The notes under the pieces: model-generated
Databases searched by the model: none
Seen by the model: the letters and a program-made list of their open reading frames with translations, nothing else
Told to the model about the DNA's origin: nothing
Source: a virus
IMG/VR virus record: IMGVR_UViG_3300008262_006988
DNA: 64,000 nucleotides
Strand: one strand, 5' to 3'
Position numbers and translations under genes: made by a program
Part shown: positions 1-64,000 of the stretch, one piece after another
How positions within the stretch are numbered: position 1 is the stretch's first letter
Layout: the number at the start of each line of letters is the position of its first letter

Positions 1-2
1 TT

Positions 3-668
3 GAAGTTAAAGAAATTACAAGCGATATAGCTGAAAAGCTTAATGAAAGCTTTGAGTCGCGTACTCATGCTCTTGAAAAGTACACAGAATCATCTTATAA
101 AGCTGCATTACAAAATATTGAACGGATTGCAGAGAGTGCAGATGAGAGAATCTCTGAGTGTGTTGAAGCTGTAAAACAACAACAATCTTTAGTACGTGAC
201 GTCACCGCAAAATTAAATGAACAAAATAGTACGTTTATTGAGAAAGTAAAGACGCGTGCTGTGAGCGAGGTAGAAAAATTTCTTAGTGAAAAACATGAGT
301 CTTTTAATAAGATTCTCAATCTTGATAAACAAGTTGCAAAACTTATACAAGAAAATAACAATTTAAAAAATAGCATTAATCAACTAAATCACGAAAAAGC
401 CAATATTAAGGCACTTGTTGAAAGTGCAAAAACGTACACAGATACCCGGGTATCGAAAGCGTCAAGAGATGCAGAGTATTACGCACGTAGAATACTCGAT
501 CTCGGCAGTGGCGGTGGAACGGTAGCAGCACAGTTTGCCAATGGCGGTGTAATGAATGGTGATTTGACTATTAACGGTAATATTCTCAGTGGCGGCAATA
601 ACCTTGTCAATGTATTCGCTGGCGAAGGTGGCGGTGATGATAACCCGATTAACGCTGGTGAATATTGA
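3..668 (+). CDS. Coiled-coil protein with Gly-rich C-terminal structural module (5'-truncated by window edge)
   Basis: Frame is open from nt 3. Heptad-like E/K/L-rich body, then GSGGGTVAAQFANGG...INAGEY, an ending typical of phage fibre-associated proteins. Confidence 0.7.
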   Translation, partial: EVKEITSDIAEKLNESFESRTHALEKYTESSYKAALQNIERIAESADERISECVEAVKQQQSLVRDVTAKLNEQNSTFIEKVKTRAVSEVEKFLSEKHESFNKILNLDKQVAKLIQENNNLKNSINQLNHEKANIKALVESAKTYTDTRVSKASRDAEYYARRILDLGSGGGTVAAQFANGGVMNGDLTINGNILSGGNNLVNVFAGEGGGDDNPINAGEY

Positions 669-708
669 TTTTTTGTAGTATCATTGTATACAAATTGGTA
701 TTGTTTGA

Positions 709-716
709 TATAAATA
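709..716 (+). promoter_or_regulatory. T4-type late promoter TATAAATA
   Basis: Exact TATAAATA 9 nt before ATG 726; the motif recurs before many structural genes. Confidence 0.7.
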
Positions 717-725
717 TATGTGTCT

Positions 726-3700
726 ATGTCCAAGAACATTATTAGAATCAAACGTCGTATTGTTGGTGATCCTGTACCTCCAAGCTCTCTTTTAAATGGT
801 GAATTAGCTTATAATGAAGTAAATTCAGTATTATACTACGGTGCTTCCGCGAGTATTGAGGCAATTGCTGGCAGTGGTATGTTCGTCGATCGCACCACAA
901 ATCAGACTATTTCTGGTGAAAAGACATTCGAGGACAAAGCATTTTTTAACGATGATGTTGATATCTTACAGAATGTTACAGTTTTTGGTAATCTTTCAGT
1001 TCTCGGTGATACAACAACTATTGATACCTTTTTATTAACAACGAGTGCAGTAGAAGTAACGAATAGTGGTACAGGGCCCGCATTATCGGTTACACAAACA
1101 GGGCCTGAAGATGTTGCTGTATTTTATGATGATGCGCAGTGTGCGTTAGTGATAAAAGACGGTGGCAATGTTGGTATAAATGTTTGTGATCCAAACGAGA
1201 AACTCACTGTCGCAGGTAGCATCTCAGCAACAAATGACTTATTTATCGACGGTGCGACCACACTTAAGGGCTCCGTCTTCATAGACGATACCCTAAACGT
1301 CACGGATGCAGTAGACTTTGACTCAACATTAAATGTTGACGGTGCCGCAACCCTTAAATCGACACTTGACGTAATAGGTGCTTCAACTTTCGCAGATACA
1401 CTCTCCGCTCAAGGAGCATTAACAGTCGATGGTACTTCTACCTTAAATGGATCAGTTACCGTTGACGACACGTTAAACGTTACGGGTGCTACCGATTTCG
1501 ATTCAACATTAAATGTTGACGGTGCTGTTACTTTTGCTTCAACGCTCTCCACGCAAGGTACGGTAACGATCGATGGCGCTACTGATCTTAATTCAACGCT
1601 AAGCGTTGACGGAGCTACAACACTGGGGTCTACTCTTGATGTCACTGGTACTTCAACATTTGCTTCTTCAGTCTCTGCACAAGGTGCTTTAACAGTTGAT
1701 GGTGCTTCTACCTTAAATGGATCAGTTACTGTTGATGATACGTTGAATGTTACTGGAGCAACTGATCTCGATTCAACCTTAAACGTTGATGGAGCTGCTA
1801 CATTTGCTTCAACCCTTTCTGCTCAAGGAGCAGTAACAATCGAAGGTGCTACTACCATTAACAATACATTAAATGTTACCGGCGCTGCTACATTTGCTTC
1901 TTCTGTCTCTGCACAAGGCGCTTTAACAGTTGATGGTGCTTCTACCTTAAATGGATCAGTTACTGTTGATGATACGTTAAACGTTACAGGCGCTACCGAT
2001 CTAGATTCAACCTTAAACGTCGATGGTGCGGTAACTCTCGCTTTAACGCTTTCTACACAAGGCGCGGTAACGATCGATGGCGCTACTACCATTAACAATA
2101 CGCTAAATGTTACGGGCGCTGTAGACCTTGATTCAACATTAAATGTTGACGGTGCTGTTACTTTCGCTTCAACCCTCTCTACACACGGCACTTTAACAGT
2201 TGATGATACTTCTACCTTAAACGGCGCTGTAACTATTGATGATACGCTAAATGTTACGGGCGCTGTAGACCTTGATTCAACATTAAATGTTGACGGTGCT
2301 GTTACTTTTGCTGATACACTCTCTACTATTGGTAATATATACGGTGCTAGTGGTTTAGAGATTGGTAGTGGTGTCACGACTTTGTTTGTCGAAAGCGGTA
2401 AGGTCGGTATTAATAACGATGTACCAAATGAGGAATTAACAGTTACAGGGTCTATTTCTGCAAGCGAAAATATATACGCTGTCGATGGTAACTTAACCGG
2501 TACATTGAACGTAGGTGGTACTGCTACTATTAATACTATTAATACCGGGGCAACAAATTCAGTTATTATAGAGTCAACAGGTCTTGTTCAGAAAAGAGAA
2601 ATAAATCCACAAGTGTGGGACACTACAGCAGTTTTTGTTTCTGCTTCCGATGGTGTTTTAACAGTTGATAGACTCACCAAAGCAACTAACTCAAACGGAA
2701 TTAACGAAAGTATTGTTACAGACGATGGCTCTCTCGTAACCGTTAACGGTAATCTAAGCGCTACTGGTACTACGGCTTTTGATTCTTCACTAAATGTTAA
2801 AGGAGCTGTAGATTTTGACTCGACTTTAAGTGTCGGTGATTCAGTACTTATTGAAGGTGATACCACTATAGCTAATACATTAAGTGTTACAAGTAATGTA
2901 ATATTTGATTCGAGCTTAGATGTTAAAGGTATCACGACACTCGACAGCGGTAGTATAAACACCGATGGGGTAGGTAATATTACACTTACAGGTAATGTAT
3001 CAGCGAATAATCTCTCATTAAATCAAAGTGCTGTAGTTAAAGGTGATTTAACGGTTTTTGGAAATTTAACAGCACTCGGTGACACTACGGTTATTGAGAC
3101 GACAACAACGGTTACAAGTGCATTCTCAATAACAAATGCAGGTTCACAGACTGCTCTTACCGTAACACAAAGAGGCGCTCAAGACGTTGCAGCTTTCTAT
3201 GATGGTGAGCTTACTGAGCCAGCACTTATCGTAAAAGATAATGGCAGAATTGGTGTCAATACTTCAACTCCTTCAGTTGAACTTACAGTTGCAGGTAGTA
3301 TTTCTGCTTCTGGTGATTTAAATGTAGTTGGTGATGTAGGCTTCGACTCACAGTTACAGGTACAAGGCAACACAACCATTGCCTCCTCTCTCACCACCAT
3401 GGGTGATTTAAGTGTGTTTACTGATTCTTACTTAAACGGTAATTCTTATCTATACGGAGCGACCACTATAGATAATACATTAAATGTTACTGGAACTGTA
3501 GACCTTGATGCAACGTTAAATGTTGACGGCGAAGCGGTGTTTAATTCAGCAGTTACTGCTTACGGTGATACATTTTTCCAGCAATCGATACACGTTACTG
3601 GTAGTGCAACTTTCGACGATGCTGCAACTTTTGCTTCTACTGTTTCTGCACATGGTACAATATATGGCGACAATGGTTTAGAGATTTCTTCAGGTGTTGG

Positions 3701-6041
3701 TAATACCACTCTTTACGTAGAAGATACTAAAGTGGGTATTAATACTGAAACCCCTAATGAGGAATTAACTGTCGTAGGTTCTATTAGTTCTAATGAGATA
3801 ATCTATGATTCGGTTGGAAATTCAGCTAATTGGAATAGTGTTTATAGTAATGTAAACAGTACATCTGCTAATATCGCTGCAAAGCTTGATTCAGTTTATA
3901 GTAACGTTAATAGCGCTTCAGCTAATTGGAATAGCGTTTACAGTAATGTTAACAGTACATCTGCTAATATCGCTGCAAAGCTTGATTCAGTTTATAGTAA
4001 CGTTAATAGCTCTTCAGCTAATTGGAATAGTGTTTATAGTAATGTAAATTCATTAAGTGCTGAAAACGCTACACGCAATTATGTCTATAGTAACTTTTTG
4101 TCACTTACGGGCGGCACTCTTACAGGTAAATTATCTACCGGGTCAACATCAACGCAGGCGGGATTAAACATTGGTAATGGCACCATACCTACATCACCTC
4201 AAGTCGGTGATATTTGGATGCAGCAATTCTCGCTTAATTGGCGCTCTCCTACCGGTACACATGCTGCAGCACTTACAAACGGTAGTAATACATTTAACAA
4301 GACACAAATAATTGCAGTAAACGATAGCGATACAACATTGCGATTAACGCAGGCGGGTACAGGCAATGTTTTAGTGGTTGAGGATAGTACTAATCCAGAT
4401 GCAACACCGTTTGTTATCAATAATACCGGTAATGTCGGTATCGGTGTCACACCAATACCTGATCCAAACATTAAATTAACCGTTTCTGGTAATATATCCG
4501 CATCAGGTACAATATTAGGTTCCAACTTAAATGTAGCGAACTGGGATTCTGTTTATTCTAATGTCTGGTCAAATTCCGGTACATATGCCACTGTTGCTTT
4601 TGCAGACAATAAGTTTTTCCCGCTTACCGGTGGTCTTATTACCGGTAATACAAGAATTAACGGTGATGTGACTATTTTCGGTAATCTTACTTCAACCGGT
4701 ACACAAACATTTGCAAATACAATATTCACAACAACAAGTGCTTTAAGTGTTGTGCATTTTGGAAGCGGGCCAGCGATGTGGGTAGGTAACAATGGTTCAG
4801 GTGATATTGCATCCTTCTATGATATCGATCAAGATATTGAGATCTTTCACGTTGGTGGTGAGAATAGTATAGCTCCTAATGTCGGTGTTAAGACATCATA
4901 CCCAAATAAAGATTTTACCGTCAACGGTGAAATGAGTGCTTCAGGTATTATTTGGTCTACCGATGGTGATTCAAGTCAATGGTCTTCAACATATAGTACA
5001 GTTTATACAAACAGTGCTTACTGGAATGAACCAAAATCCGATGTACGTTTATTATCATCAAATTGGGAAGATACATACAGCACAGTTCAGAGTAACAGCG
5101 CTCAATGGGCTTCTAATGATACCGAATTAGTTAATCTTACAGGTAACTGGGAGAGTACATACAGTGCAGTACAGACTAACTCTGCTTACTGGAATGAACC
5201 AAAATCCGATGTACGTTTATTATCATCAAATTGGGAAGATACATATAGTATAGTACTCACGAATTCTGCTCAATGGGCTTCTAATGATACCGAATTAGTT
5301 AATCTTACAGGTAACTGGGAGAGCACTTATACGGCTGTTCAAATTAATAGTGCATATTGGAATGAACCAAAATCTGATGTACGTTTATTATCGGCAAATT
5401 GGGAAGATACATATACATCTGTTAACAGTAATAGTAGTTTCTGGGTGGATACATATAGCACAGTTCTTGCAAACTCTGCTTATTGGAATGAGCCGAAGTC
5501 TGACGTTACAGCATTAACTAGTAACTGGGAGAATACATATACTACAGTTTTCACTAACAGTGCTTCGAATTGGGAGAATAGTTCTGTAATAAGTTATGTC
5601 GATGCTACTTTCTTACCATTAACCGGTGGTATAATAACAGGTGACTTAACTGTAACAAATACCATCTCTTGCGGAAACGGCTTGGTAGTTGACGGTGGGG
5701 TAAATACTACTCTATATGTTGAAGATACAAAGGTAGGTATCAATACTGAAACACCGAATCACGCACTTGCAGTTGTCGGTAGCATAAGTGCTACTGGTTC
5801 GTATTACGGCGATGGTTCGCAGTTAACAGGTATAGTTGCGGGTGATACGCAAGCAACGACATTAGTTAGATCAAATTCCGGCTTCTGGCAAGATACATAC
5901 ACAACAGTTCAAGCAAATTCAGGTAGTTATGTGACAACTGTTACCACTAACACCCCCGGAACGAGTGCTGTGACAAAAATTGTTGCTGTTTCAGCTCTTC
6001 CTGTTGTACAAGACCCGACAACATTATATATATTAATATAA
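726..6041 (+). CDS. Giant modular tail fibre / virion fibre protein (~1770 aa)
   Basis: N-terminal IRIKRR...LNGELAYNE attachment module, long TLNVxG beta-repeats, repeated VGINTxxPNEELTVxGSISA modules, SANW repeats and C-terminal DPTTLY motif. ATG 726 preferred over GTG 720. Confidence 0.8.
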   Translation: MSKNIIRIKRRIVGDPVPPSSLLNGELAYNEVNSVLYYGASASIEAIAGSGMFVDRTTNQTISGEKTFEDKAFFNDDVDILQNVTVFGNLSVLGDTTTIDTFLLTTSAVEVTNSGTGPALSVTQTGPEDVAVFYDDAQCALVIKDGGNVGINVCDPNEKLTVAGSISATNDLFIDGATTLKGSVFIDDTLNVTDAVDFDSTLNVDGAATLKSTLDVIGASTFADTLSAQGALTVDGTSTLNGSVTVDDTLNVTGATDFDSTLNVDGAVTFASTLSTQGTVTIDGATDLNSTLSVDGATTLGSTLDVTGTSTFASSVSAQGALTVDGASTLNGSVTVDDTLNVTGATDLDSTLNVDGAATFASTLSAQGAVTIEGATTINNTLNVTGAATFASSVSAQGALTVDGASTLNGSVTVDDTLNVTGATDLDSTLNVDGAVTLALTLSTQGAVTIDGATTINNTLNVTGAVDLDSTLNVDGAVTFASTLSTHGTLTVDDTSTLNGAVTIDDTLNVTGAVDLDSTLNVDGAVTFADTLSTIGNIYGASGLEIGSGVTTLFVESGKVGINNDVPNEELTVTGSISASENIYAVDGNLTGTLNVGGTATINTINTGATNSVIIESTGLVQKREINPQVWDTTAVFVSASDGVLTVDRLTKATNSNGINESIVTDDGSLVTVNGNLSATGTTAFDSSLNVKGAVDFDSTLSVGDSVLIEGDTTIANTLSVTSNVIFDSSLDVKGITTLDSGSINTDGVGNITLTGNVSANNLSLNQSAVVKGDLTVFGNLTALGDTTVIETTTTVTSAFSITNAGSQTALTVTQRGAQDVAAFYDGELTEPALIVKDNGRIGVNTSTPSVELTVAGSISASGDLNVVGDVGFDSQLQVQGNTTIASSLTTMGDLSVFTDSYLNGNSYLYGATTIDNTLNVTGTVDLDATLNVDGEAVFNSAVTAYGDTFFQQSIHVTGSATFDDAATFASTVSAHGTIYGDNGLEISSGVGNTTLYVEDTKVGINTETPNEELTVVGSISSNEIIYDSVGNSANWNSVYSNVNSTSANIAAKLDSVYSNVNSASANWNSVYSNVNSTSANIAAKLDSVYSNVNSSSANWNSVYSNVNSLSAENATRNYVYSNFLSLTGGTLTGKLSTGSTSTQAGLNIGNGTIPTSPQVGDIWMQQFSLNWRSPTGTHAAALTNGSNTFNKTQIIAVNDSDTTLRLTQAGTGNVLVVEDSTNPDATPFVINNTGNVGIGVTPIPDPNIKLTVSGNISASGTILGSNLNVANWDSVYSNVWSNSGTYATVAFADNKFFPLTGGLITGNTRINGDVTIFGNLTSTGTQTFANTIFTTTSALSVVHFGSGPAMWVGNNGSGDIASFYDIDQDIEIFHVGGENSIAPNVGVKTSYPNKDFTVNGEMSASGIIWSTDGDSSQWSSTYSTVYTNSAYWNEPKSDVRLLSSNWEDTYSTVQSNSAQWASNDTELVNLTGNWESTYSAVQTNSAYWNEPKSDVRLLSSNWEDTYSIVLTNSAQWASNDTELVNLTGNWESTYTAVQINSAYWNEPKSDVRLLSANWEDTYTSVNSNSSFWVDTYSTVLANSAYWNEPKSDVTALTSNWENTYTTVFTNSASNWENSSVISYVDATFLPLTGGIITGDLTVTNTISCGNGLVVDGGVNTTLYVEDTKVGINTETPNHALAVVGSISATGSYYGDGSQLTGIVAGDTQATTLVRSNSGFWQDTYTTVQANSGSYVTTVTTNTPGTSAVTKIVAVSALPVVQDPTTLYILI
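1250..2330 (+). repeat. Coding tandem repeats (TLNVTGATDLDSTLNVDGAVTFASTLSAQGA...), ~6-aa beta periodicity
   Basis: Near-identical DNA units such as gattcaacattaaatgttgacggtgctgttact recur; boundaries approximate. Confidence 0.85.
3820..4070 (+). repeat. Coding 14-aa SANWNSVYSNVNS(T/A) repeats
   Basis: Direct repeats visible at both DNA and protein level. Confidence 0.85.
4975..5580 (+). repeat. Coding repeats NSAYWNEPKSDVRLLSSNWEDTY (x4) and NSAQWASNDTELVNLTGNWESTY (x2)
   Basis: Repeated tggaatgaaccaaaatccgatgtacgtttattatc units. Confidence 0.85.
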
Positions 6042-6044
6042 TAT

Positions 6045-7220
6045 ATGATATTACGCAATTCACAGTATGTTGCATTTGGTAACATAGCAGCAAAAGAAGT
6101 CTGGTTAAACTATAACCGAGTATGGCCGGCGATAACTGTATGTTATAGTTGGTTAAAAAAGCCATTAGCTACAAACACATGGTCTGATATTGTATATGGA
6201 CCTGTTAATACTTTAGTAGCCACTGGTCTGAATGTATATTCGTATTCATTAGATAATGGCAATACATGGTCATCTCTTTCTACAATTAATACAGATGCTG
6301 GTAATGAATTTTTTAATGCTGTAGCTTATGGTAACAATATGTGGTCTATGGTAGAATTTGTGCCAGCTGTAGTGGGACAAGGTGCAAAATTCTTTTATAC
6401 AAGCGTTGATGTATTAACAGGTTGGACAAAAATACCTTTTGCAAATACAACTCTAAATCCTTTGTTTTCGACTTTCTCTTATACAGACATGAGTTTTAAT
6501 CCGTATAATAATAAATTTATTGCTTTTACTGATCAAAAGAATTTAACAGGCAATGATTGCAATGCAGCTGTAATATATTCAGATGATGGAGTCACCTGGT
6601 TGAGTGGAGGTTATTTTTATCAAAACGGAACTCGTGTAACATCTCCTCAAAGTTTTGGTAATGGAATAGCAATTGGTACCAACATGCCGAATAATCGATT
6701 AGCAACGTGTGGAAGTGCTGGTGAGCACAAATTTGCTTATTCGGACAACGGAGGATTAACTTGGATTCAAGGAAATTATAGTCCTGGCCCTACTGGACAA
6801 TATCTACAAGCAGGTTTTGGGGGTAATCAAACTGCCTATGGTTATGATGGAGGTCAATATATACCATTAAGTGGAAGATATGTGGTACCGAATTTATTTG
6901 GTACCACGGGAACATATCAATTTGCATATTCTGATGATGGAATTGGGTGGATTGGTGTAAGCTATATAAATTCCCCATCCTTGTCTGCTAATCTTTGTCA
7001 AGATTGGAGCTGTGTAGCGTATGCAAACGGTAAATTTGTAGCGTTGTCAAATGCCGGTGGTTACCAAGCTGTATCAAGAGACGGCATTAATTGGACCGGG
7101 TGTCAAAATATGCCTACCGCCACAAGCAACAAGGATATTGTTGTTGCAAATAATCGCTTTGTCGCTGTGGTTGATAACGAAGCTGGAAACAATAATGCTG
7201 TGATAGCAGATTTTGTTTAA
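6045..7220 (+). CDS. Putative fibre tip / receptor-binding beta-propeller (BNR/Asp-box repeats)
   Basis: Repeated SxDxGxTW Asp-boxes (SLDNGNTW, SDDGVTW, SDNGGLTW, SRDGINW) and AYGNN/AYANGKFVA motifs. Confidence 0.7.
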   Translation: MILRNSQYVAFGNIAAKEVWLNYNRVWPAITVCYSWLKKPLATNTWSDIVYGPVNTLVATGLNVYSYSLDNGNTWSSLSTINTDAGNEFFNAVAYGNNMWSMVEFVPAVVGQGAKFFYTSVDVLTGWTKIPFANTTLNPLFSTFSYTDMSFNPYNNKFIAFTDQKNLTGNDCNAAVIYSDDGVTWLSGGYFYQNGTRVTSPQSFGNGIAIGTNMPNNRLATCGSAGEHKFAYSDNGGLTWIQGNYSPGPTGQYLQAGFGGNQTAYGYDGGQYIPLSGRYVVPNLFGTTGTYQFAYSDDGIGWIGVSYINSPSLSANLCQDWSCVAYANGKFVALSNAGGYQAVSRDGINWTGCQNMPTATSNKDIVVANNRFVAVVDNEAGNNNAVIADFV

Positions 7221-7250
7221 AAAATTGTAGATTTTTTATATTACATCTAA

Positions 7251-7258
7251 TATAAATA
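7251..7258 (+). promoter_or_regulatory. T4-type late promoter upstream of hsp20
   Basis: Exact TATAAATA. Confidence 0.65.
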
Positions 7259-7262
7259 ATTA

Positions 7263-7294
7263 TAGCTCTGGTGCTCAACCGAGACTAGAAAGAC
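7263..7294 (+). repeat. Left arm of inverted repeat enclosing hsp20 (5' UTR)
   Basis: CTCTGGTGCTCAA (7266-7278) is the exact reverse complement of 7832-7844; pairing extends with G-U pairs. Confidence 0.85.
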
Positions 7295-7325
7295 ATATTA
7301 ACTCGCTTAATAAAGGAGAAAACAT

Positions 7326-7814
7326 ATGACAACAACACTAAAAACATACGAACCGGCCTACACAGTAGGTCACTATGGCAGCTCAAATTACCGGCTACCT
7401 GCCATTTTTAACGACAGCTGGTTTAATTCCCTATTCGGGGATATTGATAAGGCGTTTGAAATTCCAAACGCAGTATACCCTTACAATGTAAGGGCAACAA
7501 CTAACAAAGACGGTGAAGCTACTTCATATATTGTTGAGGTTGCACTAGCCGGTGTTGGTAAGAATAACATTGACATTAAAGTAAAAGATGGTCATCTTAA
7601 GATTAATGTCAATAAAGAAGAAGAAGGCGAAGAAGAAGCTGATACCACTTATGTCCGTAAAGGAATAAGTAAACGTAAAGGCAGTCTTTCTTTTGCCTTG
7701 AGTGAAAAAACTGATGCTAAGAGCATCACATCATCATACACGGATGGGCTTTTGCGAGTAACTGTCCCTGTAAAACAACCGGAGGTCTACAATATAGATA
7801 TTAAGGTTGACTAA
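7326..7814 (+). CDS. hsp20: Small heat-shock protein (Hsp20/alpha-crystallin family)
   Basis: YPYNV...EVALAG...YVRKGIS.R...F.L....DGLLRVTVP pattern; strong SD (AAGGAG) upstream. Confidence 0.92.
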   Translation: MTTTLKTYEPAYTVGHYGSSNYRLPAIFNDSWFNSLFGDIDKAFEIPNAVYPYNVRATTNKDGEATSYIVEVALAGVGKNNIDIKVKDGHLKINVNKEEEGEEEADTTYVRKGISKRKGSLSFALSEKTDAKSITSSYTDGLLRVTVPVKQPEVYNIDIKVD

Positions 7815-7848
7815 GTTTTGATAGTCTTTGTTTGAGCACCAGAGGCTA
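7815..7848 (+). repeat. Right arm of inverted repeat enclosing hsp20 (3' UTR)
   Basis: TTGAGCACCAGAG (7832-7844) plus TAGTCTT (7822-7828), complementary to the 5' UTR. Confidence 0.85.
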
Positions 7849-7862
7849 ACTTATATATAAAT

Positions 7863-8105
7863 ATGAAATTTGATACATTAATTGAAAAAACCATGGGTGG
7901 TTTAGGAAAAGGAAAATCAGTTGCTGATCTTGCTAAAATGCACAATGTATCGTCAACAGTTATAAAGAAGCAGCTTAAAAAAGGAACTAAAGTAGAGAAA
8001 GAGCACACAAAAAGCGCTAAGAAAGCAAAGCAAATTGCAAAAGATCACTTAGCCGAGAGACCGAGATACTATACTATGCTTCAAAAAGCAGAGAAGAGTA
8101 CATGA
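7863..8105 (+). CDS. Small basic phage protein (DUF5661-like)
   Basis: QLKKGTKVEKEHT...AKQIAKDHLAERPRYY motif. Confidence 0.65.
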   Translation: MKFDTLIEKTMGGLGKGKSVADLAKMHNVSSTVIKKQLKKGTKVEKEHTKSAKKAKQIAKDHLAERPRYYTMLQKAEKST

Positions 8106-8878
8106 ATACAGTTTTTGAGAGTATAAAGCAAGCTAAAATTTATTCCCATCCGTGGCCACATTACGAAATACACAATATTTTCGATAATGATATTCATAAC
8201 TGGATTAATAATTTTAACTTCCCTTCTAACGAAGAGATCTTTAGCCGTAAAAAAGATTTCTTTATGTCAAAAAAAACCGAACGTGTTGGTGCAGTAGGTA
8301 TTAAGCAATTTCTCGATGCATTTAAACAAAGGTATAATGCAGCAAAAGAAGCGATATGGCACAAAAAAACACATCCCTGCGAATTTATTTTTGGTACAGA
8401 TTTTTTACAACAAAATCCTCATGCTCGAAGGATAGTAAAAATGTTTCTCAGTCTTGAGGTTATAAATTCACTTGAATCTTTAGAGAATGTTAAGCTTGAT
8501 AAGTCTTTTTTAAGAATAATGTTAATAAAAGATGTACCAGGGTATGAAATACCTGTTCACCCCGACTCGGATAAAAAACTCTTTACACTTCAATGTTTTT
8601 TTAAAACTGATATTAATACAACTAAAGACCTCGGTACACAGATCTGTGATGAATATGGTAATGTTGTTAAAAGGACAATATATGCTGAAAATACGGGTAC
8701 GTTCTTTTTCCCGCGACAAGAAAAAACTAATAACTATATACCCACATTACATGCATTTATTAACACTCCTATTGACAATTACAGAATATCACTTATGGTA
8801 AACTACTGTAAGCGAGAAGAAGTAACAAGAGATGATGTAGGTAATAAACTCGGTTATCTTATCCCTGTTTTAGAATAA
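8102..8878 (+). CDS. 2OG-Fe(II) oxygenase superfamily protein
   Basis: PWPHYEI start, HxD (HPD), distal H (TLHAF) and RxS (YRISL). Confidence 0.7.
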   Translation: MNTVFESIKQAKIYSHPWPHYEIHNIFDNDIHNWINNFNFPSNEEIFSRKKDFFMSKKTERVGAVGIKQFLDAFKQRYNAAKEAIWHKKTHPCEFIFGTDFLQQNPHARRIVKMFLSLEVINSLESLENVKLDKSFLRIMLIKDVPGYEIPVHPDSDKKLFTLQCFFKTDINTTKDLGTQICDEYGNVVKRTIYAENTGTFFFPRQEKTNNYIPTLHAFINTPIDNYRISLMVNYCKREEVTRDDVGNKLGYLIPVLE

Positions 8879-8886
8879 ATATATAC

Positions 8887-9147
8887 ATGGTATCTTTTCA
8901 GCAGTATATTAAAGAAAAAACTAATCTCGAACCTAATGAAGTAAGACCAGGAGACAAGATAGTAGATAATAACCCAGAGTGTAAGCATTACAAGAGCTCT
9001 GGAGTAGTGACCAAAGTTAAAAAGATTAAAGGTAAAAAAGGTAATACTGTTGGTAATAAGGTTGAATATAAATGCACCAATAAAGGAAAAGCTTGGAAAC
9101 AAGGCGATAAGCTCGAAAAAACTGAAATACAATTAAAAAAAGCTTGA
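8887..9147 (+). CDS. Small basic protein, possible capsid-targeted internal protein
   Basis: N-terminus MVSFQQYIKE resembles the T4 capsid-targeting sequence; AATAAATA immediately upstream. Confidence 0.55.
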   Translation: MVSFQQYIKEKTNLEPNEVRPGDKIVDNNPECKHYKSSGVVTKVKKIKGKKGNTVGNKVEYKCTNKGKAWKQGDKLEKTEIQLKKA

Positions 9148-9177
9148 TTAAAAATATCAGGCCTATATGATGATTGT

Positions 9178-9348
9178 ATGGACGCTGAATACCTGCTGAG
9201 CTTACCGCAAGAAGAGCTTGAAAATATTGTAAGAAAAAAACTTGAATATCTGGTTGAAGAAGGTATGGTTTTACAAGTTGGTGACAAGTTTAGGCTCAAA
9301 ACAGAGGCGGAGCTGGATGAAGAAATGATGGCTTTATTGATGGATTAA
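9178..9348 (+). CDS. Small acidic hypothetical protein (56 aa, MDAEYLLSLPQEELENIV...)
   Basis: Clean ORF not in the track; preceded by sigma70-like TTGATT-N16-TATGAT. Confidence 0.65.
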   Translation: MDAEYLLSLPQEELENIVRKKLEYLVEEGMVLQVGDKFRLKTEAELDEEMMALLMD

Positions 9349-9353
9349 AACAA

Positions 9354-9427
9354 CGGAGCGTAGCTTAGCTTGGTAGAGCGTCTGGTTTGGGACCAGAAGG
9401 TCGCGAGTTCAAATCCCGCCGTTCCGA
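9354..9427 (+). tRNA. tRNA-Pro (TGG), CCA not encoded
   Basis: Acceptor CGGAGCG/CGTTCCG, anticodon arm TCTGG-TTTGGGA-CCAGA, T-loop GTTCAAATC. Confidence 0.93.
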
Positions 9428-9437
9428 AATACTAACA

Positions 9438-17123: not shown

Positions 17124-17975
17124 TTATTTCCTATACGTCTTATTACTATATTCTTCAATGGCGCGATCGAGACTTTCATTAATATCAGGCAGCTGCAACC
17201 CAAGCTTCTGTATTTTTTCCGTACTCAAAATACAATTACTACGTGCTACTCTAAAATTTGCAGCCTGCATCTCTATAAAATGCCATTTTTCATTCTCTAA
17301 ACCTCTTTCACGTAATTTTGCTACCACACCTCTTGCGTCGATTGATCCTGTATTTACAACATTATATACACCGGTTTCAGGCTTAAGAGTAATAAATTTG
17401 TAGATAAAATTAATTAAATCATCAACATTCGTTATTGAATTCTGCATACTAATAAGATTATCGTAATGTAAAAGCTTCCAAAGATAGTTCTTCGGCTCTG
17501 GAATGCCATTAAATGGTATTCTTATTCTAAGAATATAGCGTTGTAAATGAGCGCTTAGTTTCTCAAATGCATCTTTAGTTTTTGAATAAAAAGAACTATC
17601 ATACCCATCAGCACCGAAGTTTGTTGCATCATTTTCTGCATAGTGCTTCGTATAGCCAGTATATACGCAACCTGAACCGATATGTAAAATTGGTATGTTA
17701 AACGTGTTTGCTACTTTAGTTAGATATAAGGGTACAGTTACATTATAATGATAGCATTCTTCTTTAAAATCTTCACACCCGTCGACATTCGGCGTACCGG
17801 TAAACCCCGTACAATTTATTATCCAATCAAACGTATCAAGAGATAGAAATTTTGAAAAATCTACAGGATTTGTATAATCAATATCTTTTTTTGATATGTG
17901 TACAATATCATGCTCTATGTTTTGCTTTACAAGGTTATTACCAATATATCCTTTTCCAATTATCAATATTTTCAT
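17124..17975 (-). CDS. NDP-4-keto-6-deoxyglucose 3,5-epimerase/4-reductase (RmlD-fold, NRS/ER type)
   Basis: GKGYIG Rossmann motif, GFTGTPNVDGCE, GSGCVY, SFYSKTK (YxxxK), LRIRIP. Confidence 0.8.
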   Translation of the reverse strand: MKILIIGKGYIGNNLVKQNIEHDIVHISKKDIDYTNPVDFSKFLSLDTFDWIINCTGFTGTPNVDGCEDFKEECYHYNVTVPLYLTKVANTFNIPILHIGSGCVYTGYTKHYAENDATNFGADGYDSSFYSKTKDAFEKLSAHLQRYILRIRIPFNGIPEPKNYLWKLLHYDNLISMQNSITNVDDLINFIYKFITLKPETGVYNVVNTGSIDARGVVAKLRERGLENEKWHFIEMQAANFRVARSNCILSTEKIQKLGLQLPDINESLDRAIEEYSNKTYRK

Positions 17976-18328
17976 TTTTCTTCGTAGTTAATAATGTGTT
18001 TAATTATATCAATATTATTACCGATGATGTCGCAATGATCCCAATCACGGAAATCTGCTGCCTCATTATACTGCTTGTCATAAGTGTGAAGCAACTCACG
18101 CATCTCTTTTTTATAATTTTCAGTAATTTTCGATTTTACGACATCAAGTAAACTCTCGACTTCTCTGTCAGTGAGATGTAAAGTTATTCGCGATCCATCG
18201 TATTTCGACCCATAGTTGAAGGAAAACTGTACTTCAACATCAGGTCCACATTCATCAAATTGATGACCAGAGAAGTCTGAAAGATAAACAGCTTTTTCTC
18301 TCTTTGCGGGTTCTATTATCTTTTTCAT
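17972..18328 (-). CDS. Hypothetical protein
   Basis: ORF, translationally coupled to the downstream gene. Confidence 0.6.
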   Translation of the reverse strand: MKKIIEPAKREKAVYLSDFSGHQFDECGPDVEVQFSFNYGSKYDGSRITLHLTDREVESLLDVVKSKITENYKKEMRELLHTYDKQYNEAADFRDWDHCDIIGNNIDIIKHIINYEEK

Positions 18329-18329
18329 A

Positions 18330-18599
18330 TTAAAAATCTATACCTAGTGTAGTGCAGGGGTTAATATTAATCTCATTACCAAAATGATCAATATCAATCA
18401 CAAGCTTACTCCCAATAGTGACAATGTACCGTTGATGTGAAGGCTGATATACTAAATGCCTTTGCTCTAAATTCAAATTAGTTTTAAGTGATTCGCTGTC
18501 TGAACTATGATAGTGAGTTGAACCAAAGATCTGTGGTTTTTTTTCCAAGCTACACGCAGTACATATAAATCCAAAAACTATGCATAAAAGAAATCTCAT
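18330..18599 (-). CDS. Putative small lipoprotein
   Basis: MRFLLCIVFGFICTAC signal/lipobox-like start. Confidence 0.5.
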   Translation of the reverse strand: MRFLLCIVFGFICTACSLEKKPQIFGSTHYHSSDSESLKTNLNLEQRHLVYQPSHQRYIVTIGSKLVIDIDHFGNEININPCTTLGIDF

Positions 18600-18636
18600 C
18601 TGACAAATGGTATGATACCTTTGTAGTGAAATCAAA

Positions 18637-19266
18637 TTAAAATAAAGCCCCGCCTTTGAAGCGAAGATAAATCATGACACCTATAACACCTGCAAGAATT
18701 ACTATAATGACATTTCTTTGTAAGATAGCAAGATCCTTTTCTACAATTTTTTTCTGCATTATATTAAGATCTTTTATCATTTTATCACGATACTCCATTT
18801 GTCTCAAAAGCTCCTCATCAACAACTATCTTTGTGTCTTGTAGATTTTTAAAATCTGCTTCTAGTTGCTTGTAAACTTCTTTTTCTTTGAGCAATTGATT
18901 ATACTCATCACTACTCACAACAACTACAGTATCGCCTTTATACCGCTCCGGTATAATAACCACTCTTTGCTTAACCTTATTGTAGGTAGGTGACTCTTTA
19001 CTGTTGCTTGCCAGGGTATTGATAGTACCTTTAAAAATAGGCTTGATATCGATGCGCTTTTTTGGTGGTTTGACAATTCTCGACGCTTGATCAATATATT
19101 TATCAGCAAGATCAATACGACCAACGTCAATAGAATCTTTTGTTGCATGAACGGTCTGTGAAAGCGCTTCAGACTGTTTTTCGGTGTATACTGTACAACT
19201 ATTTAGGCATAAAACTGCCATTACAGAAATTAAAATTGAGCTAAGTTTTCTATTATTTGTGCCCAT
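18637..19266 (-). CDS. Lipoprotein with C-terminal TM helix, candidate unimolecular spanin
   Basis: Signal peptide with lipobox LNSC, coiled-coil region, C-terminal VIIVILAGVIGVMIYL. Confidence 0.55.
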   Translation of the reverse strand: MGTNNRKLSSILISVMAVLCLNSCTVYTEKQSEALSQTVHATKDSIDVGRIDLADKYIDQASRIVKPPKKRIDIKPIFKGTINTLASNSKESPTYNKVKQRVVIIPERYKGDTVVVVSSDEYNQLLKEKEVYKQLEADFKNLQDTKIVVDEELLRQMEYRDKMIKDLNIMQKKIVEKDLAILQRNVIIVILAGVIGVMIYLRFKGGALF

Positions 19267-19277
19267 AGTCAAAGTAT

Positions 19278-20708
19278 TTAATTAAACTCTATCATATTAT
19301 TATGTGTATTAATCAATGGTTTACCTTTTTTGTTCAGGCTTGTATTTAATAGTACAGGTATACCTGTTTTTTTTTGCCAGATTTTAAGTACTTTATATAA
19401 AAATTTATTATTTTTATCTACGGTTTGAACACGTGACGTTCCATCAACATGCACTACTGCGGGTATAGCTTCGGGTTTCTTACATCTTAGAGTATACTGC
19501 ATGTACGGGCTTTCTAATAAACCACGTGTGTCGAAATAGTCACTAAAACTGTCTTTTAAAATACAAGGTGCAAACGGTCTGAATAATTCTCTACCTTTAA
19601 TATTGTTAATTTGATCCTGCATTGCTTTGTTTCTCGGGTCTGCGAGTATAGATCGATTACCGAGCGCACGAGGACCGAATTCCGCTCTCTCATTAACAAC
19701 AAAAGAATATCCTTTGGAAAGAATTTCACGGACAACTGATTCTGGTGAGAGTGTGCTACCCGAATCGTGTCCCCAAAAATTATGCTTCATTTCAATATTT
19801 TGCTTTGTGTGCGCAAGACATGCACCGACAGAAGAGCCGCCGTCGCCGGGATGTGGAAAGATATGGATATTATCCACAATATCTAAAAGCTTCGTATTTG
19901 CACTACAATTAAGTGCACATCCACCACATAGCATGATATTTGTGGATTTATATTTTGACATCATTGTTTTTACAAACGCAATTAACTTCTCTTCATATAA
20001 GCGCTGCACTGTTGCCGCTATGTCAAATTTGTCACGCTCGTTCTGTATTTCTATAATACCTCTACAGCCTTTGTTGAAGTTATATGTTGTGCGTACACCA
20101 CTAACAAAACAATTATGCTTTAGATGTTCATAAAACCTGCTCGAGTCACCATAACTCGACATCCCCATCAAAATGTATTCATCTTCATTAGACTTGAGAC
20201 CAACCATATCCGTAAATGCTGAATAAAATAATCCAAGTGAATTAGGGTAATATATTTCTTCTACGCGTTTGAGTTTATTGTTAATAACTTGATATACAAC
20301 AAGTGAATATACTTCACCAACAGCATCTATAGAAAATATCAATGCTTTTTCTGCATTATACGGTGAAGTATATAAGCATGCTGCAGCATGTGAGTCGTGA
20401 TGTGGTACAGTAACGATATCACCCTCTATAAATTCGTATATATACTTTGTTATTGAGGGTGGTAAGTTTCTAAAAGATTTATCAAAAAATAGTTTTCTCA
20501 CTGTACGCAGATATGGGCGCTCATACCATATAACTTTTTTTGGTGCATCATATTTTAATAATTCACCAAACATATCTTTGTTTAAAAATTTATCATTTTT
20601 AATTCGTGAATATCTTTCAGCTTGTGATGCAAAGATAATGCCTGTGTCACTATTGAGCAGACAAATAGAAGCATCGTGATACAGCGCACTTATACCGAGT
20701 ATATTCAT
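19278..20708 (-). CDS. Carbamoyltransferase (NodU/CmcH/TobZ family)
   Basis: ILGISALYHDAS, ERYSRIKND, HHDSHAA, GGCALNC, EFGPRALGNRSILADP, RPFAP, HVDGTSRVQTV, LLNTSLN. Confidence 0.93.
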   Translation of the reverse strand: MNILGISALYHDASICLLNSDTGIIFASQAERYSRIKNDKFLNKDMFGELLKYDAPKKVIWYERPYLRTVRKLFFDKSFRNLPPSITKYIYEFIEGDIVTVPHHDSHAAACLYTSPYNAEKALIFSIDAVGEVYSLVVYQVINNKLKRVEEIYYPNSLGLFYSAFTDMVGLKSNEDEYILMGMSSYGDSSRFYEHLKHNCFVSGVRTTYNFNKGCRGIIEIQNERDKFDIAATVQRLYEEKLIAFVKTMMSKYKSTNIMLCGGCALNCSANTKLLDIVDNIHIFPHPGDGGSSVGACLAHTKQNIEMKHNFWGHDSGSTLSPESVVREILSKGYSFVVNERAEFGPRALGNRSILADPRNKAMQDQINNIKGRELFRPFAPCILKDSFSDYFDTRGLLESPYMQYTLRCKKPEAIPAVVHVDGTSRVQTVDKNNKFLYKVLKIWQKKTGIPVLLNTSLNKKGKPLINTHNNMIEFN

Positions 20709-20711
20709 TTT

Positions 20712-20837
20712 TTAATCATAAAGATAGTATGTTTTATTTTGATATTTCTTTAAAATTTTTTTCGCGTATCTTTTCTTTTTATAAATAACAAACTCTTTTT
20801 TTAAAAAAAGTAGTAAAGCTTTTATTCGAATTATCAT
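20712..20837 (-). CDS. 41-aa basic mini-protein upstream of the carbamoyltransferase
   Basis: MIIRIKALLLFLKKEF...KTYYLYD; fills the gap exactly between neighbours. Confidence 0.55.
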   Translation of the reverse strand: MIIRIKALLLFLKKEFVIYKKKRYAKKILKKYQNKTYYLYD

Positions 20838-21622
20838 TATAGTAAATTATTATTTACAATATAATCATATAAAAAAATACCGGCCTGCCTGTGGCCTTCT
20901 GCTTTTAAGTGTGCACCTGACTTTGAAACGCCGTACTCGCCAAATCTTTTTAAGTAATTAAAAACAAGCTTTCCGTTTTCGTTAAATAGTTGTATATTAT
21001 TTTTTTGCTTACCGGTATTATAGAAAATATTATACAGACTGCTGTAATGGTGTTGTAGAGTTGGTAATGTGAGGTAGGGTATTTTTTTCTCTTCCAAAAA
21101 GCACGCTGTAGCATACTTTATGTAAAAATTTGTGTCACTAAAGTTTTTAGAAAGAAAAATTCGTTCTGCAACACCTATAATAAAATCTAATGGTAGCTTG
21201 CGTATTCTTTTTGTGTGATCCATCTCAGTAACTGTCATAGGCTGACCGATATGCGCTTTTGTGCAAGCTATAACATGGCTATGACTTATTGTCGTTGTTA
21301 CATCGCTTTTCTTGGCGTATCTAAAATCACTACACGGTTCATTTACGACTGCTATCCTATCATCATCCGTCCAACCTATCAATACAAACACGTCTTCAAC
21401 ATTTGAAATAGTAGAAAGCGTTTCGAAAACTTTACTAGCTATTTGTTGATTAGAAACACCATTCATAGCAAGATTGTGGTAGCTATACCCGAGTAATTCT
21501 GCAACATACTTCGGGTACGCATGATTAATGTTTATATTATCATCTTCTAGCTTCGTATCGTAGTCATGAATAGCTTCTGCACCTCGTGTATTACTACATC
21601 CAAAAGCTAGCAATGTTTTCAT
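20837..21622 (-). CDS. SGNH/GDSL-like protein, paralog of 15830-16678
   Basis: LLAFGCSNTRGAEA, GVSN, IGWTDDDR, GAHLKAEGH. Confidence 0.6.
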   Translation of the reverse strand: MKTLLAFGCSNTRGAEAIHDYDTKLEDDNININHAYPKYVAELLGYSYHNLAMNGVSNQQIASKVFETLSTISNVEDVFVLIGWTDDDRIAVVNEPCSDFRYAKKSDVTTTISHSHVIACTKAHIGQPMTVTEMDHTKRIRKLPLDFIIGVAERIFLSKNFSDTNFYIKYATACFLEEKKIPYLTLPTLQHHYSSLYNIFYNTGKQKNNIQLFNENGKLVFNYLKRFGEYGVSKSGAHLKAEGHRQAGIFLYDYIVNNNLL

Positions 21623-21703
21623 ATGTTTATATTATATCATTTAATAGTGGTTTTCAAATACTAAAGATTGAATATGTATTTTTTTACAATAAAATAGTAG
21701 GTA

Positions 21704-22873
21704 ATGTTGACAACACCGATAAAACCGCTCGCTGGTACTGTCGTACATAGTGTCAACCATTCACATTTTTGGACTCCTTTTGATCCTGTCTATGGTAGCG
21801 GTGGTTCACCTGAATACCCTCTACGTACTGTAGTTGAGAAGCGAATAAAACAAAACGCTCTTCAGCTCAAAAATAAAGAGCTTCGTATAGAGCCTACAAA
21901 CAGATGCAATTATAGCTGTATAATGTGTCCGCGTGATTCTCATAAGCGTACGCAGGGAATTATGCCTATGCCTTTCTTTGAGAGTTTAGTCAAAGAAGGT
22001 AAAGCAATGGGCATAGAGCGTGTTCTTCTTTCGAATTTCGGTGAACCTTTTCTCGACCCTACTCTCGAAGATAAAATTTCTTTTTGTACAAAAAACAATC
22101 TTAGCACTTATGTAATTACCAATGCATCAAGGTTGAATGCTTTGAGCACTGCAGAGTTTTCAAGAGAGTTAAATGTTACAAAAGCAGAAGCAGCGATTCG
22201 TGCTGGTCTAACAGAGCTTAGATTGAGCTTTTATGGTACAACGCCAGAGTCATATACAGATATTATGAGAGGTGGTAAGTTTGATGAAGTATGTAGTAAC
22301 ATACAACGTTTTATTGAATTACGAGCTGAGATAGGTAGACGAGGCATTTCTCCTACACGTAATATTGAGGTCTTATTGCCTGAAATAAGTATATACTTTT
22401 TAGATTTACCACAAAATAGAGATCAGATTGAGGATTTTTTAAAATTAACAAAAGATTTTGCTGATTATTATGAAGTATGGAAGCCTCATAATTTTGGTGC
22501 CGGGAGAGCAAATGTATACCGTGATGTTAATGTTAGTAGTAATCTTAATACTTGCGGGAGACCGGTATCTGGTCCTCTACAGATTAATTGGCAAGGTATT
22601 GTTGTACCTTGTTGCTATGATTATAATCAAGAAGTGCCGCTCGGCAATGTAGCGTTACAGACAATTGAAGAAGTTGTCACTGGAGAACCCTATAAAGAAC
22701 TAAGAAAATGTCATAAAGAAAAATCTTTTGATAGTGTTCCTTATTGTAATAAGTGCGACCAAATTCGTGATCATTCAAATGCAATAATAATGACTACAAA
22801 TGAATTGCATCAAAATTTAACGCCACAACAGATCACACAAAGAACCAATACTCAGCCTACACACGTGTTGTAA
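21704..22873 (+). CDS. Radical SAM protein with C-terminal SPASM/twitch domain
   Basis: CNYSCIMC (CxxxCxxC), FGEP; C...PCCYD...GN...CNKC. Confidence 0.9.
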   Translation: MLTTPIKPLAGTVVHSVNHSHFWTPFDPVYGSGGSPEYPLRTVVEKRIKQNALQLKNKELRIEPTNRCNYSCIMCPRDSHKRTQGIMPMPFFESLVKEGKAMGIERVLLSNFGEPFLDPTLEDKISFCTKNNLSTYVITNASRLNALSTAEFSRELNVTKAEAAIRAGLTELRLSFYGTTPESYTDIMRGGKFDEVCSNIQRFIELRAEIGRRGISPTRNIEVLLPEISIYFLDLPQNRDQIEDFLKLTKDFADYYEVWKPHNFGAGRANVYRDVNVSSNLNTCGRPVSGPLQINWQGIVVPCCYDYNQEVPLGNVALQTIEEVVTGEPYKELRKCHKEKSFDSVPYCNKCDQIRDHSNAIIMTTNELHQNLTPQQITQRTNTQPTHVL

Positions 22874-23606
22874 CTTGCTTGTATTCTGCTAGTGTGTTGT
22901 ACCGTAACAATAGTTTAATATTGTATATTGGTTGCTTATTTTTATAGTGTGTGTTTATTGTAAAAATATGTCGCGGGTGATGATATTCTCCTGCTATAAA
23001 ATAGACCGTGCTACCTTCTTTGCAATATACAGTATAAAATAAATCTATTTCTGAACCGCATACTACCTCGTCAGCACCTGCAACTATATTTATTAGTGTT
23101 TCAATAGGGGTTGTCGTGGTATTGATAAAAACAAACCCTTCGCTAACCCAGCCGTCAATATTATCGTATTCATATACACAAAAGTCAGTTCTTGTATTAT
23201 GAGTATACAATATAATCTTTTTAAAGTCAAAAGGATTATTTATAAGTGCGCGGTGTTTCATCCTCCATCTATCACTAAATCCATCGGTGTCTATATGCTG
23301 CTTACGTACAATAATATTTTTTATTTCGTCGCTTGTATATAAATTCACCTTAAGACCAAAAAGATCAATAAACGATTTGTATTGCGGGAGATCGCTGTTA
23401 ATACTAAGTACAAAGTTTGCGTCTGGCTCAAATTCGAAATGATTTAGATCGTATAAAAAAAGATCTTCTACTGATCTATTTTCAAGAAAGTACGCACTAT
23501 CAAGAATTGTTTGCCCAGTGAGAGGTGTATTTTTTATTCTTGAAATATAATTGCAAAATGCTTGTGTCGGTGGAGGCAAAGTTAGCTGTATATTACCGGG
23601 TATCAT
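22857..23606 (-). CDS. Divergent GT61/DUF563-like protein
   Basis: C-terminal PIETLINIVAGADEVVCGS...YCKEGSTVYFI resembles the GT61 C-terminal motif; weak. Confidence 0.35.
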   Translation of the reverse strand: MIPGNIQLTLPPPTQAFCNYISRIKNTPLTGQTILDSAYFLENRSVEDLFLYDLNHFEFEPDANFVLSINSDLPQYKSFIDLFGLKVNLYTSDEIKNIIVRKQHIDTDGFSDRWRMKHRALINNPFDFKKIILYTHNTRTDFCVYEYDNIDGWVSEGFVFINTTTTPIETLINIVAGADEVVCGSEIDLFYTVYCKEGSTVYFIAGEYHHPRHIFTINTHYKNKQPIYNIKLLLRYNTLAEYKQVTTRV

Positions 23607-23638
23607 AGTAGTATTTTATTAATTATTTAATATAAAAA

Positions 23639-23896
23639 ATGAAATATAATTATAGTTATAAATATTTTCCAGGAAGAGGGTATGCAGGGTTTGTTAACGG
23701 TAAAAAATTTACAGGTTTTTACGATGAGCGAGATCTTGAAGAATTAAAGGTAAAATTACGTGCAGAAGAAGATAAACGCGAAAAAGAGGCTAAAAAACCA
23801 AAGCAAGAATTATCATTTCGCGATTATCTGGTAAAGCATGGTGATCCAGAATTTGTAAAAGATTATCTCGAATATATAGCAAGAAAAGAGTTGTAA
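23639..23896 (+). CDS. Hypothetical protein
   Basis: ORF only. Confidence 0.6.
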   Translation: MKYNYSYKYFPGRGYAGFVNGKKFTGFYDERDLEELKVKLRAEEDKREKEAKKPKQELSFRDYLVKHGDPEFVKDYLEYIARKEL

Positions 23897-23925
23897 GTCA
23901 TAGTACACACCGTATAATTTACGGC

Positions 23926-24057
23926 ATGAATGAGCAGGAAGAAGAGTGCTTGTATTACGATATTTCAGATGATCAGTATGGCTTTGTAAGAAGTGTTGAT
24001 GATGATGAAAAAAATAGCTTGACGGAAAGCGATATTTATTCTATATTTGATATATGA
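23926..24057 (+). CDS. 43-aa highly acidic mini-protein
   Basis: MNEQEEECLYYDISDDQYGF...; TTGTAA-N16-TATAAT upstream; ATGA overlap with the next gene. Confidence 0.5.
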   Translation: MNEQEEECLYYDISDDQYGFVRSVDDDEKNSLTESDIYSIFDI

Positions 24058-24725
24058 AAATTACATATCTGCATGTGAGATCAGTACACGATTACTTTAA
24101 TCTATCAAAAAAAGAACGCGAAGTTTATGGCTTTTATAAAGTGCCTTTCTCTCTCCCGTGGTCTATATATGATGATGAAGACGGTTGGGATGCATTTTAC
24201 AAAAAAATTGCTAAAGAATACCCTATCCAATATTTCTTCCGTGTCTGGCTCTTTAGCTTTAGCAACCCAATTTATGCATTTTTTAAGCATAAATTCTGCT
24301 GGCCATATGTTAACATTAAATCATGTGTATATAATTTTTTGAATCCGTGCTGCCCGCGTTGGAGAAAAACTCTGCCTCGTCACAAATACATGGATATTTC
24401 AAGTATTATTGTTGAATCAAACTTTAATTTAATTTTAGATTTTTACTATGAGGAAGTGAGAAATGGACATGTAGACTGGCAAGCAGATGAAGAGCATCGC
24501 GAATTCCATACAGCTCTAGTTAATGTTGTTGAATGGATTGAATATGAGCAAAACGTACTTGAGCAAAAAAGTATACATGCTCTGACTGCGGCCATAAAAG
24601 ATCGAAAAGAGGAGCCGTATAAAGAAAAATATAGTGAATATGATGCTATTGAAAAACAAATTAGTGACAAGAAAACAGAAATCCTTAAATGGGTGATTGA
24701 TAATCGCGAATATTTTTGGACATAA
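24054..24725 (+). CDS. Hypothetical protein
   Basis: ORF ending REYFWT; TTGACG-N17-TATATT promoter 6 nt before ATG. Confidence 0.65.
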   Translation: MKITYLHVRSVHDYFNLSKKEREVYGFYKVPFSLPWSIYDDEDGWDAFYKKIAKEYPIQYFFRVWLFSFSNPIYAFFKHKFCWPYVNIKSCVYNFLNPCCPRWRKTLPRHKYMDISSIIVESNFNLILDFYYEEVRNGHVDWQADEEHREFHTALVNVVEWIEYEQNVLEQKSIHALTAAIKDRKEEPYKEKYSEYDAIEKQISDKKTEILKWVIDNREYFWT

Positions 24726-24728
24726 TAT

Positions 24729-25376
24729 ATGGAAGTAAAATTAATATCTATAACAAAACCTTGTATAGAAGGTATCAATACTGCAGAAGAGCTTATCTCA
24801 TATTGCGCTCGGGTTTCAAATCCGAGCAATCAGATGAATACTGAGACAGCACCAAAATTATTGAAGTATTTGATTGAGCATAAACATTGGTCACCGTTTG
24901 AGATGGTGAGTATGACGATAGAGATTAAGACCTCGCGTGCGATTGCTGCACAAATTCTCAGACATCGAAGTTTTTCCTTTCAAGAATTTTCGCAGAGATA
25001 TTCTACTGCCACTGAGCTCGAACCGCTTCAGTGGCGTAAGCAAGGAAAAACAAATAGACAGGTAGGTGATGAAGATGCTAATGTTCTTAAATGTACAGAG
25101 ATACGTATTAAAAATTTTCAAAAGAAATGCGTAGAAATGTATAACGATTTAATTGAAGAGGGTGTAGCGAGAGAGTGTGCGAGAATGATTTTACCACTTA
25201 ACACATCGACGACACTTTATATGTCTGGAACTTTAAGAAGTTGGGTACACTATATAGATTTGCGTACAAAAGCTGATACACAGAAAGAGCATAGGGAAAT
25301 CGCCGACCAATTAAAATGTATATTTACTGCGAACTTCCCTACGGTATCGAGAGCGTTATGCTGGATGGAAGAATGA
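24729..25376 (+). CDS. thyX: Flavin-dependent thymidylate synthase
   Basis: HWSPFE, RHRSFSFQEFSQRY signature, ARECARMILP, TQKEHR. Confidence 0.97.
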   Translation: MEVKLISITKPCIEGINTAEELISYCARVSNPSNQMNTETAPKLLKYLIEHKHWSPFEMVSMTIEIKTSRAIAAQILRHRSFSFQEFSQRYSTATELEPLQWRKQGKTNRQVGDEDANVLKCTEIRIKNFQKKCVEMYNDLIEEGVARECARMILPLNTSTTLYMSGTLRSWVHYIDLRTKADTQKEHREIADQLKCIFTANFPTVSRALCWMEE

Positions 25377-25957
25377 GCTTATATTCAGAGATAGTTTTAG
25401 TTTTAAATAAAAATTGGCAGGCTATTAATGTTACTAGACCGTGCGATGCACTGTCTATGATGTATACTGGTAATGCAACAGGTTTGCATATTATTGGAAG
25501 TGAGAATATGGTTCCGTTAAAGTGGAATGACTGGGTAAAAATACCGTGTAGCGAAGGTGATAGTATTAAAACTGTACGTGGTAATATTCTGATACCAAAA
25601 ATTATAATTCTATGTAATTTTAATCGGGTACCAAAAAAGAGACCGAAATTTACTACAAAAAATCTATGGCAGCGTGATAAAGGCATATGTCAATACACCG
25701 GTAAAAAGCTTAAACCCAATGAGGGTAATATTGATCACGTGACACCACGTAGTAAAGGCGGTCAAACATCTTGGGATAATTGTGTTTTAGCACATAAGAG
25801 TGTAAATTCACAGAAAGCAGATAGAACTCCAGAAGAGGCAGGATTAAAGCTTATTAAACAACCAGTAACGCCGCAAGAGCTTCCGTCAACATATTATATA
25901 AAAAACCCTCATGGTATAAAAGAGTGGGAAGTATTTTTGACACATTTGTCTAATTGA
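25373..25957 (+). CDS. HNH endonuclease (McrA-like)
   Basis: VLVLNKNWQ, RDKGICQYTG, IDHVTPRSKGG..SWDNCV...NSQKADRTPEEAGLKL. Confidence 0.9.
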   Translation: MSLYSEIVLVLNKNWQAINVTRPCDALSMMYTGNATGLHIIGSENMVPLKWNDWVKIPCSEGDSIKTVRGNILIPKIIILCNFNRVPKKRPKFTTKNLWQRDKGICQYTGKKLKPNEGNIDHVTPRSKGGQTSWDNCVLAHKSVNSQKADRTPEEAGLKLIKQPVTPQELPSTYYIKNPHGIKEWEVFLTHLSN

Positions 25958-25993
25958 GAATTTTAATTATGCTATAAGTACTAATGTTACTTT

Positions 25994-26929
25994 ATGGCAA
26001 ACCGTTACGAGCTACCACTTGATGCAATAGCAGGTTCAATTTTTCTTGCAAAAAATCTCGATACTGCAAAAGATATCGTAGTTTCGTTTGATTATGCGTG
26101 TTATGGTATTGAGACTTCAGGCAGTGAAGGTTTTTGCGTATATTTTATTAATGCGTTTGCTGATACCTTAAAAGGAGGTGGTCCGGGACCAGGGCTATGT
26201 TATGCAATGACAGAAGGGGTAACGGCGAGAGATAGTGATAATAATATACGTACTTTTTATGATGGTGCATATTATGGAGAGTTTGGTGTGGGATTTGATC
26301 TTACTGGAAATTTCGCAACAAGTGGATTCGGATCTGCGGGTGGTTACGCATTACCGGTACCGAATACTATAGCAATACGTGATTCTTATAATACAAAGTT
26401 TAACCTTGTATATCGTTCAGAGAATTTGAGTAGTTCAGCGTTCGAATACCCGTTTTCACTTTATCAGCAAAAAATCGCAACAGATTTTGAGTATAGACGT
26501 ATTCGCGTAAGATTAACAGATTTTTGTCAGCGTATAATCGTGGATGTGAGTCACCCTGATTCTGGGGAATGTTTTGTAAATTATGTTGATATGCCGGTAC
26601 CAGGTGACCGACCACCTTCGCTTAATTGCTGTTTATCATTTGCGTCAGGTACAACGCGAACAAGTCTTAGAATTAAAAATTTCAATATTAACGGATTCTT
26701 TACACAGTTAAGCGGCGCTGATACTACTGATATATTTACATACATTGCAGAACCTTATATGGGTCTCGTGCCTACAATCGCGAATTTTACAGTATTTGAT
26801 ACACTCTCTGTGGTAAATGCCCCTCCATTTGATACCGGGCCTATACTCTCTACACCATTAATAAATATAACAACTGGTACTGCACCGTTTACTAATGATG
26901 ACAATTATATTCTTATAACACCACTTTAG
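25994..26929 (+). CDS. Legume-lectin/ConA-like domain structural protein
   Basis: SEGFCVYF...GGPGPGLCY...GVGFDLTGNF pattern. Confidence 0.55.
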   Translation: MANRYELPLDAIAGSIFLAKNLDTAKDIVVSFDYACYGIETSGSEGFCVYFINAFADTLKGGGPGPGLCYAMTEGVTARDSDNNIRTFYDGAYYGEFGVGFDLTGNFATSGFGSAGGYALPVPNTIAIRDSYNTKFNLVYRSENLSSSAFEYPFSLYQQKIATDFEYRRIRVRLTDFCQRIIVDVSHPDSGECFVNYVDMPVPGDRPPSLNCCLSFASGTTRTSLRIKNFNINGFFTQLSGADTTDIFTYIAEPYMGLVPTIANFTVFDTLSVVNAPPFDTGPILSTPLINITTGTAPFTNDDNYILITPL

Positions 26930-26963
26930 TTATTGATTTTTAAAATAAATACTTTACAAGCGC

Positions 26964-28259
26964 ATGGCAAATATATCAGCAAAATTATCACTTAATGTAC
27001 CAGCAATTACCGCTCTCTGTAAAGGCGAACCTGGTACGTCAATATTAAACGGTACTGGAGCACCTACAGCTGGCATCGGTAATGATGGTGATTTCTTTAT
27101 TAACACCACTTCTTATCAATTATATGGTCCAAAAGCTGGTGTATGGAATACACCTGTTCAGCTTAATAACAATATTTTAGCACCAAAGTGGGATTCTGCA
27201 TACAATACTTTAAGTTCACTTAGCGCCTCATGGGTTGGTGATAATACAACTGTATCTAGCAACAGTGCGAGATGGTCCGGTGTGTTTTCAACAACCCGTG
27301 CTTATAGTGGTGATTGGAATAGCGCTTTCAATACTGCATTAATTGTAAATAATGTAAGCGGTGACTGGGATCTTGCACCAAACGTTTATACAACAGTTGA
27401 TACCTATAGCGCGAACTGGAATAGTGTTTATAATACTGTTAGAGGTGTTAGTGCTGATAATAGTGCGAAGTTAAATAGCGTTTTTAGCAATGTAAATGTT
27501 AATAGCGCTTTTTGGAATAAAGATGCAGATACACAGGTACGCAGCCTTACCGGAAACTGGCAAAACACCTACACTGTTATGTACAATAATAGCGCTAATT
27601 GGGACACTGCTTTCGCTACAGCAGGTACAGATTTAGGTGTACGTAGCCTTACCGGAAACTGGCAAAGTACATATAACAATACATATTCGACAAGCGCACG
27701 CTGGGAGAATGCTTTTACTGTAACAAGTTCACAGAGTGCAAATAATAGAGGTGTATTTACAAATGTACGTTCACAAAGCGCTTCATGGATTGACACAAAT
27801 ACTACAGTTTGGACGTATAGTGCTGCGTGGAATGCTAGTACAGATTTTTCGCGCTATAACGCAACGTATAGTACTGTATTCTCTAACTCGGCTAATTGGT
27901 CAACCGATGATTTTATCATAATATGCAGCGATGAAACCACAGATCTAGCACCGACATCAAGTATAATGACGTTTAGGACACCTTTTGCTATGTATTTGAA
28001 TGAGGTAAGAGCTTCCGTAAGTCAAGCTTCTACCATCTCAAATATAGTATTAGATATTTCAGCTAATAATACTTCAATTTTCTCGACAAAATTAAGCATT
28101 AATCAAGATCAAACAACATCTACAACTGCAACGATACCCGCAGTAATAACTACAAATTTATTATCTGATGATACACGTATTAATGTGGGTATTGATCAGG
28201 TTGGTTTGTTGAATACTGGTAGAGGTTTAAAACTTACTTTCAAGGGATACAGAACATAA
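26964..28259 (+). CDS. Fibre protein with SANW repeats
   Basis: GTGAPTAGIGNDGDFFINT..LYGPK N-terminus, W-periodic repeats, C-terminal SDETTDL...GRGLKLTF domain. Confidence 0.7.
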   Translation: MANISAKLSLNVPAITALCKGEPGTSILNGTGAPTAGIGNDGDFFINTTSYQLYGPKAGVWNTPVQLNNNILAPKWDSAYNTLSSLSASWVGDNTTVSSNSARWSGVFSTTRAYSGDWNSAFNTALIVNNVSGDWDLAPNVYTTVDTYSANWNSVYNTVRGVSADNSAKLNSVFSNVNVNSAFWNKDADTQVRSLTGNWQNTYTVMYNNSANWDTAFATAGTDLGVRSLTGNWQSTYNNTYSTSARWENAFTVTSSQSANNRGVFTNVRSQSASWIDTNTTVWTYSAAWNASTDFSRYNATYSTVFSNSANWSTDDFIIICSDETTDLAPTSSIMTFRTPFAMYLNEVRASVSQASTISNIVLDISANNTSIFSTKLSINQDQTTSTTATIPAVITTNLLSDDTRINVGIDQVGLLNTGRGLKLTFKGYRT

Positions 28260-28263
28260 TAGC

Positions 28264-29676
28264 ATGAGAAGCTATACATTCGTATTATCAAGTGATCAAA
28301 AACAGTCCTTACCGATTATTTTAAATCACTATCTTTTTGAAGACCCGGTATATGGAATCTCGTTTACCTACCCGAATACTGCAAATGGAAGCTTTTTTCA
28401 CACAACAACTGGTTCTTTCACATACCCTGTAACAGCGAACGGCGGCATGATATACCCGTGGGGGTATGTCGTCCAGACTATCCGCACAAATCTTACAGCG
28501 GGTCCTTTTAAGGGCCCATATACAATAAATTTTTGCCCATCTGGTATTGATACGAGGTATTTTAACGTTTTAAAAATAATATATGATTTTGATAACGGCG
28601 AGCAAATTTATAATGTTGAAAAAGATATTGTACCGAATTTAAGGGAACGATTTTTACAGTCAAAAAGCCCTGTCGAGACAACACCAAGCAGAGTATATTA
28701 CCCGGGACCTGAATTGACAACGTTCCATCCAATTGTTTCCGTTATTAACAGTAATTTAACACAAAATATCTATAATATAACTTTCAGCCTAGTACCTGAA
28801 TCAATTTATGATTATAGTTCCTTAAAAGTTCTTAATGCTATACAACCCGGTGTAAGAACCCGTGAAACCATGGGCATGTTTGAAATAGAAAATTCTGATT
28901 TCGTAACAAATGCAAGAATTTTAAGTACCGCCGACACAAAATATAGTGAGGGTCTTGTATTCACGCCTTCACAGTACGGAAATCTCGCTGTATGGTTAGA
29001 TGCCTCAGAGAGTTTATCATTAGACAGAGATAATAGTTATAGAGTAAAATTGTGGCAAGATAAGAGCGGCAATGATAATCATTTCTATCAACTTTCTAGC
29101 TTTAACAAGCCAACCTTTGTCTATGCAAAACAAACTTCTGCAAACCGTAAAGCATTAAAATTTGCAGGCTCTCTCGAAGATGTACAGGATCAAAAATATT
29201 TAACATGTGTTAATAATACCGCTCTCAACGCAATAGTCAGCGGGTATACTGTTGCTTTTGTTTTACACCCTGGTTCTCTTTCTGGTACCCTTATCACACA
29301 AGCGAGTAATACTAATAATCCACGTAATAACATGTCAATATCATTCATTGACTCGTACGGGGTAAGTCTCACACAAGGATTATCAGATCATACAACAAGA
29401 ATTGATAATATATCACTTAATTTATCAAGTTATAATTTATTTACATTTACTGTAGCAGGCTCCTCATTACACACATCTACAGATGAGTTGGAATTAGATA
29501 TTCCTAATCAAAACTACACTTTTGGTAACAATGAAGCAGATATTACAATAGGCCCGTTGTTAAGTACAGAAATTTCTGAAATTTTAATATATACTGAACC
29601 ACTTTCTAAAATATCTCTTGACAAACTTAGAGCTGATCTGTGCTCAAAGTGGAATATAACGTATCAAACCAATTGA
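28264..29676 (+). CDS. Structural protein with LamG-like C-terminal domain
   Basis: LAVWLDAS...WQDKSGNDNH...ISEILIY...KWNI. Confidence 0.65.
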   Translation: MRSYTFVLSSDQKQSLPIILNHYLFEDPVYGISFTYPNTANGSFFHTTTGSFTYPVTANGGMIYPWGYVVQTIRTNLTAGPFKGPYTINFCPSGIDTRYFNVLKIIYDFDNGEQIYNVEKDIVPNLRERFLQSKSPVETTPSRVYYPGPELTTFHPIVSVINSNLTQNIYNITFSLVPESIYDYSSLKVLNAIQPGVRTRETMGMFEIENSDFVTNARILSTADTKYSEGLVFTPSQYGNLAVWLDASESLSLDRDNSYRVKLWQDKSGNDNHFYQLSSFNKPTFVYAKQTSANRKALKFAGSLEDVQDQKYLTCVNNTALNAIVSGYTVAFVLHPGSLSGTLITQASNTNNPRNNMSISFIDSYGVSLTQGLSDHTTRIDNISLNLSSYNLFTFTVAGSSLHTSTDELELDIPNQNYTFGNNEADITIGPLLSTEISEILIYTEPLSKISLDKLRADLCSKWNITYQTN

Positions 29677-29695
29677 TGTTACTATAAATAACGTT

Positions 29696-32600
29696 ATGGA
29701 GATTGTCTCTCTTAGTTCAACAAATTTTATCGGCTTATCCTCAAATTATGTATATGATAAGGCATTAAGATTTAAAGAAAATATCGTCTACACAGAAAAC
29801 GGGTTATATTTTCCAAAATCTAATGCTCTTACTAATGCAAATGACGTTGCAACAAATAATTTTTCACATTTATTTTTATCATATAAAGCACCACTAACCG
29901 ATAATATCTATATTAAAGATCTTGAACGGTTAGAAGATGAAGGGTTCTCTACATATCTTGCAATAAATGCGCTGAATGGTATTACCGGTGAGAGTACTTT
30001 TCTTGTCGTAGAAGAGCCTACTGTGGATGTAAATACTGCGAGCATTGCAATGACAGGTGCGGTGGATGCAATCGATAACCGGTATTTATTTGAAATAGAA
30101 TTTATTGATGATGCACTTTGTAGCGTCAAACATGAAACTAATCTCGAATCGAGATATATGACAGTAGATTATCTCGGTAATATTACATTTACTAAAAAAG
30201 GTAATTACGATCACTTATATGATTTAAGTCCACAGTTGTTTTATTACCTTTACGATAGAGAGCAAGATTATATAGTTTTTTATAAAAATATTAGCGATAT
30301 TGCAATGTACGTTACTTACAATATTTTTGAAGAAACGCTTACTCTCACCGAGCCTTTCACAGGTGTCTTAACACCCTATACGTCGTTAAGTATTTTTAAA
30401 TGTATAAATCGCAATGAAGCACCTAATGATACTAAATTGTTTGATTCATGGGTCGCTTATAATAAAGATCAAAAAACAAATTCCCAAGAAATATTTGCAA
30501 CACGGAGTACGGCAGCGATAGATTCCAATGTTCTTTTAAACGCAGAGTACAATTCTCTTTCCAGCAACTCTCTCGATTTAAATATTCTTTCTTTAAAAAA
30601 TACTAATACACCAGAAAATTTTCAATCACGCAATAACCCTTTTAGTTTTACAAAGACACCACTCTTTACAGAAGCTGAGTCAGATTTTAGAGATTATAAA
30701 CGCATATTTGCAGGTTCAAATCAGCTTCTCGGTAATGATAATATTACACTCGGTTACGATGCGTATACTACAGATATTGTTCTTAAGAGTGACAGTATCA
30801 CTTACTTTCATATACCACAAAATACGTATCCGTATATTCAATTAAATATAGGTGAATCAGGTCTCCAGGAGGCAGGTGCTATTGCAGGTGATCACCCTTT
30901 AAAGGCAGATAAGATATTTAAACGGCTTGGTAACAATAAATATACTTCGCATTTTGGTGAATCCATCGAAGAAGCGACAGGTAGTTTTCTTTGCACATGG
31001 CTATCTGGTAACCATAACCCAAATTCTAAACCTATATGGGTTGATAGATATTATAACCCTTCAAAAGTTTCATTTTTTGGAGCACTTTCAACAAATCAAG
31101 TTCAGTCAATAGTATATAAATCACTACTTGAGTGTCTTGCAGGTACAGTAGCTGACATTCTTAAAAACGTAACCGTGTTTGACAAGCCTTCTGATATGGT
31201 TCTTGAACCAGGTACGTATTATGCATATCACCACTACGGTCAAGATGATATAAGTAGGTATATTCTTTCTCTTAATAATCATCTAGTACAAGAAAATATT
31301 AATATAGTAAGAGATGCAGAGACAACATCAGAGGTTTTTTATGATGGTACTGAATATATGCTTGACGGTTCAATTTACGGTGTTACGAACAGTCTTTCTG
31401 CTATTCAAGATTCTGGTCAATTTACACTTTCGTTTTTTGCTCATAGCAATGATTGGACAAAGCCGTTTGCAGGCCAATTAATAGGTAATTATGCGACCGA
31501 TGGGTTTGGTATTTTTAATCAAAATACTTTAACACCGATGTTATATGTACCTACTCTTTGCGGTAGTGTCATCTTTAACACCGACATTACACCTATAAAA
31601 ACACTCACATATAAGAGTACTGCTGCTGCTTTCTTGCGACCTGCAGGTATTAGTAGTTATTACGTGGTACATACTGATGGGCAACTTAACAGATATAGTG
31701 CATCTGACACACTTTTACAGGAAATAACACTACCAGATTTTAAAAATTTTATATCGTATGATAGTACATTAACCGAAGATTACTTGCTTTACGGTAGTAT
31801 CGTAAACCCTGATAGACATATCGTTAAAGTAAATACTTCACAAGGTATCATAACCGATATTACAAATCAAGTTTTATCAGATTTAACAGCTCGTTTTGCA
31901 TACGATGTTGAGCGTAACTGGTATCCTACATCTTCAGGCTCTACTCTTTTAAAGCAAGCTTCCTCGATCGACTATTATAACGGTTATTTTTATCTTACAC
32001 CTGGTAAGTCAGCATCGCGTGTTGATGATACAATATATTACTTGCGCGACAATAATACTATAATGAAGTGGGATGATATTGAAGAAAATACTTCATTGCC
32101 AGCTGTTACTGCATTTAAATCAAAAACTGTTATTAATGATTTTGAAATCGACTATCAGAATAATATGTGGATATTAGCTGATAACAATAAATTTTACAAA
32201 TACACCCTCGAAAAAGAATTCATCTTATCAGGTGCACTTGATGATAAGGATTATACAAATTATAATATTGGGTTTATTGCGGATTTTTCTGATGGTGAGT
32301 ACTATCAGAGAGCAGTAATTACACGCATTGGTTATGAACAACTACCACCACCACCTGCTGACCCAACAAATACTAGTCTGTCTGCTCAAAATTACAATTT
32401 TAGTATGCTAGATATGCAGGGTAATTTACTCTCAAGCTTTAAGTATCAAACATTAACAGGTAGTGCAATTTTTGATCCATCTAACTCTGATTATTTGCGA
32501 AAATTTGTTAATAATAAGTATACAGAGAGCAATTTAAATGTAAAAGCTACACTTACAAATGCTTTTAATATCACTGACACCCTAACAATTGACTTGCCAC

Positions 32601-33154
32601 ACTCACTTGCTAATGTTGATCCGGGGTATCATCATTTTGCTGTCCGTTTTGATACTTACAACGGATATATGTATTTGTTTATTGATGGTCAACAGGTAGA
32701 TATGTTACAGTTCACACCACGTAAATATCGATTTAATGGCTTTATTAGCAGACCGTTTTTAATAGGCACTTCATGCTTTACAAACTCTGTGCCACTCTTT
32801 AAATACACGCAAAAACAAACATGCATTACTAAGGATATTACTATAAAGGACTTTAGAATATATAACGAGCCAATGAATTATTTCGATATCTCGTTTCTCG
32901 CTAAGCGTGGTATGGAGATACAGGATATACACTTCAATGTACCTTGTGGTAGACGTGCTTATCTTGAAGAAGTAGAACGATTCTTCAAAGCATCGGTACC
33001 TGGAACAAAATCTGGGTTATATAATGTTGTAATTAAGAACAGCGGCATCATTAATGATGAGGTAAAAGGTGTATTGGAGCAAAGAATACTTGAAACTCTT
33101 CGTGCATCAGCTCCTATTTACAGTAAATTAAATAAAATAAAGTGGGAATCGTAA
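29696..33154 (+). CDS. Large baseplate/fibre-associated structural protein (ConA/LamG-like segments)
   Basis: 1152 aa; YHHFAVRFD...LFIDGQ...IKDFRIYN; TATAAATA at 29683. Confidence 0.6.
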   Translation: MEIVSLSSTNFIGLSSNYVYDKALRFKENIVYTENGLYFPKSNALTNANDVATNNFSHLFLSYKAPLTDNIYIKDLERLEDEGFSTYLAINALNGITGESTFLVVEEPTVDVNTASIAMTGAVDAIDNRYLFEIEFIDDALCSVKHETNLESRYMTVDYLGNITFTKKGNYDHLYDLSPQLFYYLYDREQDYIVFYKNISDIAMYVTYNIFEETLTLTEPFTGVLTPYTSLSIFKCINRNEAPNDTKLFDSWVAYNKDQKTNSQEIFATRSTAAIDSNVLLNAEYNSLSSNSLDLNILSLKNTNTPENFQSRNNPFSFTKTPLFTEAESDFRDYKRIFAGSNQLLGNDNITLGYDAYTTDIVLKSDSITYFHIPQNTYPYIQLNIGESGLQEAGAIAGDHPLKADKIFKRLGNNKYTSHFGESIEEATGSFLCTWLSGNHNPNSKPIWVDRYYNPSKVSFFGALSTNQVQSIVYKSLLECLAGTVADILKNVTVFDKPSDMVLEPGTYYAYHHYGQDDISRYILSLNNHLVQENINIVRDAETTSEVFYDGTEYMLDGSIYGVTNSLSAIQDSGQFTLSFFAHSNDWTKPFAGQLIGNYATDGFGIFNQNTLTPMLYVPTLCGSVIFNTDITPIKTLTYKSTAAAFLRPAGISSYYVVHTDGQLNRYSASDTLLQEITLPDFKNFISYDSTLTEDYLLYGSIVNPDRHIVKVNTSQGIITDITNQVLSDLTARFAYDVERNWYPTSSGSTLLKQASSIDYYNGYFYLTPGKSASRVDDTIYYLRDNNTIMKWDDIEENTSLPAVTAFKSKTVINDFEIDYQNNMWILADNNKFYKYTLEKEFILSGALDDKDYTNYNIGFIADFSDGEYYQRAVITRIGYEQLPPPPADPTNTSLSAQNYNFSMLDMQGNLLSSFKYQTLTGSAIFDPSNSDYLRKFVNNKYTESNLNVKATLTNAFNITDTLTIDLPHSLANVDPGYHHFAVRFDTYNGYMYLFIDGQQVDMLQFTPRKYRFNGFISRPFLIGTSCFTNSVPLFKYTQKQTCITKDITIKDFRIYNEPMNYFDISFLAKRGMEIQDIHFNVPCGRRAYLEEVERFFKASVPGTKSGLYNVVIKNSGIINDEVKGVLEQRILETLRASAPIYSKLNKIKWES

Positions 33155-33158
33155 ATAT

Positions 33159-34769
33159 ATGAATATTGCACAAATTGTAACAGAGAGCGGGCTAATGTTT
33201 GACAGACATACCAATTCCTCTTACACGTTACCGGTTACTAGCTTTGATGAGATAAAAATACAACCAAACGATGTTGCAACATCTACTGTAATAAACGGAA
33301 AATTTAAAAAACTCTACGATAATTTTTTGTATCTTTATAAATCATCCCGTATAGCATCAAACATGGTACCCATTTCATCTATTGCTATATGTGGTGTAAG
33401 TGCGTCTTCAAATGACCCTGTAACATGGAAGCGTGGCTTAAGTTCCAGTGCTTTTACGAAAATGGCTTTTGGTGGCTTTTACGGCGAGCTCAACGTAACA
33501 GATACTGCTGTTGTAAACAATACGGACTTAGATCGCTATTCTATCTTTTTTTCGACAGGTAAAGACATTGTTGTTTATAATAGCGATACTGATGATAAGA
33601 CGCTCACCCTTGTATTAAGTACAAATCAACTCGCTATTAATTACAACGTAAAATGGCAAAATATTGTTGATATCGAATTCGGTACAAAAAATCAAATGTA
33701 TGTTCTTGATAGAGGTGCAAATAGATTAGCAAAATATGATGTATCAGGATTTACTACCGATGATAGTATACTAAATAACAAGATTTTATACAAAGACAGC
33801 ATAGGTGGCTACGGTACTTACGATGATAGGTTGTTATTTAACTCACCCCGTGCCATGACGATATACAATACTGATGTAATAGTGCTCGATAATGATAACG
33901 GTTGCGTTAAGAGGTATGACGAAAATTTAAATTGGCGAATAACTTATAGATTGTTTAGAGACTTTTTATCAGCTTACCCAGTTGATATTGATTGTGACGA
34001 CTATGGTAATTTTTATATCTTAACTGAAAATGGTTATTTGTTAAAATATGATAATGATTTCTTAACAAAAACAACAATAAACCTGTTGCCTCTTTCAAGT
34101 ACAGGAGAAGTATTTAAAAGAATAACATTTTCACCCACAGAAGCAAATATAGGTTATATAACAACTAATAAAAACGTATATAAAGTTACAACAAGTGACG
34201 GATTTAATATTATTGGTCCTTATCTTTTTTATCGTAACTATATTAATACTAACGAAGACATATTATCTTTTTCTTCACTCTCTTACGGCATAAACGATAA
34301 GAATTTTGTTTTTTCAACAAACGGTACAAGGGGTATAATGCGTTTATATTATGACAATTTAAATTTATACGATGTTTTATCAATAAAAGACTTTGATGTG
34401 TATACTTTTGATGAAATTGCAATTAGTAGATATGAGTATCTACAGAATTGGGTATTTAACAAATCTATAGCTAAGTTACTTATAAATCATATGCGATTAA
34501 GAGACCAAATTACAGGTAAATTTTTAGCAAGAAAAGATAAATTTGAAAATATGGTTTTACAGGGTACGAGATATTTACTGCCCGAAGAGCAAGGTAGTTT
34601 ATTTTTTCAGCAAGATATAACGTATTTTATCGGTGCGAACGAAATTTTTCAAAATAATATAGTTAACAGATGTCTTGAGAAGATTTTTAATATTCAAGAA
34701 GAACTCTACACAGCGTTAATGCTAGATAAAAGGTATATATATGATATGGGGAAGCCTGTGATTATATAA
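33159..34769 (+). CDS. NHL-like beta-propeller structural protein
   Basis: MYVLDRGANRLAKYD, FNSPRAM...VLDNDNGCVKRYD, PVDIDCDDYGNFYIL. Confidence 0.6.
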   Translation: MNIAQIVTESGLMFDRHTNSSYTLPVTSFDEIKIQPNDVATSTVINGKFKKLYDNFLYLYKSSRIASNMVPISSIAICGVSASSNDPVTWKRGLSSSAFTKMAFGGFYGELNVTDTAVVNNTDLDRYSIFFSTGKDIVVYNSDTDDKTLTLVLSTNQLAINYNVKWQNIVDIEFGTKNQMYVLDRGANRLAKYDVSGFTTDDSILNNKILYKDSIGGYGTYDDRLLFNSPRAMTIYNTDVIVLDNDNGCVKRYDENLNWRITYRLFRDFLSAYPVDIDCDDYGNFYILTENGYLLKYDNDFLTKTTINLLPLSSTGEVFKRITFSPTEANIGYITTNKNVYKVTTSDGFNIIGPYLFYRNYINTNEDILSFSSLSYGINDKNFVFSTNGTRGIMRLYYDNLNLYDVLSIKDFDVYTFDEIAISRYEYLQNWVFNKSIAKLLINHMRLRDQITGKFLARKDKFENMVLQGTRYLLPEEQGSLFFQQDITYFIGANEIFQNNIVNRCLEKIFNIQEELYTALMLDKRYIYDMGKPVII

Positions 34770-34811
34770 TATGTCATGTGGAAAGTACATGTAAAACAAT
34801 AAATAATTGAA

Positions 34812-35384
34812 ATGGCGACAATTTCTGTAGTAAAATTAAAAGTCAGGCGTGGTCCTGATAGACAGAGAAAACTTGTAATACTAGATAATGGTGAGTTAGG
34901 CTATACGACTGACCCGAGTGCAAATAGACTTTTTGTAGGTGATGGTGTTGCAAAGGGTGGTATTAGTACTTCAATGAAGTTCTTTTATGGTAGTATTACA
35001 ACGCCTTCTTCGCTTGTTTATACACAAATAGGTGATCTTGTTTACAATACTGATGACACACGTCTTTATATTTTGACAGGGATTGATTCAGATAATTTCC
35101 CCGACTATTCAAATAGACAGGCTTACCAGTTTATCGGTACAAGAGCTGATGATACTACGCTTACATACAACATTGCAGGAAGGTTGGCTGTTAAAACTAA
35201 CGGTATCGATGCAGCGCAAATATCTTCTAATGCTTTTGATTTTACTACAGGGTTTGATAGAGCGACGAGTACTAGTAAAATAAAAATTAATATAAATAAC
35301 ATCGATGCATCTTTACTACCGACTACTAACCCCGGGCCAGGTAAATTATGGAACAGTGGAGGATTCGTAAAAGTAGGAACGTAA
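34812..35384 (+). CDS. Short fibre protein with N-terminal VRRG...GELGY attachment module
   Basis: KLKVRRG...LDNGELGYTTD...LFVGDG. Confidence 0.65.
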   Translation: MATISVVKLKVRRGPDRQRKLVILDNGELGYTTDPSANRLFVGDGVAKGGISTSMKFFYGSITTPSSLVYTQIGDLVYNTDDTRLYILTGIDSDNFPDYSNRQAYQFIGTRADDTTLTYNIAGRLAVKTNGIDAAQISSNAFDFTTGFDRATSTSKIKININNIDASLLPTTNPGPGKLWNSGGFVKVGT

Positions 35385-35388
35385 CACT

Positions 35389-37248
35389 ATGGCTATTGAA
35401 ATCTCTTCAAACAGTGTAGTAAAGATAGTTGTCAGACGCGGTACCGATTCTGATAGACGTCTTACATTATTATCTAACGGTGAATTAGGTTACGCGCAGG
35501 ATGTACAACGTCTTTACATTGGTAATGGTATAACTGCTGGTGGTATACCGGTTGGAAATAAATTTTTTGGTACCGTACCAACAAGAGCAGCATACTTAGG
35601 CCTTGCAGAAGAAGGCGATACGATATTTGACACAACAACAAAGACATTGTATGGTCTTGATACTGGTGTTTGGAAGAACATACATCCGAGCTTCCAAGTA
35701 AATGTATTTGAACAGAGCTTAAACGGTACGTGGAATCTTTCACCTGATGCTTTTGCGGCTGCGTTTACGTTTGAACCTACTTACGAGCCATACTCAATAG
35801 CTGGGGTACCTAATAAGATAGATTTACATTCTAATTTTTGGTCGTTGTGTTCGGATTATGGTAGCTTCTATATAGGTGATATTAAAGCACGTACTGTTAA
35901 GAATAATTTTGATGCTACGCTTAATGTCGCAGAAGATATATATGTAAATTCAGGCTTATCAAACCCTAATCAAATACAAATTCTCGCACGTAACACAGCC
36001 GGAAATTCTTCCATACGTGCAGTTAGTGGTCTCTTTGATGTCGGCGGTCGTACTGGGTTATATTTGACTACTGATAGTAAAAATGCTCAGTATATTGATA
36101 ATGGTCAGAATGTTTTTATGCTGAATACAGGTGGTACATATAATGCACCTGATTTTCGTGTAGAAGGGTTAAGTAGATTCGTCTCTGACTCACATTTCGA
36201 CAACAACGTTACTATATACGGTAATTTGAGCGTATATGGCGATCTGTCATATCTCGAAACTGTTATTGCTACGACAAGCGCTGTAGAAATCATTAACAGA
36301 AATAAAAATGCTATTGCTCTTAAAGTATCCCAATTAGATAATGCTGCGGACCAGACACTTGCTCAGTTTAATAGCGACACAGGTAACCCGGTAATGCAAA
36401 TAAAGGACGGACCTTATGTAGGCATTAATGCGCCTTCTACTGAAATAAGTACTACAGCTAATTTTTCGGTATACGGTAAAACGTTGTTTACTACAAATAA
36501 TAGTACCTTTACAATAAATGCAGGTACCGGTAGCACAAATCTTAACGGAGCGATTAACATAGGCGGAACAGTAGATTTCGTTACCGGTCCGACAGCAAGC
36601 ACTGTTTCAAATAGGTTGCTTGTATTAAATGCGAGTAATCAAATTGAATATCGTGATATAAGCTCGAGCGCGTGGGCAGCAGACTTTTTAAAAGGGACAC
36701 TTACCGATAATTATGTACCGAAGAAGCAAGCTAGTATTACTAATACACTTACGAATTCACAAATATTCGATAATGGTACAAGTGTAGGTATAAATACCGC
36801 TATACCTAATGCTATATATAGGCTTGAAGTAAATGGGGCATTTAAGAGTACTTCTGTCAATACCGGCGCTGTTGATTGTACGAGCGTTACAACCAATAAT
36901 GGTAATATCACCATGGGAACAGGTGATTTATCTTGTGAAAATGTTAACGCGACGGGAGACGTTACTGCTTTCTTTACATCAGATAGACGTCTTAAAAACA
37001 ACATAACACCTATTACATCACCATTGGAGAAACTAATGCAGATTTCCGGTGTTAACTTTGAATGGGATGAAACTTTACAAGATTTACATAAGGGTACTGA
37101 TGTTGGTGTCATAGCACAAGAGATAGAAACAGTTTTACCTGAAGCGGTGACAACCCGCGTTAACGGCTATAAGGCTGTTAACTATGAAAAAGTTATACCT
37201 TTACTTGTAGAAGCAATAAAAGAGTTGCAAGAGAAACTAAATAAATAA
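35389..37248 (+). CDS. Tail fibre with C-terminal intramolecular chaperone (peptidase S74)
   Basis: N-terminal VRRG...GELGY; C-terminal SDRRLKNNI...GVIAQEIE.VLPEAV...VNYEKVIPLLVEAIKEL. Confidence 0.88.
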   Translation: MAIEISSNSVVKIVVRRGTDSDRRLTLLSNGELGYAQDVQRLYIGNGITAGGIPVGNKFFGTVPTRAAYLGLAEEGDTIFDTTTKTLYGLDTGVWKNIHPSFQVNVFEQSLNGTWNLSPDAFAAAFTFEPTYEPYSIAGVPNKIDLHSNFWSLCSDYGSFYIGDIKARTVKNNFDATLNVAEDIYVNSGLSNPNQIQILARNTAGNSSIRAVSGLFDVGGRTGLYLTTDSKNAQYIDNGQNVFMLNTGGTYNAPDFRVEGLSRFVSDSHFDNNVTIYGNLSVYGDLSYLETVIATTSAVEIINRNKNAIALKVSQLDNAADQTLAQFNSDTGNPVMQIKDGPYVGINAPSTEISTTANFSVYGKTLFTTNNSTFTINAGTGSTNLNGAINIGGTVDFVTGPTASTVSNRLLVLNASNQIEYRDISSSAWAADFLKGTLTDNYVPKKQASITNTLTNSQIFDNGTSVGINTAIPNAIYRLEVNGAFKSTSVNTGAVDCTSVTTNNGNITMGTGDLSCENVNATGDVTAFFTSDRRLKNNITPITSPLEKLMQISGVNFEWDETLQDLHKGTDVGVIAQEIETVLPEAVTTRVNGYKAVNYEKVIPLLVEAIKELQEKLNK

Positions 37249-37263
37249 GTAATATTAAAAGAT

Positions 37264-37842
37264 ATGGCGATAATTAATCCAAACGGAACTGTAAGTGTAG
37301 GTAATGCCGCGGGTGCTGGACGCAGTGTCAACGGGCTTACGAGCGGTACACCTAACGTACAAACGAATATCACTACTAAAGAATCGACATATATGGGCGG
37401 TAACCCTGCAAGAATAACTGCAGCAGGCGCTGTTTGTATGCCGAGACAAGCACAAATCACAACACCAATACCAAACGTCTTTAATGGTAATGCTATAATT
37501 TACAATAACGTACAAACTACAGCATGGAGAAGTACAGCATTATCAGAATTCCGTGCGGCCTATACAACGAGACCATCGTTGACATGGGCGTCCTCAAATA
37601 CCGGTAATTTTAATACTGGTACTATAACAATCACTGTAACACCACCTGCTGATGCAAATATTGCTGGTACATGTTCAGTATATTTAGCAGGCGTTTCTAC
37701 TGCTTGGGAGACTGTAAATACAAGCAATCAAAGACAATATACTGTTGCCAGAGGTACAGTGTATACTGCATATGTTAAAGATATAAATAACTGTGGTGCA
37801 AATATGGAAATATCAGTTGGAAATATTCAATATACTGGTTAA
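37264..37842 (+). CDS. Putative fibre tip protein
   Basis: Thr/Gly/Asn-rich, follows the S74 fibre, AATAAATA upstream. Confidence 0.5.
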   Translation: MAIINPNGTVSVGNAAGAGRSVNGLTSGTPNVQTNITTKESTYMGGNPARITAAGAVCMPRQAQITTPIPNVFNGNAIIYNNVQTTAWRSTALSEFRAAYTTRPSLTWASSNTGNFNTGTITITVTPPADANIAGTCSVYLAGVSTAWETVNTSNQRQYTVARGTVYTAYVKDINNCGANMEISVGNIQYTG

Positions 37843-37846
37843 TTTT

Positions 37847-39283
37847 ATGGAACTTGATTGCTATACATTTTACGCAAATATTATTTCGAGAAGTCTTGCA
37901 TACGTAGAAATAAACACGGATGATCCGAATTTCTGCAACGCATATGCAGTTACACGTAATCAATATATACTTGATCATTTCGGTATATATGATTTCCCTT
38001 TTAAGCATTACGATGCTAGCACTCAACAGCTTCAAGCTGTTGATGTCCGTACAGGTGAACCGGTAGTTATTAACCTACAAGAGATTAATACAACAGCAAT
38101 ATACGGAGATGCAAATTTACTCTCACCACCTACTGTCGGAAACCCCATCTTTTTTAATACTTTAAGTGAAAGAGATATTGCAGATATACAGCTACCATTC
38201 TGTACTTCAATAAAAGCGGCAAAAGATGATGGGTGTTACAATGACTCGCCATACGTACGCGAAATAAATTTTTTGGCTGAGGTCATGAGATTTAAAGAAT
38301 TTGTACATGAAGTTAATCTGCAGCCCGGTGATGAAATGATGCTCTTTTATCTTAATGATGAGTTTCATCGTAAATGTAATACAAAATTACGCAAGTATGT
38401 ACAAAGTCATACCAAGCACATAAAATTTGCAGCTATTGCGCATGTGTTAAGACAGTGCTTTGCTGCCTTGCAGCAAGAAAGTGATCCTATTACGACGTTT
38501 GAAGACGTTGAGCTGTTTTTTAGTGATGTATCAAAAATAAGAAATGTATGGGCAGCTTATTTAAAGCAACTCGTAGAGCGACAGATTGCAAAATATAATG
38601 CTGAGTATAAGCAGATATGTGATACATATTTTGCAGGTGATGAGCAAAGTAGAGAGCGTGATTTTATTAAAATACAATACGACAGAGCTATTTTTTCGCT
38701 TACTAACGTTAATATCGATGAAGAGCTTAAGAAATTCGGTGATAATGTGTTCTTTATTTTACGATACATACCACCAGACATTGATACGCCGAAAGAACTT
38801 GAGGGTATTATGTTATTTTCTGGATATGAAAATCACGTAATTGACACGCTTAGCAAAAACGGCGTCGATCTCGATGAGTCGTTGTTTACTTTTGATGGTC
38901 TTGATCCGTTATGGTGGACGTACAGTGGAATGCTCGGTCTTAATAAAGATGGTGCACCTTCTTTCTCTGAGCAGTTAAACAACTTATATATTGATAAAAT
39001 AAAAAACATTAGATTTGAGCAAATTAAACGCCATTCTAATGATATTGTTGAGATGGTAAAGCAAGAAGCGAGTGAACTCGACGAAGATGATATCAAGGAA
39101 ATTATTGACAGTATGCAAGATTTTGTGTCCTTTAAAGAGAGACTTGATTCATTTACGAACATCGTAGATGTCGTACAGTACTGGCCATCAGTATTATTAC
39201 CTCTACCGTCGTATGTAGCGCGACTTACAGGTGCAATAAATCACACTATAGACTTGCATAATCTCGTTCAAGCAAATTCTTAG
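37847..39283 (+). CDS. Hypothetical protein, possibly fibre-assembly related
   Basis: Acidic helical protein with two similar modules ending ILRYIPP / VVQYWPSVLLP; start moved to ATG 37847. Confidence 0.5.
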   Translation: MELDCYTFYANIISRSLAYVEINTDDPNFCNAYAVTRNQYILDHFGIYDFPFKHYDASTQQLQAVDVRTGEPVVINLQEINTTAIYGDANLLSPPTVGNPIFFNTLSERDIADIQLPFCTSIKAAKDDGCYNDSPYVREINFLAEVMRFKEFVHEVNLQPGDEMMLFYLNDEFHRKCNTKLRKYVQSHTKHIKFAAIAHVLRQCFAALQQESDPITTFEDVELFFSDVSKIRNVWAAYLKQLVERQIAKYNAEYKQICDTYFAGDEQSRERDFIKIQYDRAIFSLTNVNIDEELKKFGDNVFFILRYIPPDIDTPKELEGIMLFSGYENHVIDTLSKNGVDLDESLFTFDGLDPLWWTYSGMLGLNKDGAPSFSEQLNNLYIDKIKNIRFEQIKRHSNDIVEMVKQEASELDEDDIKEIIDSMQDFVSFKERLDSFTNIVDVVQYWPSVLLPLPSYVARLTGAINHTIDLHNLVQANS

Positions 39284-39325
39284 CCTTGATTTGTCAGCTC
39301 AAATAAGCTATTATTAATACTCATA

Positions 39326-40066
39326 ATGATAGTAAATTCACTATGGATAGGTAAAGGTTTTTCTTTACTAGAAAAACTTACAATGAAAAGTTTTATCGAT
39401 CATGGGTATGACTTTCACCTGTGGGTGTATAGTAAGGAGTTAGCGAAGCTCTGTCCTGCGGGTGTTAAAGTATGTGATGCAAATCAGATTATTACTAGCG
39501 ACCGTATTTTTACTTACGAAGGTGGAGGTGATTGTAGACGTGGTTCTCTTGGTGGGTTTTCTGATTTATTTAGATACTATCTACTTCTCAGTGTAGACGG
39601 TATCTATGTAGATATGGATGTAACGTGCTTATCACCATTTGTGATAGAAAGTGATTACGGTTTTAGACCACATAGTAATGTTACTGCAGTAGCAAATATT
39701 CTTAAAGCACCAAAAAATAGCGATTTTCTTAAACGCTGCATAGAATTAACAGAAAATCATATAGACAAGCACAATACTAACTGGGTTAAGCCTGTGCAAT
39801 TATTTTCTGATGTAGTGCACGAGTTCAATTACGAGAAGTATATATTCCCTTATGAGTATTTCGGATGCGATAAGTCAGTTGATACAAATAATTACAAAAC
39901 TAAAAATTATTTCCTGTATCGTAATTTGTTACCGAAATATGGTATACATTGGTGTCATGAATGCTCGTACGGTACATGGTCATACAGTGATGTATATAAC
40001 TGGAATGAGCCGAAACCCCTTTCTGTTTATTACAATTTGCTTCTTAAGCATAAACTTATCGATTAA
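39326..40066 (+). CDS. GT32/OCH1-like DXD glycosyltransferase
   Basis: SLWIG..SLLEKL.MKSF, FSDLFRY.LL...GIYVDMD. Confidence 0.82.
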   Translation: MIVNSLWIGKGFSLLEKLTMKSFIDHGYDFHLWVYSKELAKLCPAGVKVCDANQIITSDRIFTYEGGGDCRRGSLGGFSDLFRYYLLLSVDGIYVDMDVTCLSPFVIESDYGFRPHSNVTAVANILKAPKNSDFLKRCIELTENHIDKHNTNWVKPVQLFSDVVHEFNYEKYIFPYEYFGCDKSVDTNNYKTKNYFLYRNLLPKYGIHWCHECSYGTWSYSDVYNWNEPKPLSVYYNLLLKHKLID

Positions 40067-40069
40067 CAG

Positions 40070-41743
40070 ATGTGTAGCATTTTTGTAGCAATAACAAAGA
40101 ATAATAAAAGAGTTGATCACCAGGCATGTATTTCTGCCTTACATACAACAAAATCACGTGGACCTGATAATACATATTACACTTCTAACGGTAGTGTTTT
40201 TATTGGTGTAAATGTTCTTTCGCTTACTGGATCTACTTCAGTTAAAGACTACACATGTGATAAAGGTATTCTCGGGTTTAATGGTGAAATTTATAATTAT
40301 AATAAGCAACAGTACGATTCCGACACACAGGCTCTCTTTTTAAAGCTTATATCGTCAAATGACAAGTGTAAAGTAACGCGCGAGATTGAAGGCATGTTTT
40401 GTTATGCATTTTATGATAAAACATCACACGACCTTTATTTAGCGCGCGATGTTTTCGGTGAGAGAACACTTTACATATATGAAAATGAGGATTTATTACT
40501 TGCTTCATCGACTCTTCATGGTATAGAAAAATATATTGGAAAATTGCATATTGCTGAAGATCTCATCTCTTCGTATTTTTATACTCGACATTTTTTAACG
40601 TATAATAGTACTGTATATAAAAATGTGAGGCAAATCTTGCCTGGTACAATAGAAGTGTATAATGTACGTAACTATTCAAAGAGAGTATATACATATGAAA
40701 GTATAGCAGATTATATTTGTAGTAAACAAATGCAAGAATATGCGCGTGCTAATGATGAGGAGATGGTGGAGGAGCTAGATAGTACTCTTGACCATGTAAT
40801 GAAACAGATGTTACCGCTTCATCATAGCAGTGTCAGTTTTTCAGGGGGTATTGATTCGTCGCTTATAGCGCATTATACTGCAAAACATACTAACGACTAC
40901 ACACTCATCGGTATAAATTGTGTAGGTAAGGATTATATCTCTAACGATCTTAAAAAATTTCAACCATACTTTAATAATCAGATAATAACATTAGATATTA
41001 AGGAAAAGCAGTGGTGTAGCACTGTAAAAGATAGTTATAATATCACTCTGCAACCTCTTGGGTCACATAATTATTGCACAAAAGTATTTCTTGCAAAGTA
41101 TTTACAAAAGAAAGGTATAAAAGTGTTGTTTGGTGGTGAAGGTGCTGATGAATTATTCGGTGGCTATGATTTTTACCATATAATTGACGATACGTGTAGA
41201 TATAATATATCACCATATTCGAGTAAATTAACCTCTGTTATCGACTTCGCTCATAAAATAAGTGAAAATCCTCAATCATACCTCGATAAAATATGGGAAA
41301 AAGCGTATAGTATATATAACAGTGCGGTTCTATCGACATCTTTCACCGATACATCACTTGTAGTTAATGATGATGGAGTACGTAATACCGATCAGATAGC
41401 AGGCTGGTATGGTATTGAGGGTAGAACGCCTTTCTTACATAAAAAAATGCTTAAATTTGCATTAAATTTACCTTCAAAGTATAAACGCGGAAAGCCCCTC
41501 TTAAGGAAGTTGTTTGAAAAAAAGTTTCCTACTGTGTCTATTGAAAAAAAACAAGGTTTTGCAGGTTTTCCAAATGAATCGCAAAAGTATTATGCTCTTG
41601 ATAATACTTTTACATTATTTAATATAAATGATCTAACAAAATACGATACTGCAACACAGTGGAAATTACTCAATATTTATTATTTTTATGAAAGCTATAA
41701 TAGTAGGAACATCAGCAGAGCTTCTCGAGCACGAGCATGGTGA
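40070..41743 (+). CDS. Asparagine-synthase-like glutamine amidotransferase
   Basis: N-terminal MC, RGPD, FNGEIYN, ARDVFGE, SGGIDSS, GEGADELFGGY, EGRTPFL. Confidence 0.92.
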   Translation: MCSIFVAITKNNKRVDHQACISALHTTKSRGPDNTYYTSNGSVFIGVNVLSLTGSTSVKDYTCDKGILGFNGEIYNYNKQQYDSDTQALFLKLISSNDKCKVTREIEGMFCYAFYDKTSHDLYLARDVFGERTLYIYENEDLLLASSTLHGIEKYIGKLHIAEDLISSYFYTRHFLTYNSTVYKNVRQILPGTIEVYNVRNYSKRVYTYESIADYICSKQMQEYARANDEEMVEELDSTLDHVMKQMLPLHHSSVSFSGGIDSSLIAHYTAKHTNDYTLIGINCVGKDYISNDLKKFQPYFNNQIITLDIKEKQWCSTVKDSYNITLQPLGSHNYCTKVFLAKYLQKKGIKVLFGGEGADELFGGYDFYHIIDDTCRYNISPYSSKLTSVIDFAHKISENPQSYLDKIWEKAYSIYNSAVLSTSFTDTSLVVNDDGVRNTDQIAGWYGIEGRTPFLHKKMLKFALNLPSKYKRGKPLLRKLFEKKFPTVSIEKKQGFAGFPNESQKYYALDNTFTLFNINDLTKYDTATQWKLLNIYYFYESYNSRNISRASRARAW

Positions 41744-42323
41744 TTATATTGATAGCTTTGATTATGTCGCTAGATCTATTTCTGTCGCGGAGTTTCCAGG
41801 ATACGAAACACACGTAGGTACCAAAACTAATATGTTTTGGTCAAAGTATCAATATCTTTTTCGGTTTAAGTATATATTACAAACATATTGTAATGATTTA
41901 TTATTACTTGAAGAAGACCCTGATGAATATAGAGAGAGCTTTTGTATAAACCATCGGTATGAGCGTTATAATCGGTTGTTTTTTGATTTATGGTATGCAA
42001 TGCTATCCTCTAAACACAATTTAAAAAACATTTTTTACTATAGTAGAAAAAACTTACACGATTTACATAAGAAGATGGGGTACAGATCGCATAACGATTG
42101 CAACACGCCAACAGTCTATTCAAGCGCAGGTGCACGTGTGTTAGATTTTTTTGTCAACAATACAGACTGTTTTAATGAAATATGGGTCACGGGGTTTTCT
42201 TTTTTTGATAAGGCTACGTATTTTAACCCTGCAACTAATCATATGGTACGAGAGCATTGCTACTATAAAGAAAAATACTTTTACAAAAATCTTTTAAAAG
42301 AGAAAAAAATATATGAACTCTGA
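41688..42323 (+). CDS. GT29 sialyltransferase-like protein 1
   Basis: Motif L (IIVG...IDSFDYVAR...GYETHVGTKT), motif S (SSAG...VTGF), H..E (HCYYKE). Confidence 0.72.
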   Translation: MKAIIVGTSAELLEHEHGDYIDSFDYVARSISVAEFPGYETHVGTKTNMFWSKYQYLFRFKYILQTYCNDLLLLEEDPDEYRESFCINHRYERYNRLFFDLWYAMLSSKHNLKNIFYYSRKNLHDLHKKMGYRSHNDCNTPTVYSSAGARVLDFFVNNTDCFNEIWVTGFSFFDKATYFNPATNHMVREHCYYKEKYFYKNLLKEKKIYEL

Positions 42324-43086
42324 CTTACATAGCGTAGTAATAGTAGGTAACAGTTTGAATTTATTAGAGACCAAGAGAGGCGATGTAATAGATAACTGTG
42401 ATATTGTAGTACGTATGGGGAGTTACTGCATCGATGGTTATGAAGAATATGTTGGTACGAAGACAGATATTTTTTGTACAATTGCAAATATGTTTTGCAA
42501 AAATTCACCTGATGATTCTGTTCTTTTTGCACTCGACCCTGGAATGACTTCTTTTAATTTTAAAAAAATTTTATTTTTAGAATATGATTGCGATGACTAT
42601 TATGAATCCACTGTACATGGTAATTCTTGGGGTAGCGGTAGTATACCGATACCGCCTGCTGCTGCTGGCGCTTTATATTTTAAAAAACTCTGCTCTTCAG
42701 ATAAGTTCAAATTAGCGTTTCAAAATCATATTGTTATTGATAGAATGATTCTTGATTATTTTATAGAGTACTTGCAGCTTGTTAATAAGGATGTATGTGT
42801 TGAGTTTTATAATAGCCTTTGGCGATCGAGGCTTTTTGCTAACTTTAATAGTATATTTCCGCAAATGGACATAGCGGTACCATCAAAAGGAATGTATATA
42901 ATCGATTATATTTTAAGAACGTTTAAAGACAGTAAAATATACGTTTGCGGTTTTGATGGATTTAGGACCACAAATTATTGGAGGCAGCTCGGTCCACTAA
43001 CATACACTTTTAGGAGCCATCAGCCTGCAAAAGAACAGTATATGTATAAAAAATTATTACGCGAAGGAATTATACATGAGCTGTAA
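42313..43086 (+). CDS. GT29 sialyltransferase-like protein 2
   Basis: VVIVGNS...IDNCDIVVRMG...VGTKT; PSKG...VCGFDGF...YW; HQPAKE. Confidence 0.8.
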   Translation: MNSDLHSVVIVGNSLNLLETKRGDVIDNCDIVVRMGSYCIDGYEEYVGTKTDIFCTIANMFCKNSPDDSVLFALDPGMTSFNFKKILFLEYDCDDYYESTVHGNSWGSGSIPIPPAAAGALYFKKLCSSDKFKLAFQNHIVIDRMILDYFIEYLQLVNKDVCVEFYNSLWRSRLFANFNSIFPQMDIAVPSKGMYIIDYILRTFKDSKIYVCGFDGFRTTNYWRQLGPLTYTFRSHQPAKEQYMYKKLLREGIIHEL

Positions 43087-43792
43087 TAACATCATCATAG
43101 TAGGTAACGGTGGCTGCTTACTTAACTCTAAAAATGGTAGTAAGATCGACTCTTATGATTATGTTGTACGTATGGGAAACTGTATAACTCGTGGATACGA
43201 GGAACATACCGGGACAAAGACAGATTTATACAGAGCTTCATGGGATAGATTACTTCACAATATCAATAAAACAAATATATATAGACCTATCGATCTTAGT
43301 TTCACATTTCATACACTTCTTCTTCTCGAGCGACAACCCGATACTTTTCATGAGACGGTATCAACAATGCTTTTAAAAAACAATACAAAATTATTTAAAA
43401 AGCCTTTTTTTCCAGAAATTTCATTTCCAGATTTTATTTTTTTAAAAAGAAATGAGCGTATTACACATGAATGTTGTTTAGAATATTTTACTAAGAAATA
43501 TAATATACGTACAGTAGAGCATATGGATATTGATACAAGAGTAAATGTTTTTTTACAGGTTAATACCCCAGCGAAACAAAATATGGTATTACCGTCGAGC
43601 GGTATACTCACACTCGCACATATTATTAAGACGAGACCTAATGATAATATTACTATTACTGGGTTTGATGGTTTTACTACGAGATATTATTGGCGTGATT
43701 ATGAAACATACTTTGATGGTCATAGCTCTTACCGTGAAAAGATGTTTATAAAACAATTAGTGAAAGATGGTAGAATAAGCATACTCAATTAA
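43076..43792 (+). CDS. GT29 sialyltransferase-like protein 3
   Basis: IIIVGNGGCL...GSKIDSYDYVVRMG...GTKT; PSSG...ITGFDGF..YYW; HSSYRE. Confidence 0.82.
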   Translation: MSCNNIIIVGNGGCLLNSKNGSKIDSYDYVVRMGNCITRGYEEHTGTKTDLYRASWDRLLHNINKTNIYRPIDLSFTFHTLLLLERQPDTFHETVSTMLLKNNTKLFKKPFFPEISFPDFIFLKRNERITHECCLEYFTKKYNIRTVEHMDIDTRVNVFLQVNTPAKQNMVLPSSGILTLAHIIKTRPNDNITITGFDGFTTRYYWRDYETYFDGHSSYREKMFIKQLVKDGRISILN

Positions 43793-43799
43793 CTCAAAG

Positions 43800-44498
43800 A
43801 TGAAACGTATTATTATTATCGGTAATAGCTGCAGCCTCTTAGAACAAAAAAACGGGGATATAATTGATGGTTATGACTATATTGTAAGAATGGGCGGTAC
43901 ACCACGCATTAAAGGTTATGAAAAACATGTGGGTACCAAAACTAACATGTATTGTATGAAGTGGTTCAAATATTTTAATGTAGAAGTGGGAATTAATGAT
44001 ACCAATTTTGGGCAGATGCGTGAAAAGTTAGAGATAGAATATGATGATGTATTGTGTCTGTTACAAGACCCTGATAATTTCTACGAAGTAGCGACACCTT
44101 TTCAGCGATATGAAAAAAATTCTTTAAACAGATCGTTTTACTATCAAATAGGTGATAGATATCTACATGATTCTGCAATCTTAAACTTTAACTTACAGCA
44201 AAAGCAATGGTATTTCTTTAATAGTATAGATATGCAACAGCTTGTATGCTATTTACAGGGATATGATTCTAATATACGTTATAATAATGGTATTGAACCT
44301 ACAGCTGGACTATGTGTTATTTGGTTTTTTATGCAAAATTTTTCAAATTGTGAAATAACAGTTACGGGATTTGATGGATTTAAGACCGGACATTATTGGA
44401 AGCCGGCAATTAGTACTTTTTTTCAAAGCCACAATGGTTTAAGCGAGTGGATGTTTATAAAAAAATTAATAAAACGCGGTGATATAAGACTATTATGA
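43800..44498 (+). CDS. GT29 sialyltransferase-like protein 4
   Basis: IIIIGNS...IDGYDYIVRMG...VGTKT; PTAG...VTGFDGF..HYW; HNGLSE. Confidence 0.8.
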   Translation: MKRIIIIGNSCSLLEQKNGDIIDGYDYIVRMGGTPRIKGYEKHVGTKTNMYCMKWFKYFNVEVGINDTNFGQMREKLEIEYDDVLCLLQDPDNFYEVATPFQRYEKNSLNRSFYYQIGDRYLHDSAILNFNLQQKQWYFFNSIDMQQLVCYLQGYDSNIRYNNGIEPTAGLCVIWFFMQNFSNCEITVTGFDGFKTGHYWKPAISTFFQSHNGLSEWMFIKKLIKRGDIRLL

Positions 44499-45175
44499 AT
44501 ATTGTAGTGGTAGGAAATGGTCGCAGCGATGTTATGAGAGGTAATCTAATAGATAGTTTTGATTATGTAGTGCGTATGGGTTCGTGTTGCATCGATGGAT
44601 ACGAGCATTATGTTGGTACGAAGACAAGTATGCTGCGTTCATCATGGGATAGATTTTTTGGAAAAAAAGAAGATGGTACTCATGAATTTGTAAGTAAAAT
44701 TATTGGTTTTACTGATTTTCTCTTTTTAGAGCCGTATTTTGAGCCATTTTATGAAACAATGCATTTCGGCAATGTGTATCATTTGTATAAGATTTTTAAT
44801 AAGCCACGTTTTTTACAAAAGAGATTTATTAGCATTAAAAACGAGCGTATTTTGCATGAAATGTTTATAAGAGAGCATCTTTCACAAAAAAATATCTTTT
44901 ATTATAATATAAAAGATAGGGTTTCGCTTTTTTGTGAGTATAATAGTATGTATAATGACAGAGTCTTACATATGCCTTCAGCAGGCCTCTTTACTATTGA
45001 TTATATAGTAAAAACGTTTACTGATAGTGATATCTATATCACAGGCTTTGATGGATTTAAGACAAAATATTACTGGAGAAGTAATGATGAATACTTTGAT
45101 TCTCATAGCTCCATTAAAGAACAGTTATATCTTAAAAAATTACTTACTAAAGGTATCATTAAAGAGTTGCCATAA
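44495..45175 (+). CDS. GT29 sialyltransferase-like protein 5
   Basis: IVVVGNG...IDSFDYVVRMG...VGTKT; PSAG...ITGFDGF..YYW; HSSIKE. Confidence 0.8.
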   Translation: MNIVVVGNGRSDVMRGNLIDSFDYVVRMGSCCIDGYEHYVGTKTSMLRSSWDRFFGKKEDGTHEFVSKIIGFTDFLFLEPYFEPFYETMHFGNVYHLYKIFNKPRFLQKRFISIKNERILHEMFIREHLSQKNIFYYNIKDRVSLFCEYNSMYNDRVLHMPSAGLFTIDYIVKTFTDSDIYITGFDGFKTKYYWRSNDEYFDSHSSIKEQLYLKKLLTKGIIKELP

Positions 45176-45207
45176 TAGTTTTTTTTATATATTATATACT
45201 TTTATAT

Positions 45208-45897
45208 ATGGTCAATATTTACGTTGGTTGGGATAGTAGAGAGGTAGAGGCTTATAATGTATGCTGTGAGTCAATTAAGAGCCGAACACAGAAAAGTATT
45301 AATTATAATATAATACCTCTTAAAAAGCACGAATTACAGACGAGCGGGTTGTATTCGAGAAATTCTGATCCGCTTGCATCAACAGAATTTACATATACAA
45401 GATTTCTCGTACCTCTTTTACAAGACTATAAAGGTCTCGCAATTTTTTGTGATTGTGATTTTCTGTGGCTTGAAGGTATAGATGCGTTGTTACATGATAT
45501 AGATATAGATACACACAAAGCTGTTTACGTCTGTAAGCATGATTATACCCCTTCTCAAGAGATAAAAATGGACAATAAAGTTCAATCCTCTTACCCGAGA
45601 AAAAATTGGTCAAGTTTGATTGTATGGAATTGTGATCATGAAAAAAATAAAGTTCTCACAAAAGAAAAAGTTAATAGTGAGACTGGAGCTTTTCTTCATA
45701 GATTTCAATGGTTAGATGATAATGAAATCGGTGATATAAATATTCAATGGAACTGGCTTGTGGGTGAGTACTGCGAGGAGCAGCACGGATCACCAAAAGC
45801 TTTACATTATACAAATGGAGGACCGTGGTTTGAAAATTATAAAAATTGTCCTTACGCTTCTGTTTGGAATAAAGAACGCGATAGAATTGCATTTTAA
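45208..45897 (+). CDS. GT-A glycosyltransferase (GT8-like, similar to plant CDI family)
   Basis: IYVGWDSRE, STEFTYTRFLVP, FCDCDFLW (DXD), YPRKNWSS, HYTNGGPW. Confidence 0.85.
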   Translation: MVNIYVGWDSREVEAYNVCCESIKSRTQKSINYNIIPLKKHELQTSGLYSRNSDPLASTEFTYTRFLVPLLQDYKGLAIFCDCDFLWLEGIDALLHDIDIDTHKAVYVCKHDYTPSQEIKMDNKVQSSYPRKNWSSLIVWNCDHEKNKVLTKEKVNSETGAFLHRFQWLDDNEIGDINIQWNWLVGEYCEEQHGSPKALHYTNGGPWFENYKNCPYASVWNKERDRIAF

Positions 45898-46168
45898 GTT
45901 TACTTCTCATCGCCGCATTACATATAAAAAGCAGAGTTGCAATTTAAGGCGACATCAACCCAAGAAACAAGATTATAAAAAACGCAATAAACTCGCCGGT
46001 CAATTTTTTGATTTTAATCAGCCTTGCCCGCCTATGATAAAAAATTGCATGGAATTGCGTGTACAGTACGAGAATGAAGTGAAAAAGCTCGAAAGCTATA
46101 AACTCTGTACACAGTGTAGTATTTTATTTTTGAGACAAAATATTATTGCATCTTTTGAAGTTGACTGA
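45815..46168 (+). CDS. Small Cys-rich protein (start uncertain), paralog of 47095-47322
   Basis: FFDFNQPCP..I..C.ELR..Y...V...CTQC; the nearest upstream ATG lies inside the GT8 gene. Confidence 0.5.
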   Translation: MEDRGLKIIKIVLTLLFGIKNAIELHFKFTSHRRITYKKQSCNLRRHQPKKQDYKKRNKLAGQFFDFNQPCPPMIKNCMELRVQYENEVKKLESYKLCTQCSILFLRQNIIASFEVD

Positions 46169-47021
46169 TTATATCAAAACTCGATTTACCGTAAAGTGTA
46201 CCGTTAGTACTACAATTCTTACATGCATCATCGATACGTTTACCGTTTGCTAAATTATGCCTTACATCGGTCAACTGTTTACTAAACCAAAGATCATAAA
46301 AAGATGTATTCATTATATTACCAAGACCTGTTTGCTGCCTGTGCCAATCATTGCAGCATAAAACAATATCACCATTCCAATCTATTGTAATCCTATAAAA
46401 TGGTATAAAGCATTGTTGCTTTACTTTATTAAATTTAATATTTGTTACAGCGCCTGCTCTGTTGTTAAAATTCCACTCTTCAACTGTCTGCTCTAACGTC
46501 TGACTCTCTTTATCGTACCAAAGCCGTCTTAGTGCATATTTTTTAAAAGGTATTTTAGCAAACATTTGTTCTCGTGCAATAGCTTGATCTTCACCGTCAT
46601 AACAATCTACAACAATTCTATCTACATGATCTTTTATTTTTTCTACGTCATCACAGGTTAAAAAATCACCGTTTGTTGTGAGCTCTACATAGCACTCACG
46701 TAGCTCGTTCTTAATGTGAATAATATAATCGAGTATATTAGAATTGAGCAGTGGTTCGCCGAACCCTGAGATATGTATCGCTCCTTTATAGTTATTTTCC
46801 TTGAGTTGTTCAATAAGGCGATCTATAACCTTTCGATCCATTTGTAATTTTCTGTTCGGGTAAACTGCGGAATCATGCCTCGGGCAAAATACACATTTAC
46901 GGTTACAAAGCTCTGTAACATTTAATTCTATAGTTGTAAGACCTATCAATTTACCATATCTCTGCTCTTCAATAAATTGTTTATGAATAATATCACGCGT
47001 GTTTATATGATCTAACGACAT
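46143..47021 (-). CDS. Radical SAM/SPASM protein
   Basis: CNRKCVFC, GFGEP, NNRAG, C.IPF...LCCNDW...GN...CKNC. Confidence 0.9.
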   Translation of the reverse strand: MSLDHINTRDIIHKQFIEEQRYGKLIGLTTIELNVTELCNRKCVFCPRHDSAVYPNRKLQMDRKVIDRLIEQLKENNYKGAIHISGFGEPLLNSNILDYIIHIKNELRECYVELTTNGDFLTCDDVEKIKDHVDRIVVDCYDGEDQAIAREQMFAKIPFKKYALRRLWYDKESQTLEQTVEEWNFNNRAGAVTNIKFNKVKQQCFIPFYRITIDWNGDIVLCCNDWHRQQTGLGNIMNTSFYDLWFSKQLTDVRHNLANGKRIDDACKNCSTNGTLYGKSSFDIISQLQKMQ

Positions 47022-47094
47022 TGTTAAATATTTTAAGCTATTATTTTTGTTATTGCAACATATTATAAAGTATATAAGTACTATATACGGTTAC

Positions 47095-47322
47095 ATGAAT
47101 CCTGTATTAACATTTTTTGAACTTGATCAGCCTTGTCCCTCAGAGATACCGCTATGTAATGAATTACGTAAGAAGTATATTCAGGATGTAGAGTTAGCGA
47201 GTGCAAAACACTGTAAAAAGTGCGAATTGACAAGCATAAAAGCAAAATATACAACAGTGGTATGGGAGCAATACATGGAACATATGACTTCAAAAAATAA
47301 AAAACAAGATATACTTTTATGA
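47095..47322 (+). CDS. Small Cys-rich protein
   Basis: FFELDQPCPSEIPLCNELRKKY...CKKC; TATAAGTA upstream. Confidence 0.65.
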   Translation: MNPVLTFFELDQPCPSEIPLCNELRKKYIQDVELASAKHCKKCELTSIKAKYTTVVWEQYMEHMTSKNKKQDILL

Positions 47323-47648
47323 TTATTGATTATATTTTCGGTTATTTAGTTGTACAGACAATATTAGTAATTTGGTTCTATAGCCCTTTCCGTATTACAC
47401 TCGGGCAACTTTTTTTTGATAAAAACATGTATATGTCTGATCAGTTTGAAACCTATTTACTAACACTCAACCCTTTCCTCGGTAAACTTCTTTCATGTTA
47501 TATTTGTTTTTCGTTCTGGACTTCACTTATTATAGGCTGCATAGGCTCTTTTTTCTTATATGACATGGAAATTATTATCCCTCTTGCCACAGCATTAACC
47601 TACCCCGGTATATGTTATTTTTATAAGTCTATTGTTGATAGATCTTAG
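47319..47648 (+). CDS. Membrane protein (DUF1360-like)
   Basis: LGKLLSCYICFSFW motif, several hydrophobic helices. Confidence 0.55.
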   Translation: MIIDYIFGYLVVQTILVIWFYSPFRITLGQLFFDKNMYMSDQFETYLLTLNPFLGKLLSCYICFSFWTSLIIGCIGSFFLYDMEIIIPLATALTYPGICYFYKSIVDRS

Positions 47649-48108
47649 CAAATCGTGTGTAATATCTATAATATTTGACAATATACTGTCTCACAAATTG
47701 TCTTGCATCCTTTTCAAGCTCGTTACGATAGTACGCAACAGTATTTTTCATAACATCTTCATCGGTATATGTTAATTCACGTGCACTGCGTTTATATACT
47801 TGTGATTGCATCCAATGCCTAAATTCATGCAGTATATGATCGAATATCATTAAATGCTTTGTCCGTAGGCTGTCGCTTTTTATGTATGGCATGTCCGTAA
47901 TGTATAATTTGTTGGTTTTAAATTCATACATGCTTGAATCACTTTTAAATAAAATTTGTATTTTTATTTTTTTAAGATTGACAGCCTTTGACGGCTCGAT
48001 TTCAGCATACAACAAAGTAAGCGCTGAACTCATTGCTGGTAAATTGAGTTTATGTTTTATGAACCACTTTTGTGATTTTTTTGTCGGCAATAAATTAAAA
48101 ATATGCAT
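47629..48108 (-). CDS. Zincin-like (HExxH) protein
   Basis: ILHEFRHWMQ...Y.N.LEKDAR. Confidence 0.6.
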   Translation of the reverse strand: MHIFNLLPTKKSQKWFIKHKLNLPAMSSALTLLYAEIEPSKAVNLKKIKIQILFKSDSSMYEFKTNKLYITDMPYIKSDSLRTKHLMIFDHILHEFRHWMQSQVYKRSARELTYTDEDVMKNTVAYYRNELEKDARQFVRQYIVKYYRYYTRFAKIYQQ

Positions 48109-48152
48109 AAAAAATATTGATTTCTGTTATTAAGATTTTAATATACGTGTAT

Positions 48153-48356
48153 ATGTATATTGAAAAGTATAACGTCTACGTCGCAAATAATACAACTAAA
48201 AAGGTAAAAAAAGTTCTCGTTGAGGCTAATACCCCTCAAGAAGCACATAAAAAAGCATATGTAAACACTCATATGTTTACAGAAGACATCACAAAGATTA
48301 CTGATTATAGTAATGCAGTAGTTTATACACATAAAGATGGGTTTATTACCAATTAA
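48153..48356 (+). CDS. Hypothetical protein
   Basis: ORF after TTGATT-N16-TAATAT. Confidence 0.55.
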   Translation: MYIEKYNVYVANNTTKKVKKVLVEANTPQEAHKKAYVNTHMFTEDITKITDYSNAVVYTHKDGFITN

Positions 48357-48376
48357 TTCTATAAATATACAAGCAT

Positions 48377-48571
48377 ATGGAAGAAGATCAAGAATTATCA
48401 ACAAACTTAACTATAGCAGATTTAACTACAATCGCCTCTATCATTGAAGCGATTGTAAATAGAGGTGCACTAAGACCACAAGAATTATCTCTCGTTGGCT
48501 CGGTGTATGAAAAAGTAGCAGCAATACTCAATAAAGTAAAAGATGAAAATAAAGGGAATAAAGACGCTTGA
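48377..48571 (+). CDS. Small conserved-type myovirus protein
   Basis: LTIADL....IIE....RGA.RPQEL..VG.VY pattern; TATAAATA at 48360. Confidence 0.65.
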   Translation: MEEDQELSTNLTIADLTTIASIIEAIVNRGALRPQELSLVGSVYEKVAAILNKVKDENKGNKDA

Positions 48572-48722
48572 GCTAGAAGAGCGGCCGGACGGTAAATACG
48601 ATATTTTTGTGGATTATACCGAAGAATTTGAAGAGACATTAAAGAGTATTCTCGATAAAAAGAGAATAACAAAAAAAGATGTAGCGAATTTTATTCTTGA
48701 GTCACTCGGTTTAGGTCAATAA
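48543..48722 (+). CDS. 59-aa hypothetical protein (MKIKGIKTLELEERPDGKYD...)
   Basis: ORF not in the track; its stop overlaps the next start. Confidence 0.55.
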   Translation: MKIKGIKTLELEERPDGKYDIFVDYTEEFEETLKSILDKKRITKKDVANFILESLGLGQ

Positions 48723-48937
48723 TGAATACAATTAGCCTTACTAAAACACATGTAACAGCATCGGGTTCGGTGCATGCGCAGATAAAAATTAATAACAATG
48801 ATGTGGGGTTACTTTATCTAACACCGCGAGAAATTGACGTACTTACAAATGCATTGCGTGATGGGTTGCTTAACAGTAATACAGCACTCGAAACGGACTT
48901 ATTTGATGAAGAGTACAGTGATGAAGAGTTATACTAA
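48722..48937 (+). CDS. Hypothetical protein
   Basis: ORF in a coupled operon. Confidence 0.6.
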   Translation: MNTISLTKTHVTASGSVHAQIKINNNDVGLLYLTPREIDVLTNALRDGLLNSNTALETDLFDEEYSDEELY

Positions 48938-49614
48938 TGCTTGTTTTTGATGCAGAAAAGCACGTTTATAAAAACAAGTATACAGGTGATGTTTATACAT
49001 CTGTAACTACCCTGCTGGGTAAGTATAAAGCTCCATTCGACTCACAGGCTGCGGCACTCAAAGTAGCTCAGCGTGAAAAATGTTCGGTAGAAGAGATCCT
49101 TGCAAGATGGAAAGAAGCGAATGAAGCCAGCAAAGTTTATGGTACAAAAATACATAGTGCTATAGAGACATATCATAAATCGGGTTACGTAGAACCGGAG
49201 TATAAAGATCTGATTAGCTCTTACAGGCAACTCGGTATTGTCGATGAGCTCGATGAAATACAGTCAGAGCAGCAAGTTTATCTGCATGAATATCAAATTG
49301 CTGGTACAGCAGATATTATTCGACATGAAAAAAATGGTTGTTTTAGTATCTTTGATATAAAGACAAACAAAAAATTTAATTTAGCTAATCAGTACAATAC
49401 TAGGCTACTTCCACCCTTTGACCATCTCACTTCTTGCGAATACACTATATATGCTTTACAGCTCTCTCTTTATGCATATATGTATCAAAATAATACCGGT
49501 AGAAATGTAAATCAATTGGGGATATTTTTTTACGAACGTGAGAAAAATAAGTTTATATACTACCCGGTAATATACTTAAAGCATGATATCAAAAGAATAC
49601 TTCAAACATTATGA
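48937..49614 (+). CDS. PD-(D/E)xK exonuclease
   Basis: SVTTLL, GTKIHSAIE, SEQ.VY, AGTAD, IFDIKT, YALQLSLYA. Confidence 0.85.
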   Translation: MLVFDAEKHVYKNKYTGDVYTSVTTLLGKYKAPFDSQAAALKVAQREKCSVEEILARWKEANEASKVYGTKIHSAIETYHKSGYVEPEYKDLISSYRQLGIVDELDEIQSEQQVYLHEYQIAGTADIIRHEKNGCFSIFDIKTNKKFNLANQYNTRLLPPFDHLTSCEYTIYALQLSLYAYMYQNNTGRNVNQLGIFFYEREKNKFIYYPVIYLKHDIKRILQTL

Positions 49615-50066
49615 ATAGACCAAACTGGGACGAGCATGCATTGATGTTAGCTTATACTGCTACTTGCAGAAGCCCTGATCCTCATGTAAAAGTTGGTGCT
49701 TGTGCACTCGATATACATAATAATGTTCTCGGTGTAGCATACAATGGTCTTGCACCTGGCAAAGAAGTAACGAAGTTCTTCTGGGATGATAGAGATAAAA
49801 GACGTCCGTTTGTAATACACGCTGAAACTAATCTTCTTTCACGCATACAAATAGGAGCTGTACATACTATTGCCTGTACATTATTACCTTGTTCTTCATG
49901 TGCGAGAGCTATAGCTGCACATAAGGCGAAGCGTGTTATATACAGCGAAACTTATGACCGTGATACCGAAGGTCTTCGTATATTTGATTTCTATAACATT
50001 GAAGTTATAAATATACCAAAAAACCGTGTAGTAGAATATATTAAAACAGCATATGAAATTCATTGA
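49611..50066 (+). CDS. dCMP deaminase
   Basis: RSPDP..KVGA, HAE.N, PCSSC zinc motif. Confidence 0.9.
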   Translation: MNRPNWDEHALMLAYTATCRSPDPHVKVGACALDIHNNVLGVAYNGLAPGKEVTKFFWDDRDKRRPFVIHAETNLLSRIQIGAVHTIACTLLPCSSCARAIAAHKAKRVIYSETYDRDTEGLRIFDFYNIEVINIPKNRVVEYIKTAYEIH

Positions 50067-50538
50067 AACAATATTACAATGCAGTCAAATTAAAGAAGCG
50101 AAATTATATGGAGCTGCTAAAAAAGCTGCTGAATCACCCGAGACGGGTGTTATTATACAAAAACCCGCAGCATTTCATGTTATCCGTGATTGCGCAACAC
50201 TTGCTTACAAATATCTACCTCACTACGTCTTCGGGCACTATGCAAACCCATTTGAAGTATTAAAAGGTAAATTTACAAAACGAGACATAGAAGAGTTTCT
50301 TGCAAGCGCAAATTCTGATATTGTTAACTTCCATTTACTTGCCTTAATCCTAGAGAAAATAAGAAAGAGTACTAATATTCAGACAACAGCAGTACCTGAA
50401 CAGCAAATTAATCTCAAGACAGCTCTCTCATCCGATGATCCTTACGGAGATTACGAATCATATGGTGCAGAAGAGGTGCAAGTTGTTCAACTTGACAACC
50501 TAACCCTTCTTTGTAGAGCATTTAATGTATTAACATAA
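50053..50538 (+). CDS. Hypothetical protein
   Basis: ORF only. Confidence 0.6.
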   Translation: MKFIETILQCSQIKEAKLYGAAKKAAESPETGVIIQKPAAFHVIRDCATLAYKYLPHYVFGHYANPFEVLKGKFTKRDIEEFLASANSDIVNFHLLALILEKIRKSTNIQTTAVPEQQINLKTALSSDDPYGDYESYGAEEVQVVQLDNLTLLCRAFNVLT

Positions 50539-50548
50539 ATACTCATTG

Positions 50549-50905
50549 ATGAAATTTACAGGTACACTATTACGTATTATCAATCAACTACGTATGTATC
50601 ACTGGCTTTGTGATACATACGCACAGCACAAAGCATACGGAAGTGCATATGATGATTTAAGTGATCTTGTCGATGCATTTACCGAGGTATATATGGGTAA
50701 GTACGGTAAGACTAGCAATAATATAACTCTCAATATCGAGTTGAGCGCAGATACCGCTACATCAACAGAGTTCATTGATTCAGCTATTAACTTTTTGTTA
50801 AAGATAAACGAAATGGCGAGTGAAGAAGATACCGATCTTCTTAATATAAGAGACGAAATGCTTAGCTCTCTTAATAAGTTGAAATATTTGCTTACTCTTC
50901 ACTAA
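50549..50905 (+). CDS. Ferritin/Dps-like four-helix protein (DUF5856-like)
   Basis: HW...YAQHKA.G..YD.L..L.D.F.E.YMGKYG...LLNIRDEML..LNKLKYLLTL. Confidence 0.75.
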   Translation: MKFTGTLLRIINQLRMYHWLCDTYAQHKAYGSAYDDLSDLVDAFTEVYMGKYGKTSNNITLNIELSADTATSTEFIDSAINFLLKINEMASEEDTDLLNIRDEMLSSLNKLKYLLTLH

Positions 50906-52331
50906 CAAATTTTTTTACGATATCTAAGAACGGTTGTTCAGGTACACGTGTTTTAAAAACGTTAAAGTTATATTTCGCAATTTGCTTAGCTTTCATAAAA
51001 AGAGCATTATATTCTTCTTCTGGTAGTTTTAAAATTTTATTCACAACTTCAGTAATTTTATTCATTCGTATTTGTGGGTCTTCTTCATCATCATAGCTCT
51101 CATCCCATAAATTAGCAAACGTCATATAACCACACGTCTTTAAGAATTTTAAGATACCTGGCTGACCGAGAACAATAAACGGTGCCTTAAATGCTATCGG
51201 TTTATATGTCTTTTCAGTTATAAACCGATATGCACAGTTTGTTGTATTTCTTGTCTCTGCTATAGTCTCGGTGACAATATGTATATCGCAATTTCGATAC
51301 ATATCCATATTAAACGTATTCCAGTGATTATATTTAAAAAAATCACTAGCCGTAAATTGATTGTTCATGTGTTGATTCTCATATGCACCTTGTATAGTTT
51401 CAGTATCAAATTCTGTAAAAAGCGGTAGTTTTGCTAAAAAAAGTTCTATATCTTTTTTTTCATTTTTTGTTATTTTTTGTGGGTCAAAAAAGCGATAGCT
51501 TTCTAATATATTATTTCTTGTTGTGTAGGGTGATAATTTTAAAAGCTTGTCGTACGTTATTTCTTCAAGACTTACGCAAATATTATTAAAGCTGTAGTTG
51601 TTCTGTCTCCATATTTGGTAACACAAAAAATATCTGTGTTGACGTGGTCTCGCATTTAATAATAGCATTCTATATTTGCTATACTTTTTCGTTATTTTTG
51701 TAAAGTGTGTATAAGTATGTCGCATATAGAAATTATATGCGCGTTTCGTTACACATTCAAAAAACGGCCAAAAAACTACATTAAATTTAAATGGTAATCT
51801 TCGTACGTTGCAGTCGTTTGACGTAAAGATGATTACTTTTTCTATATCGAGCTGTATTTGATCACAAAAATTTTTTAATGTTTCATAATGTTTGTCAGTA
51901 TAAAATGACGCTTCTGACATATCATTAATAATAAACAAACATTGTTTATTGTTTATACTATAAACGTGTTCAGGTGTTAGGAGGTCCTTTAAAAAATTTT
52001 TATGTATATCATCCTCTATCAGTTTAATCATGTAACGCGGACTGATCGTATATACAAATTTCTCGTGTGTCAGTATTATATCAGATAGTTTCTTACGGTT
52101 GACTTTAAATTGAGTGCTTAAAATTGTCTCAGGAAGAATATGATAATCATGGCGTGTAATAGTACATGTAAATTGTCTGTTGTCAGGAAATTTAAACAAT
52201 CTTTCAAAATCATCACCGTTAATATAAGTGTATAAATTCGCGTAATGGTTAAAAAACCTACCGTCACTTTTTGAACTTACTTGCGGGCTATCGCAGAGCT
52301 TATTATAAGCAAAATTTATTGAACCATACAT
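50892..52331 (-). CDS. Putative glycosyltransferase with GT10-like C-terminal motif
   Basis: HIVTET...FITEKTYKPI...PFIVLG...GY.TF...WDESYD. Confidence 0.5.
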   Translation of the reverse strand: MYGSINFAYNKLCDSPQVSSKSDGRFFNHYANLYTYINGDDFERLFKFPDNRQFTCTITRHDYHILPETILSTQFKVNRKKLSDIILTHEKFVYTISPRYMIKLIEDDIHKNFLKDLLTPEHVYSINNKQCLFIINDMSEASFYTDKHYETLKNFCDQIQLDIEKVIIFTSNDCNVRRLPFKFNVVFWPFFECVTKRAYNFYMRHTYTHFTKITKKYSKYRMLLLNARPRQHRYFLCYQIWRQNNYSFNNICVSLEEITYDKLLKLSPYTTRNNILESYRFFDPQKITKNEKKDIELFLAKLPLFTEFDTETIQGAYENQHMNNQFTASDFFKYNHWNTFNMDMYRNCDIHIVTETIAETRNTTNCAYRFITEKTYKPIAFKAPFIVLGQPGILKFLKTCGYMTFANLWDESYDDEEDPQIRMNKITEVVNKILKLPEEEYNALFMKAKQIAKYNFNVFKTRVPEQPFLDIVKKFVSEE

Positions 52332-53437
52332 TGAAGTGAAGATATTAAATTCTGAAGCTTATTGTGATTAATAAGATGTTTTACTTTAATTTGTTGATAT
52401 GTCTCAATAATCTCTTTAATTGTTTCTGTAGGTAATGTATGTATGCTTACTTCTGGTAGCAGCTCATCATATGCAACTGTAATACCTTCTTTAACTTTAC
52501 CGTTTTCATGGATACCCTTAATGCGTGTACCAAGAACACCCGAGACATTATTGAAACATATATTTATATTAAAATCATCACAAAACTTAAGTATATCGGG
52601 TATATCACGCCAGTTTTGTATCATTGGACACACTGCTACACTATTAAAAATTTTACGACGGTTTTTATTCTCATATTCTTGTATAGATGTTATATTTTTT
52701 AGCACTGTATTAAGATCGCCGCCACGACGTATAAATTTATATGTATCATGGTTGAGTGAATCAATAGAAATACAGACTATTACGTCTTTATACCTGTCAA
52801 AAATATCAAATACTTTTTGATTTAAAATGCTACCGTTGGTTGTGATACAAATCTCAATGTTTGGATTATAGGTATAAAGCATCTCCCATATCTTATAGTA
52901 TAAAGGTGTTGCAAACGGCTCACCACCAAGAAATTTCGCACATTGTAAATGTGGAGCAAAGAGAGTCAGTTGTTTTAAGAACTCGTCATCATATGGCGAC
53001 ACAAGTGGTGGTAGTTTTTCGCGGTTTTTGCGTATAGATGAAGACCAATCTCCTCCGCACATAATACACTCATAGTTACATATTGATGACATCTCAAATT
53101 CCAGCATAACTGGAAAAATGCTATTTAACTTGAATTGTTTATGGTGAAATGCTGCGAGAAGTGAGTTATGATAATTGCCGGATGATATTTGCTTGTAGCA
53201 ACTTGTACAACCTTTTGTAAAGTCAAAACTATCAATAGCTTTACGCATTTCTTTTATTTTTTCACCGAACCATATATCAGTAAGTGAAGATTCAGGGTAT
53301 CTCCCGAGTTCGTAGTCCCTGCTCATACAGCATGCTGATATAATACCTGTAGATTTAAAATTAAGTGATACAAAGGGCGCGTTGCAGACATGCTGCTTGG
53401 CAGTAAGAAAGTCAAATACTTGCTTTATATCACTCAT
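52316..53437 (-). CDS. Radical SAM protein with N-terminal SPASM/twitch domain
   Basis: CNAPF...ACC...GCTSC, then CNYECIMC, GGEPF, TTNGS. Confidence 0.88.
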   Translation of the reverse strand: MSDIKQVFDFLTAKQHVCNAPFVSLNFKSTGIISACCMSRDYELGRYPESSLTDIWFGEKIKEMRKAIDSFDFTKGCTSCYKQISSGNYHNSLLAAFHHKQFKLNSIFPVMLEFEMSSICNYECIMCGGDWSSSIRKNREKLPPLVSPYDDEFLKQLTLFAPHLQCAKFLGGEPFATPLYYKIWEMLYTYNPNIEICITTNGSILNQKVFDIFDRYKDVIVCISIDSLNHDTYKFIRRGGDLNTVLKNITSIQEYENKNRRKIFNSVAVCPMIQNWRDIPDILKFCDDFNINICFNNVSGVLGTRIKGIHENGKVKEGITVAYDELLPEVSIHTLPTETIKEIIETYQQIKVKHLINHNKLQNLISSLQCMVQ

Positions 53438-53472
53438 ATATTATAATTAAAGTATTATAATATAATTACTAC

Positions 53473-54093
53473 ATGCGTTATCCACTTTTAATAAAGGTAA
53501 ATTTTTTAATAGACAAAATTATTCTATTTGTTGGTCTTTTGCAGTGTTTAAAGTTTTGGAAAAGAAGTTTTTTTATAAGAAAAAAAAAGCAAATTGATAT
53601 TCTTTGTGTATATGATAAGAAGCATCATCATATAGAGCAAATCATACAGCAGCATACACAAAAGAGTGTATTGTGTTATGAACTCAGCAATTGCACGAAT
53701 ACACAAATATGTGAGCGCGTATATACGCTTTGTAATTTTTATCAACCTGCAATATTGCTTGTAATATTTGCGAAAACAAATTATGATGCCCCTTCTTTTA
53801 GTGCAGAAGATAATACCTCGACAACAAGAAAATGTTACGAGACCGATGATTTCTATAAAACACGCATAGTTACATACTTTTTACGGTTTGTTCATACATT
53901 TCTCTTAATAAAGACGATATGTAAATGCAATAATATTAAATTATACTGGTATCTACCGCAAAATACTATAGCTATGGTCAATAAAAAACAAAATTATAGA
54001 TTATTTAATGATGATGAAACAGTTGTATGCTTACCTTATAGGGGTAAAGAAAGCATTGATATTGTAATTCAACAGTTTTTGCAACAATTATGA
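53473..54093 (+). CDS. Hypothetical protein
   Basis: AT-rich ORF; shares an LC..YNxKL-like stretch with the next gene. Confidence 0.55.
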   Translation: MRYPLLIKVNFLIDKIILFVGLLQCLKFWKRSFFIRKKKQIDILCVYDKKHHHIEQIIQQHTQKSVLCYELSNCTNTQICERVYTLCNFYQPAILLVIFAKTNYDAPSFSAEDNTSTTRKCYETDDFYKTRIVTYFLRFVHTFLLIKTICKCNNIKLYWYLPQNTIAMVNKKQNYRLFNDDETVVCLPYRGKESIDIVIQQFLQQL

Positions 54094-54740
54094 CACTATA
54101 CGAGCTTCAATTGTATAATAATTTTATTAATGACATATTACCTCAAAAAAAATTACGTAATGTTTTTTTGTTGTGTGATGATTATGAGTATAGTGATGAT
54201 GTGGGTATTTTTGTTCTCGGTAAATCTGAGTACTATACTTCCAATGTCGAGAATTGGTGTACAGAACTATCGCAGCATATAAACTTGTCTGTTAAACACA
54301 TACCATCCAATTTTACACAGGATATTAACGGCTATAGTTCAAACGAAGATTTTATACCACATTTGTATTATATTTTACAGAGTAAGAATATTAAAGCTGT
54401 TATAATAAATTGTCAAAGATACAAGTGCTTTACCGGCATAAAACAAACAGAAAAAATAATGACACGTCGCTGTACTTTTTTTAAGGATAACACTAAGCAT
54501 TATACAGATATTATTGAAGCGTTTTTTCACTATTTAAAAACATGTATAATTTTTATAAAACTTTGTGACTATTATAATGTAAAACTTGTTTTAATAGACA
54601 CAGATCGTACTCATACTGGGGTTTTATGGTCATTTTTTAGATTTGTATTTTTACCACGCAATAAAAATACACTTGTTATTACTGGAAAAGGAGTATGTGA
54701 TAAATTTTTATTAAAAGTAGTAAAATTTCTTAAAAAATAA
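54090..54740 (+). CDS. Hypothetical protein
   Basis: AT-rich ORF. Confidence 0.55.
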   Translation: MTLYELQLYNNFINDILPQKKLRNVFLLCDDYEYSDDVGIFVLGKSEYYTSNVENWCTELSQHINLSVKHIPSNFTQDINGYSSNEDFIPHLYYILQSKNIKAVIINCQRYKCFTGIKQTEKIMTRRCTFFKDNTKHYTDIIEAFFHYLKTCIIFIKLCDYYNVKLVLIDTDRTHTGVLWSFFRFVFLPRNKNTLVITGKGVCDKFLLKVVKFLKK

Positions 54741-54786
54741 TATGTATTTAGTATAAGATAATATATATGGTTAGGTCCTTTTTAAG

Positions 54787-54926
54787 GAGCTGCAGAAGTT
54801 TTTTATATAACACCAGTGTATTTCTAGGTTTTTGTACACGCAATGAGCCTGTTGTCGTCTATCGTTATATAACTAAACGTAAGCTTCGTGGCTACCCGAG
54901 GCAGAATAAAATATAAAATACTACTC
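54787..54926. ncRNA. Possible rod-shaped structured RNA in a convergent intergenic gap
   Basis: Nested complementary segments TTTTATAT/ATATAAAA, CACG/CGTG, GAGCCT/AAGCTT, CGTCTA/TAAACG. Confidence 0.35.
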
Positions 54927-54933
54927 TATAACA

Positions 54934-56421
54934 TTAAATGTTGTTTGGTATGACGGCGTTAAAGTTTGTAGATGTAACTACACCGTTTTGGTATATAATA
55001 TTACCATACCCGAACAAGTATTTTGAATAATCTGCCGCTGTCATTGTTCCAGTCCATGTTACAACACCATTAAGGTCGGTTGCTGATACTGTTGGAACTT
55101 GTATCCAAGTACGTGAGAAATTAAAAGGCTCAACCTGACATGTCCAGAATTGAACCGCAGAAACAGGAACTGAAATAGTATCAGGCTTTACATTAAATTG
55201 CGGTATACCCGCAGGTTTTGTAAACCAAGCTGTTGGTCTATTCGGCCAAGTAATAGCTGCACTAAGAACATATTTATTAAGCCATAGAGCTTCATTACCA
55301 ACGTTTAAGGTCACATCGTGCATCTTGTTTGCATCATGGGAAAAGTCCCATGGAATACCAGATGGTATTTTTGAGAAAGTATCGTCTACTCTATCGTGTC
55401 CCCCGTGGTGATCATTAGAGCCGTTAATCAATAAAATTGGAACACGTGTAAAATTTGCTTCCATCTCAGCTGTAGGGGCATTTAAATAAATTCTCTCACC
55501 TGAAAGCCATGCTGGATATGTAGTTGCAGGTACCTTGTATTTCCAAAGATTTTTATCACGATAGTATGTTGTCCATCCGTTTCCAAAGTACGAAACTACG
55601 GCTTTTATTCTATCATCCATTGCCATGCTCCACGACATCGTACCACCATAAGAGTGGCCTCTCATACCAATTTTATTAACGTTTATTTCAGGCTGAGTTA
55701 AAAGATACTCAAATGCTCTACGCATAACACATGCCCACAAATATTCGCTTGTTTGTCTAGCATCACTAATTTGACCGCCACCTGAGAGGGTTGTGTTAAT
55801 TGTATATCCGCCTTCAGTAGATCTGTGAATACCGTATGATAAGGCCGGCGGATATTCAGTTACCGGTAAAGCATCCGGTCTTTTGCCAGCGTAGTCATAT
55901 CCAAATGTGGCCCACCCAGCAGATGTATATGACGGGTAGTCTTGAAGATAGCTTTGCCATCCCTGCGCTACAAACAAGCAAGGAAACCCTCCGGCGGGAG
56001 GAGTACTAGTAGGGACAACGTAGTAGCAAAATAATCTAAAAGTATACCCGGAAAAAGTTATATCAATATACAGTTTTCTTTTTCTGAGCCCGTCAGCGGT
56101 AGTATCCTCAATGACTTGAGGATTAAATGGTCCGTTGCCAGCTTCAGTAGGATCGAACTTTGCAAATGAATATCCTTTCCTCCATAAAGATGCACCATTT
56201 GCAATCAGGTTTGTATTATCTGTCTTGTACCACTCTCCGTTTCGTTTATAAGCATACGTACCACTTATTGCTGTAGAATTAGCAACCGTTAAACCATTGC
56301 CATCTGTACAATAAATTAATTCACCATTCGATCCTGTTATTGACAAATAATCAGTAGTATAACTATCGGGGTTCGTAGATAGAGGAGACAGGGTTGTAGA
56401 TCCAAATATGATACCAGGCAT
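54934..56421 (-). CDS. Alpha/beta-hydrolase (acetylxylan-esterase/dienelactone-hydrolase-like) with N-terminal structural extension
   Basis: GHSYG nucleophile elbow, NGSND, H (NKMHD); ~75-aa fibre-like N-terminus. Confidence 0.78.
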   Translation of the reverse strand: MPGIIFGSTTLSPLSTNPDSYTTDYLSITGSNGELIYCTDGNGLTVANSTAISGTYAYKRNGEWYKTDNTNLIANGASLWRKGYSFAKFDPTEAGNGPFNPQVIEDTTADGLRKRKLYIDITFSGYTFRLFCYYVVPTSTPPAGGFPCLFVAQGWQSYLQDYPSYTSAGWATFGYDYAGKRPDALPVTEYPPALSYGIHRSTEGGYTINTTLSGGGQISDARQTSEYLWACVMRRAFEYLLTQPEINVNKIGMRGHSYGGTMSWSMAMDDRIKAVVSYFGNGWTTYYRDKNLWKYKVPATTYPAWLSGERIYLNAPTAEMEANFTRVPILLINGSNDHHGGHDRVDDTFSKIPSGIPWDFSHDANKMHDVTLNVGNEALWLNKYVLSAAITWPNRPTAWFTKPAGIPQFNVKPDTISVPVSAVQFWTCQVEPFNFSRTWIQVPTVSATDLNGVVTWTGTMTAADYSKYLFGYGNIIYQNGVVTSTNFNAVIPNNI

Positions 56422-56423
56422 GA

Positions 56424-56618
56424 TTATATAAAGTGTTTTTCCGCCTCTTCACGCGAGTTAAACCAAAACCACCCATCCACCGGGTATGTATGCATGTCTT
56501 TTTCATCTCTTAGTAAAGTATAATCTTTATTATATACAGCACTCGGTCCAAAAAATATTTCGCCACTTTGATCTTGTTTGTAAAATCCCGATGTATCTTG
56601 TTCTATTTCTTCTTCCAT
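56424..56618 (-). CDS. Small fibre-associated/assembly protein
   Basis: TSGFYK...YTL.......YPVDGWFWF..EEA. Confidence 0.6.
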   Translation of the reverse strand: MEEEIEQDTSGFYKQDQSGEIFFGPSAVYNKDYTLLRDEKDMHTYPVDGWFWFNSREEAEKHFI

Positions 56619-56622
56619 ACGA

Positions 56623-57954
56623 TTAAACTGTTACTGTCCAATTTTTTGCAGTTGCTATAGCTGGATTATGTGTCGCTGTCCCGAAGTTTCCGGTTACAGT
56701 AATTACTTTTCCACCTGTAGGCTGCGCACTCAACCCGTAATAGAGGTTGTTTAATTCCGATCCTGATAAACTAGCATTGAGGAAACTTATAGAAGCATTT
56801 ATTCCGCTTAAACCTACAGTTTTTAAACTGTAGCAATTTTGATACATGTTTGTACAGTTTGTTGACGCCGACAAATTAATAGTACCGGTGCTTACAAGAG
56901 TATTGCAGTTATTAAACATTGCTTGAGTATTCGTACAAGCTGGGAGAGATAGGGTCGTTATTCCTGTTTTTCTTAAAGAAAAACAATCTTGAAATGCTTG
57001 TGTAGCGTTAGTTACTTTTGCAAGATTCCAACTTCCAATATTTAATTCTGTAATAGCATTGCATCCTACAAAGGCATTTGCAATTGTAGTTACATTTGAA
57101 GCGTTCCAGTTTGTTACATCAAGTTTAGCTAAAGCGTAGCAAGTAAACGCAAAAAACGACAAATCTGTTACGTTCGCCATATTCCAGTTAGAGCATTTGA
57201 TCTCCATCAAGCCGTAACATGCTCTAACAAAACCTGCAAACGTCGTAACGTTTGCTGTATTCCAGGTTGAAGCATCAATATACTGTAAAGAGAAACATTG
57301 AAAGAACATAAATGAAGCGTTCGTAATGTTTGTCATGTTCCATTCTGCTGAATTAATCTGTCTCAACGCAACACAACTATAAAATAAATTATTAAGACTA
57401 GTTATATTTCCCCATGAGGTAATATTTACTCTTTCGAGATAACCACATCTTAGGGAAGAGTTTCCTATAAAAAGCCTTTGTCCAGAAGCTAAATTTGGTA
57501 AATTTATCTCCATGTCTAACCAACCTGTGGAATATAAATTATTTGCAGGAATACTAACTCCTGTATATTTTTCTGACATCGAGCATTGTGAAAAAGATGC
57601 TCCTGCTGGTGGTGTTATTGTTACTATTGCTTGCCTATATCCACCAGATGTGATTGTAGCGGATGAAACATTATTCCAATCATAATTGTGATTAATAACA
57701 GTATTGTTTGCGGCAGATTCAACTATACCATCTCCCCAATCTATAGTGTAATTTGCACCATTGCTTGTTGAAAATTTTACTGCTGCGAAATTTGTTGGAG
57801 AATTAAAAACGGCATGAAGAGCTTTAACGGTTCCTGACGCGGCGGATGGTAATGCTAACCAGTCGTAAGGGCGAACCCATGCAGAAGATAACGATGCGGT
57901 ATCGGTTGTAAATAATGGTTTGCTACCAAGATAAGCTTTTATATATGTTGCCAT
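56623..57954 (-). CDS. BspA/DUF285-type leucine-rich-repeat receptor-binding protein
   Basis: YTIDWGDG PKD-like segment; repeats WNxxNVTxxxxMFxxCxSL; ends ATAKNWTVTV. Confidence 0.8.
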   Translation of the reverse strand: MATYIKAYLGSKPLFTTDTASLSSAWVRPYDWLALPSAASGTVKALHAVFNSPTNFAAVKFSTSNGANYTIDWGDGIVESAANNTVINHNYDWNNVSSATITSGGYRQAIVTITPPAGASFSQCSMSEKYTGVSIPANNLYSTGWLDMEINLPNLASGQRLFIGNSSLRCGYLERVNITSWGNITSLNNLFYSCVALRQINSAEWNMTNITNASFMFFQCFSLQYIDASTWNTANVTTFAGFVRACYGLMEIKCSNWNMANVTDLSFFAFTCYALAKLDVTNWNASNVTTIANAFVGCNAITELNIGSWNLAKVTNATQAFQDCFSLRKTGITTLSLPACTNTQAMFNNCNTLVSTGTINLSASTNCTNMYQNCYSLKTVGLSGINASISFLNASLSGSELNNLYYGLSAQPTGGKVITVTGNFGTATHNPAIATAKNWTVTV

Positions 57955-57955
57955 A

Positions 57956-58552
57956 TTATGTTGTTATAAAATAAAGTGTATTTGGATCCTTAATGCTTAT
58001 CGCATCATATTGTGTTTGAGTCAAGGCGCGAATAAAATACACCGGTGTAGTATCAGAAGTATTTGTTCTTATATAAGAGGCGCTATTCGATGAAAGTGTA
58101 GTATATGTACTTTGCCAATTAGCCGAGAGAGATTTTAAGTCTGTTCCTTGATAATTCCAGGTTGTTGCAGAATTAGAATTAACTGTAGTATATGTAGACT
58201 CCCAATTACCAGAAAGACTGGTTACGTCAGAACCTGACCCACCGCCACCTGTACCCCAGGTTGAGCTATTAGATTGAACCGTTGTGTATGTAGAATTCCA
58301 GTTAGCTGATACACTTAAGAAACTTAAATCAGAACTGCTCAAATATGCAGCTGAGTTAGCTACTAAATTAGTATAGGCATCACTACCACCGACCCAGCCG
58401 GCAGTAAGAACTTTAATATCAGTTCCTTGGTAATTCCAGTTTGTAGAACTATTAGTTTGAACAGTTGAAAATAAAGAATTAATTTTATCATCAGATGGAT
58501 AATTTGTAATTGTTACCGATAACGGAAATAAAAGTGATGAAAAATTACTCAT
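57956..58552 (-). CDS. Short SANW-repeat fibre/adaptor
   Basis: SANW repeats; C-terminal LTQTQYDAI..KDPNTLYFI. Confidence 0.7.
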   Translation of the reverse strand: MSNFSSLLFPLSVTITNYPSDDKINSLFSTVQTNSSTNWNYQGTDIKVLTAGWVGGSDAYTNLVANSAAYLSSSDLSFLSVSANWNSTYTTVQSNSSTWGTGGGGSGSDVTSLSGNWESTYTTVNSNSATTWNYQGTDLKSLSANWQSTYTTLSSNSASYIRTNTSDTTPVYFIRALTQTQYDAISIKDPNTLYFITT

Positions 58553-58553
58553 A

Positions 58554-58973
58554 TTAATCTATTCTCCACCCATTAACATTGCCAAAATAAGTTAAAGAAA
58601 AGCATAAACCATTTAAATCGCAATTCAACAGTTCATTAAGAGACTGAATTTTATCCATAATACTATTTATTGTAAAATTATTGTTTTTCCATGTTAGGTT
58701 AAAATCTTGAAATAGTATAGTATCACCTATTGAAGGAGAACTTGGTAAGGTTGCAGTCACAGTATTAGTTGACGTATCAATGACATATGAATATCCCTTT
58801 TCAGCGTTAAAGTTTGTATTTTTATAAATTTTTTCATTATCGATGCTCCAGACCCCGGAATTTGCATTAACAGTTGTATATGTTGCGTTATATCGACTAA
58901 AATCGGCAGTATAGCCTGATAATGTTAATATACCGCGAACATCAACAGCATTTTTAAGTGTTTCAATAGCCAT
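58554..58973 (-). CDS. Small fibre/baseplate-type protein
   Basis: YVIDTS...TATLPSSPSIGD.I.FQD...W..NN.TI...GWR domain typical of myovirus fibres. Confidence 0.65.
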   Translation of the reverse strand: MAIETLKNAVDVRGILTLSGYTADFSRYNATYTTVNANSGVWSIDNEKIYKNTNFNAEKGYSYVIDTSTNTVTATLPSSPSIGDTILFQDFNLTWKNNNFTINSIMDKIQSLNELLNCDLNGLCFSLTYFGNVNGWRID

Positions 58974-58975
58974 AA

Positions 58976-60514
58976 TTACTCAATGTCGTATAGTCTTATA
59001 TATTTATTCACGCCGTTAAGAGTAATCTGTATAAATGTGTTATCAGCAGTTATTGATGTAGCAATTGTTGTGTTGCCAGTGATATTAACAGTGTTTAAAC
59101 GCAAAGTATTTGCTTGTAAATTACTTGCTGTAATATTACCGGTAATTGTACCTCCTGTAAGTGGTAAGAAGTTATTGTAAACGTAACTACGTGTTGCATT
59201 CTCTGCACTCGTTGAATTTACATTGCTATATACACTTTCCCACCTGCTGGATGTACTATTTACATTACTATAAACACTATTCCAATTAGCTGAAGAGCTA
59301 TTAACGTTACTATAAACTGAATCTAATTTAGCGGCTGTATTAGTAAGTGAGTTATATGCAGCATTCCAGTTAGCTGATGTACTATTTACAGAGCTATATA
59401 CAGAATTCCAATTTGCAGAAGCACTATTGACGTTATTGTATACTGAGTCTAATTTTGCAGCAGTATTTGCAGAGGTACTGTTAACATTACTGTAAACTGA
59501 ATCAAGCTTTGCAGCGATATTAGCGGATGTACTGTTAACATTACTGTAAACGCTATTCCAATTAGCTGAAGCGCTATTAACGTTGCTGTATACAGAGTTC
59601 CAGCTAGCAGATGCACTATTAACATTACTGTAAACGCTATTCCAATTAGCAGAAGCGCTATTGACGTTATTGTATACAGAGTCTAATTTTGCAGATGTTG
59701 TTGCGAGTGAATTATATGCAGCATTCCAGTTAGCTGATGTACTATTTACAGAGCTATATACAGAATCTAATTTTGCAGCAGTATTTGCAGAGGTACTGTT
59801 GACATTGCTGTAAACTGAATTCCAATTAGCGCTATTTGAATATACTGCACTATTTGTTGAATCAAAACGCTGTAAAGTACCGCCTAATACCCCGGTAATA
59901 AGCTCTTGTCCACCAGACATTATTCTTCCTGATGTCCATATATCGCTTGATGCGCTTAACTCTCCTTTTACTGTAAAATCTTTATTAGGATTTGAAACCT
60001 TTACACCGACATTTGGGTAAATGGAGTTGTGTCCGCCAATATGAAGTATTTCTATATTTGAATCGACGTCATAAAAGGAAGCAATGTCACCTGCGCCTGT
60101 TTGACCAACCCAAAGTGCTTCACCGCCACCGGTATTAATAACGCTTAATGCACTTGTTGTTGAAAATACGGTATTTTTAAAAGTCTGAGTACCGGTACAG
60201 GAAAGATCCCCGTATATAGTCACGTTCTGATTGAAGAATACGTCGCCAGTAAGCCTACCACCGGAAAGCGGCAAGTAGTTGCTTTGTTTTGAATATGCAG
60301 ATTCCCAATTTGCAGAGCTGCTTTGCATTGAAGAGTATGTGCTCTGCCAATTTGCAGAATTACTCTGCATTGAGGAATAATTGCTTTGCCAGTTTCCAGA
60401 ATTTGAATTTACAGTTGTTAAAACTTTATCATATTTTGGTATAACAACATTAACTCCGGTGTGGGTCAATGACCCGTTAAATTGAACGTCATTTTTATAA
60501 ATTTCGAGTGCCAT
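58976..60514 (-). CDS. Fibre protein with long SANW repeat stalk
   Basis: More than a dozen SANWNSVYSNVNS-type units; head module shared with 726-6041; TATAAATA at 60524-60531. Confidence 0.75.
   Translation of the reverse strand: MALEIYKNDVQFNGSLTHTGVNVVIPKYDKVLTTVNSNSGNWQSNYSSMQSNSANWQSTYSSMQSSSANWESAYSKQSNYLPLSGGRLTGDVFFNQNVTIYGDLSCTGTQTFKNTVFSTTSALSVINTGGGEALWVGQTGAGDIASFYDVDSNIEILHIGGHNSIYPNVGVKVSNPNKDFTVKGELSASSDIWTSGRIMSGGQELITGVLGGTLQRFDSTNSAVYSNSANWNSVYSNVNSTSANTAAKLDSVYSSVNSTSANWNAAYNSLATTSAKLDSVYNNVNSASANWNSVYSNVNSASASWNSVYSNVNSASANWNSVYSNVNSTSANIAAKLDSVYSNVNSTSANTAAKLDSVYNNVNSASANWNSVYSSVNSTSANWNAAYNSLTNTAAKLDSVYSNVNSSSANWNSVYSNVNSTSSRWESVYSNVNSTSAENATRSYVYNNFLPLTGGTITGNITASNLQANTLRLNTVNITGNTTIATSITADNTFIQITLNGVNKYIRLYDIE
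59190..59860 (-). repeat. Coding tandem SANW/AAKLDSVY repeats
   Basis: Direct DNA repeats; parts identical to 3903-4049 in inverted orientation. Confidence 0.85.
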
Positions 60515-60560
60515 ATACACTAGTATTTATATTATTGATAATGAAATAATGTGTATTTTA

Positions 60561-62537
60561 TTAAAAATCCCACAAACGTAAAGCCCGATTTACACCATTT
60601 ATTGACATAACTAAAAATGTACCACTTGCAGTAACTGGTGTAGTAAATGTGCTTAATGTAGCGTGTGTTATTGATGCATTACGCAATTGAGTATTAGCGT
60701 TAAGATAAACATCCGCATTAAAATCCACTTGCCCTGTAAGTATGCCCCCTGCAAGAGGTAGATAGTTAACCTGATTTGTATATGCCAATTGCCAATTTGC
60801 AGAATTTGTCGCAACAGTGCTGTATGTTGATTCCCAGCGCGGTGATGCATTAACTGCACCCTGCCACCCTGCGCTTAAATTATAAACACTTGAATATGTA
60901 CTGTCATATCTAGTAACGTCAATAGGGGTACTCCATACAGCACTATATGTCCAGACAGTTGTATTTGTATCATTCCAAGCTGCACTACCTGCTGTTACCG
61001 CGCTCTGTACCTGTAAGTTTACAGCACTTTGTTGGCTAAAGAGGGTTGCTGTGGTATTCCATTTTGCGGAATTGCTATTAACGTTAGTATATGTATTTTC
61101 CCAATTACTAGTTAATGCTTTAAGATCTGTACCATTATAATCCCATGAAGCAGAGTTATTTCTTACAAAAGTTGATGTATAATCCCAGGTTCCTGAAAGT
61201 AAGTTTACTGTATTATGTGCAGCATTCCAATTAAGATAATTGTTATTGACAGTATTATAGGTATTTTGCCAGTTTCCTGTTAGAGCTCTTACACCGTAAT
61301 CAGCATTCCATGTTGCACTATTCGCTAATACCGTATTATATGTGTTTTCCCAATTGCTTGTTAATACTTTAACATCAGTGCCCGTATATCCCCAGCTGCT
61401 GGAATTAGTGCGCACCGCGCTGTAAACACTGCTCCAATTAGCGCTGGTGCTATTAACAGTTGTATATGTACTTTCCCACCTACCCGTAAGCACTTTAATA
61501 TCGGTTCCATTATATGACCAAAATGCTGAGTTTGTTTGTACAGTACTATATGTATCCTCCCAGTTGCCTGTAAGTGATATAAGAGCTGTATCGTTGGATG
61601 CCCATTGAGCAGAGTTGTTTTGTACAGTAGTCGATATATCAATCCATGTACTACTGTTGGTTCTTACATTAGTGTATGTATTCTGCCAGTTTCCTGTAAG
61701 CGCTCTTACCCCAAAATCTGTAGAATTATCAATAGCCCACTGTGCCGAGTTAGCATTTACAACAGTAAAGGTATTATTCCATGTTCCACTGTTATTATTA
61801 ACGTTGGTATATGTATTTTCCCAGTTACCAGTAAGTGATATAAGAGCTGTATCGTTGGATGCCCATTGAGCTGAATTAGCATTTACAATGGAAGAAGTAT
61901 CGGACCATGTTCCGCTGTTACTAATGACGTTGGTATATGTGTTCTCCCAGTTGCCTGTAAGTGATATAAGAGCTGTATCGTTGGATGCCCACTGTGCCGA
62001 GTTAGCATTTACAATAGATGAAGTATCGGACCATGCTCCGGAATTGGCATTTAATATAGCGGTACTATCATTCCATATATTATAATTGCTATTAAAAAGA
62101 AAAGAGGTATTATCCCATGTAGCAGATTCACTGCGCATTGTAGTCTCAGTGTCTGCCCATCCGCCGCTATTTAATGCAAAGAGACTCTCCACATCATTCC
62201 AACCCGCACTATTAGCGCGCATGATATTGTATGTGTTATCCCAATCTATAGTATTGAGGCCACCCCAGCCGGCACTAAGAGTTCTTACAGTCTGGTAAGT
62301 AGACTGAAAATTACCGCTGTTCGTGACGTACGATGTGGAGGCAGTGTTCCAGAGCCCGCTTGATCCATATATGAGCGTCTGTGTCGTATTGTATACGTTA
62401 TTAAGTAGGTCTAATACAGGTATTCTTAATTCAGATTTTACACCGGTATCTTCATAGCCGACGAAATAGCTAGAAAGAATTAAATTATTCTTGTTTTTAA
62501 GCGTGAAATCTGAAAATTTCTTTGTACTAAAAGCCAT
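60561..62537 (-). CDS. Fibre protein with W-periodic repeat stalk
   Basis: NSAQWASNDTALISLTGNWE x3 and related units; TATAAATA at 62543-62550. Confidence 0.75.
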   Translation of the reverse strand: MAFSTKKFSDFTLKNKNNLILSSYFVGYEDTGVKSELRIPVLDLLNNVYNTTQTLIYGSSGLWNTASTSYVTNSGNFQSTYQTVRTLSAGWGGLNTIDWDNTYNIMRANSAGWNDVESLFALNSGGWADTETTMRSESATWDNTSFLFNSNYNIWNDSTAILNANSGAWSDTSSIVNANSAQWASNDTALISLTGNWENTYTNVISNSGTWSDTSSIVNANSAQWASNDTALISLTGNWENTYTNVNNNSGTWNNTFTVVNANSAQWAIDNSTDFGVRALTGNWQNTYTNVRTNSSTWIDISTTVQNNSAQWASNDTALISLTGNWEDTYSTVQTNSAFWSYNGTDIKVLTGRWESTYTTVNSTSANWSSVYSAVRTNSSSWGYTGTDVKVLTSNWENTYNTVLANSATWNADYGVRALTGNWQNTYNTVNNNYLNWNAAHNTVNLLSGTWDYTSTFVRNNSASWDYNGTDLKALTSNWENTYTNVNSNSAKWNTTATLFSQQSAVNLQVQSAVTAGSAAWNDTNTTVWTYSAVWSTPIDVTRYDSTYSSVYNLSAGWQGAVNASPRWESTYSTVATNSANWQLAYTNQVNYLPLAGGILTGQVDFNADVYLNANTQLRNASITHATLSTFTTPVTASGTFLVMSINGVNRALRLWDF

Positions 62538-62545
62538 ACTATTAT

Positions 62546-64000
62546 TTATAGGGTGTACATTATATTTAAACCGTCCTCTGTTACTATATATTCACCTTCA
62601 AAAGTAATGTAAGGTACCGGCGGGTCAATGTGTCCCCAAACAAATGCGTTATCAGATTCGTCTATGCTTCCTGTTCTTGTACCAAGAGTAGCGTAATTGT
62701 CAAATTCTGTTAAAAATACAGGGTTCGCAAAATTTAAATTCAGCACATCCATTGTTGGCATGTACATTGTCTGTGTTTTTATGGCTACAGCGCCGTTTAT
62801 ATATGCAAATTCTATAACAAAAATATAAAACATACACGACACATCACGTCCGACGTATGTTAATTTGTATATATCAGTATCGCTATTATAAGTTAATACA
62901 GGTTTATCAATCTCAACAATATTAAGCTCAATACTCTTGTCAATTAATGAGAATCCGCGCAACATTTCAAAGGTAAGAGTCTCATCGCGTTCTTGCGGAT
63001 ATACCTGTGAAAATTCTTTAGTACCTATGTCGTGTATAAAGATTTTTGGGTAAATTATTTTGTAGTTTGATGCACTTAGTTCTGGTAAGATGCACATCTT
63101 ACAGACTAAAAGATTATTATTAATCTCATCAAACCATACTGTTGATAATTTTTCAAAATTAATATTAACACCTTTTGAAATGGCGTTCATGGTGCCGGTG
63201 TTACTGTATATCGTGTTACCGTCCGGTGATGGTACAACTGCATCAAAGACAGCATAATTTTCTGTCTCAATTAATATAGTATCATAGTAAATGTCGAAGT
63301 TAATTACTTTACTATATATTTCTTGCTGTATATCGTAGTTATACTTTACAAAAATCGCACTAAGAGCTGATGAAAGAGGTATTACTTCAGAGTCTGATGC
63401 ACGTCTAAAATACATATCACCGTATGCTTTAAACTCTGCGTCATATATAGTTTTATTTTCTGTTACATAAGAGGATGTAGTATCGACAACAGTTTCACGT
63501 AACGGAATATGGTAGTCGAGGAAGAAGGATGTCTCTGTGTAAAGCGTTGGTGCACTTTCCGCACCACAAGGTGCACCACTATTTGCAACAAAATAAAAAC
63601 TACCATCATAATCACCAATAGATGTAAAGGGTGGTGTGTATGTGAATTCACCTGGGTAAGCGAATGTAGCGCGGTATGTTGGTAAGTTTAAGTGATTGAC
63701 ACCACCATCAACAAGTTCTTGATAATAAAGACCAGCATCGTTAGGATCATAGGAAGGACTGTCTGATGGTACATCAGGTAACTGTGCATCATTTGATAGA
63801 GTAAACGTCTGACCATCTTTTACATTACAATCGTATTTTACGTCAATATAATCACTGCAAAAGCTCTCTGGTTGAAAGTCATACGAGGCTATTACGTAAT
63901 CTACACCGGATAACGGAAACATACCGTTTCCTGAAGGTGTGTTATTGAGTGTTGATGTTGAGGTCTTAAGAATAACACCTGAATAACCTTTTTCTTCATC
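62546..64000 (-). CDS. Large structural protein (5' end beyond the window)
   Basis: Frame stays open from 63922 to the window edge; acidic, aromatic-rich. Confidence 0.65.
   Translation of the reverse strand, partial: DEEKGYSGVILKTSTSTLNNTPSGNGMFPLSGVDYVIASYDFQPESFCSDYIDVKYDCNVKDGQTFTLSNDAQLPDVPSDSPSYDPNDAGLYYQELVDGGVNHLNLPTYRATFAYPGEFTYTPPFTSIGDYDGSFYFVANSGAPCGAESAPTLYTETSFFLDYHIPLRETVVDTTSSYVTENKTIYDAEFKAYGDMYFRRASDSEVIPLSSALSAIFVKYNYDIQQEIYSKVINFDIYYDTILIETENYAVFDAVVPSPDGNTIYSNTGTMNAISKGVNINFEKLSTVWFDEINNNLLVCKMCILPELSASNYKIIYPKIFIHDIGTKEFSQVYPQERDETLTFEMLRGFSLIDKSIELNIVEIDKPVLTYNSDTDIYKLTYVGRDVSCMFYIFVIEFAYINGAVAIKTQTMYMPTMDVLNLNFANPVFLTEFDNYATLGTRTGSIDESDNAFVWGHIDPPVPYITFEGEYIVTEDGLNIMYTL

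Follow-up and report, generated by a model that had tools for sequence, protein, structure and literature searches.

Covarying complementarity between the two untranslated ends of the hsp20 message in a clade of uncultured T4-like phages

Introduction

Pairing between the two ends of an mRNA is known in bacteria and phages from very few cases, namely hok, hbs, icaR and RNAIII. The locus considered here is a gene for a small heat-shock protein, hsp20, in a stretch of viral DNA of 64,000 nucleotides (IMG/VR record IMGVR_UViG_3300008262_006988, in the following "the window"), and the question that it raises is why the sequences directly before and directly behind this one gene should be complementary to each other: whether by accident, as a repeat at the level of DNA, or as a structure of the transcribed RNA, and, in the last case, what such a structure may do for the message. 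An earlier reading of the sequence alone (the original prediction) had proposed that the two untranslated regions clamp the hsp20 mRNA into a closed loop, and had offered protection of both ends, RNase III-type processing, a thermal switch and ribosome recycling as possible functions.

Results

The hsp20 open reading frame (7326-7814, + strand; 162 aa; Pfam HSP20, PF00011, E = 6e-18) ends with the stop codon TAA at 7812-7814 and lies where a T4-like myovirus has its structural genes, recognised by PHROG matches to baseplate wedge and long tail fibre, with tail-fibre-like genes on one side and a DUF5661 gene on the other. It is the sole gene in the window with a strong Shine-Dalgarno sequence (SD). 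A T4-type late promoter, TATAAATA, is found upstream at 7251-7258 (+ strand). At two other late genes of the window, at 29696 and 62537(-), the ATAAATA motif stands 5 nt before the ATG, and this spacing places initiation at the sixth base after the motif; by the same rule the predicted +1 of the hsp20 message is A7264. In most relatives of the locus an (A)TAAATA-like motif occurs at an equal distance from the left arm of the helix described below. The next late-promoter motif, again TATAAATA, is located at 7856-7863 (+ strand), 8 nt past the right arm, where it overlaps the first ATG of the DUF5661 reading frame, and no + strand terminator is predicted in the window between hsp20 and its same-strand neighbour genes on either side. 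A candidate antisense late promoter in the right flank was rejected, as its letters are TATATATA instead of TATAAATA and relatives do not share the motif.

Within these boundaries the two ends of the message can be paired over most of the length of its untranslated regions. The sequence CTCTGGTGCTCAA at 7266-7278 is the exact reverse complement of TTGAGCACCAGAG at 7832-7844, which gives a perfect core of 13 bp, and the outer pairs A7264-U7847 and G7265-C7846 follow beyond a single bulged G (7844 or 7845). On the inner side the pair C7280-G7830 adjoins the core (the minimum free energy, MFE, fold uses C7279 instead), after which come seven pairs between GAGACUA (7281-7287) and UAGUCUU (7822-7828), including G7281.U7828, then a 2x2 internal loop, and lastly five inner pairs between AAGAC (7290-7294) and GUUUU (7815-7819), including G7292.U7817. 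The 5' arm occupies 7264-7294 and the 3' arm 7815-7847 (both + strand); counted from the predicted +1, the helix comes to 28 bp and is imperfect, with two G.U pairs. Its left arm begins at the predicted +1 and its right arm at the first base 3' of the TAA.

Most of this geometry had been anticipated correctly: the perfect core, the extensions through GAGACTA/TAGTCTT and AAGAC/GTTTT to about 28 bp, the start of the left arm where the late promoter would initiate (the sixth base after the motif) and that of the right arm directly after the stop codon, at 7815. The further extension TAGC/GCTA proved right for the outer AG pairs and wrong in two details, C7266 having been counted twice and T7263 preceding the predicted start, while the "several" G-U pairs mentioned there slightly overstate the two that are present.

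Both the MFE and the centroid folds of 7262-7850 are closed by this end helix (-180 kcal/mol, z = -8.1), the core of which has an ensemble probability of 1.00 in the window and a median probability of 0.95 over the 50 loci, i.e. the window and 49 relatives, of the alignment used for this purpose (A2). When each of 69 genes of the window is taken with its own flanks, the 5'/3' duplex of hsp20 reaches -42.3 kcal/mol and that of the next best gene -26.8 kcal/mol, non-cognate flank pairs lying at -14.9 +/- 4.4 kcal/mol with -33.5 kcal/mol as the best of 1500; significant pairing of the flanks is thus confined to hsp20, one gene out of 69. A chance origin of the end pairing is excluded, and such pairing is not a general habit of the phage. 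The remaining inverted repeats of the window are AT-rich and bracket no genes. A version of the hsp20 repeat extended into the promoter (28 nt, 79%) was set aside as AT-rich chance, since over the 50 loci its complementarity is at the non-cognate level.

Protein searches gave 297 relatives of hsp20 at E <= 1e-10. In one scan, which covered 185,579 species genomes and used a two-peptide pre-filter with confirmation by tblastn, no close cellular homologue appeared, the best match being a Sphingomonas protein of 26% identity. The DNA of the hsp20 region has no match among 50,697 phage records, homologues in cultured phages are distant protein matches only (29-36% identity), and DNA and protein searches of phage records found no cultured phage bearing the fold-back of the 3' untranslated region (UTR) onto the 5' end. 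A profile search of IMG/VR retrieved 78 loci, of which 60 are non-redundant and include both flanks, and in 50 of these 60 the fold-back is kept despite widely differing arms, as illustrated by the divergent pairs CUUCGGCGCUCAA/UUGAGCGCCGAAG, CCUAGUGUUC/..AACACUAGG, UCUCUGACGCUCG/CGAGCGUCAGAGA and CUGGGGCUCUUGUG/CACAAGAGUCCCAG.

The whole messages of the 50 non-redundant loci were aligned with MAFFT. Pairing in the outer helix amounts to 84.7%, and both partners have changed in 14 of its 15 pairs, both figures being uncorrected for shared ancestry. The covariation score, which is likewise not corrected for phylogeny, is 0.237 compared with 0.151 in shuffles, none of the 500 shuffles reaching it, and sliding the partner by 1-3 columns lowers pairing from 73% to 32-48%. 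RNAalifold recovers the helix core unprompted from the whole-mRNA alignment. Mean duplex energy is -34 kcal/mol for cognate arms and -22 kcal/mol for non-cognate ones, and the median helix per locus measures 28 bp and -35.6 kcal/mol. Compensation can also be followed over short distances: a single pair is A-U in L049, G.U in L047 and G-C in L063, all three of them close relatives, and the nearest relative of the window (L004, 83% protein identity) differs from it in at least three compensated pairs. The covarying complementarity that the original prediction had led one to look for in related hsp20 loci is therefore found, in 50 non-redundant ones, and the end helix is very probably a real and functional RNA structure. 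From the whole-mRNA alignment RNAalifold also draws a hairpin internal to the reading frame (7390-7422, + strand, codons 22-33), in which ACCGGCU (7390-7396) pairs with AGCUGGU (7416-7422); the pair 7394/7418, both of whose members are third codon positions, occurs as AU 27 times, GC 16 times, UA twice and CG twice.

Complementary sequences on the two sides of a gene might also be DNA inverted repeats which mark a mobile or recombining hsp20 cassette and are kept alike by gene conversion, and two observations are in keeping with this: the DNA of close relatives is unrelated outside the arms, and hsp20 is found in varied neighbourhoods, often beside tRNA genes. Several others speak against it. 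No further exact copy of the 13-mer exists beyond the two arms in the 64-kb window, no target-site duplication is visible in the flanks, and the complementarity halts at the transcription start; in the 12 nt outside the arms, cognate flanks have 6.22 matches and non-cognate flanks 6.18 (p = 0.43, 50 loci). The marks by which a transposon or MITE terminal repeat is recognised (copies, target-site duplication, boundaries independent of the transcript) are accordingly missing here. In many relatives with unrelated arms one G is bulged out of the 3' arm at 3-5 bp from its outer end, and asymmetric loops are retained in arms of very different sequence (the arms being read by eye in both cases); such features oppose homogenisation, and gene conversion would erase the bulged G. 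The sense strand also folds better than the antisense, its duplex being the stabler of the two in 32 of the 50 loci (p = 0.0045).

A last point against a DNA repeat comes from the local hairpin that the 5' end can form on its own (hairpin I, described below), since there are several loci whose 3' arm is matched to no more than its 5' strand and loop. In three loci (L026, L054 and L067) the 3' UTR is without a hairpin of its own, yet it pairs with the 5'-terminal strand and loop, so the 3' arm is not merely a mirrored copy of hairpin I. Two inverted copies of one hairpin were also rejected as a full explanation because the mirror hairpin in the 3' UTR is weak or absent in many loci. The complementarity is bounded by the transcript, with its left edge at the predicted +1, and the arms reflect selection on the sense RNA, not a DNA repeat. 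Selection at the RNA level, which had been suspected from the G-U pairs, is borne out by the covariation in 50 relatives and by a helix that ends at the transcript boundary; it has also withstood comparison with DNA terminal repeats, further copies and a target-site duplication being absent and the complementarity being confined to the transcript. We regard the recombining cassette as hardly credible.

The leader between the 5' arm and the start codon contains a second structure; this ROSE-type hairpin over the SD, like the competing hairpin I, was missed by the original prediction. In the leader sequence, AACUCGCUUAAUAAAGGAG, CUC(G)CUU at 7302-7308 pairs with the SD AAGGAG at 7313-7318, forming hairpin II (7302-7318, + strand) with 6 bp (C7302-G7318, U7303-A7317, C7304-G7316, C7306-G7315, U7307-A7314 and U7308-A7313), a bulged G7305 and the loop AAUA. 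Its computed free energy is -3.0 kcal/mol at 37 C and -5.2 kcal/mol at 20 C. ROSE-like elements have as their hallmark a 3'-proximal hairpin in which U(U/C)GCU is imperfectly paired to the SD (PMC3669281). Here UCGCU (7303-7307) lies opposite AAGGAG with G7305 bulged, and the gene behind this 5' UTR is one for a small heat-shock protein. The motif is present in 50 of the 50 fold-back loci (L069 and L075 have the variant CUUGCUC/GAGGAG), and in IMG/VR 69 of 72 occurrences of the leader motif stand upstream of an hsp20 gene. The Rfam ROSE models give no hit in 7200-7900 (E <= 10) and none in 20 relatives, for which reason the leader is termed ROSE-like by mechanism and not as a member of an Rfam family. 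A sub-threshold match to the Rfam model freshwater-2 (21.8 bits, the gathering score being 49.9) was treated as chance.

Judging by these computed energies, hairpin II is probably a temperature sensor. The end helix, for which about -40 kcal/mol is computed, cannot itself be a thermal switch, as it would be too stable to melt. In this respect the original prediction has to be revised, since it had counted a thermal switch among the roles of the long-range helix and had contrasted that helix with the local ROSE hairpins known for bacterial small heat-shock genes, whereas the very same leader carries a ROSE-type hairpin, in all 50 relatives with the fold-back, and the plausible sensor is the SD hairpin. 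That the SD is left outside the long-range helix was seen correctly.

Hairpin I (7267-7289, + strand; -9.3 kcal/mol) is a predicted alternative fold of the 5' end, formed by UCUGGU.CUC and GAGACUAGA around an AACC loop, and shares its 5' bases with the long-range helix. In per-sequence folds, on which its assignment is based, the equivalent of hairpin I is the leader MFE in nearly all relatives (mean z about -2.1), and RNAalifold applied to a MAFFT alignment of the leader alone gives no consensus structure. ROSE-like thermometers comprise two to four hairpins, of which the 5'-proximal one is stable; hairpin I is predicted in each leader, and in full-length folds it loses to the 3' fold-back by about 30 kcal/mol at equilibrium. 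A tRNA-acceptor-like reading of GAGCACCA was abandoned, there being no CCA end in register.

The ten loci that are without the fold-back form one clade (support 92/86), in which a homologous local 5' hairpin is combined with a canonical terminator and in which SD, ROSE motif and fold-back are all lacking. In two cultured phages, Pelagibacter phage Mosig and Synechococcus phage S-SKS1, a late promoter is followed by hairpin I at +1 and by a U(U/C)GCU/SD hairpin, and a canonical terminator is present as well. No significant 5'/3' pairing was detected for the hsp20 genes of Mosig, S-SKS1 and S-T4, where the fractions of shuffles pairing at least as well are 0.11, 0.51 and 0.98, respectively; in Mosig the terminator loop and the 5' end match in 7 of 8 positions, which was dismissed as not significant. 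Among 67 further loci with ROSE-like leaders, mostly of cyanophage type, the fold-back is absent in 66. Because the sister clade, Mosig and S-SKS1 possess hairpin I together with an ordinary terminator, the fold-back stands, in this one clade, in place of the 3' terminator hairpin, which has given way to a sequence able to pair with the 5' end.

In 23 of the 50 loci, compared with 31 of 200 control windows, the 16 nt that follow the 3' arm contain a run of at least four Ts, an observation consistent with terminator ancestry of the 3' arm. These T-runs, and the canonical terminator that stands at the equivalent position in the sister clade and in the cultured phages, would also suit a split intrinsic terminator or insulator, the downstream half of which would be the 3' arm with its U-run and the upstream half the 5' end of the transcript. 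In the window, however, the 3' arm has no U-run after it and is followed 8 nt later by the next late promoter, and the features of an intrinsic terminator are wanting, the hairpin of the 3' UTR being weak (-7.9 kcal/mol, z = -1.3). In about half of the relatives the place of the U-run is taken by a TATAAT-like motif and a tRNA gene, and a ribosome-loaded loop of 550 nt would presumably be kinetically unfavourable for termination. A split terminator is on this evidence quite improbable as the main function; such a role could coexist with protection of the ends.

Discussion

Of the functions listed in the original prediction, protection of the ends fits these findings best, and the thermal switch does not. 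The hsp20 message would be transcribed from the late promoter, starting at A7264, and its 5'-terminal 30 nt would first fold as the local hairpin I, with hairpin II hiding the SD behind UCGCU and its bulged G as a probable temperature sensor. Once finished, the 3' UTR of 33 nt, which is complementary to the 5' strand, the loop and the 3' strand of hairpin I, would displace that hairpin, and both ends of the message would be zipped into the helix of about 28 bp. There would then be no free 5' end, and no free 3' end either where transcription stops or is trimmed at this place. Such a clamp may both define the two ends and protect them against 5'-end-dependent and 3'-exonucleolytic decay, thereby taking over the jobs of the 5' hairpin and the 3' terminator hairpin in sister phages, while translation would remain under the control of the SD hairpin. 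There are precedents for the single steps: a stabilising effect on the transcript is ascribed to hairpin I, the stable 5' hairpin of ROSE-like leaders (PMC3669281), the hbs mRNA is shielded from RNase Y by pairing of its 5' and 3' UTRs (PMC5737220), and tac/fbi pairing stabilises the full-length hok mRNA (PMC9841398). The order of folding and the protection itself we infer, and end protection or closed-loop stabilisation has in our view an even chance of being the main role.

Two observations tell against end protection. The 3' end of the message may lie further downstream, as no U-run or terminator follows the arm and the next promoter is 8 nt away, in which case protection of the 3' end would need processing. 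Ribosomes that terminate at the stop codon, moreover, have to unwind the helix over its inner 12-15 nt.

Processing is itself the substance of another explanation, according to which host RNase III would excise the hsp20 mRNA from read-through late transcripts and leave it with stable paired ends. Stems cut by RNase III flank 16S and 23S rRNA and occur also in T7 early mRNAs, and the helices of its substrates are comparable in length to about 28 bp. With 28 bp the hsp20 helix has the length of known substrates, duplexes of about two helical turns, and would be a candidate for cleavage, and the recurrence of the single bulged G and the asymmetric loops in very different arms (again read by eye) would suit a processing stem. 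Read-through is likely, since no terminator separates hsp20 from its same-strand neighbours in the window. On the other hand, the helix ends at the predicted primary 5' end, a boundary which a processing stem need not respect, and a U-run follows the arm in half of the relatives. An RNase III stem is, on balance, an unlikely explanation.

The same parts can also be assembled into a programmed refolding of the hok kind, in which a nascent hairpin I would give way to the 3' fold-back as a stable, translationally restrained store of message, until slow 3' trimming or heat frees the 5' element and alters access to the SD. Part by part the locus matches hok (PMC9841398), with a 5'-terminal element, a predicted hairpin made of the same bases, a 3' fold-back, and an SD with an upstream anti-SD. 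A Pseudomonas ROSE-like element is derepressed by disruption of hairpin I (PMC3669281), and because of this the exchange between hairpin I and the fold-back could tune the sensor. However, inspection found no conserved pairing of the 5' element with the anti-SD CUCGCUU that would be the equivalent of tac/ucb; many relatives lack the sole candidate, CGAG at 7280-7283; prediction gives the SD hairpin with the ends paired and unpaired alike; and the locus has no toxin and no identified antisense RNA. We consider refolding of this kind rather unlikely; if it did take place, chaperone synthesis would be timed by the completion of the transcript, its age and the temperature. The most inclusive version, in which fold-back, hairpin I and ROSE hairpin make up one hok-type switch and the fold-back of half of the relatives doubles as a split terminator, likewise strikes us as rather doubtful.

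Whichever function applies, compensatory changes preserve a helix of about 28 bp throughout a clade of abundant, uncultured T4-like phages, at one gene only. The sister phages with an ordinary terminator and the two-hairpin leaders of Mosig and S-SKS1 provide natural controls, which make the contribution of end pairing to mRNA life and to thermosensing directly testable. In the literature searched, no paper was found which describes an end-to-end helix of phage hsp20, and none which combines cyanophage, hsp20 and RNA thermometer; it seems that a ROSE-type thermometer is noted here for the first time on a phage gene.

With the ROSE-like elements described so far (hspA, ibpA and the short two-hairpin Pseudomonas form; PMC3669281) the phage leader shares U(U/C)GCU opposite the SD, the bulged G, a predicted 5' hairpin I and a small heat-shock gene. 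It differs from them in that hairpin II has only 6 bp and matches no Rfam model, that the element is phage-encoded and is served by a late promoter rather than by sigma-32, and that hairpin I is overridden by a fold-back of the 3' UTR, which no described ROSE element possesses.

The 5'/3' interactions of hbs, icaR and RNAIII are shorter than the phage helix (PMC5737220, PMC3868564, PMC7821165). That of Bacillus subtilis hbs comprises 14 bp and is not conserved in close relatives (PMC7821165), and that of Staphylococcus aureus icaR masks the ribosome-binding site (PMC3868564), which the phage helix leaves out; unlike either, the phage helix pairs the very 5' end and covaries across a whole phage clade. 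The RNase III stems of rRNA and phage T7 resemble it in that a functional RNA is bracketed by duplexes, long-range or flanking, the difference being that the phage helix begins at the primary start of transcription and that its cleavage is putative.

The closest parallel is with hok of the hok/sok system of plasmid R1 (PMC9841398), where a 5'-terminal element also pairs with the 3' UTR of its own message, its bases first sit in a local hairpin, which in the phage is a predicted one, an upstream anti-SD holds the SD, and the fold-back stabilises the message, as that of the phage would; pairing between the ends of the full-length mRNA, of the kind expected for a hok-type message, is in the phage locus kept by covariation. 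In contrast with hok, the gene here is that of a chaperone and not of a toxin, no antisense RNA has been identified, and no tac/ucb-type pairing of the 5' element with the anti-SD, as follows 3' trimming in hok and opens the SD there, was found; the phage helix is also longer (about 28 bp), its anti-SD is a ROSE motif, and there is no sequence relationship between the two. The likeness is thus best described as a resemblance of putative mechanism rather than as membership, with hok as the nearest analogue.

Late promoters and translation starts

Many late and structural genes in the window carry the T4-type late-promoter motif (T)ATAAATA 3–6 nt upstream of their start codon, at 29683-29698, 62535-62550 (minus strand), 34795-34814, 709-722, 37782-37795 and 60518-60531 (minus strand). 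For two of these genes (ATGs at 29696 and, on the minus strand, 62537) the predicted +1 coincides with the ATG, suggesting leaderless late mRNAs. An SD-like motif of any kind was found for 7 of the 68 ORFs in the window, hsp20 being the only one with a strong SD. Separately, an 18-nt inverted repeat (34825-34842/35233-35250; 94% complementary, 390 nt between the arms) lies inside or around ORF 34812-35384.

At 7856-7895, the late-promoter motif overlaps the first ATG (7863) of the DUF5661 ORF. Since transcription from this promoter is predicted to start at approximately 7869, the real start codon would be the second ATG (7893); the Pfam match of this ORF starts from residue 22.

Elements within and around hsp20

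The hsp20 ORF itself contains a 7-bp hairpin (7390-7396/7416-7422, codons 22-33) that covaries in 50 relatives. Some of the paired changes fall at synonymous third positions (CAA/CAG with AGU/AGC), and others combine Leu CUN/UUR with Ser/Asn AGY/AAY. In several relatives, including L008, L015 and L017, hsp20 is flanked by tRNA genes; downstream of the 3' arm there is a TATAAT(A) motif, directly ahead of the next tRNA gene.

Leaders in other phages

Among cyanophage-type hsp20 loci from IMG/VR (L086-L165, e.g., L087, L108 and L143; proteins of about 144 aa), the leaders share a tetraloop-capped hairpin I, GGAUGCC-GAAA/UUCG/GUAA-GGGUCC, of which many compensated variants occur. Downstream of this hairpin comes ACUCGCUU..AAAGGAG, and many loci also have a conserved 3' UTR block, AUAUCGUCG(G/C)CGC ... 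ACUGGCAAAAUCCAG. At three loci (L094, L129 and L105) the ROSE-like leader motif lies ahead of a small ORF other than hsp20 (71, 71 and 63 aa), two of them being near-identical.

The hsp20 locus of Pelagibacter phage Mosig (L083; locus positions 431-525 and 976-1025) has a late promoter and, at +1, hairpin I, together with a CUUUGCUU/AAGGAGG hairpin; its terminator is strong. Seven of 8 bases of the terminator loop match the 5' end, a similarity that is not significant. Being a cultured phage, Mosig could be used as an experimental system.

Follow-up and report, generated by a model that had tools for sequence, protein, structure and literature searches.

GT29-like sequences with all four sialylmotifs are known from bacteria, mostly marine organisms, in which they have neither a transmembrane anchor nor the cysteines that join motifs L and S, and only inferred functions (Petit et al. 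2018, Sci Rep, PMC5811610). In eukaryote-type (Golgi) sialyltransferases this Cys pair forms an essential disulfide; in GT29 generally, the acceptor regions are the variable parts of the protein, and sialylmotif III follows the consensus (H/y)-Y-(Y/W/F/h)-(D/E/q/g) (PMC8433944). A GT29-GT107 dual-domain protein of the E. coli K6 capsule is interpreted as a CMP-Kdo-dependent (poly-Kdo) transferase (PMC13171606). Hence the distribution given in the original prediction for the present locus, which named animals, plants and myxoma virus for GT29, is outdated, as the family also occurs in bacteria, including the GT29-GT107 protein, and an archaeon. Among cyanophages, the GT6 of P-SSM2 (PMC3516806) sets a precedent for a ‘vertebrate-type’ glycosyltransferase that is present as a minimal catalytic domain and has many relatives in marine metagenomes, but it belongs to another family and is a UDP-sugar-using, retaining, metal-dependent enzyme encoded by a single gene. 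T4-like cyanophages such as P-SSM2 (PMC1079782) and S-SCSM2R (PMC12801897) carry large clusters of glycosyltransferase, epimerase and sugar-tailoring genes whose targets are putative. GT29 has not been reported in clusters of this type, tblastn found none there and ORF262/263 were negative.

The IMG/VR record IMGVR_UViG_3300008262_006988, of which a 64-kb stretch was analysed (the window), is from a T4-like cyanomyovirus, a phage of cyanobacteria, and it holds a sugar-gene cluster that is similar in kind and is dominated by GT29. A GT32-like gene, an AsnB-like amidotransferase gene, five GT29 genes and a GT8-like gene follow one another in the same direction (Table 1). The five translationally coupled ORFs lie exactly where the original prediction had put them; their junctions are three overlaps of 11, 11 and 4 nt and one gap of 7 nt, and paralog 1 starts 56 nt within the end of the AsnB-like gene. 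Fibre genes lie on both flanks, those upstream being on the same strand and separated from the operon by 42 nt. Pfam scans further placed a carbamoyltransferase and an RmlD-like gene among the sugar-gene families of the window.

Table 1. Genes of the GT29 operon and its opposite-strand neighbour (coordinates are those of the window)
Feature	Coordinates	Strand	Evidence and remarks
GT32-like glycosyltransferase (Gly_transf_sug, DXD type)	39326..40066	+	Pfam PF04488 28.9 bits vs cutoff 23; opens operon
AsnB-like glutamine amidotransferase (GATase_7 + Asn_synthase)	40070..41743	+	PF00733 95.9 bits, PF13537 49.1 bits; phrog_16728
GT29 paralog 1 (211 aa)	41688..42323	+	PF00777 36.7 bits; most divergent orthogroup, support 100/100
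GT29 paralog 2 (257 aa)	42313..43086	+	PF00777 44.3 bits via motif L only; S block, NYW and HQPAKE present
GT29 paralog 3 (238 aa)	43076..43792	+	PF00777 76.6 bits; strongest GT29 match, the modelled paralog
GT29 paralog 4 (232 aa)	43800..44498	+	PF00777 54.5 bits; HYW, HNGLSE; orthogroup support 100/98
GT29 paralog 5 (226 aa)	44495..45175	+	PF00777 38.4 bits; YYW, HSSIKE; orthogroup support 97/94
GT8-like nucleotide-sugar glycosyltransferase (229 aa)	45208..45897	+	phrog_28018 8.7e-57; last gene of operon
Radical SAM/SPASM enzyme	46143..47021	-	PF04055 52.8 bits, PF13186 52.6 bits; context neighbour

The assignment of the five paralogs to GT29 was borne out by profile, motifs and fold. All of them scored above the gathering cutoff of Pfam PF00777 (Glyco_transf_29), which is 23 bits, and no other Pfam family exceeded its cutoff at E<=1 in any of the five. 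Motifs L, S, a III-like motif and VS (H-x4-E) are present in each, and in a profile alignment these motifs line up with those of solved enzymes (‘VHDGDFE’ of ST3Gal1 and ‘YHPLLYE’ of ST6Gal1 for VS). Motif L matches ST6GalNAc2 and ST3Gal1 in a residue-by-residue alignment, and all five paralogs share its G, G, ID, D, R, GYE and GTKT. The motif S block, P/S-S/T-x-G followed by G-F-(D/S)-(G/F)-F, corresponds to ‘PSTG...YGF’ in the solved structures. The aromatic core of motif III (HYW, YYW, NYW, TYF) is in register, but all five have R, K or N at position 4 in place of the D, E, Q or G of the consensus. H-x4-E of motif VS recurs in 17/17 relatives checked. An AF2 model of paralog 3 (pLDDT 90.6, pTM 0.90) had ST6GalNAc2 as its top Foldseek match (5.9e-10); the best 30 matches were all GT29, and those at E<=1e-4 were all GT29, followed by GT42. 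Against four animal sialyltransferase families the model gave VIA Z values of 15.3 (6apl), 15.0 (2wml), 14.4 and 13.5, so that the anticipated overlay on animal enzymes resulted in a GT-A variant 2 fold with GT29 as the best match. Thus all five paralogs are true GT29 members by HMM and motifs, the fold being that predicted by the paralog 3 model. Two related families that use CMP-nonulosonate donors and share the fold class were rejected: GT42 (CstI/CstII type) matched less well (CstII Z 11.6 vs 15.3 for GT29; Foldseek 2e-4 vs 6e-10), and Maf, which modifies Ser/Thr of a filament protein directly in the cytoplasm, gave no PF01973 (MptE-like) match and a Z of only 7.5 (5mu5).

The label ‘eukaryote-type’, in contrast, did not hold. 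Motif L begins at residues 4–8, and the proteins open directly with the first catalytic-domain strand; none of the five has a type II anchor, a stem or a hydrophobic N-terminal segment, and no Cys column is conserved among them that could provide the L-S disulfide, Cys counts and positions being variable. Because membrane anchor, stem and L-S disulfide are absent, as in bacterial GT29, the paralogs are not eukaryote-type and are best explained as soluble, cytoplasmic, catalytically intact ‘minimal’ GT29 enzymes of prokaryotic/phage kind, comprising the catalytic domain only. The animal structures (ST6GalNAc2 6apl, ST3Gal1 2wml/2wnb, ST8Sia3 5bo9 and ST6Gal1 4js1) share the fold (rmsd 2.9–3.8 Å over 174–199 residues, Z 13–15), ∼40–50% local identity in motif L, and motif S, the aromatic motif III and H-x4-E in register, whereas overall identity is only 17–25%, position 4 of motif III is basic or Asn here, the N-glycosylation context is missing, and the acceptor region in the middle is reduced in length and shows no relationship. 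Compared with the bacterial GT29-like sequences, with which they have the four motifs and the lack of anchor and conserved L-S cysteines in common, the present proteins are phage-borne, very short and arranged in a five-copy tandem array. The K6 protein also has a prokaryotic GT29 domain and lies in a surface-glycan locus, but its domain is single and fused, and the locus is that of a bacterial capsule and includes dedicated export machinery, whereas the window has an array of phage genes.

The operon is not peculiar to this contig. GT29-like genes were found in at least 61 IMG/VR viral loci, and the arrangement of GT32-like gene, AsnB-like gene, four to eight GT29 genes and GT8-like gene is syntenic in at least six related contigs; since metagenomic relatives at 27–80% identity keep this synteny, the array is far beyond chance. 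The GT32-like gene occupies the identical position in L001, L003–L005 and L077, the AsnB-like gene is immediately 5′ of the GT29 array in every relative compared, and the radical SAM/SPASM neighbour is kept in L003–L005, L077 and a 155-kb relative. Four of the paralog orthogroups are retained across relatives at 50–60% identity, and their order is shuffled (those of paralog 4, for example, come second in the arrays of L001 and L006). The orthogroups are old and some duplications are recent, which shows birth-and-death evolution of the array. This conservation bears on the possibility that the copies, or a part of them, have no catalytic role or are in decay, as glycan-binding pseudoenzymes or relics, and that there is no five-enzyme pathway. 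Paralog 1 is indeed off consensus at several motif positions (VGTS, ARS(I/V)S, GFSFF, TYF, HCYYKE), and paralog 2 has a long branch whose position differs between trees, no ortholog among the relatives examined, and a Pfam match through motif L only. However, all ORFs are intact with H-x4-E and S block, the four orthogroups have been kept, and the deviant residues of paralog 1, including HCYYKE, are identical in four orthologs that have otherwise diverged substantially, and this points to a specialised form under purifying selection. We therefore regard decay of the copies as very improbable. No paper describing GT29 in phages was found in the literature, in keeping with the original prediction; the family is known, and its array in a phage is apparently undescribed.

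By homology, the donor of each paralog would be a 2-keto-3-deoxy sugar acid activated with CMP, either Kdo or a nonulosonic acid, and transfer to a sugar hydroxyl would be metal-free and inverting, with the motif-VS His as base. The genes that accompany GT29 in other phages lend support to CMP-Kdo or a CMP-nonulosonate as donor: a CMP-sugar-acid synthetase (CTP_transf_3) is encoded on 24/47 GT29-bearing viral contigs searched, NeuB on 12/47 and a KdsA-family synthase on 7/43. Donor genes often adjoin GT29 (L013, L064, L028); L013 has seven GT29 genes with CMP-synthetase and NeuB adjacent, and the complete phage G022 has the order KdsB-KdsA-x-GT29. Phylogeny assigned the window's clade neither to the Kdo-linked nor to the NulO-linked viral GT29s, because deep nodes were not resolved. 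T4-like phages glycosylate DNA, and the paralogs might accordingly act on another class of donor and acceptor, such as phage DNA or a small molecule. We give this next to no weight, since CMP-ulosonic acids are the donors, and glycans or proteins the acceptors, of every characterised GT29 and of its structural neighbours GT42 and Maf, and phage GT29 genes are linked to those for NeuB, KdsA and CMP-synthetase. Moreover, the T4 DNA glucosyltransferases have a fold different from that of GT29.

The window itself provides no such donor pathway, as had been noted: Pfam scans of 40 window proteins found no NeuA, NeuB or Kds gene, and when eight viral proteins (NeuB, CMP-synthetase and KdsA) served as phmmer queries against every stop-to-stop frame of >=50 aa (314 frames), the best E was 0.13. 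The CMP-sugar is thus most likely drawn from the host, with CMP-Kdo as the most generally available candidate. Alternatively, the phage could make its own donor from CMP-nonulosonate or CMP-Kdo genes elsewhere in its genome, ∼105 kb of which is outside the window; about half of the GT29-bearing viral contigs carry their own CMP-synthetase, and the cultured cyanomyovirus S-SCSM2R encodes KdsA and KdsB. Against this, donor genes are next to GT29 where they occur in L013, L064 and L028, whereas the search here came up empty over the 41 kb upstream and the 19 kb downstream, as it did in the 50-kb relative G001, and we consider a phage-made donor unlikely.

The paralogs differ most where acceptors would be bound. 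As had been foreseen, conserved ends enclose a highly divergent segment between L and S: mean pairwise identity falls from 51% in the motif-L block to 20% in the middle and rises again to 39% in the block with S, III and VS. Conserved donor-side motifs together with divergence of the L-S segment, which is the acceptor site in solved GT29 enzymes, suggest that the paralogs most likely attach one type of acidic sugar at different acceptor positions or linkages of a glycan. This glycan may be primed by the GT32-like and GT8-like enzymes and tailored by the AsnB-like protein, a candidate sugar-acid amidating enzyme. For the GT8-like protein, an Atlas feature score of 0.98 to clusters with PF01501 in 13–40% of members provides a lead, and its homologs adjoin a GT29-like gene in phage DLP_6 and lie three genes from KdsB/KdsA in S-SCSM2R, whose GT8-like gene has 46% identity to that of the window (24.5% for the AsnB-like gene). 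We judge this explanation as a whole, with CMP-acid-sugar-dependent GT29 enzymes, different acceptor positions, an operon-built glycan and a host donor, to be the probable one.

As to the carrier of the glycan, we lean slightly towards fibre or other virion proteins of the phage over envelope glycans of the host, as fibre genes flank the operon and the GT29 array of L013 is directly 3′ of the major head protein gene. With the same chemistry, the operon could instead remodel LPS, O-antigen or exopolysaccharide of the host during the long latent period of cyanophages, a role that has been proposed for the ‘LPS’ clusters of cyanomyoviruses; it might thereby prevent superinfection, for instance, or keep progeny from adsorbing to debris. 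The 24 sugar genes of P-SSM2 were hypothesised to change host LPS (PMC1079782), and 13 glycosyltransferases with kdsA/kdsB in S-SCSM2R were read as cell-wall modification (PMC12801897). GT8-like, GT32-like, AsnB-like, RmlD-like and carbamoyltransferase genes are typical of LPS or capsule loci, Kdo is a component of LPS, and the families CTP_transf_3 and DAHP_synth_1 both have matches in the S. elongatus control genome, the latter from a family (PF00793) that includes aromatic-pathway DAHP synthases. Nevertheless, Pfam scans of the window found no flippase, polymerase, lipid-carrier priming transferase or export gene, the operon sits between fibre genes and not among early or host-takeover genes, and GT29 arrays lie within head modules in other phages. 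Modification of the host surface is possible, and we hold it to be a minority prospect.

In its full form, the virion reading is tentative: a lytic T4-like cyanophage may draw on host CMP-Kdo or CMP-nonulosonate and use the five-enzyme array to coat its fibres or virion with an acidic, sialylation-like glycan of multiple linkages. If true, bacteriophages would have their first example of such a modification of the virion, and glycosylation with ulosonic acids by GT29 would be widespread, though so far undescribed, among aquatic phages. The patchy spread of GT29 across bacteria and eukaryotes could then also plausibly have been carried by phages.

The original prediction placed five tandem GT29 genes, with conserved ends and a divergent segment between sialylmotifs L and S, where we indeed found five ORFs of 211–257 aa (see table; paralogs 1–5 are numbered 5′ to 3′). 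All five passed the curated Pfam threshold for Glyco_transf_29 (PF00777; 36.7–76.6 bits versus 23), and none had a PHROG match. Neighbouring ORFs are closely coupled: three junctions overlap, by 11, 11 and 4 nt, one leaves a gap of 7 nt, and paralog 1 starts 56 nt within the preceding AsnB-like gene. Averaged over pairs, the paralogs are 51% identical across the N-terminal block with motif L, 20% across the middle segment and 39% across the C-terminal block with S, III and VS, which bears out the predicted pattern, and paralogs 2–5 share only 29–32% identity with paralog 1. Judged from sequence, the five genes are old paralogs.

Motif L of paralog 3 was aligned by phmmer to human ST6GalNAc2 (6e-10) and porcine ST3Gal1. 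Moreover, a profile built from 74 phage and metagenome homologs found GT29 structures alone among PDB entries (2e-15 to 2e-7), and its alignment brings the four sialylmotifs into line: the S block of the phage proteins corresponds to ‘PSTG...YGF’, the aromatic ‘YW’ to ‘HYWE’ of ST3Gal1, and H-x4-E to ‘HDGDFE’ of ST3Gal1 and ‘HPLLYE’ of ST6Gal1, which hold the catalytic histidine (motif definitions and role of the histidine, PMC8433944). The AlphaFold2 model of paralog 3 was very confident (pLDDT 90.6, pTM 0.90), and GT29 sialyltransferases took every one of its first 30 places in Foldseek (best 5.9e-10); GT42 CstII came next (2e-4), and nothing further was meaningful. In VIA-align the model superposed on ST6GalNAc2 (Z 15.3, rmsd 3.8 Å over 195 residues), ST3Gal1 (Z 15.0, rmsd 2.9 Å over 176 residues, 24% identity), ST8Sia3 (Z 14.4) and ST6Gal1 (Z 13.5); the comparison folds CstII and Maf gave Z 11.6 and 7.5. 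The overlay on ST3Gal and ST6Gal that had been proposed as a check thus came out in favour of the GT29 fold. At position 4 of motif III the window paralogs have R/K/N, whereas the consensus of animal GT29 enzymes is D/E/Q/G. The array copies could also be read as pseudoenzymes, to which we give low weight; H-x4-E is kept in 22/22 array members examined from the window phage and its relatives. Paralog 1 carries odd residues (VGTS, ARS(I/V)S, GFSFF, TYF and HCYYKE), and because all four of its orthologs keep them, they point to a specialised enzyme rather than a decaying copy.

Textbooks present GT29 as the sialyltransferase family of animals; little is understood of where it came from or of its members in prokaryotes. 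The ‘eukaryote-type’ label of the original prediction does not fit the window genes: each paralog opens at the first strand of the catalytic domain, and none of the five has a signal anchor, a stem or a conserved cysteine pair for the L–S disulfide. The bacterial GT29 sequences discovered by Petit et al. in 2018, mostly in marine alpha-proteobacteria, likewise have no anchor, stem or conserved L–S cysteines, and were put at the base of the GT29 tree (PMC5811610). Hence the premise that GT29 is the family of animals, plants and myxoma virus is outdated. GT29 was found in 0/14 control genomes, including Synechococcus elongatus, and very narrow peptide patterns searched against species-representative prokaryote genomes found one Luteolibacter MAG, which gives no prevalence estimate.

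At the nucleotide level the array matched none of 50,697 phage records, and tblastn with paralog 3 against phage records gave two weak motif-L matches only; thus the array is in no deposited phage. Among 5.8 billion proteins, 25 relatives of paralog 3 were found (27–80% identity), annotated as unnamed or ‘hypothetical’. The operon order in relatives is a fibre gene with a Peptidase_S74 chaperone, two unknown genes, GT32-like, AsnB-like, a varying number of GT29 copies and GT8-like, followed by an inverted radical SAM/SPASM gene. Four loci on other contigs (L003–L005 and L077) have five GT29 copies, a 155-kb related contig has 4+2, and a 50-kb IMG/VR contig (IMGVR_UViG_3300044644_002471, 50,158 bp; loci L006 and L008) has two separate arrays of 4+4. 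The second array of the latter consists of four recent tandem duplicates with end branches of 0.08–0.15. In a maximum-likelihood tree, the GT29 copies of this lineage form one clade with four orthogroups (97–100% support), whose order in the array varies among phages. The window lacks a fifth group, which has recently quadruplicated in L008, and paralog 2 has no ortholog, a long branch and a position that shifts between two trees. The history of the array is one of birth-and-death evolution in an apparently functional gene family.

We then consider the wider viral family. A profile search of 1.84 billion representative proteins gave 4054 matches at E<=1e-3 and 811 at E<=1e-10, and the best were mostly proteins of 165–260 aa with the alignment beginning at the first residues. 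The copy-number survey envisaged in the prediction found GT29-like genes at a minimum of 61 (at least) IMG/VR viral loci, most of them single-copy, with independent arrays of seven (L013), four (L032) and three (L064). As raw co-occurrence on GT29-bearing viral contigs, which are mostly fragments, and with no enrichment statistic, CTP_transf_3 (the KdsB/NeuA family) was present on 24/47, NeuB on 12/47 and a KdsA-family synthase on 7/43. Donor genes adjoin GT29 in all three loci examined in detail. The order in L013 is major head protein, methyltransferases, seven GT29, CMP-synthetase and NeuB; that in L064 is NeuB, CMP-synthetase, GT8, sulfotransferase and GT29s. A complete phage genome (G022/L028; IMGVR_UViG_3300047459_000157, 70.8 kb, CheckV 100% complete) has JmjC/cupin, KdsB, KdsA, an unknown 213-aa protein and GT29 at L028 4863–8750, adjoining ribonucleotide reductase genes, and among candidates for a phage module of Kdo transfer this cassette is the cleanest. 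Viral GT29 genes thus have activation genes of both kinds, Kdo and nonulosonate, as neighbours, and this linkage independently supports a CMP-ulosonic acid as the probable donor. The GT29 cluster of L013, a phage of P22-coat type, is headed directly after the major head protein gene by a 435-aa protein (1433–2740, +) with a weak MptE-like region (Maf-type, PF01973, below cutoff) and a SAM methyltransferase domain.

As predicted, no NeuA/NeuB or Kds gene was found in any reading frame of the 64-kb window, nor was a donor gene found in the 50-kb related contig. Hence a host-supplied CMP-sugar is the most economical reading over these 64 kb of the 168.8-kb contig. From generalities of the Gram-negative envelope, the obvious host candidate is CMP-Kdo. 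In a broader GT29 tree the deep nodes were unresolved and the window clade was tied to neither the Kdo-linked nor the NulO-linked viral GT29s, so no donor is inferred from phylogeny.

A related gene is present in a cultured phage. AAY80_202 (gp202) of Stenotrophomonas phage DLP_6, 263 aa and unannotated, scored 31.8 bits against PF00777 and matched the phage GT29 profile along its whole length (71.8 bits). It is directly downstream of a homolog (gp201) of the window GT8-like gene, with glutaredoxin on the other side; a methyltransferase and a GT4-type gene are nearby. The phage S-SCSM2R has the window's GT8-like gene three genes from its own KdsB/KdsA, and no GT29 was found in it; ORF262 and ORF263, of mini-GT29 size and between the GT8-like gene and KdsB, were tested and are not GT29.

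The window is from a T4-like myovirus of cyanophage type. PHROGs for tail fibre, baseplate and virion proteins were found, and a structural protein had its best tblastn matches (64–66%) in Synechococcus phages, which account for 103 of the 134 matching records. Hsp20, ThyX, dCMP deaminase, a NodU/NolO-type carbamoyltransferase, three tRNAs and a tmRNA are also encoded. The tmRNA, whose tag peptide (ARAGORN) ends ...YELAA, shares a small RNA island with tRNA-Pro, tRNA-Gly and tRNA-Ser. A second sugar-tailoring island (14008–23606) has several member genes without family, and no NeuB, KdsA or CMP-synthetase was found among its genes. Three radical SAM/SPASM enzymes are present in the 64 kb, and in one of them (52316–53437) the SPASM domain precedes the radical SAM core. 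The HNH endonuclease is probably a homing endonuclease, and the 495-aa hydrolase-domain protein may be a virion-borne esterase.

Coordinates of the GT29 genes and of other features of the window and of phage DLP_6
Feature	Position	Strand	Remark
tmRNA, one-piece, full-length	10412-10851	+	Rfam RF00023, 130.8 bits vs cutoff 47
Weak nucleotidyltransferase-like ORF	14969-15835	+	second sugar island
RmlD-like reductase	17124-17975	-	second sugar island
NodU/NolO-type carbamoyltransferase	19278-20708	-	second sugar island
Radical SAM/SPASM enzyme	21704-22873	+	second sugar island
HNH endonuclease	25316-25957	+	overlaps 3′ end of thyX (24729-25376)
GT29 paralog 1	41688-42323	+	
GT29 paralog 2	42313-43086	+	
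GT29 paralog 3	43076-43792	+	
GT29 paralog 4	43800-44498	+	
GT29 paralog 5	44495-45175	+	
Radical SAM/SPASM enzyme	46143-47021	-	
Radical SAM/SPASM enzyme	52316-53437	-	
495-aa protein, alpha/beta-hydrolase domain (Peptidase_S9 / DLH-like)	54934-56421	-	end of downstream fibre block
DLP_6 AAY80_202, GT29-family	KU682439.2 116909-117700 (L080 6910-7701)		annotated ‘hypothetical protein’

The operon of the array adds two more glycosyltransferases, GT32-like and GT8-like, and an AsnB-like amidotransferase, whose family amidates sugar acids in bacterial glycan pathways. All characterised GT29 enzymes transfer to hydroxyl groups of sugars, and the parts of their fold that vary are those that bind the acceptor (PMC8433944). 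Together these points suggest that the five transferases would attach acidic sugars of one class to a phage-built glycan in the cytoplasm, differing in the position or linkage they serve; a role of the array in DNA modification is given little weight. Provided that this chemistry is right, virion proteins are a plausible if tentative target of the glycan. The operon sits between two fibre-gene blocks, on the same strand as the upstream block and after a gap of 42 nt, and the L013 array follows a major head protein gene, both of which count for virion proteins. Under the same proviso, the host envelope is a slightly less favoured target; it is the classic reading of the cyanomyovirus sugar clusters of P-SSM2 (PMC1079782) and S-SCSM2R (PMC12801897), and the partner enzymes of the array are LPS-like in character. 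The window showed no genes for export or for a lipid carrier. Counted as well for virion proteins, late-type TATAAATA boxes are directly before structural genes and a 496-aa gene at 37793, and not before the glycosyltransferase genes, with their total in the window at chance (18 versus 15.3 expected). Scans for promoters (74 sites versus 70 expected) and terminators (6 versus 6.9) were also at chance, and a sigma70-like site before the GT32-like gene (9/12 matches) was indistinguishable from background. Because promoter-like sites occur at chance frequency, expression timing cannot be argued from them.

The GT29 enzyme family and phage sugar clusters are already known. Literature on GT29, PF00777 or sialyltransferase with phage or cyanophage yielded no description of a phage GT29, nor of a diversified array of such genes carried by a phage. 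The one ‘sialyltransferase’ annotation, in phage TayeBlu, bears the name alpha-2,3-/2,8-, which is what CstII-type (GT42) enzymes do. Particular to the window are the array's size, its place beside fibre genes in a T4-like cyanophage, and the lack of a donor pathway. Phage contigs commonly carry the minimal soluble GT29 form, which has been amplified into arrays more than once. Short soluble GT29s, which need no disulfide or glycosylation, would make attractive biocatalysts with varied acceptor specificities, and the GT8-like/GT29 pair (gp201–gp202) of the cultured DLP_6 opens the question to experiment. Active enzymes would mean that phages produce sialylation-like glycans, which would matter for phage–host recognition, for grazing on virions and their immune recognition, and for the question of how GT29 passed between domains.
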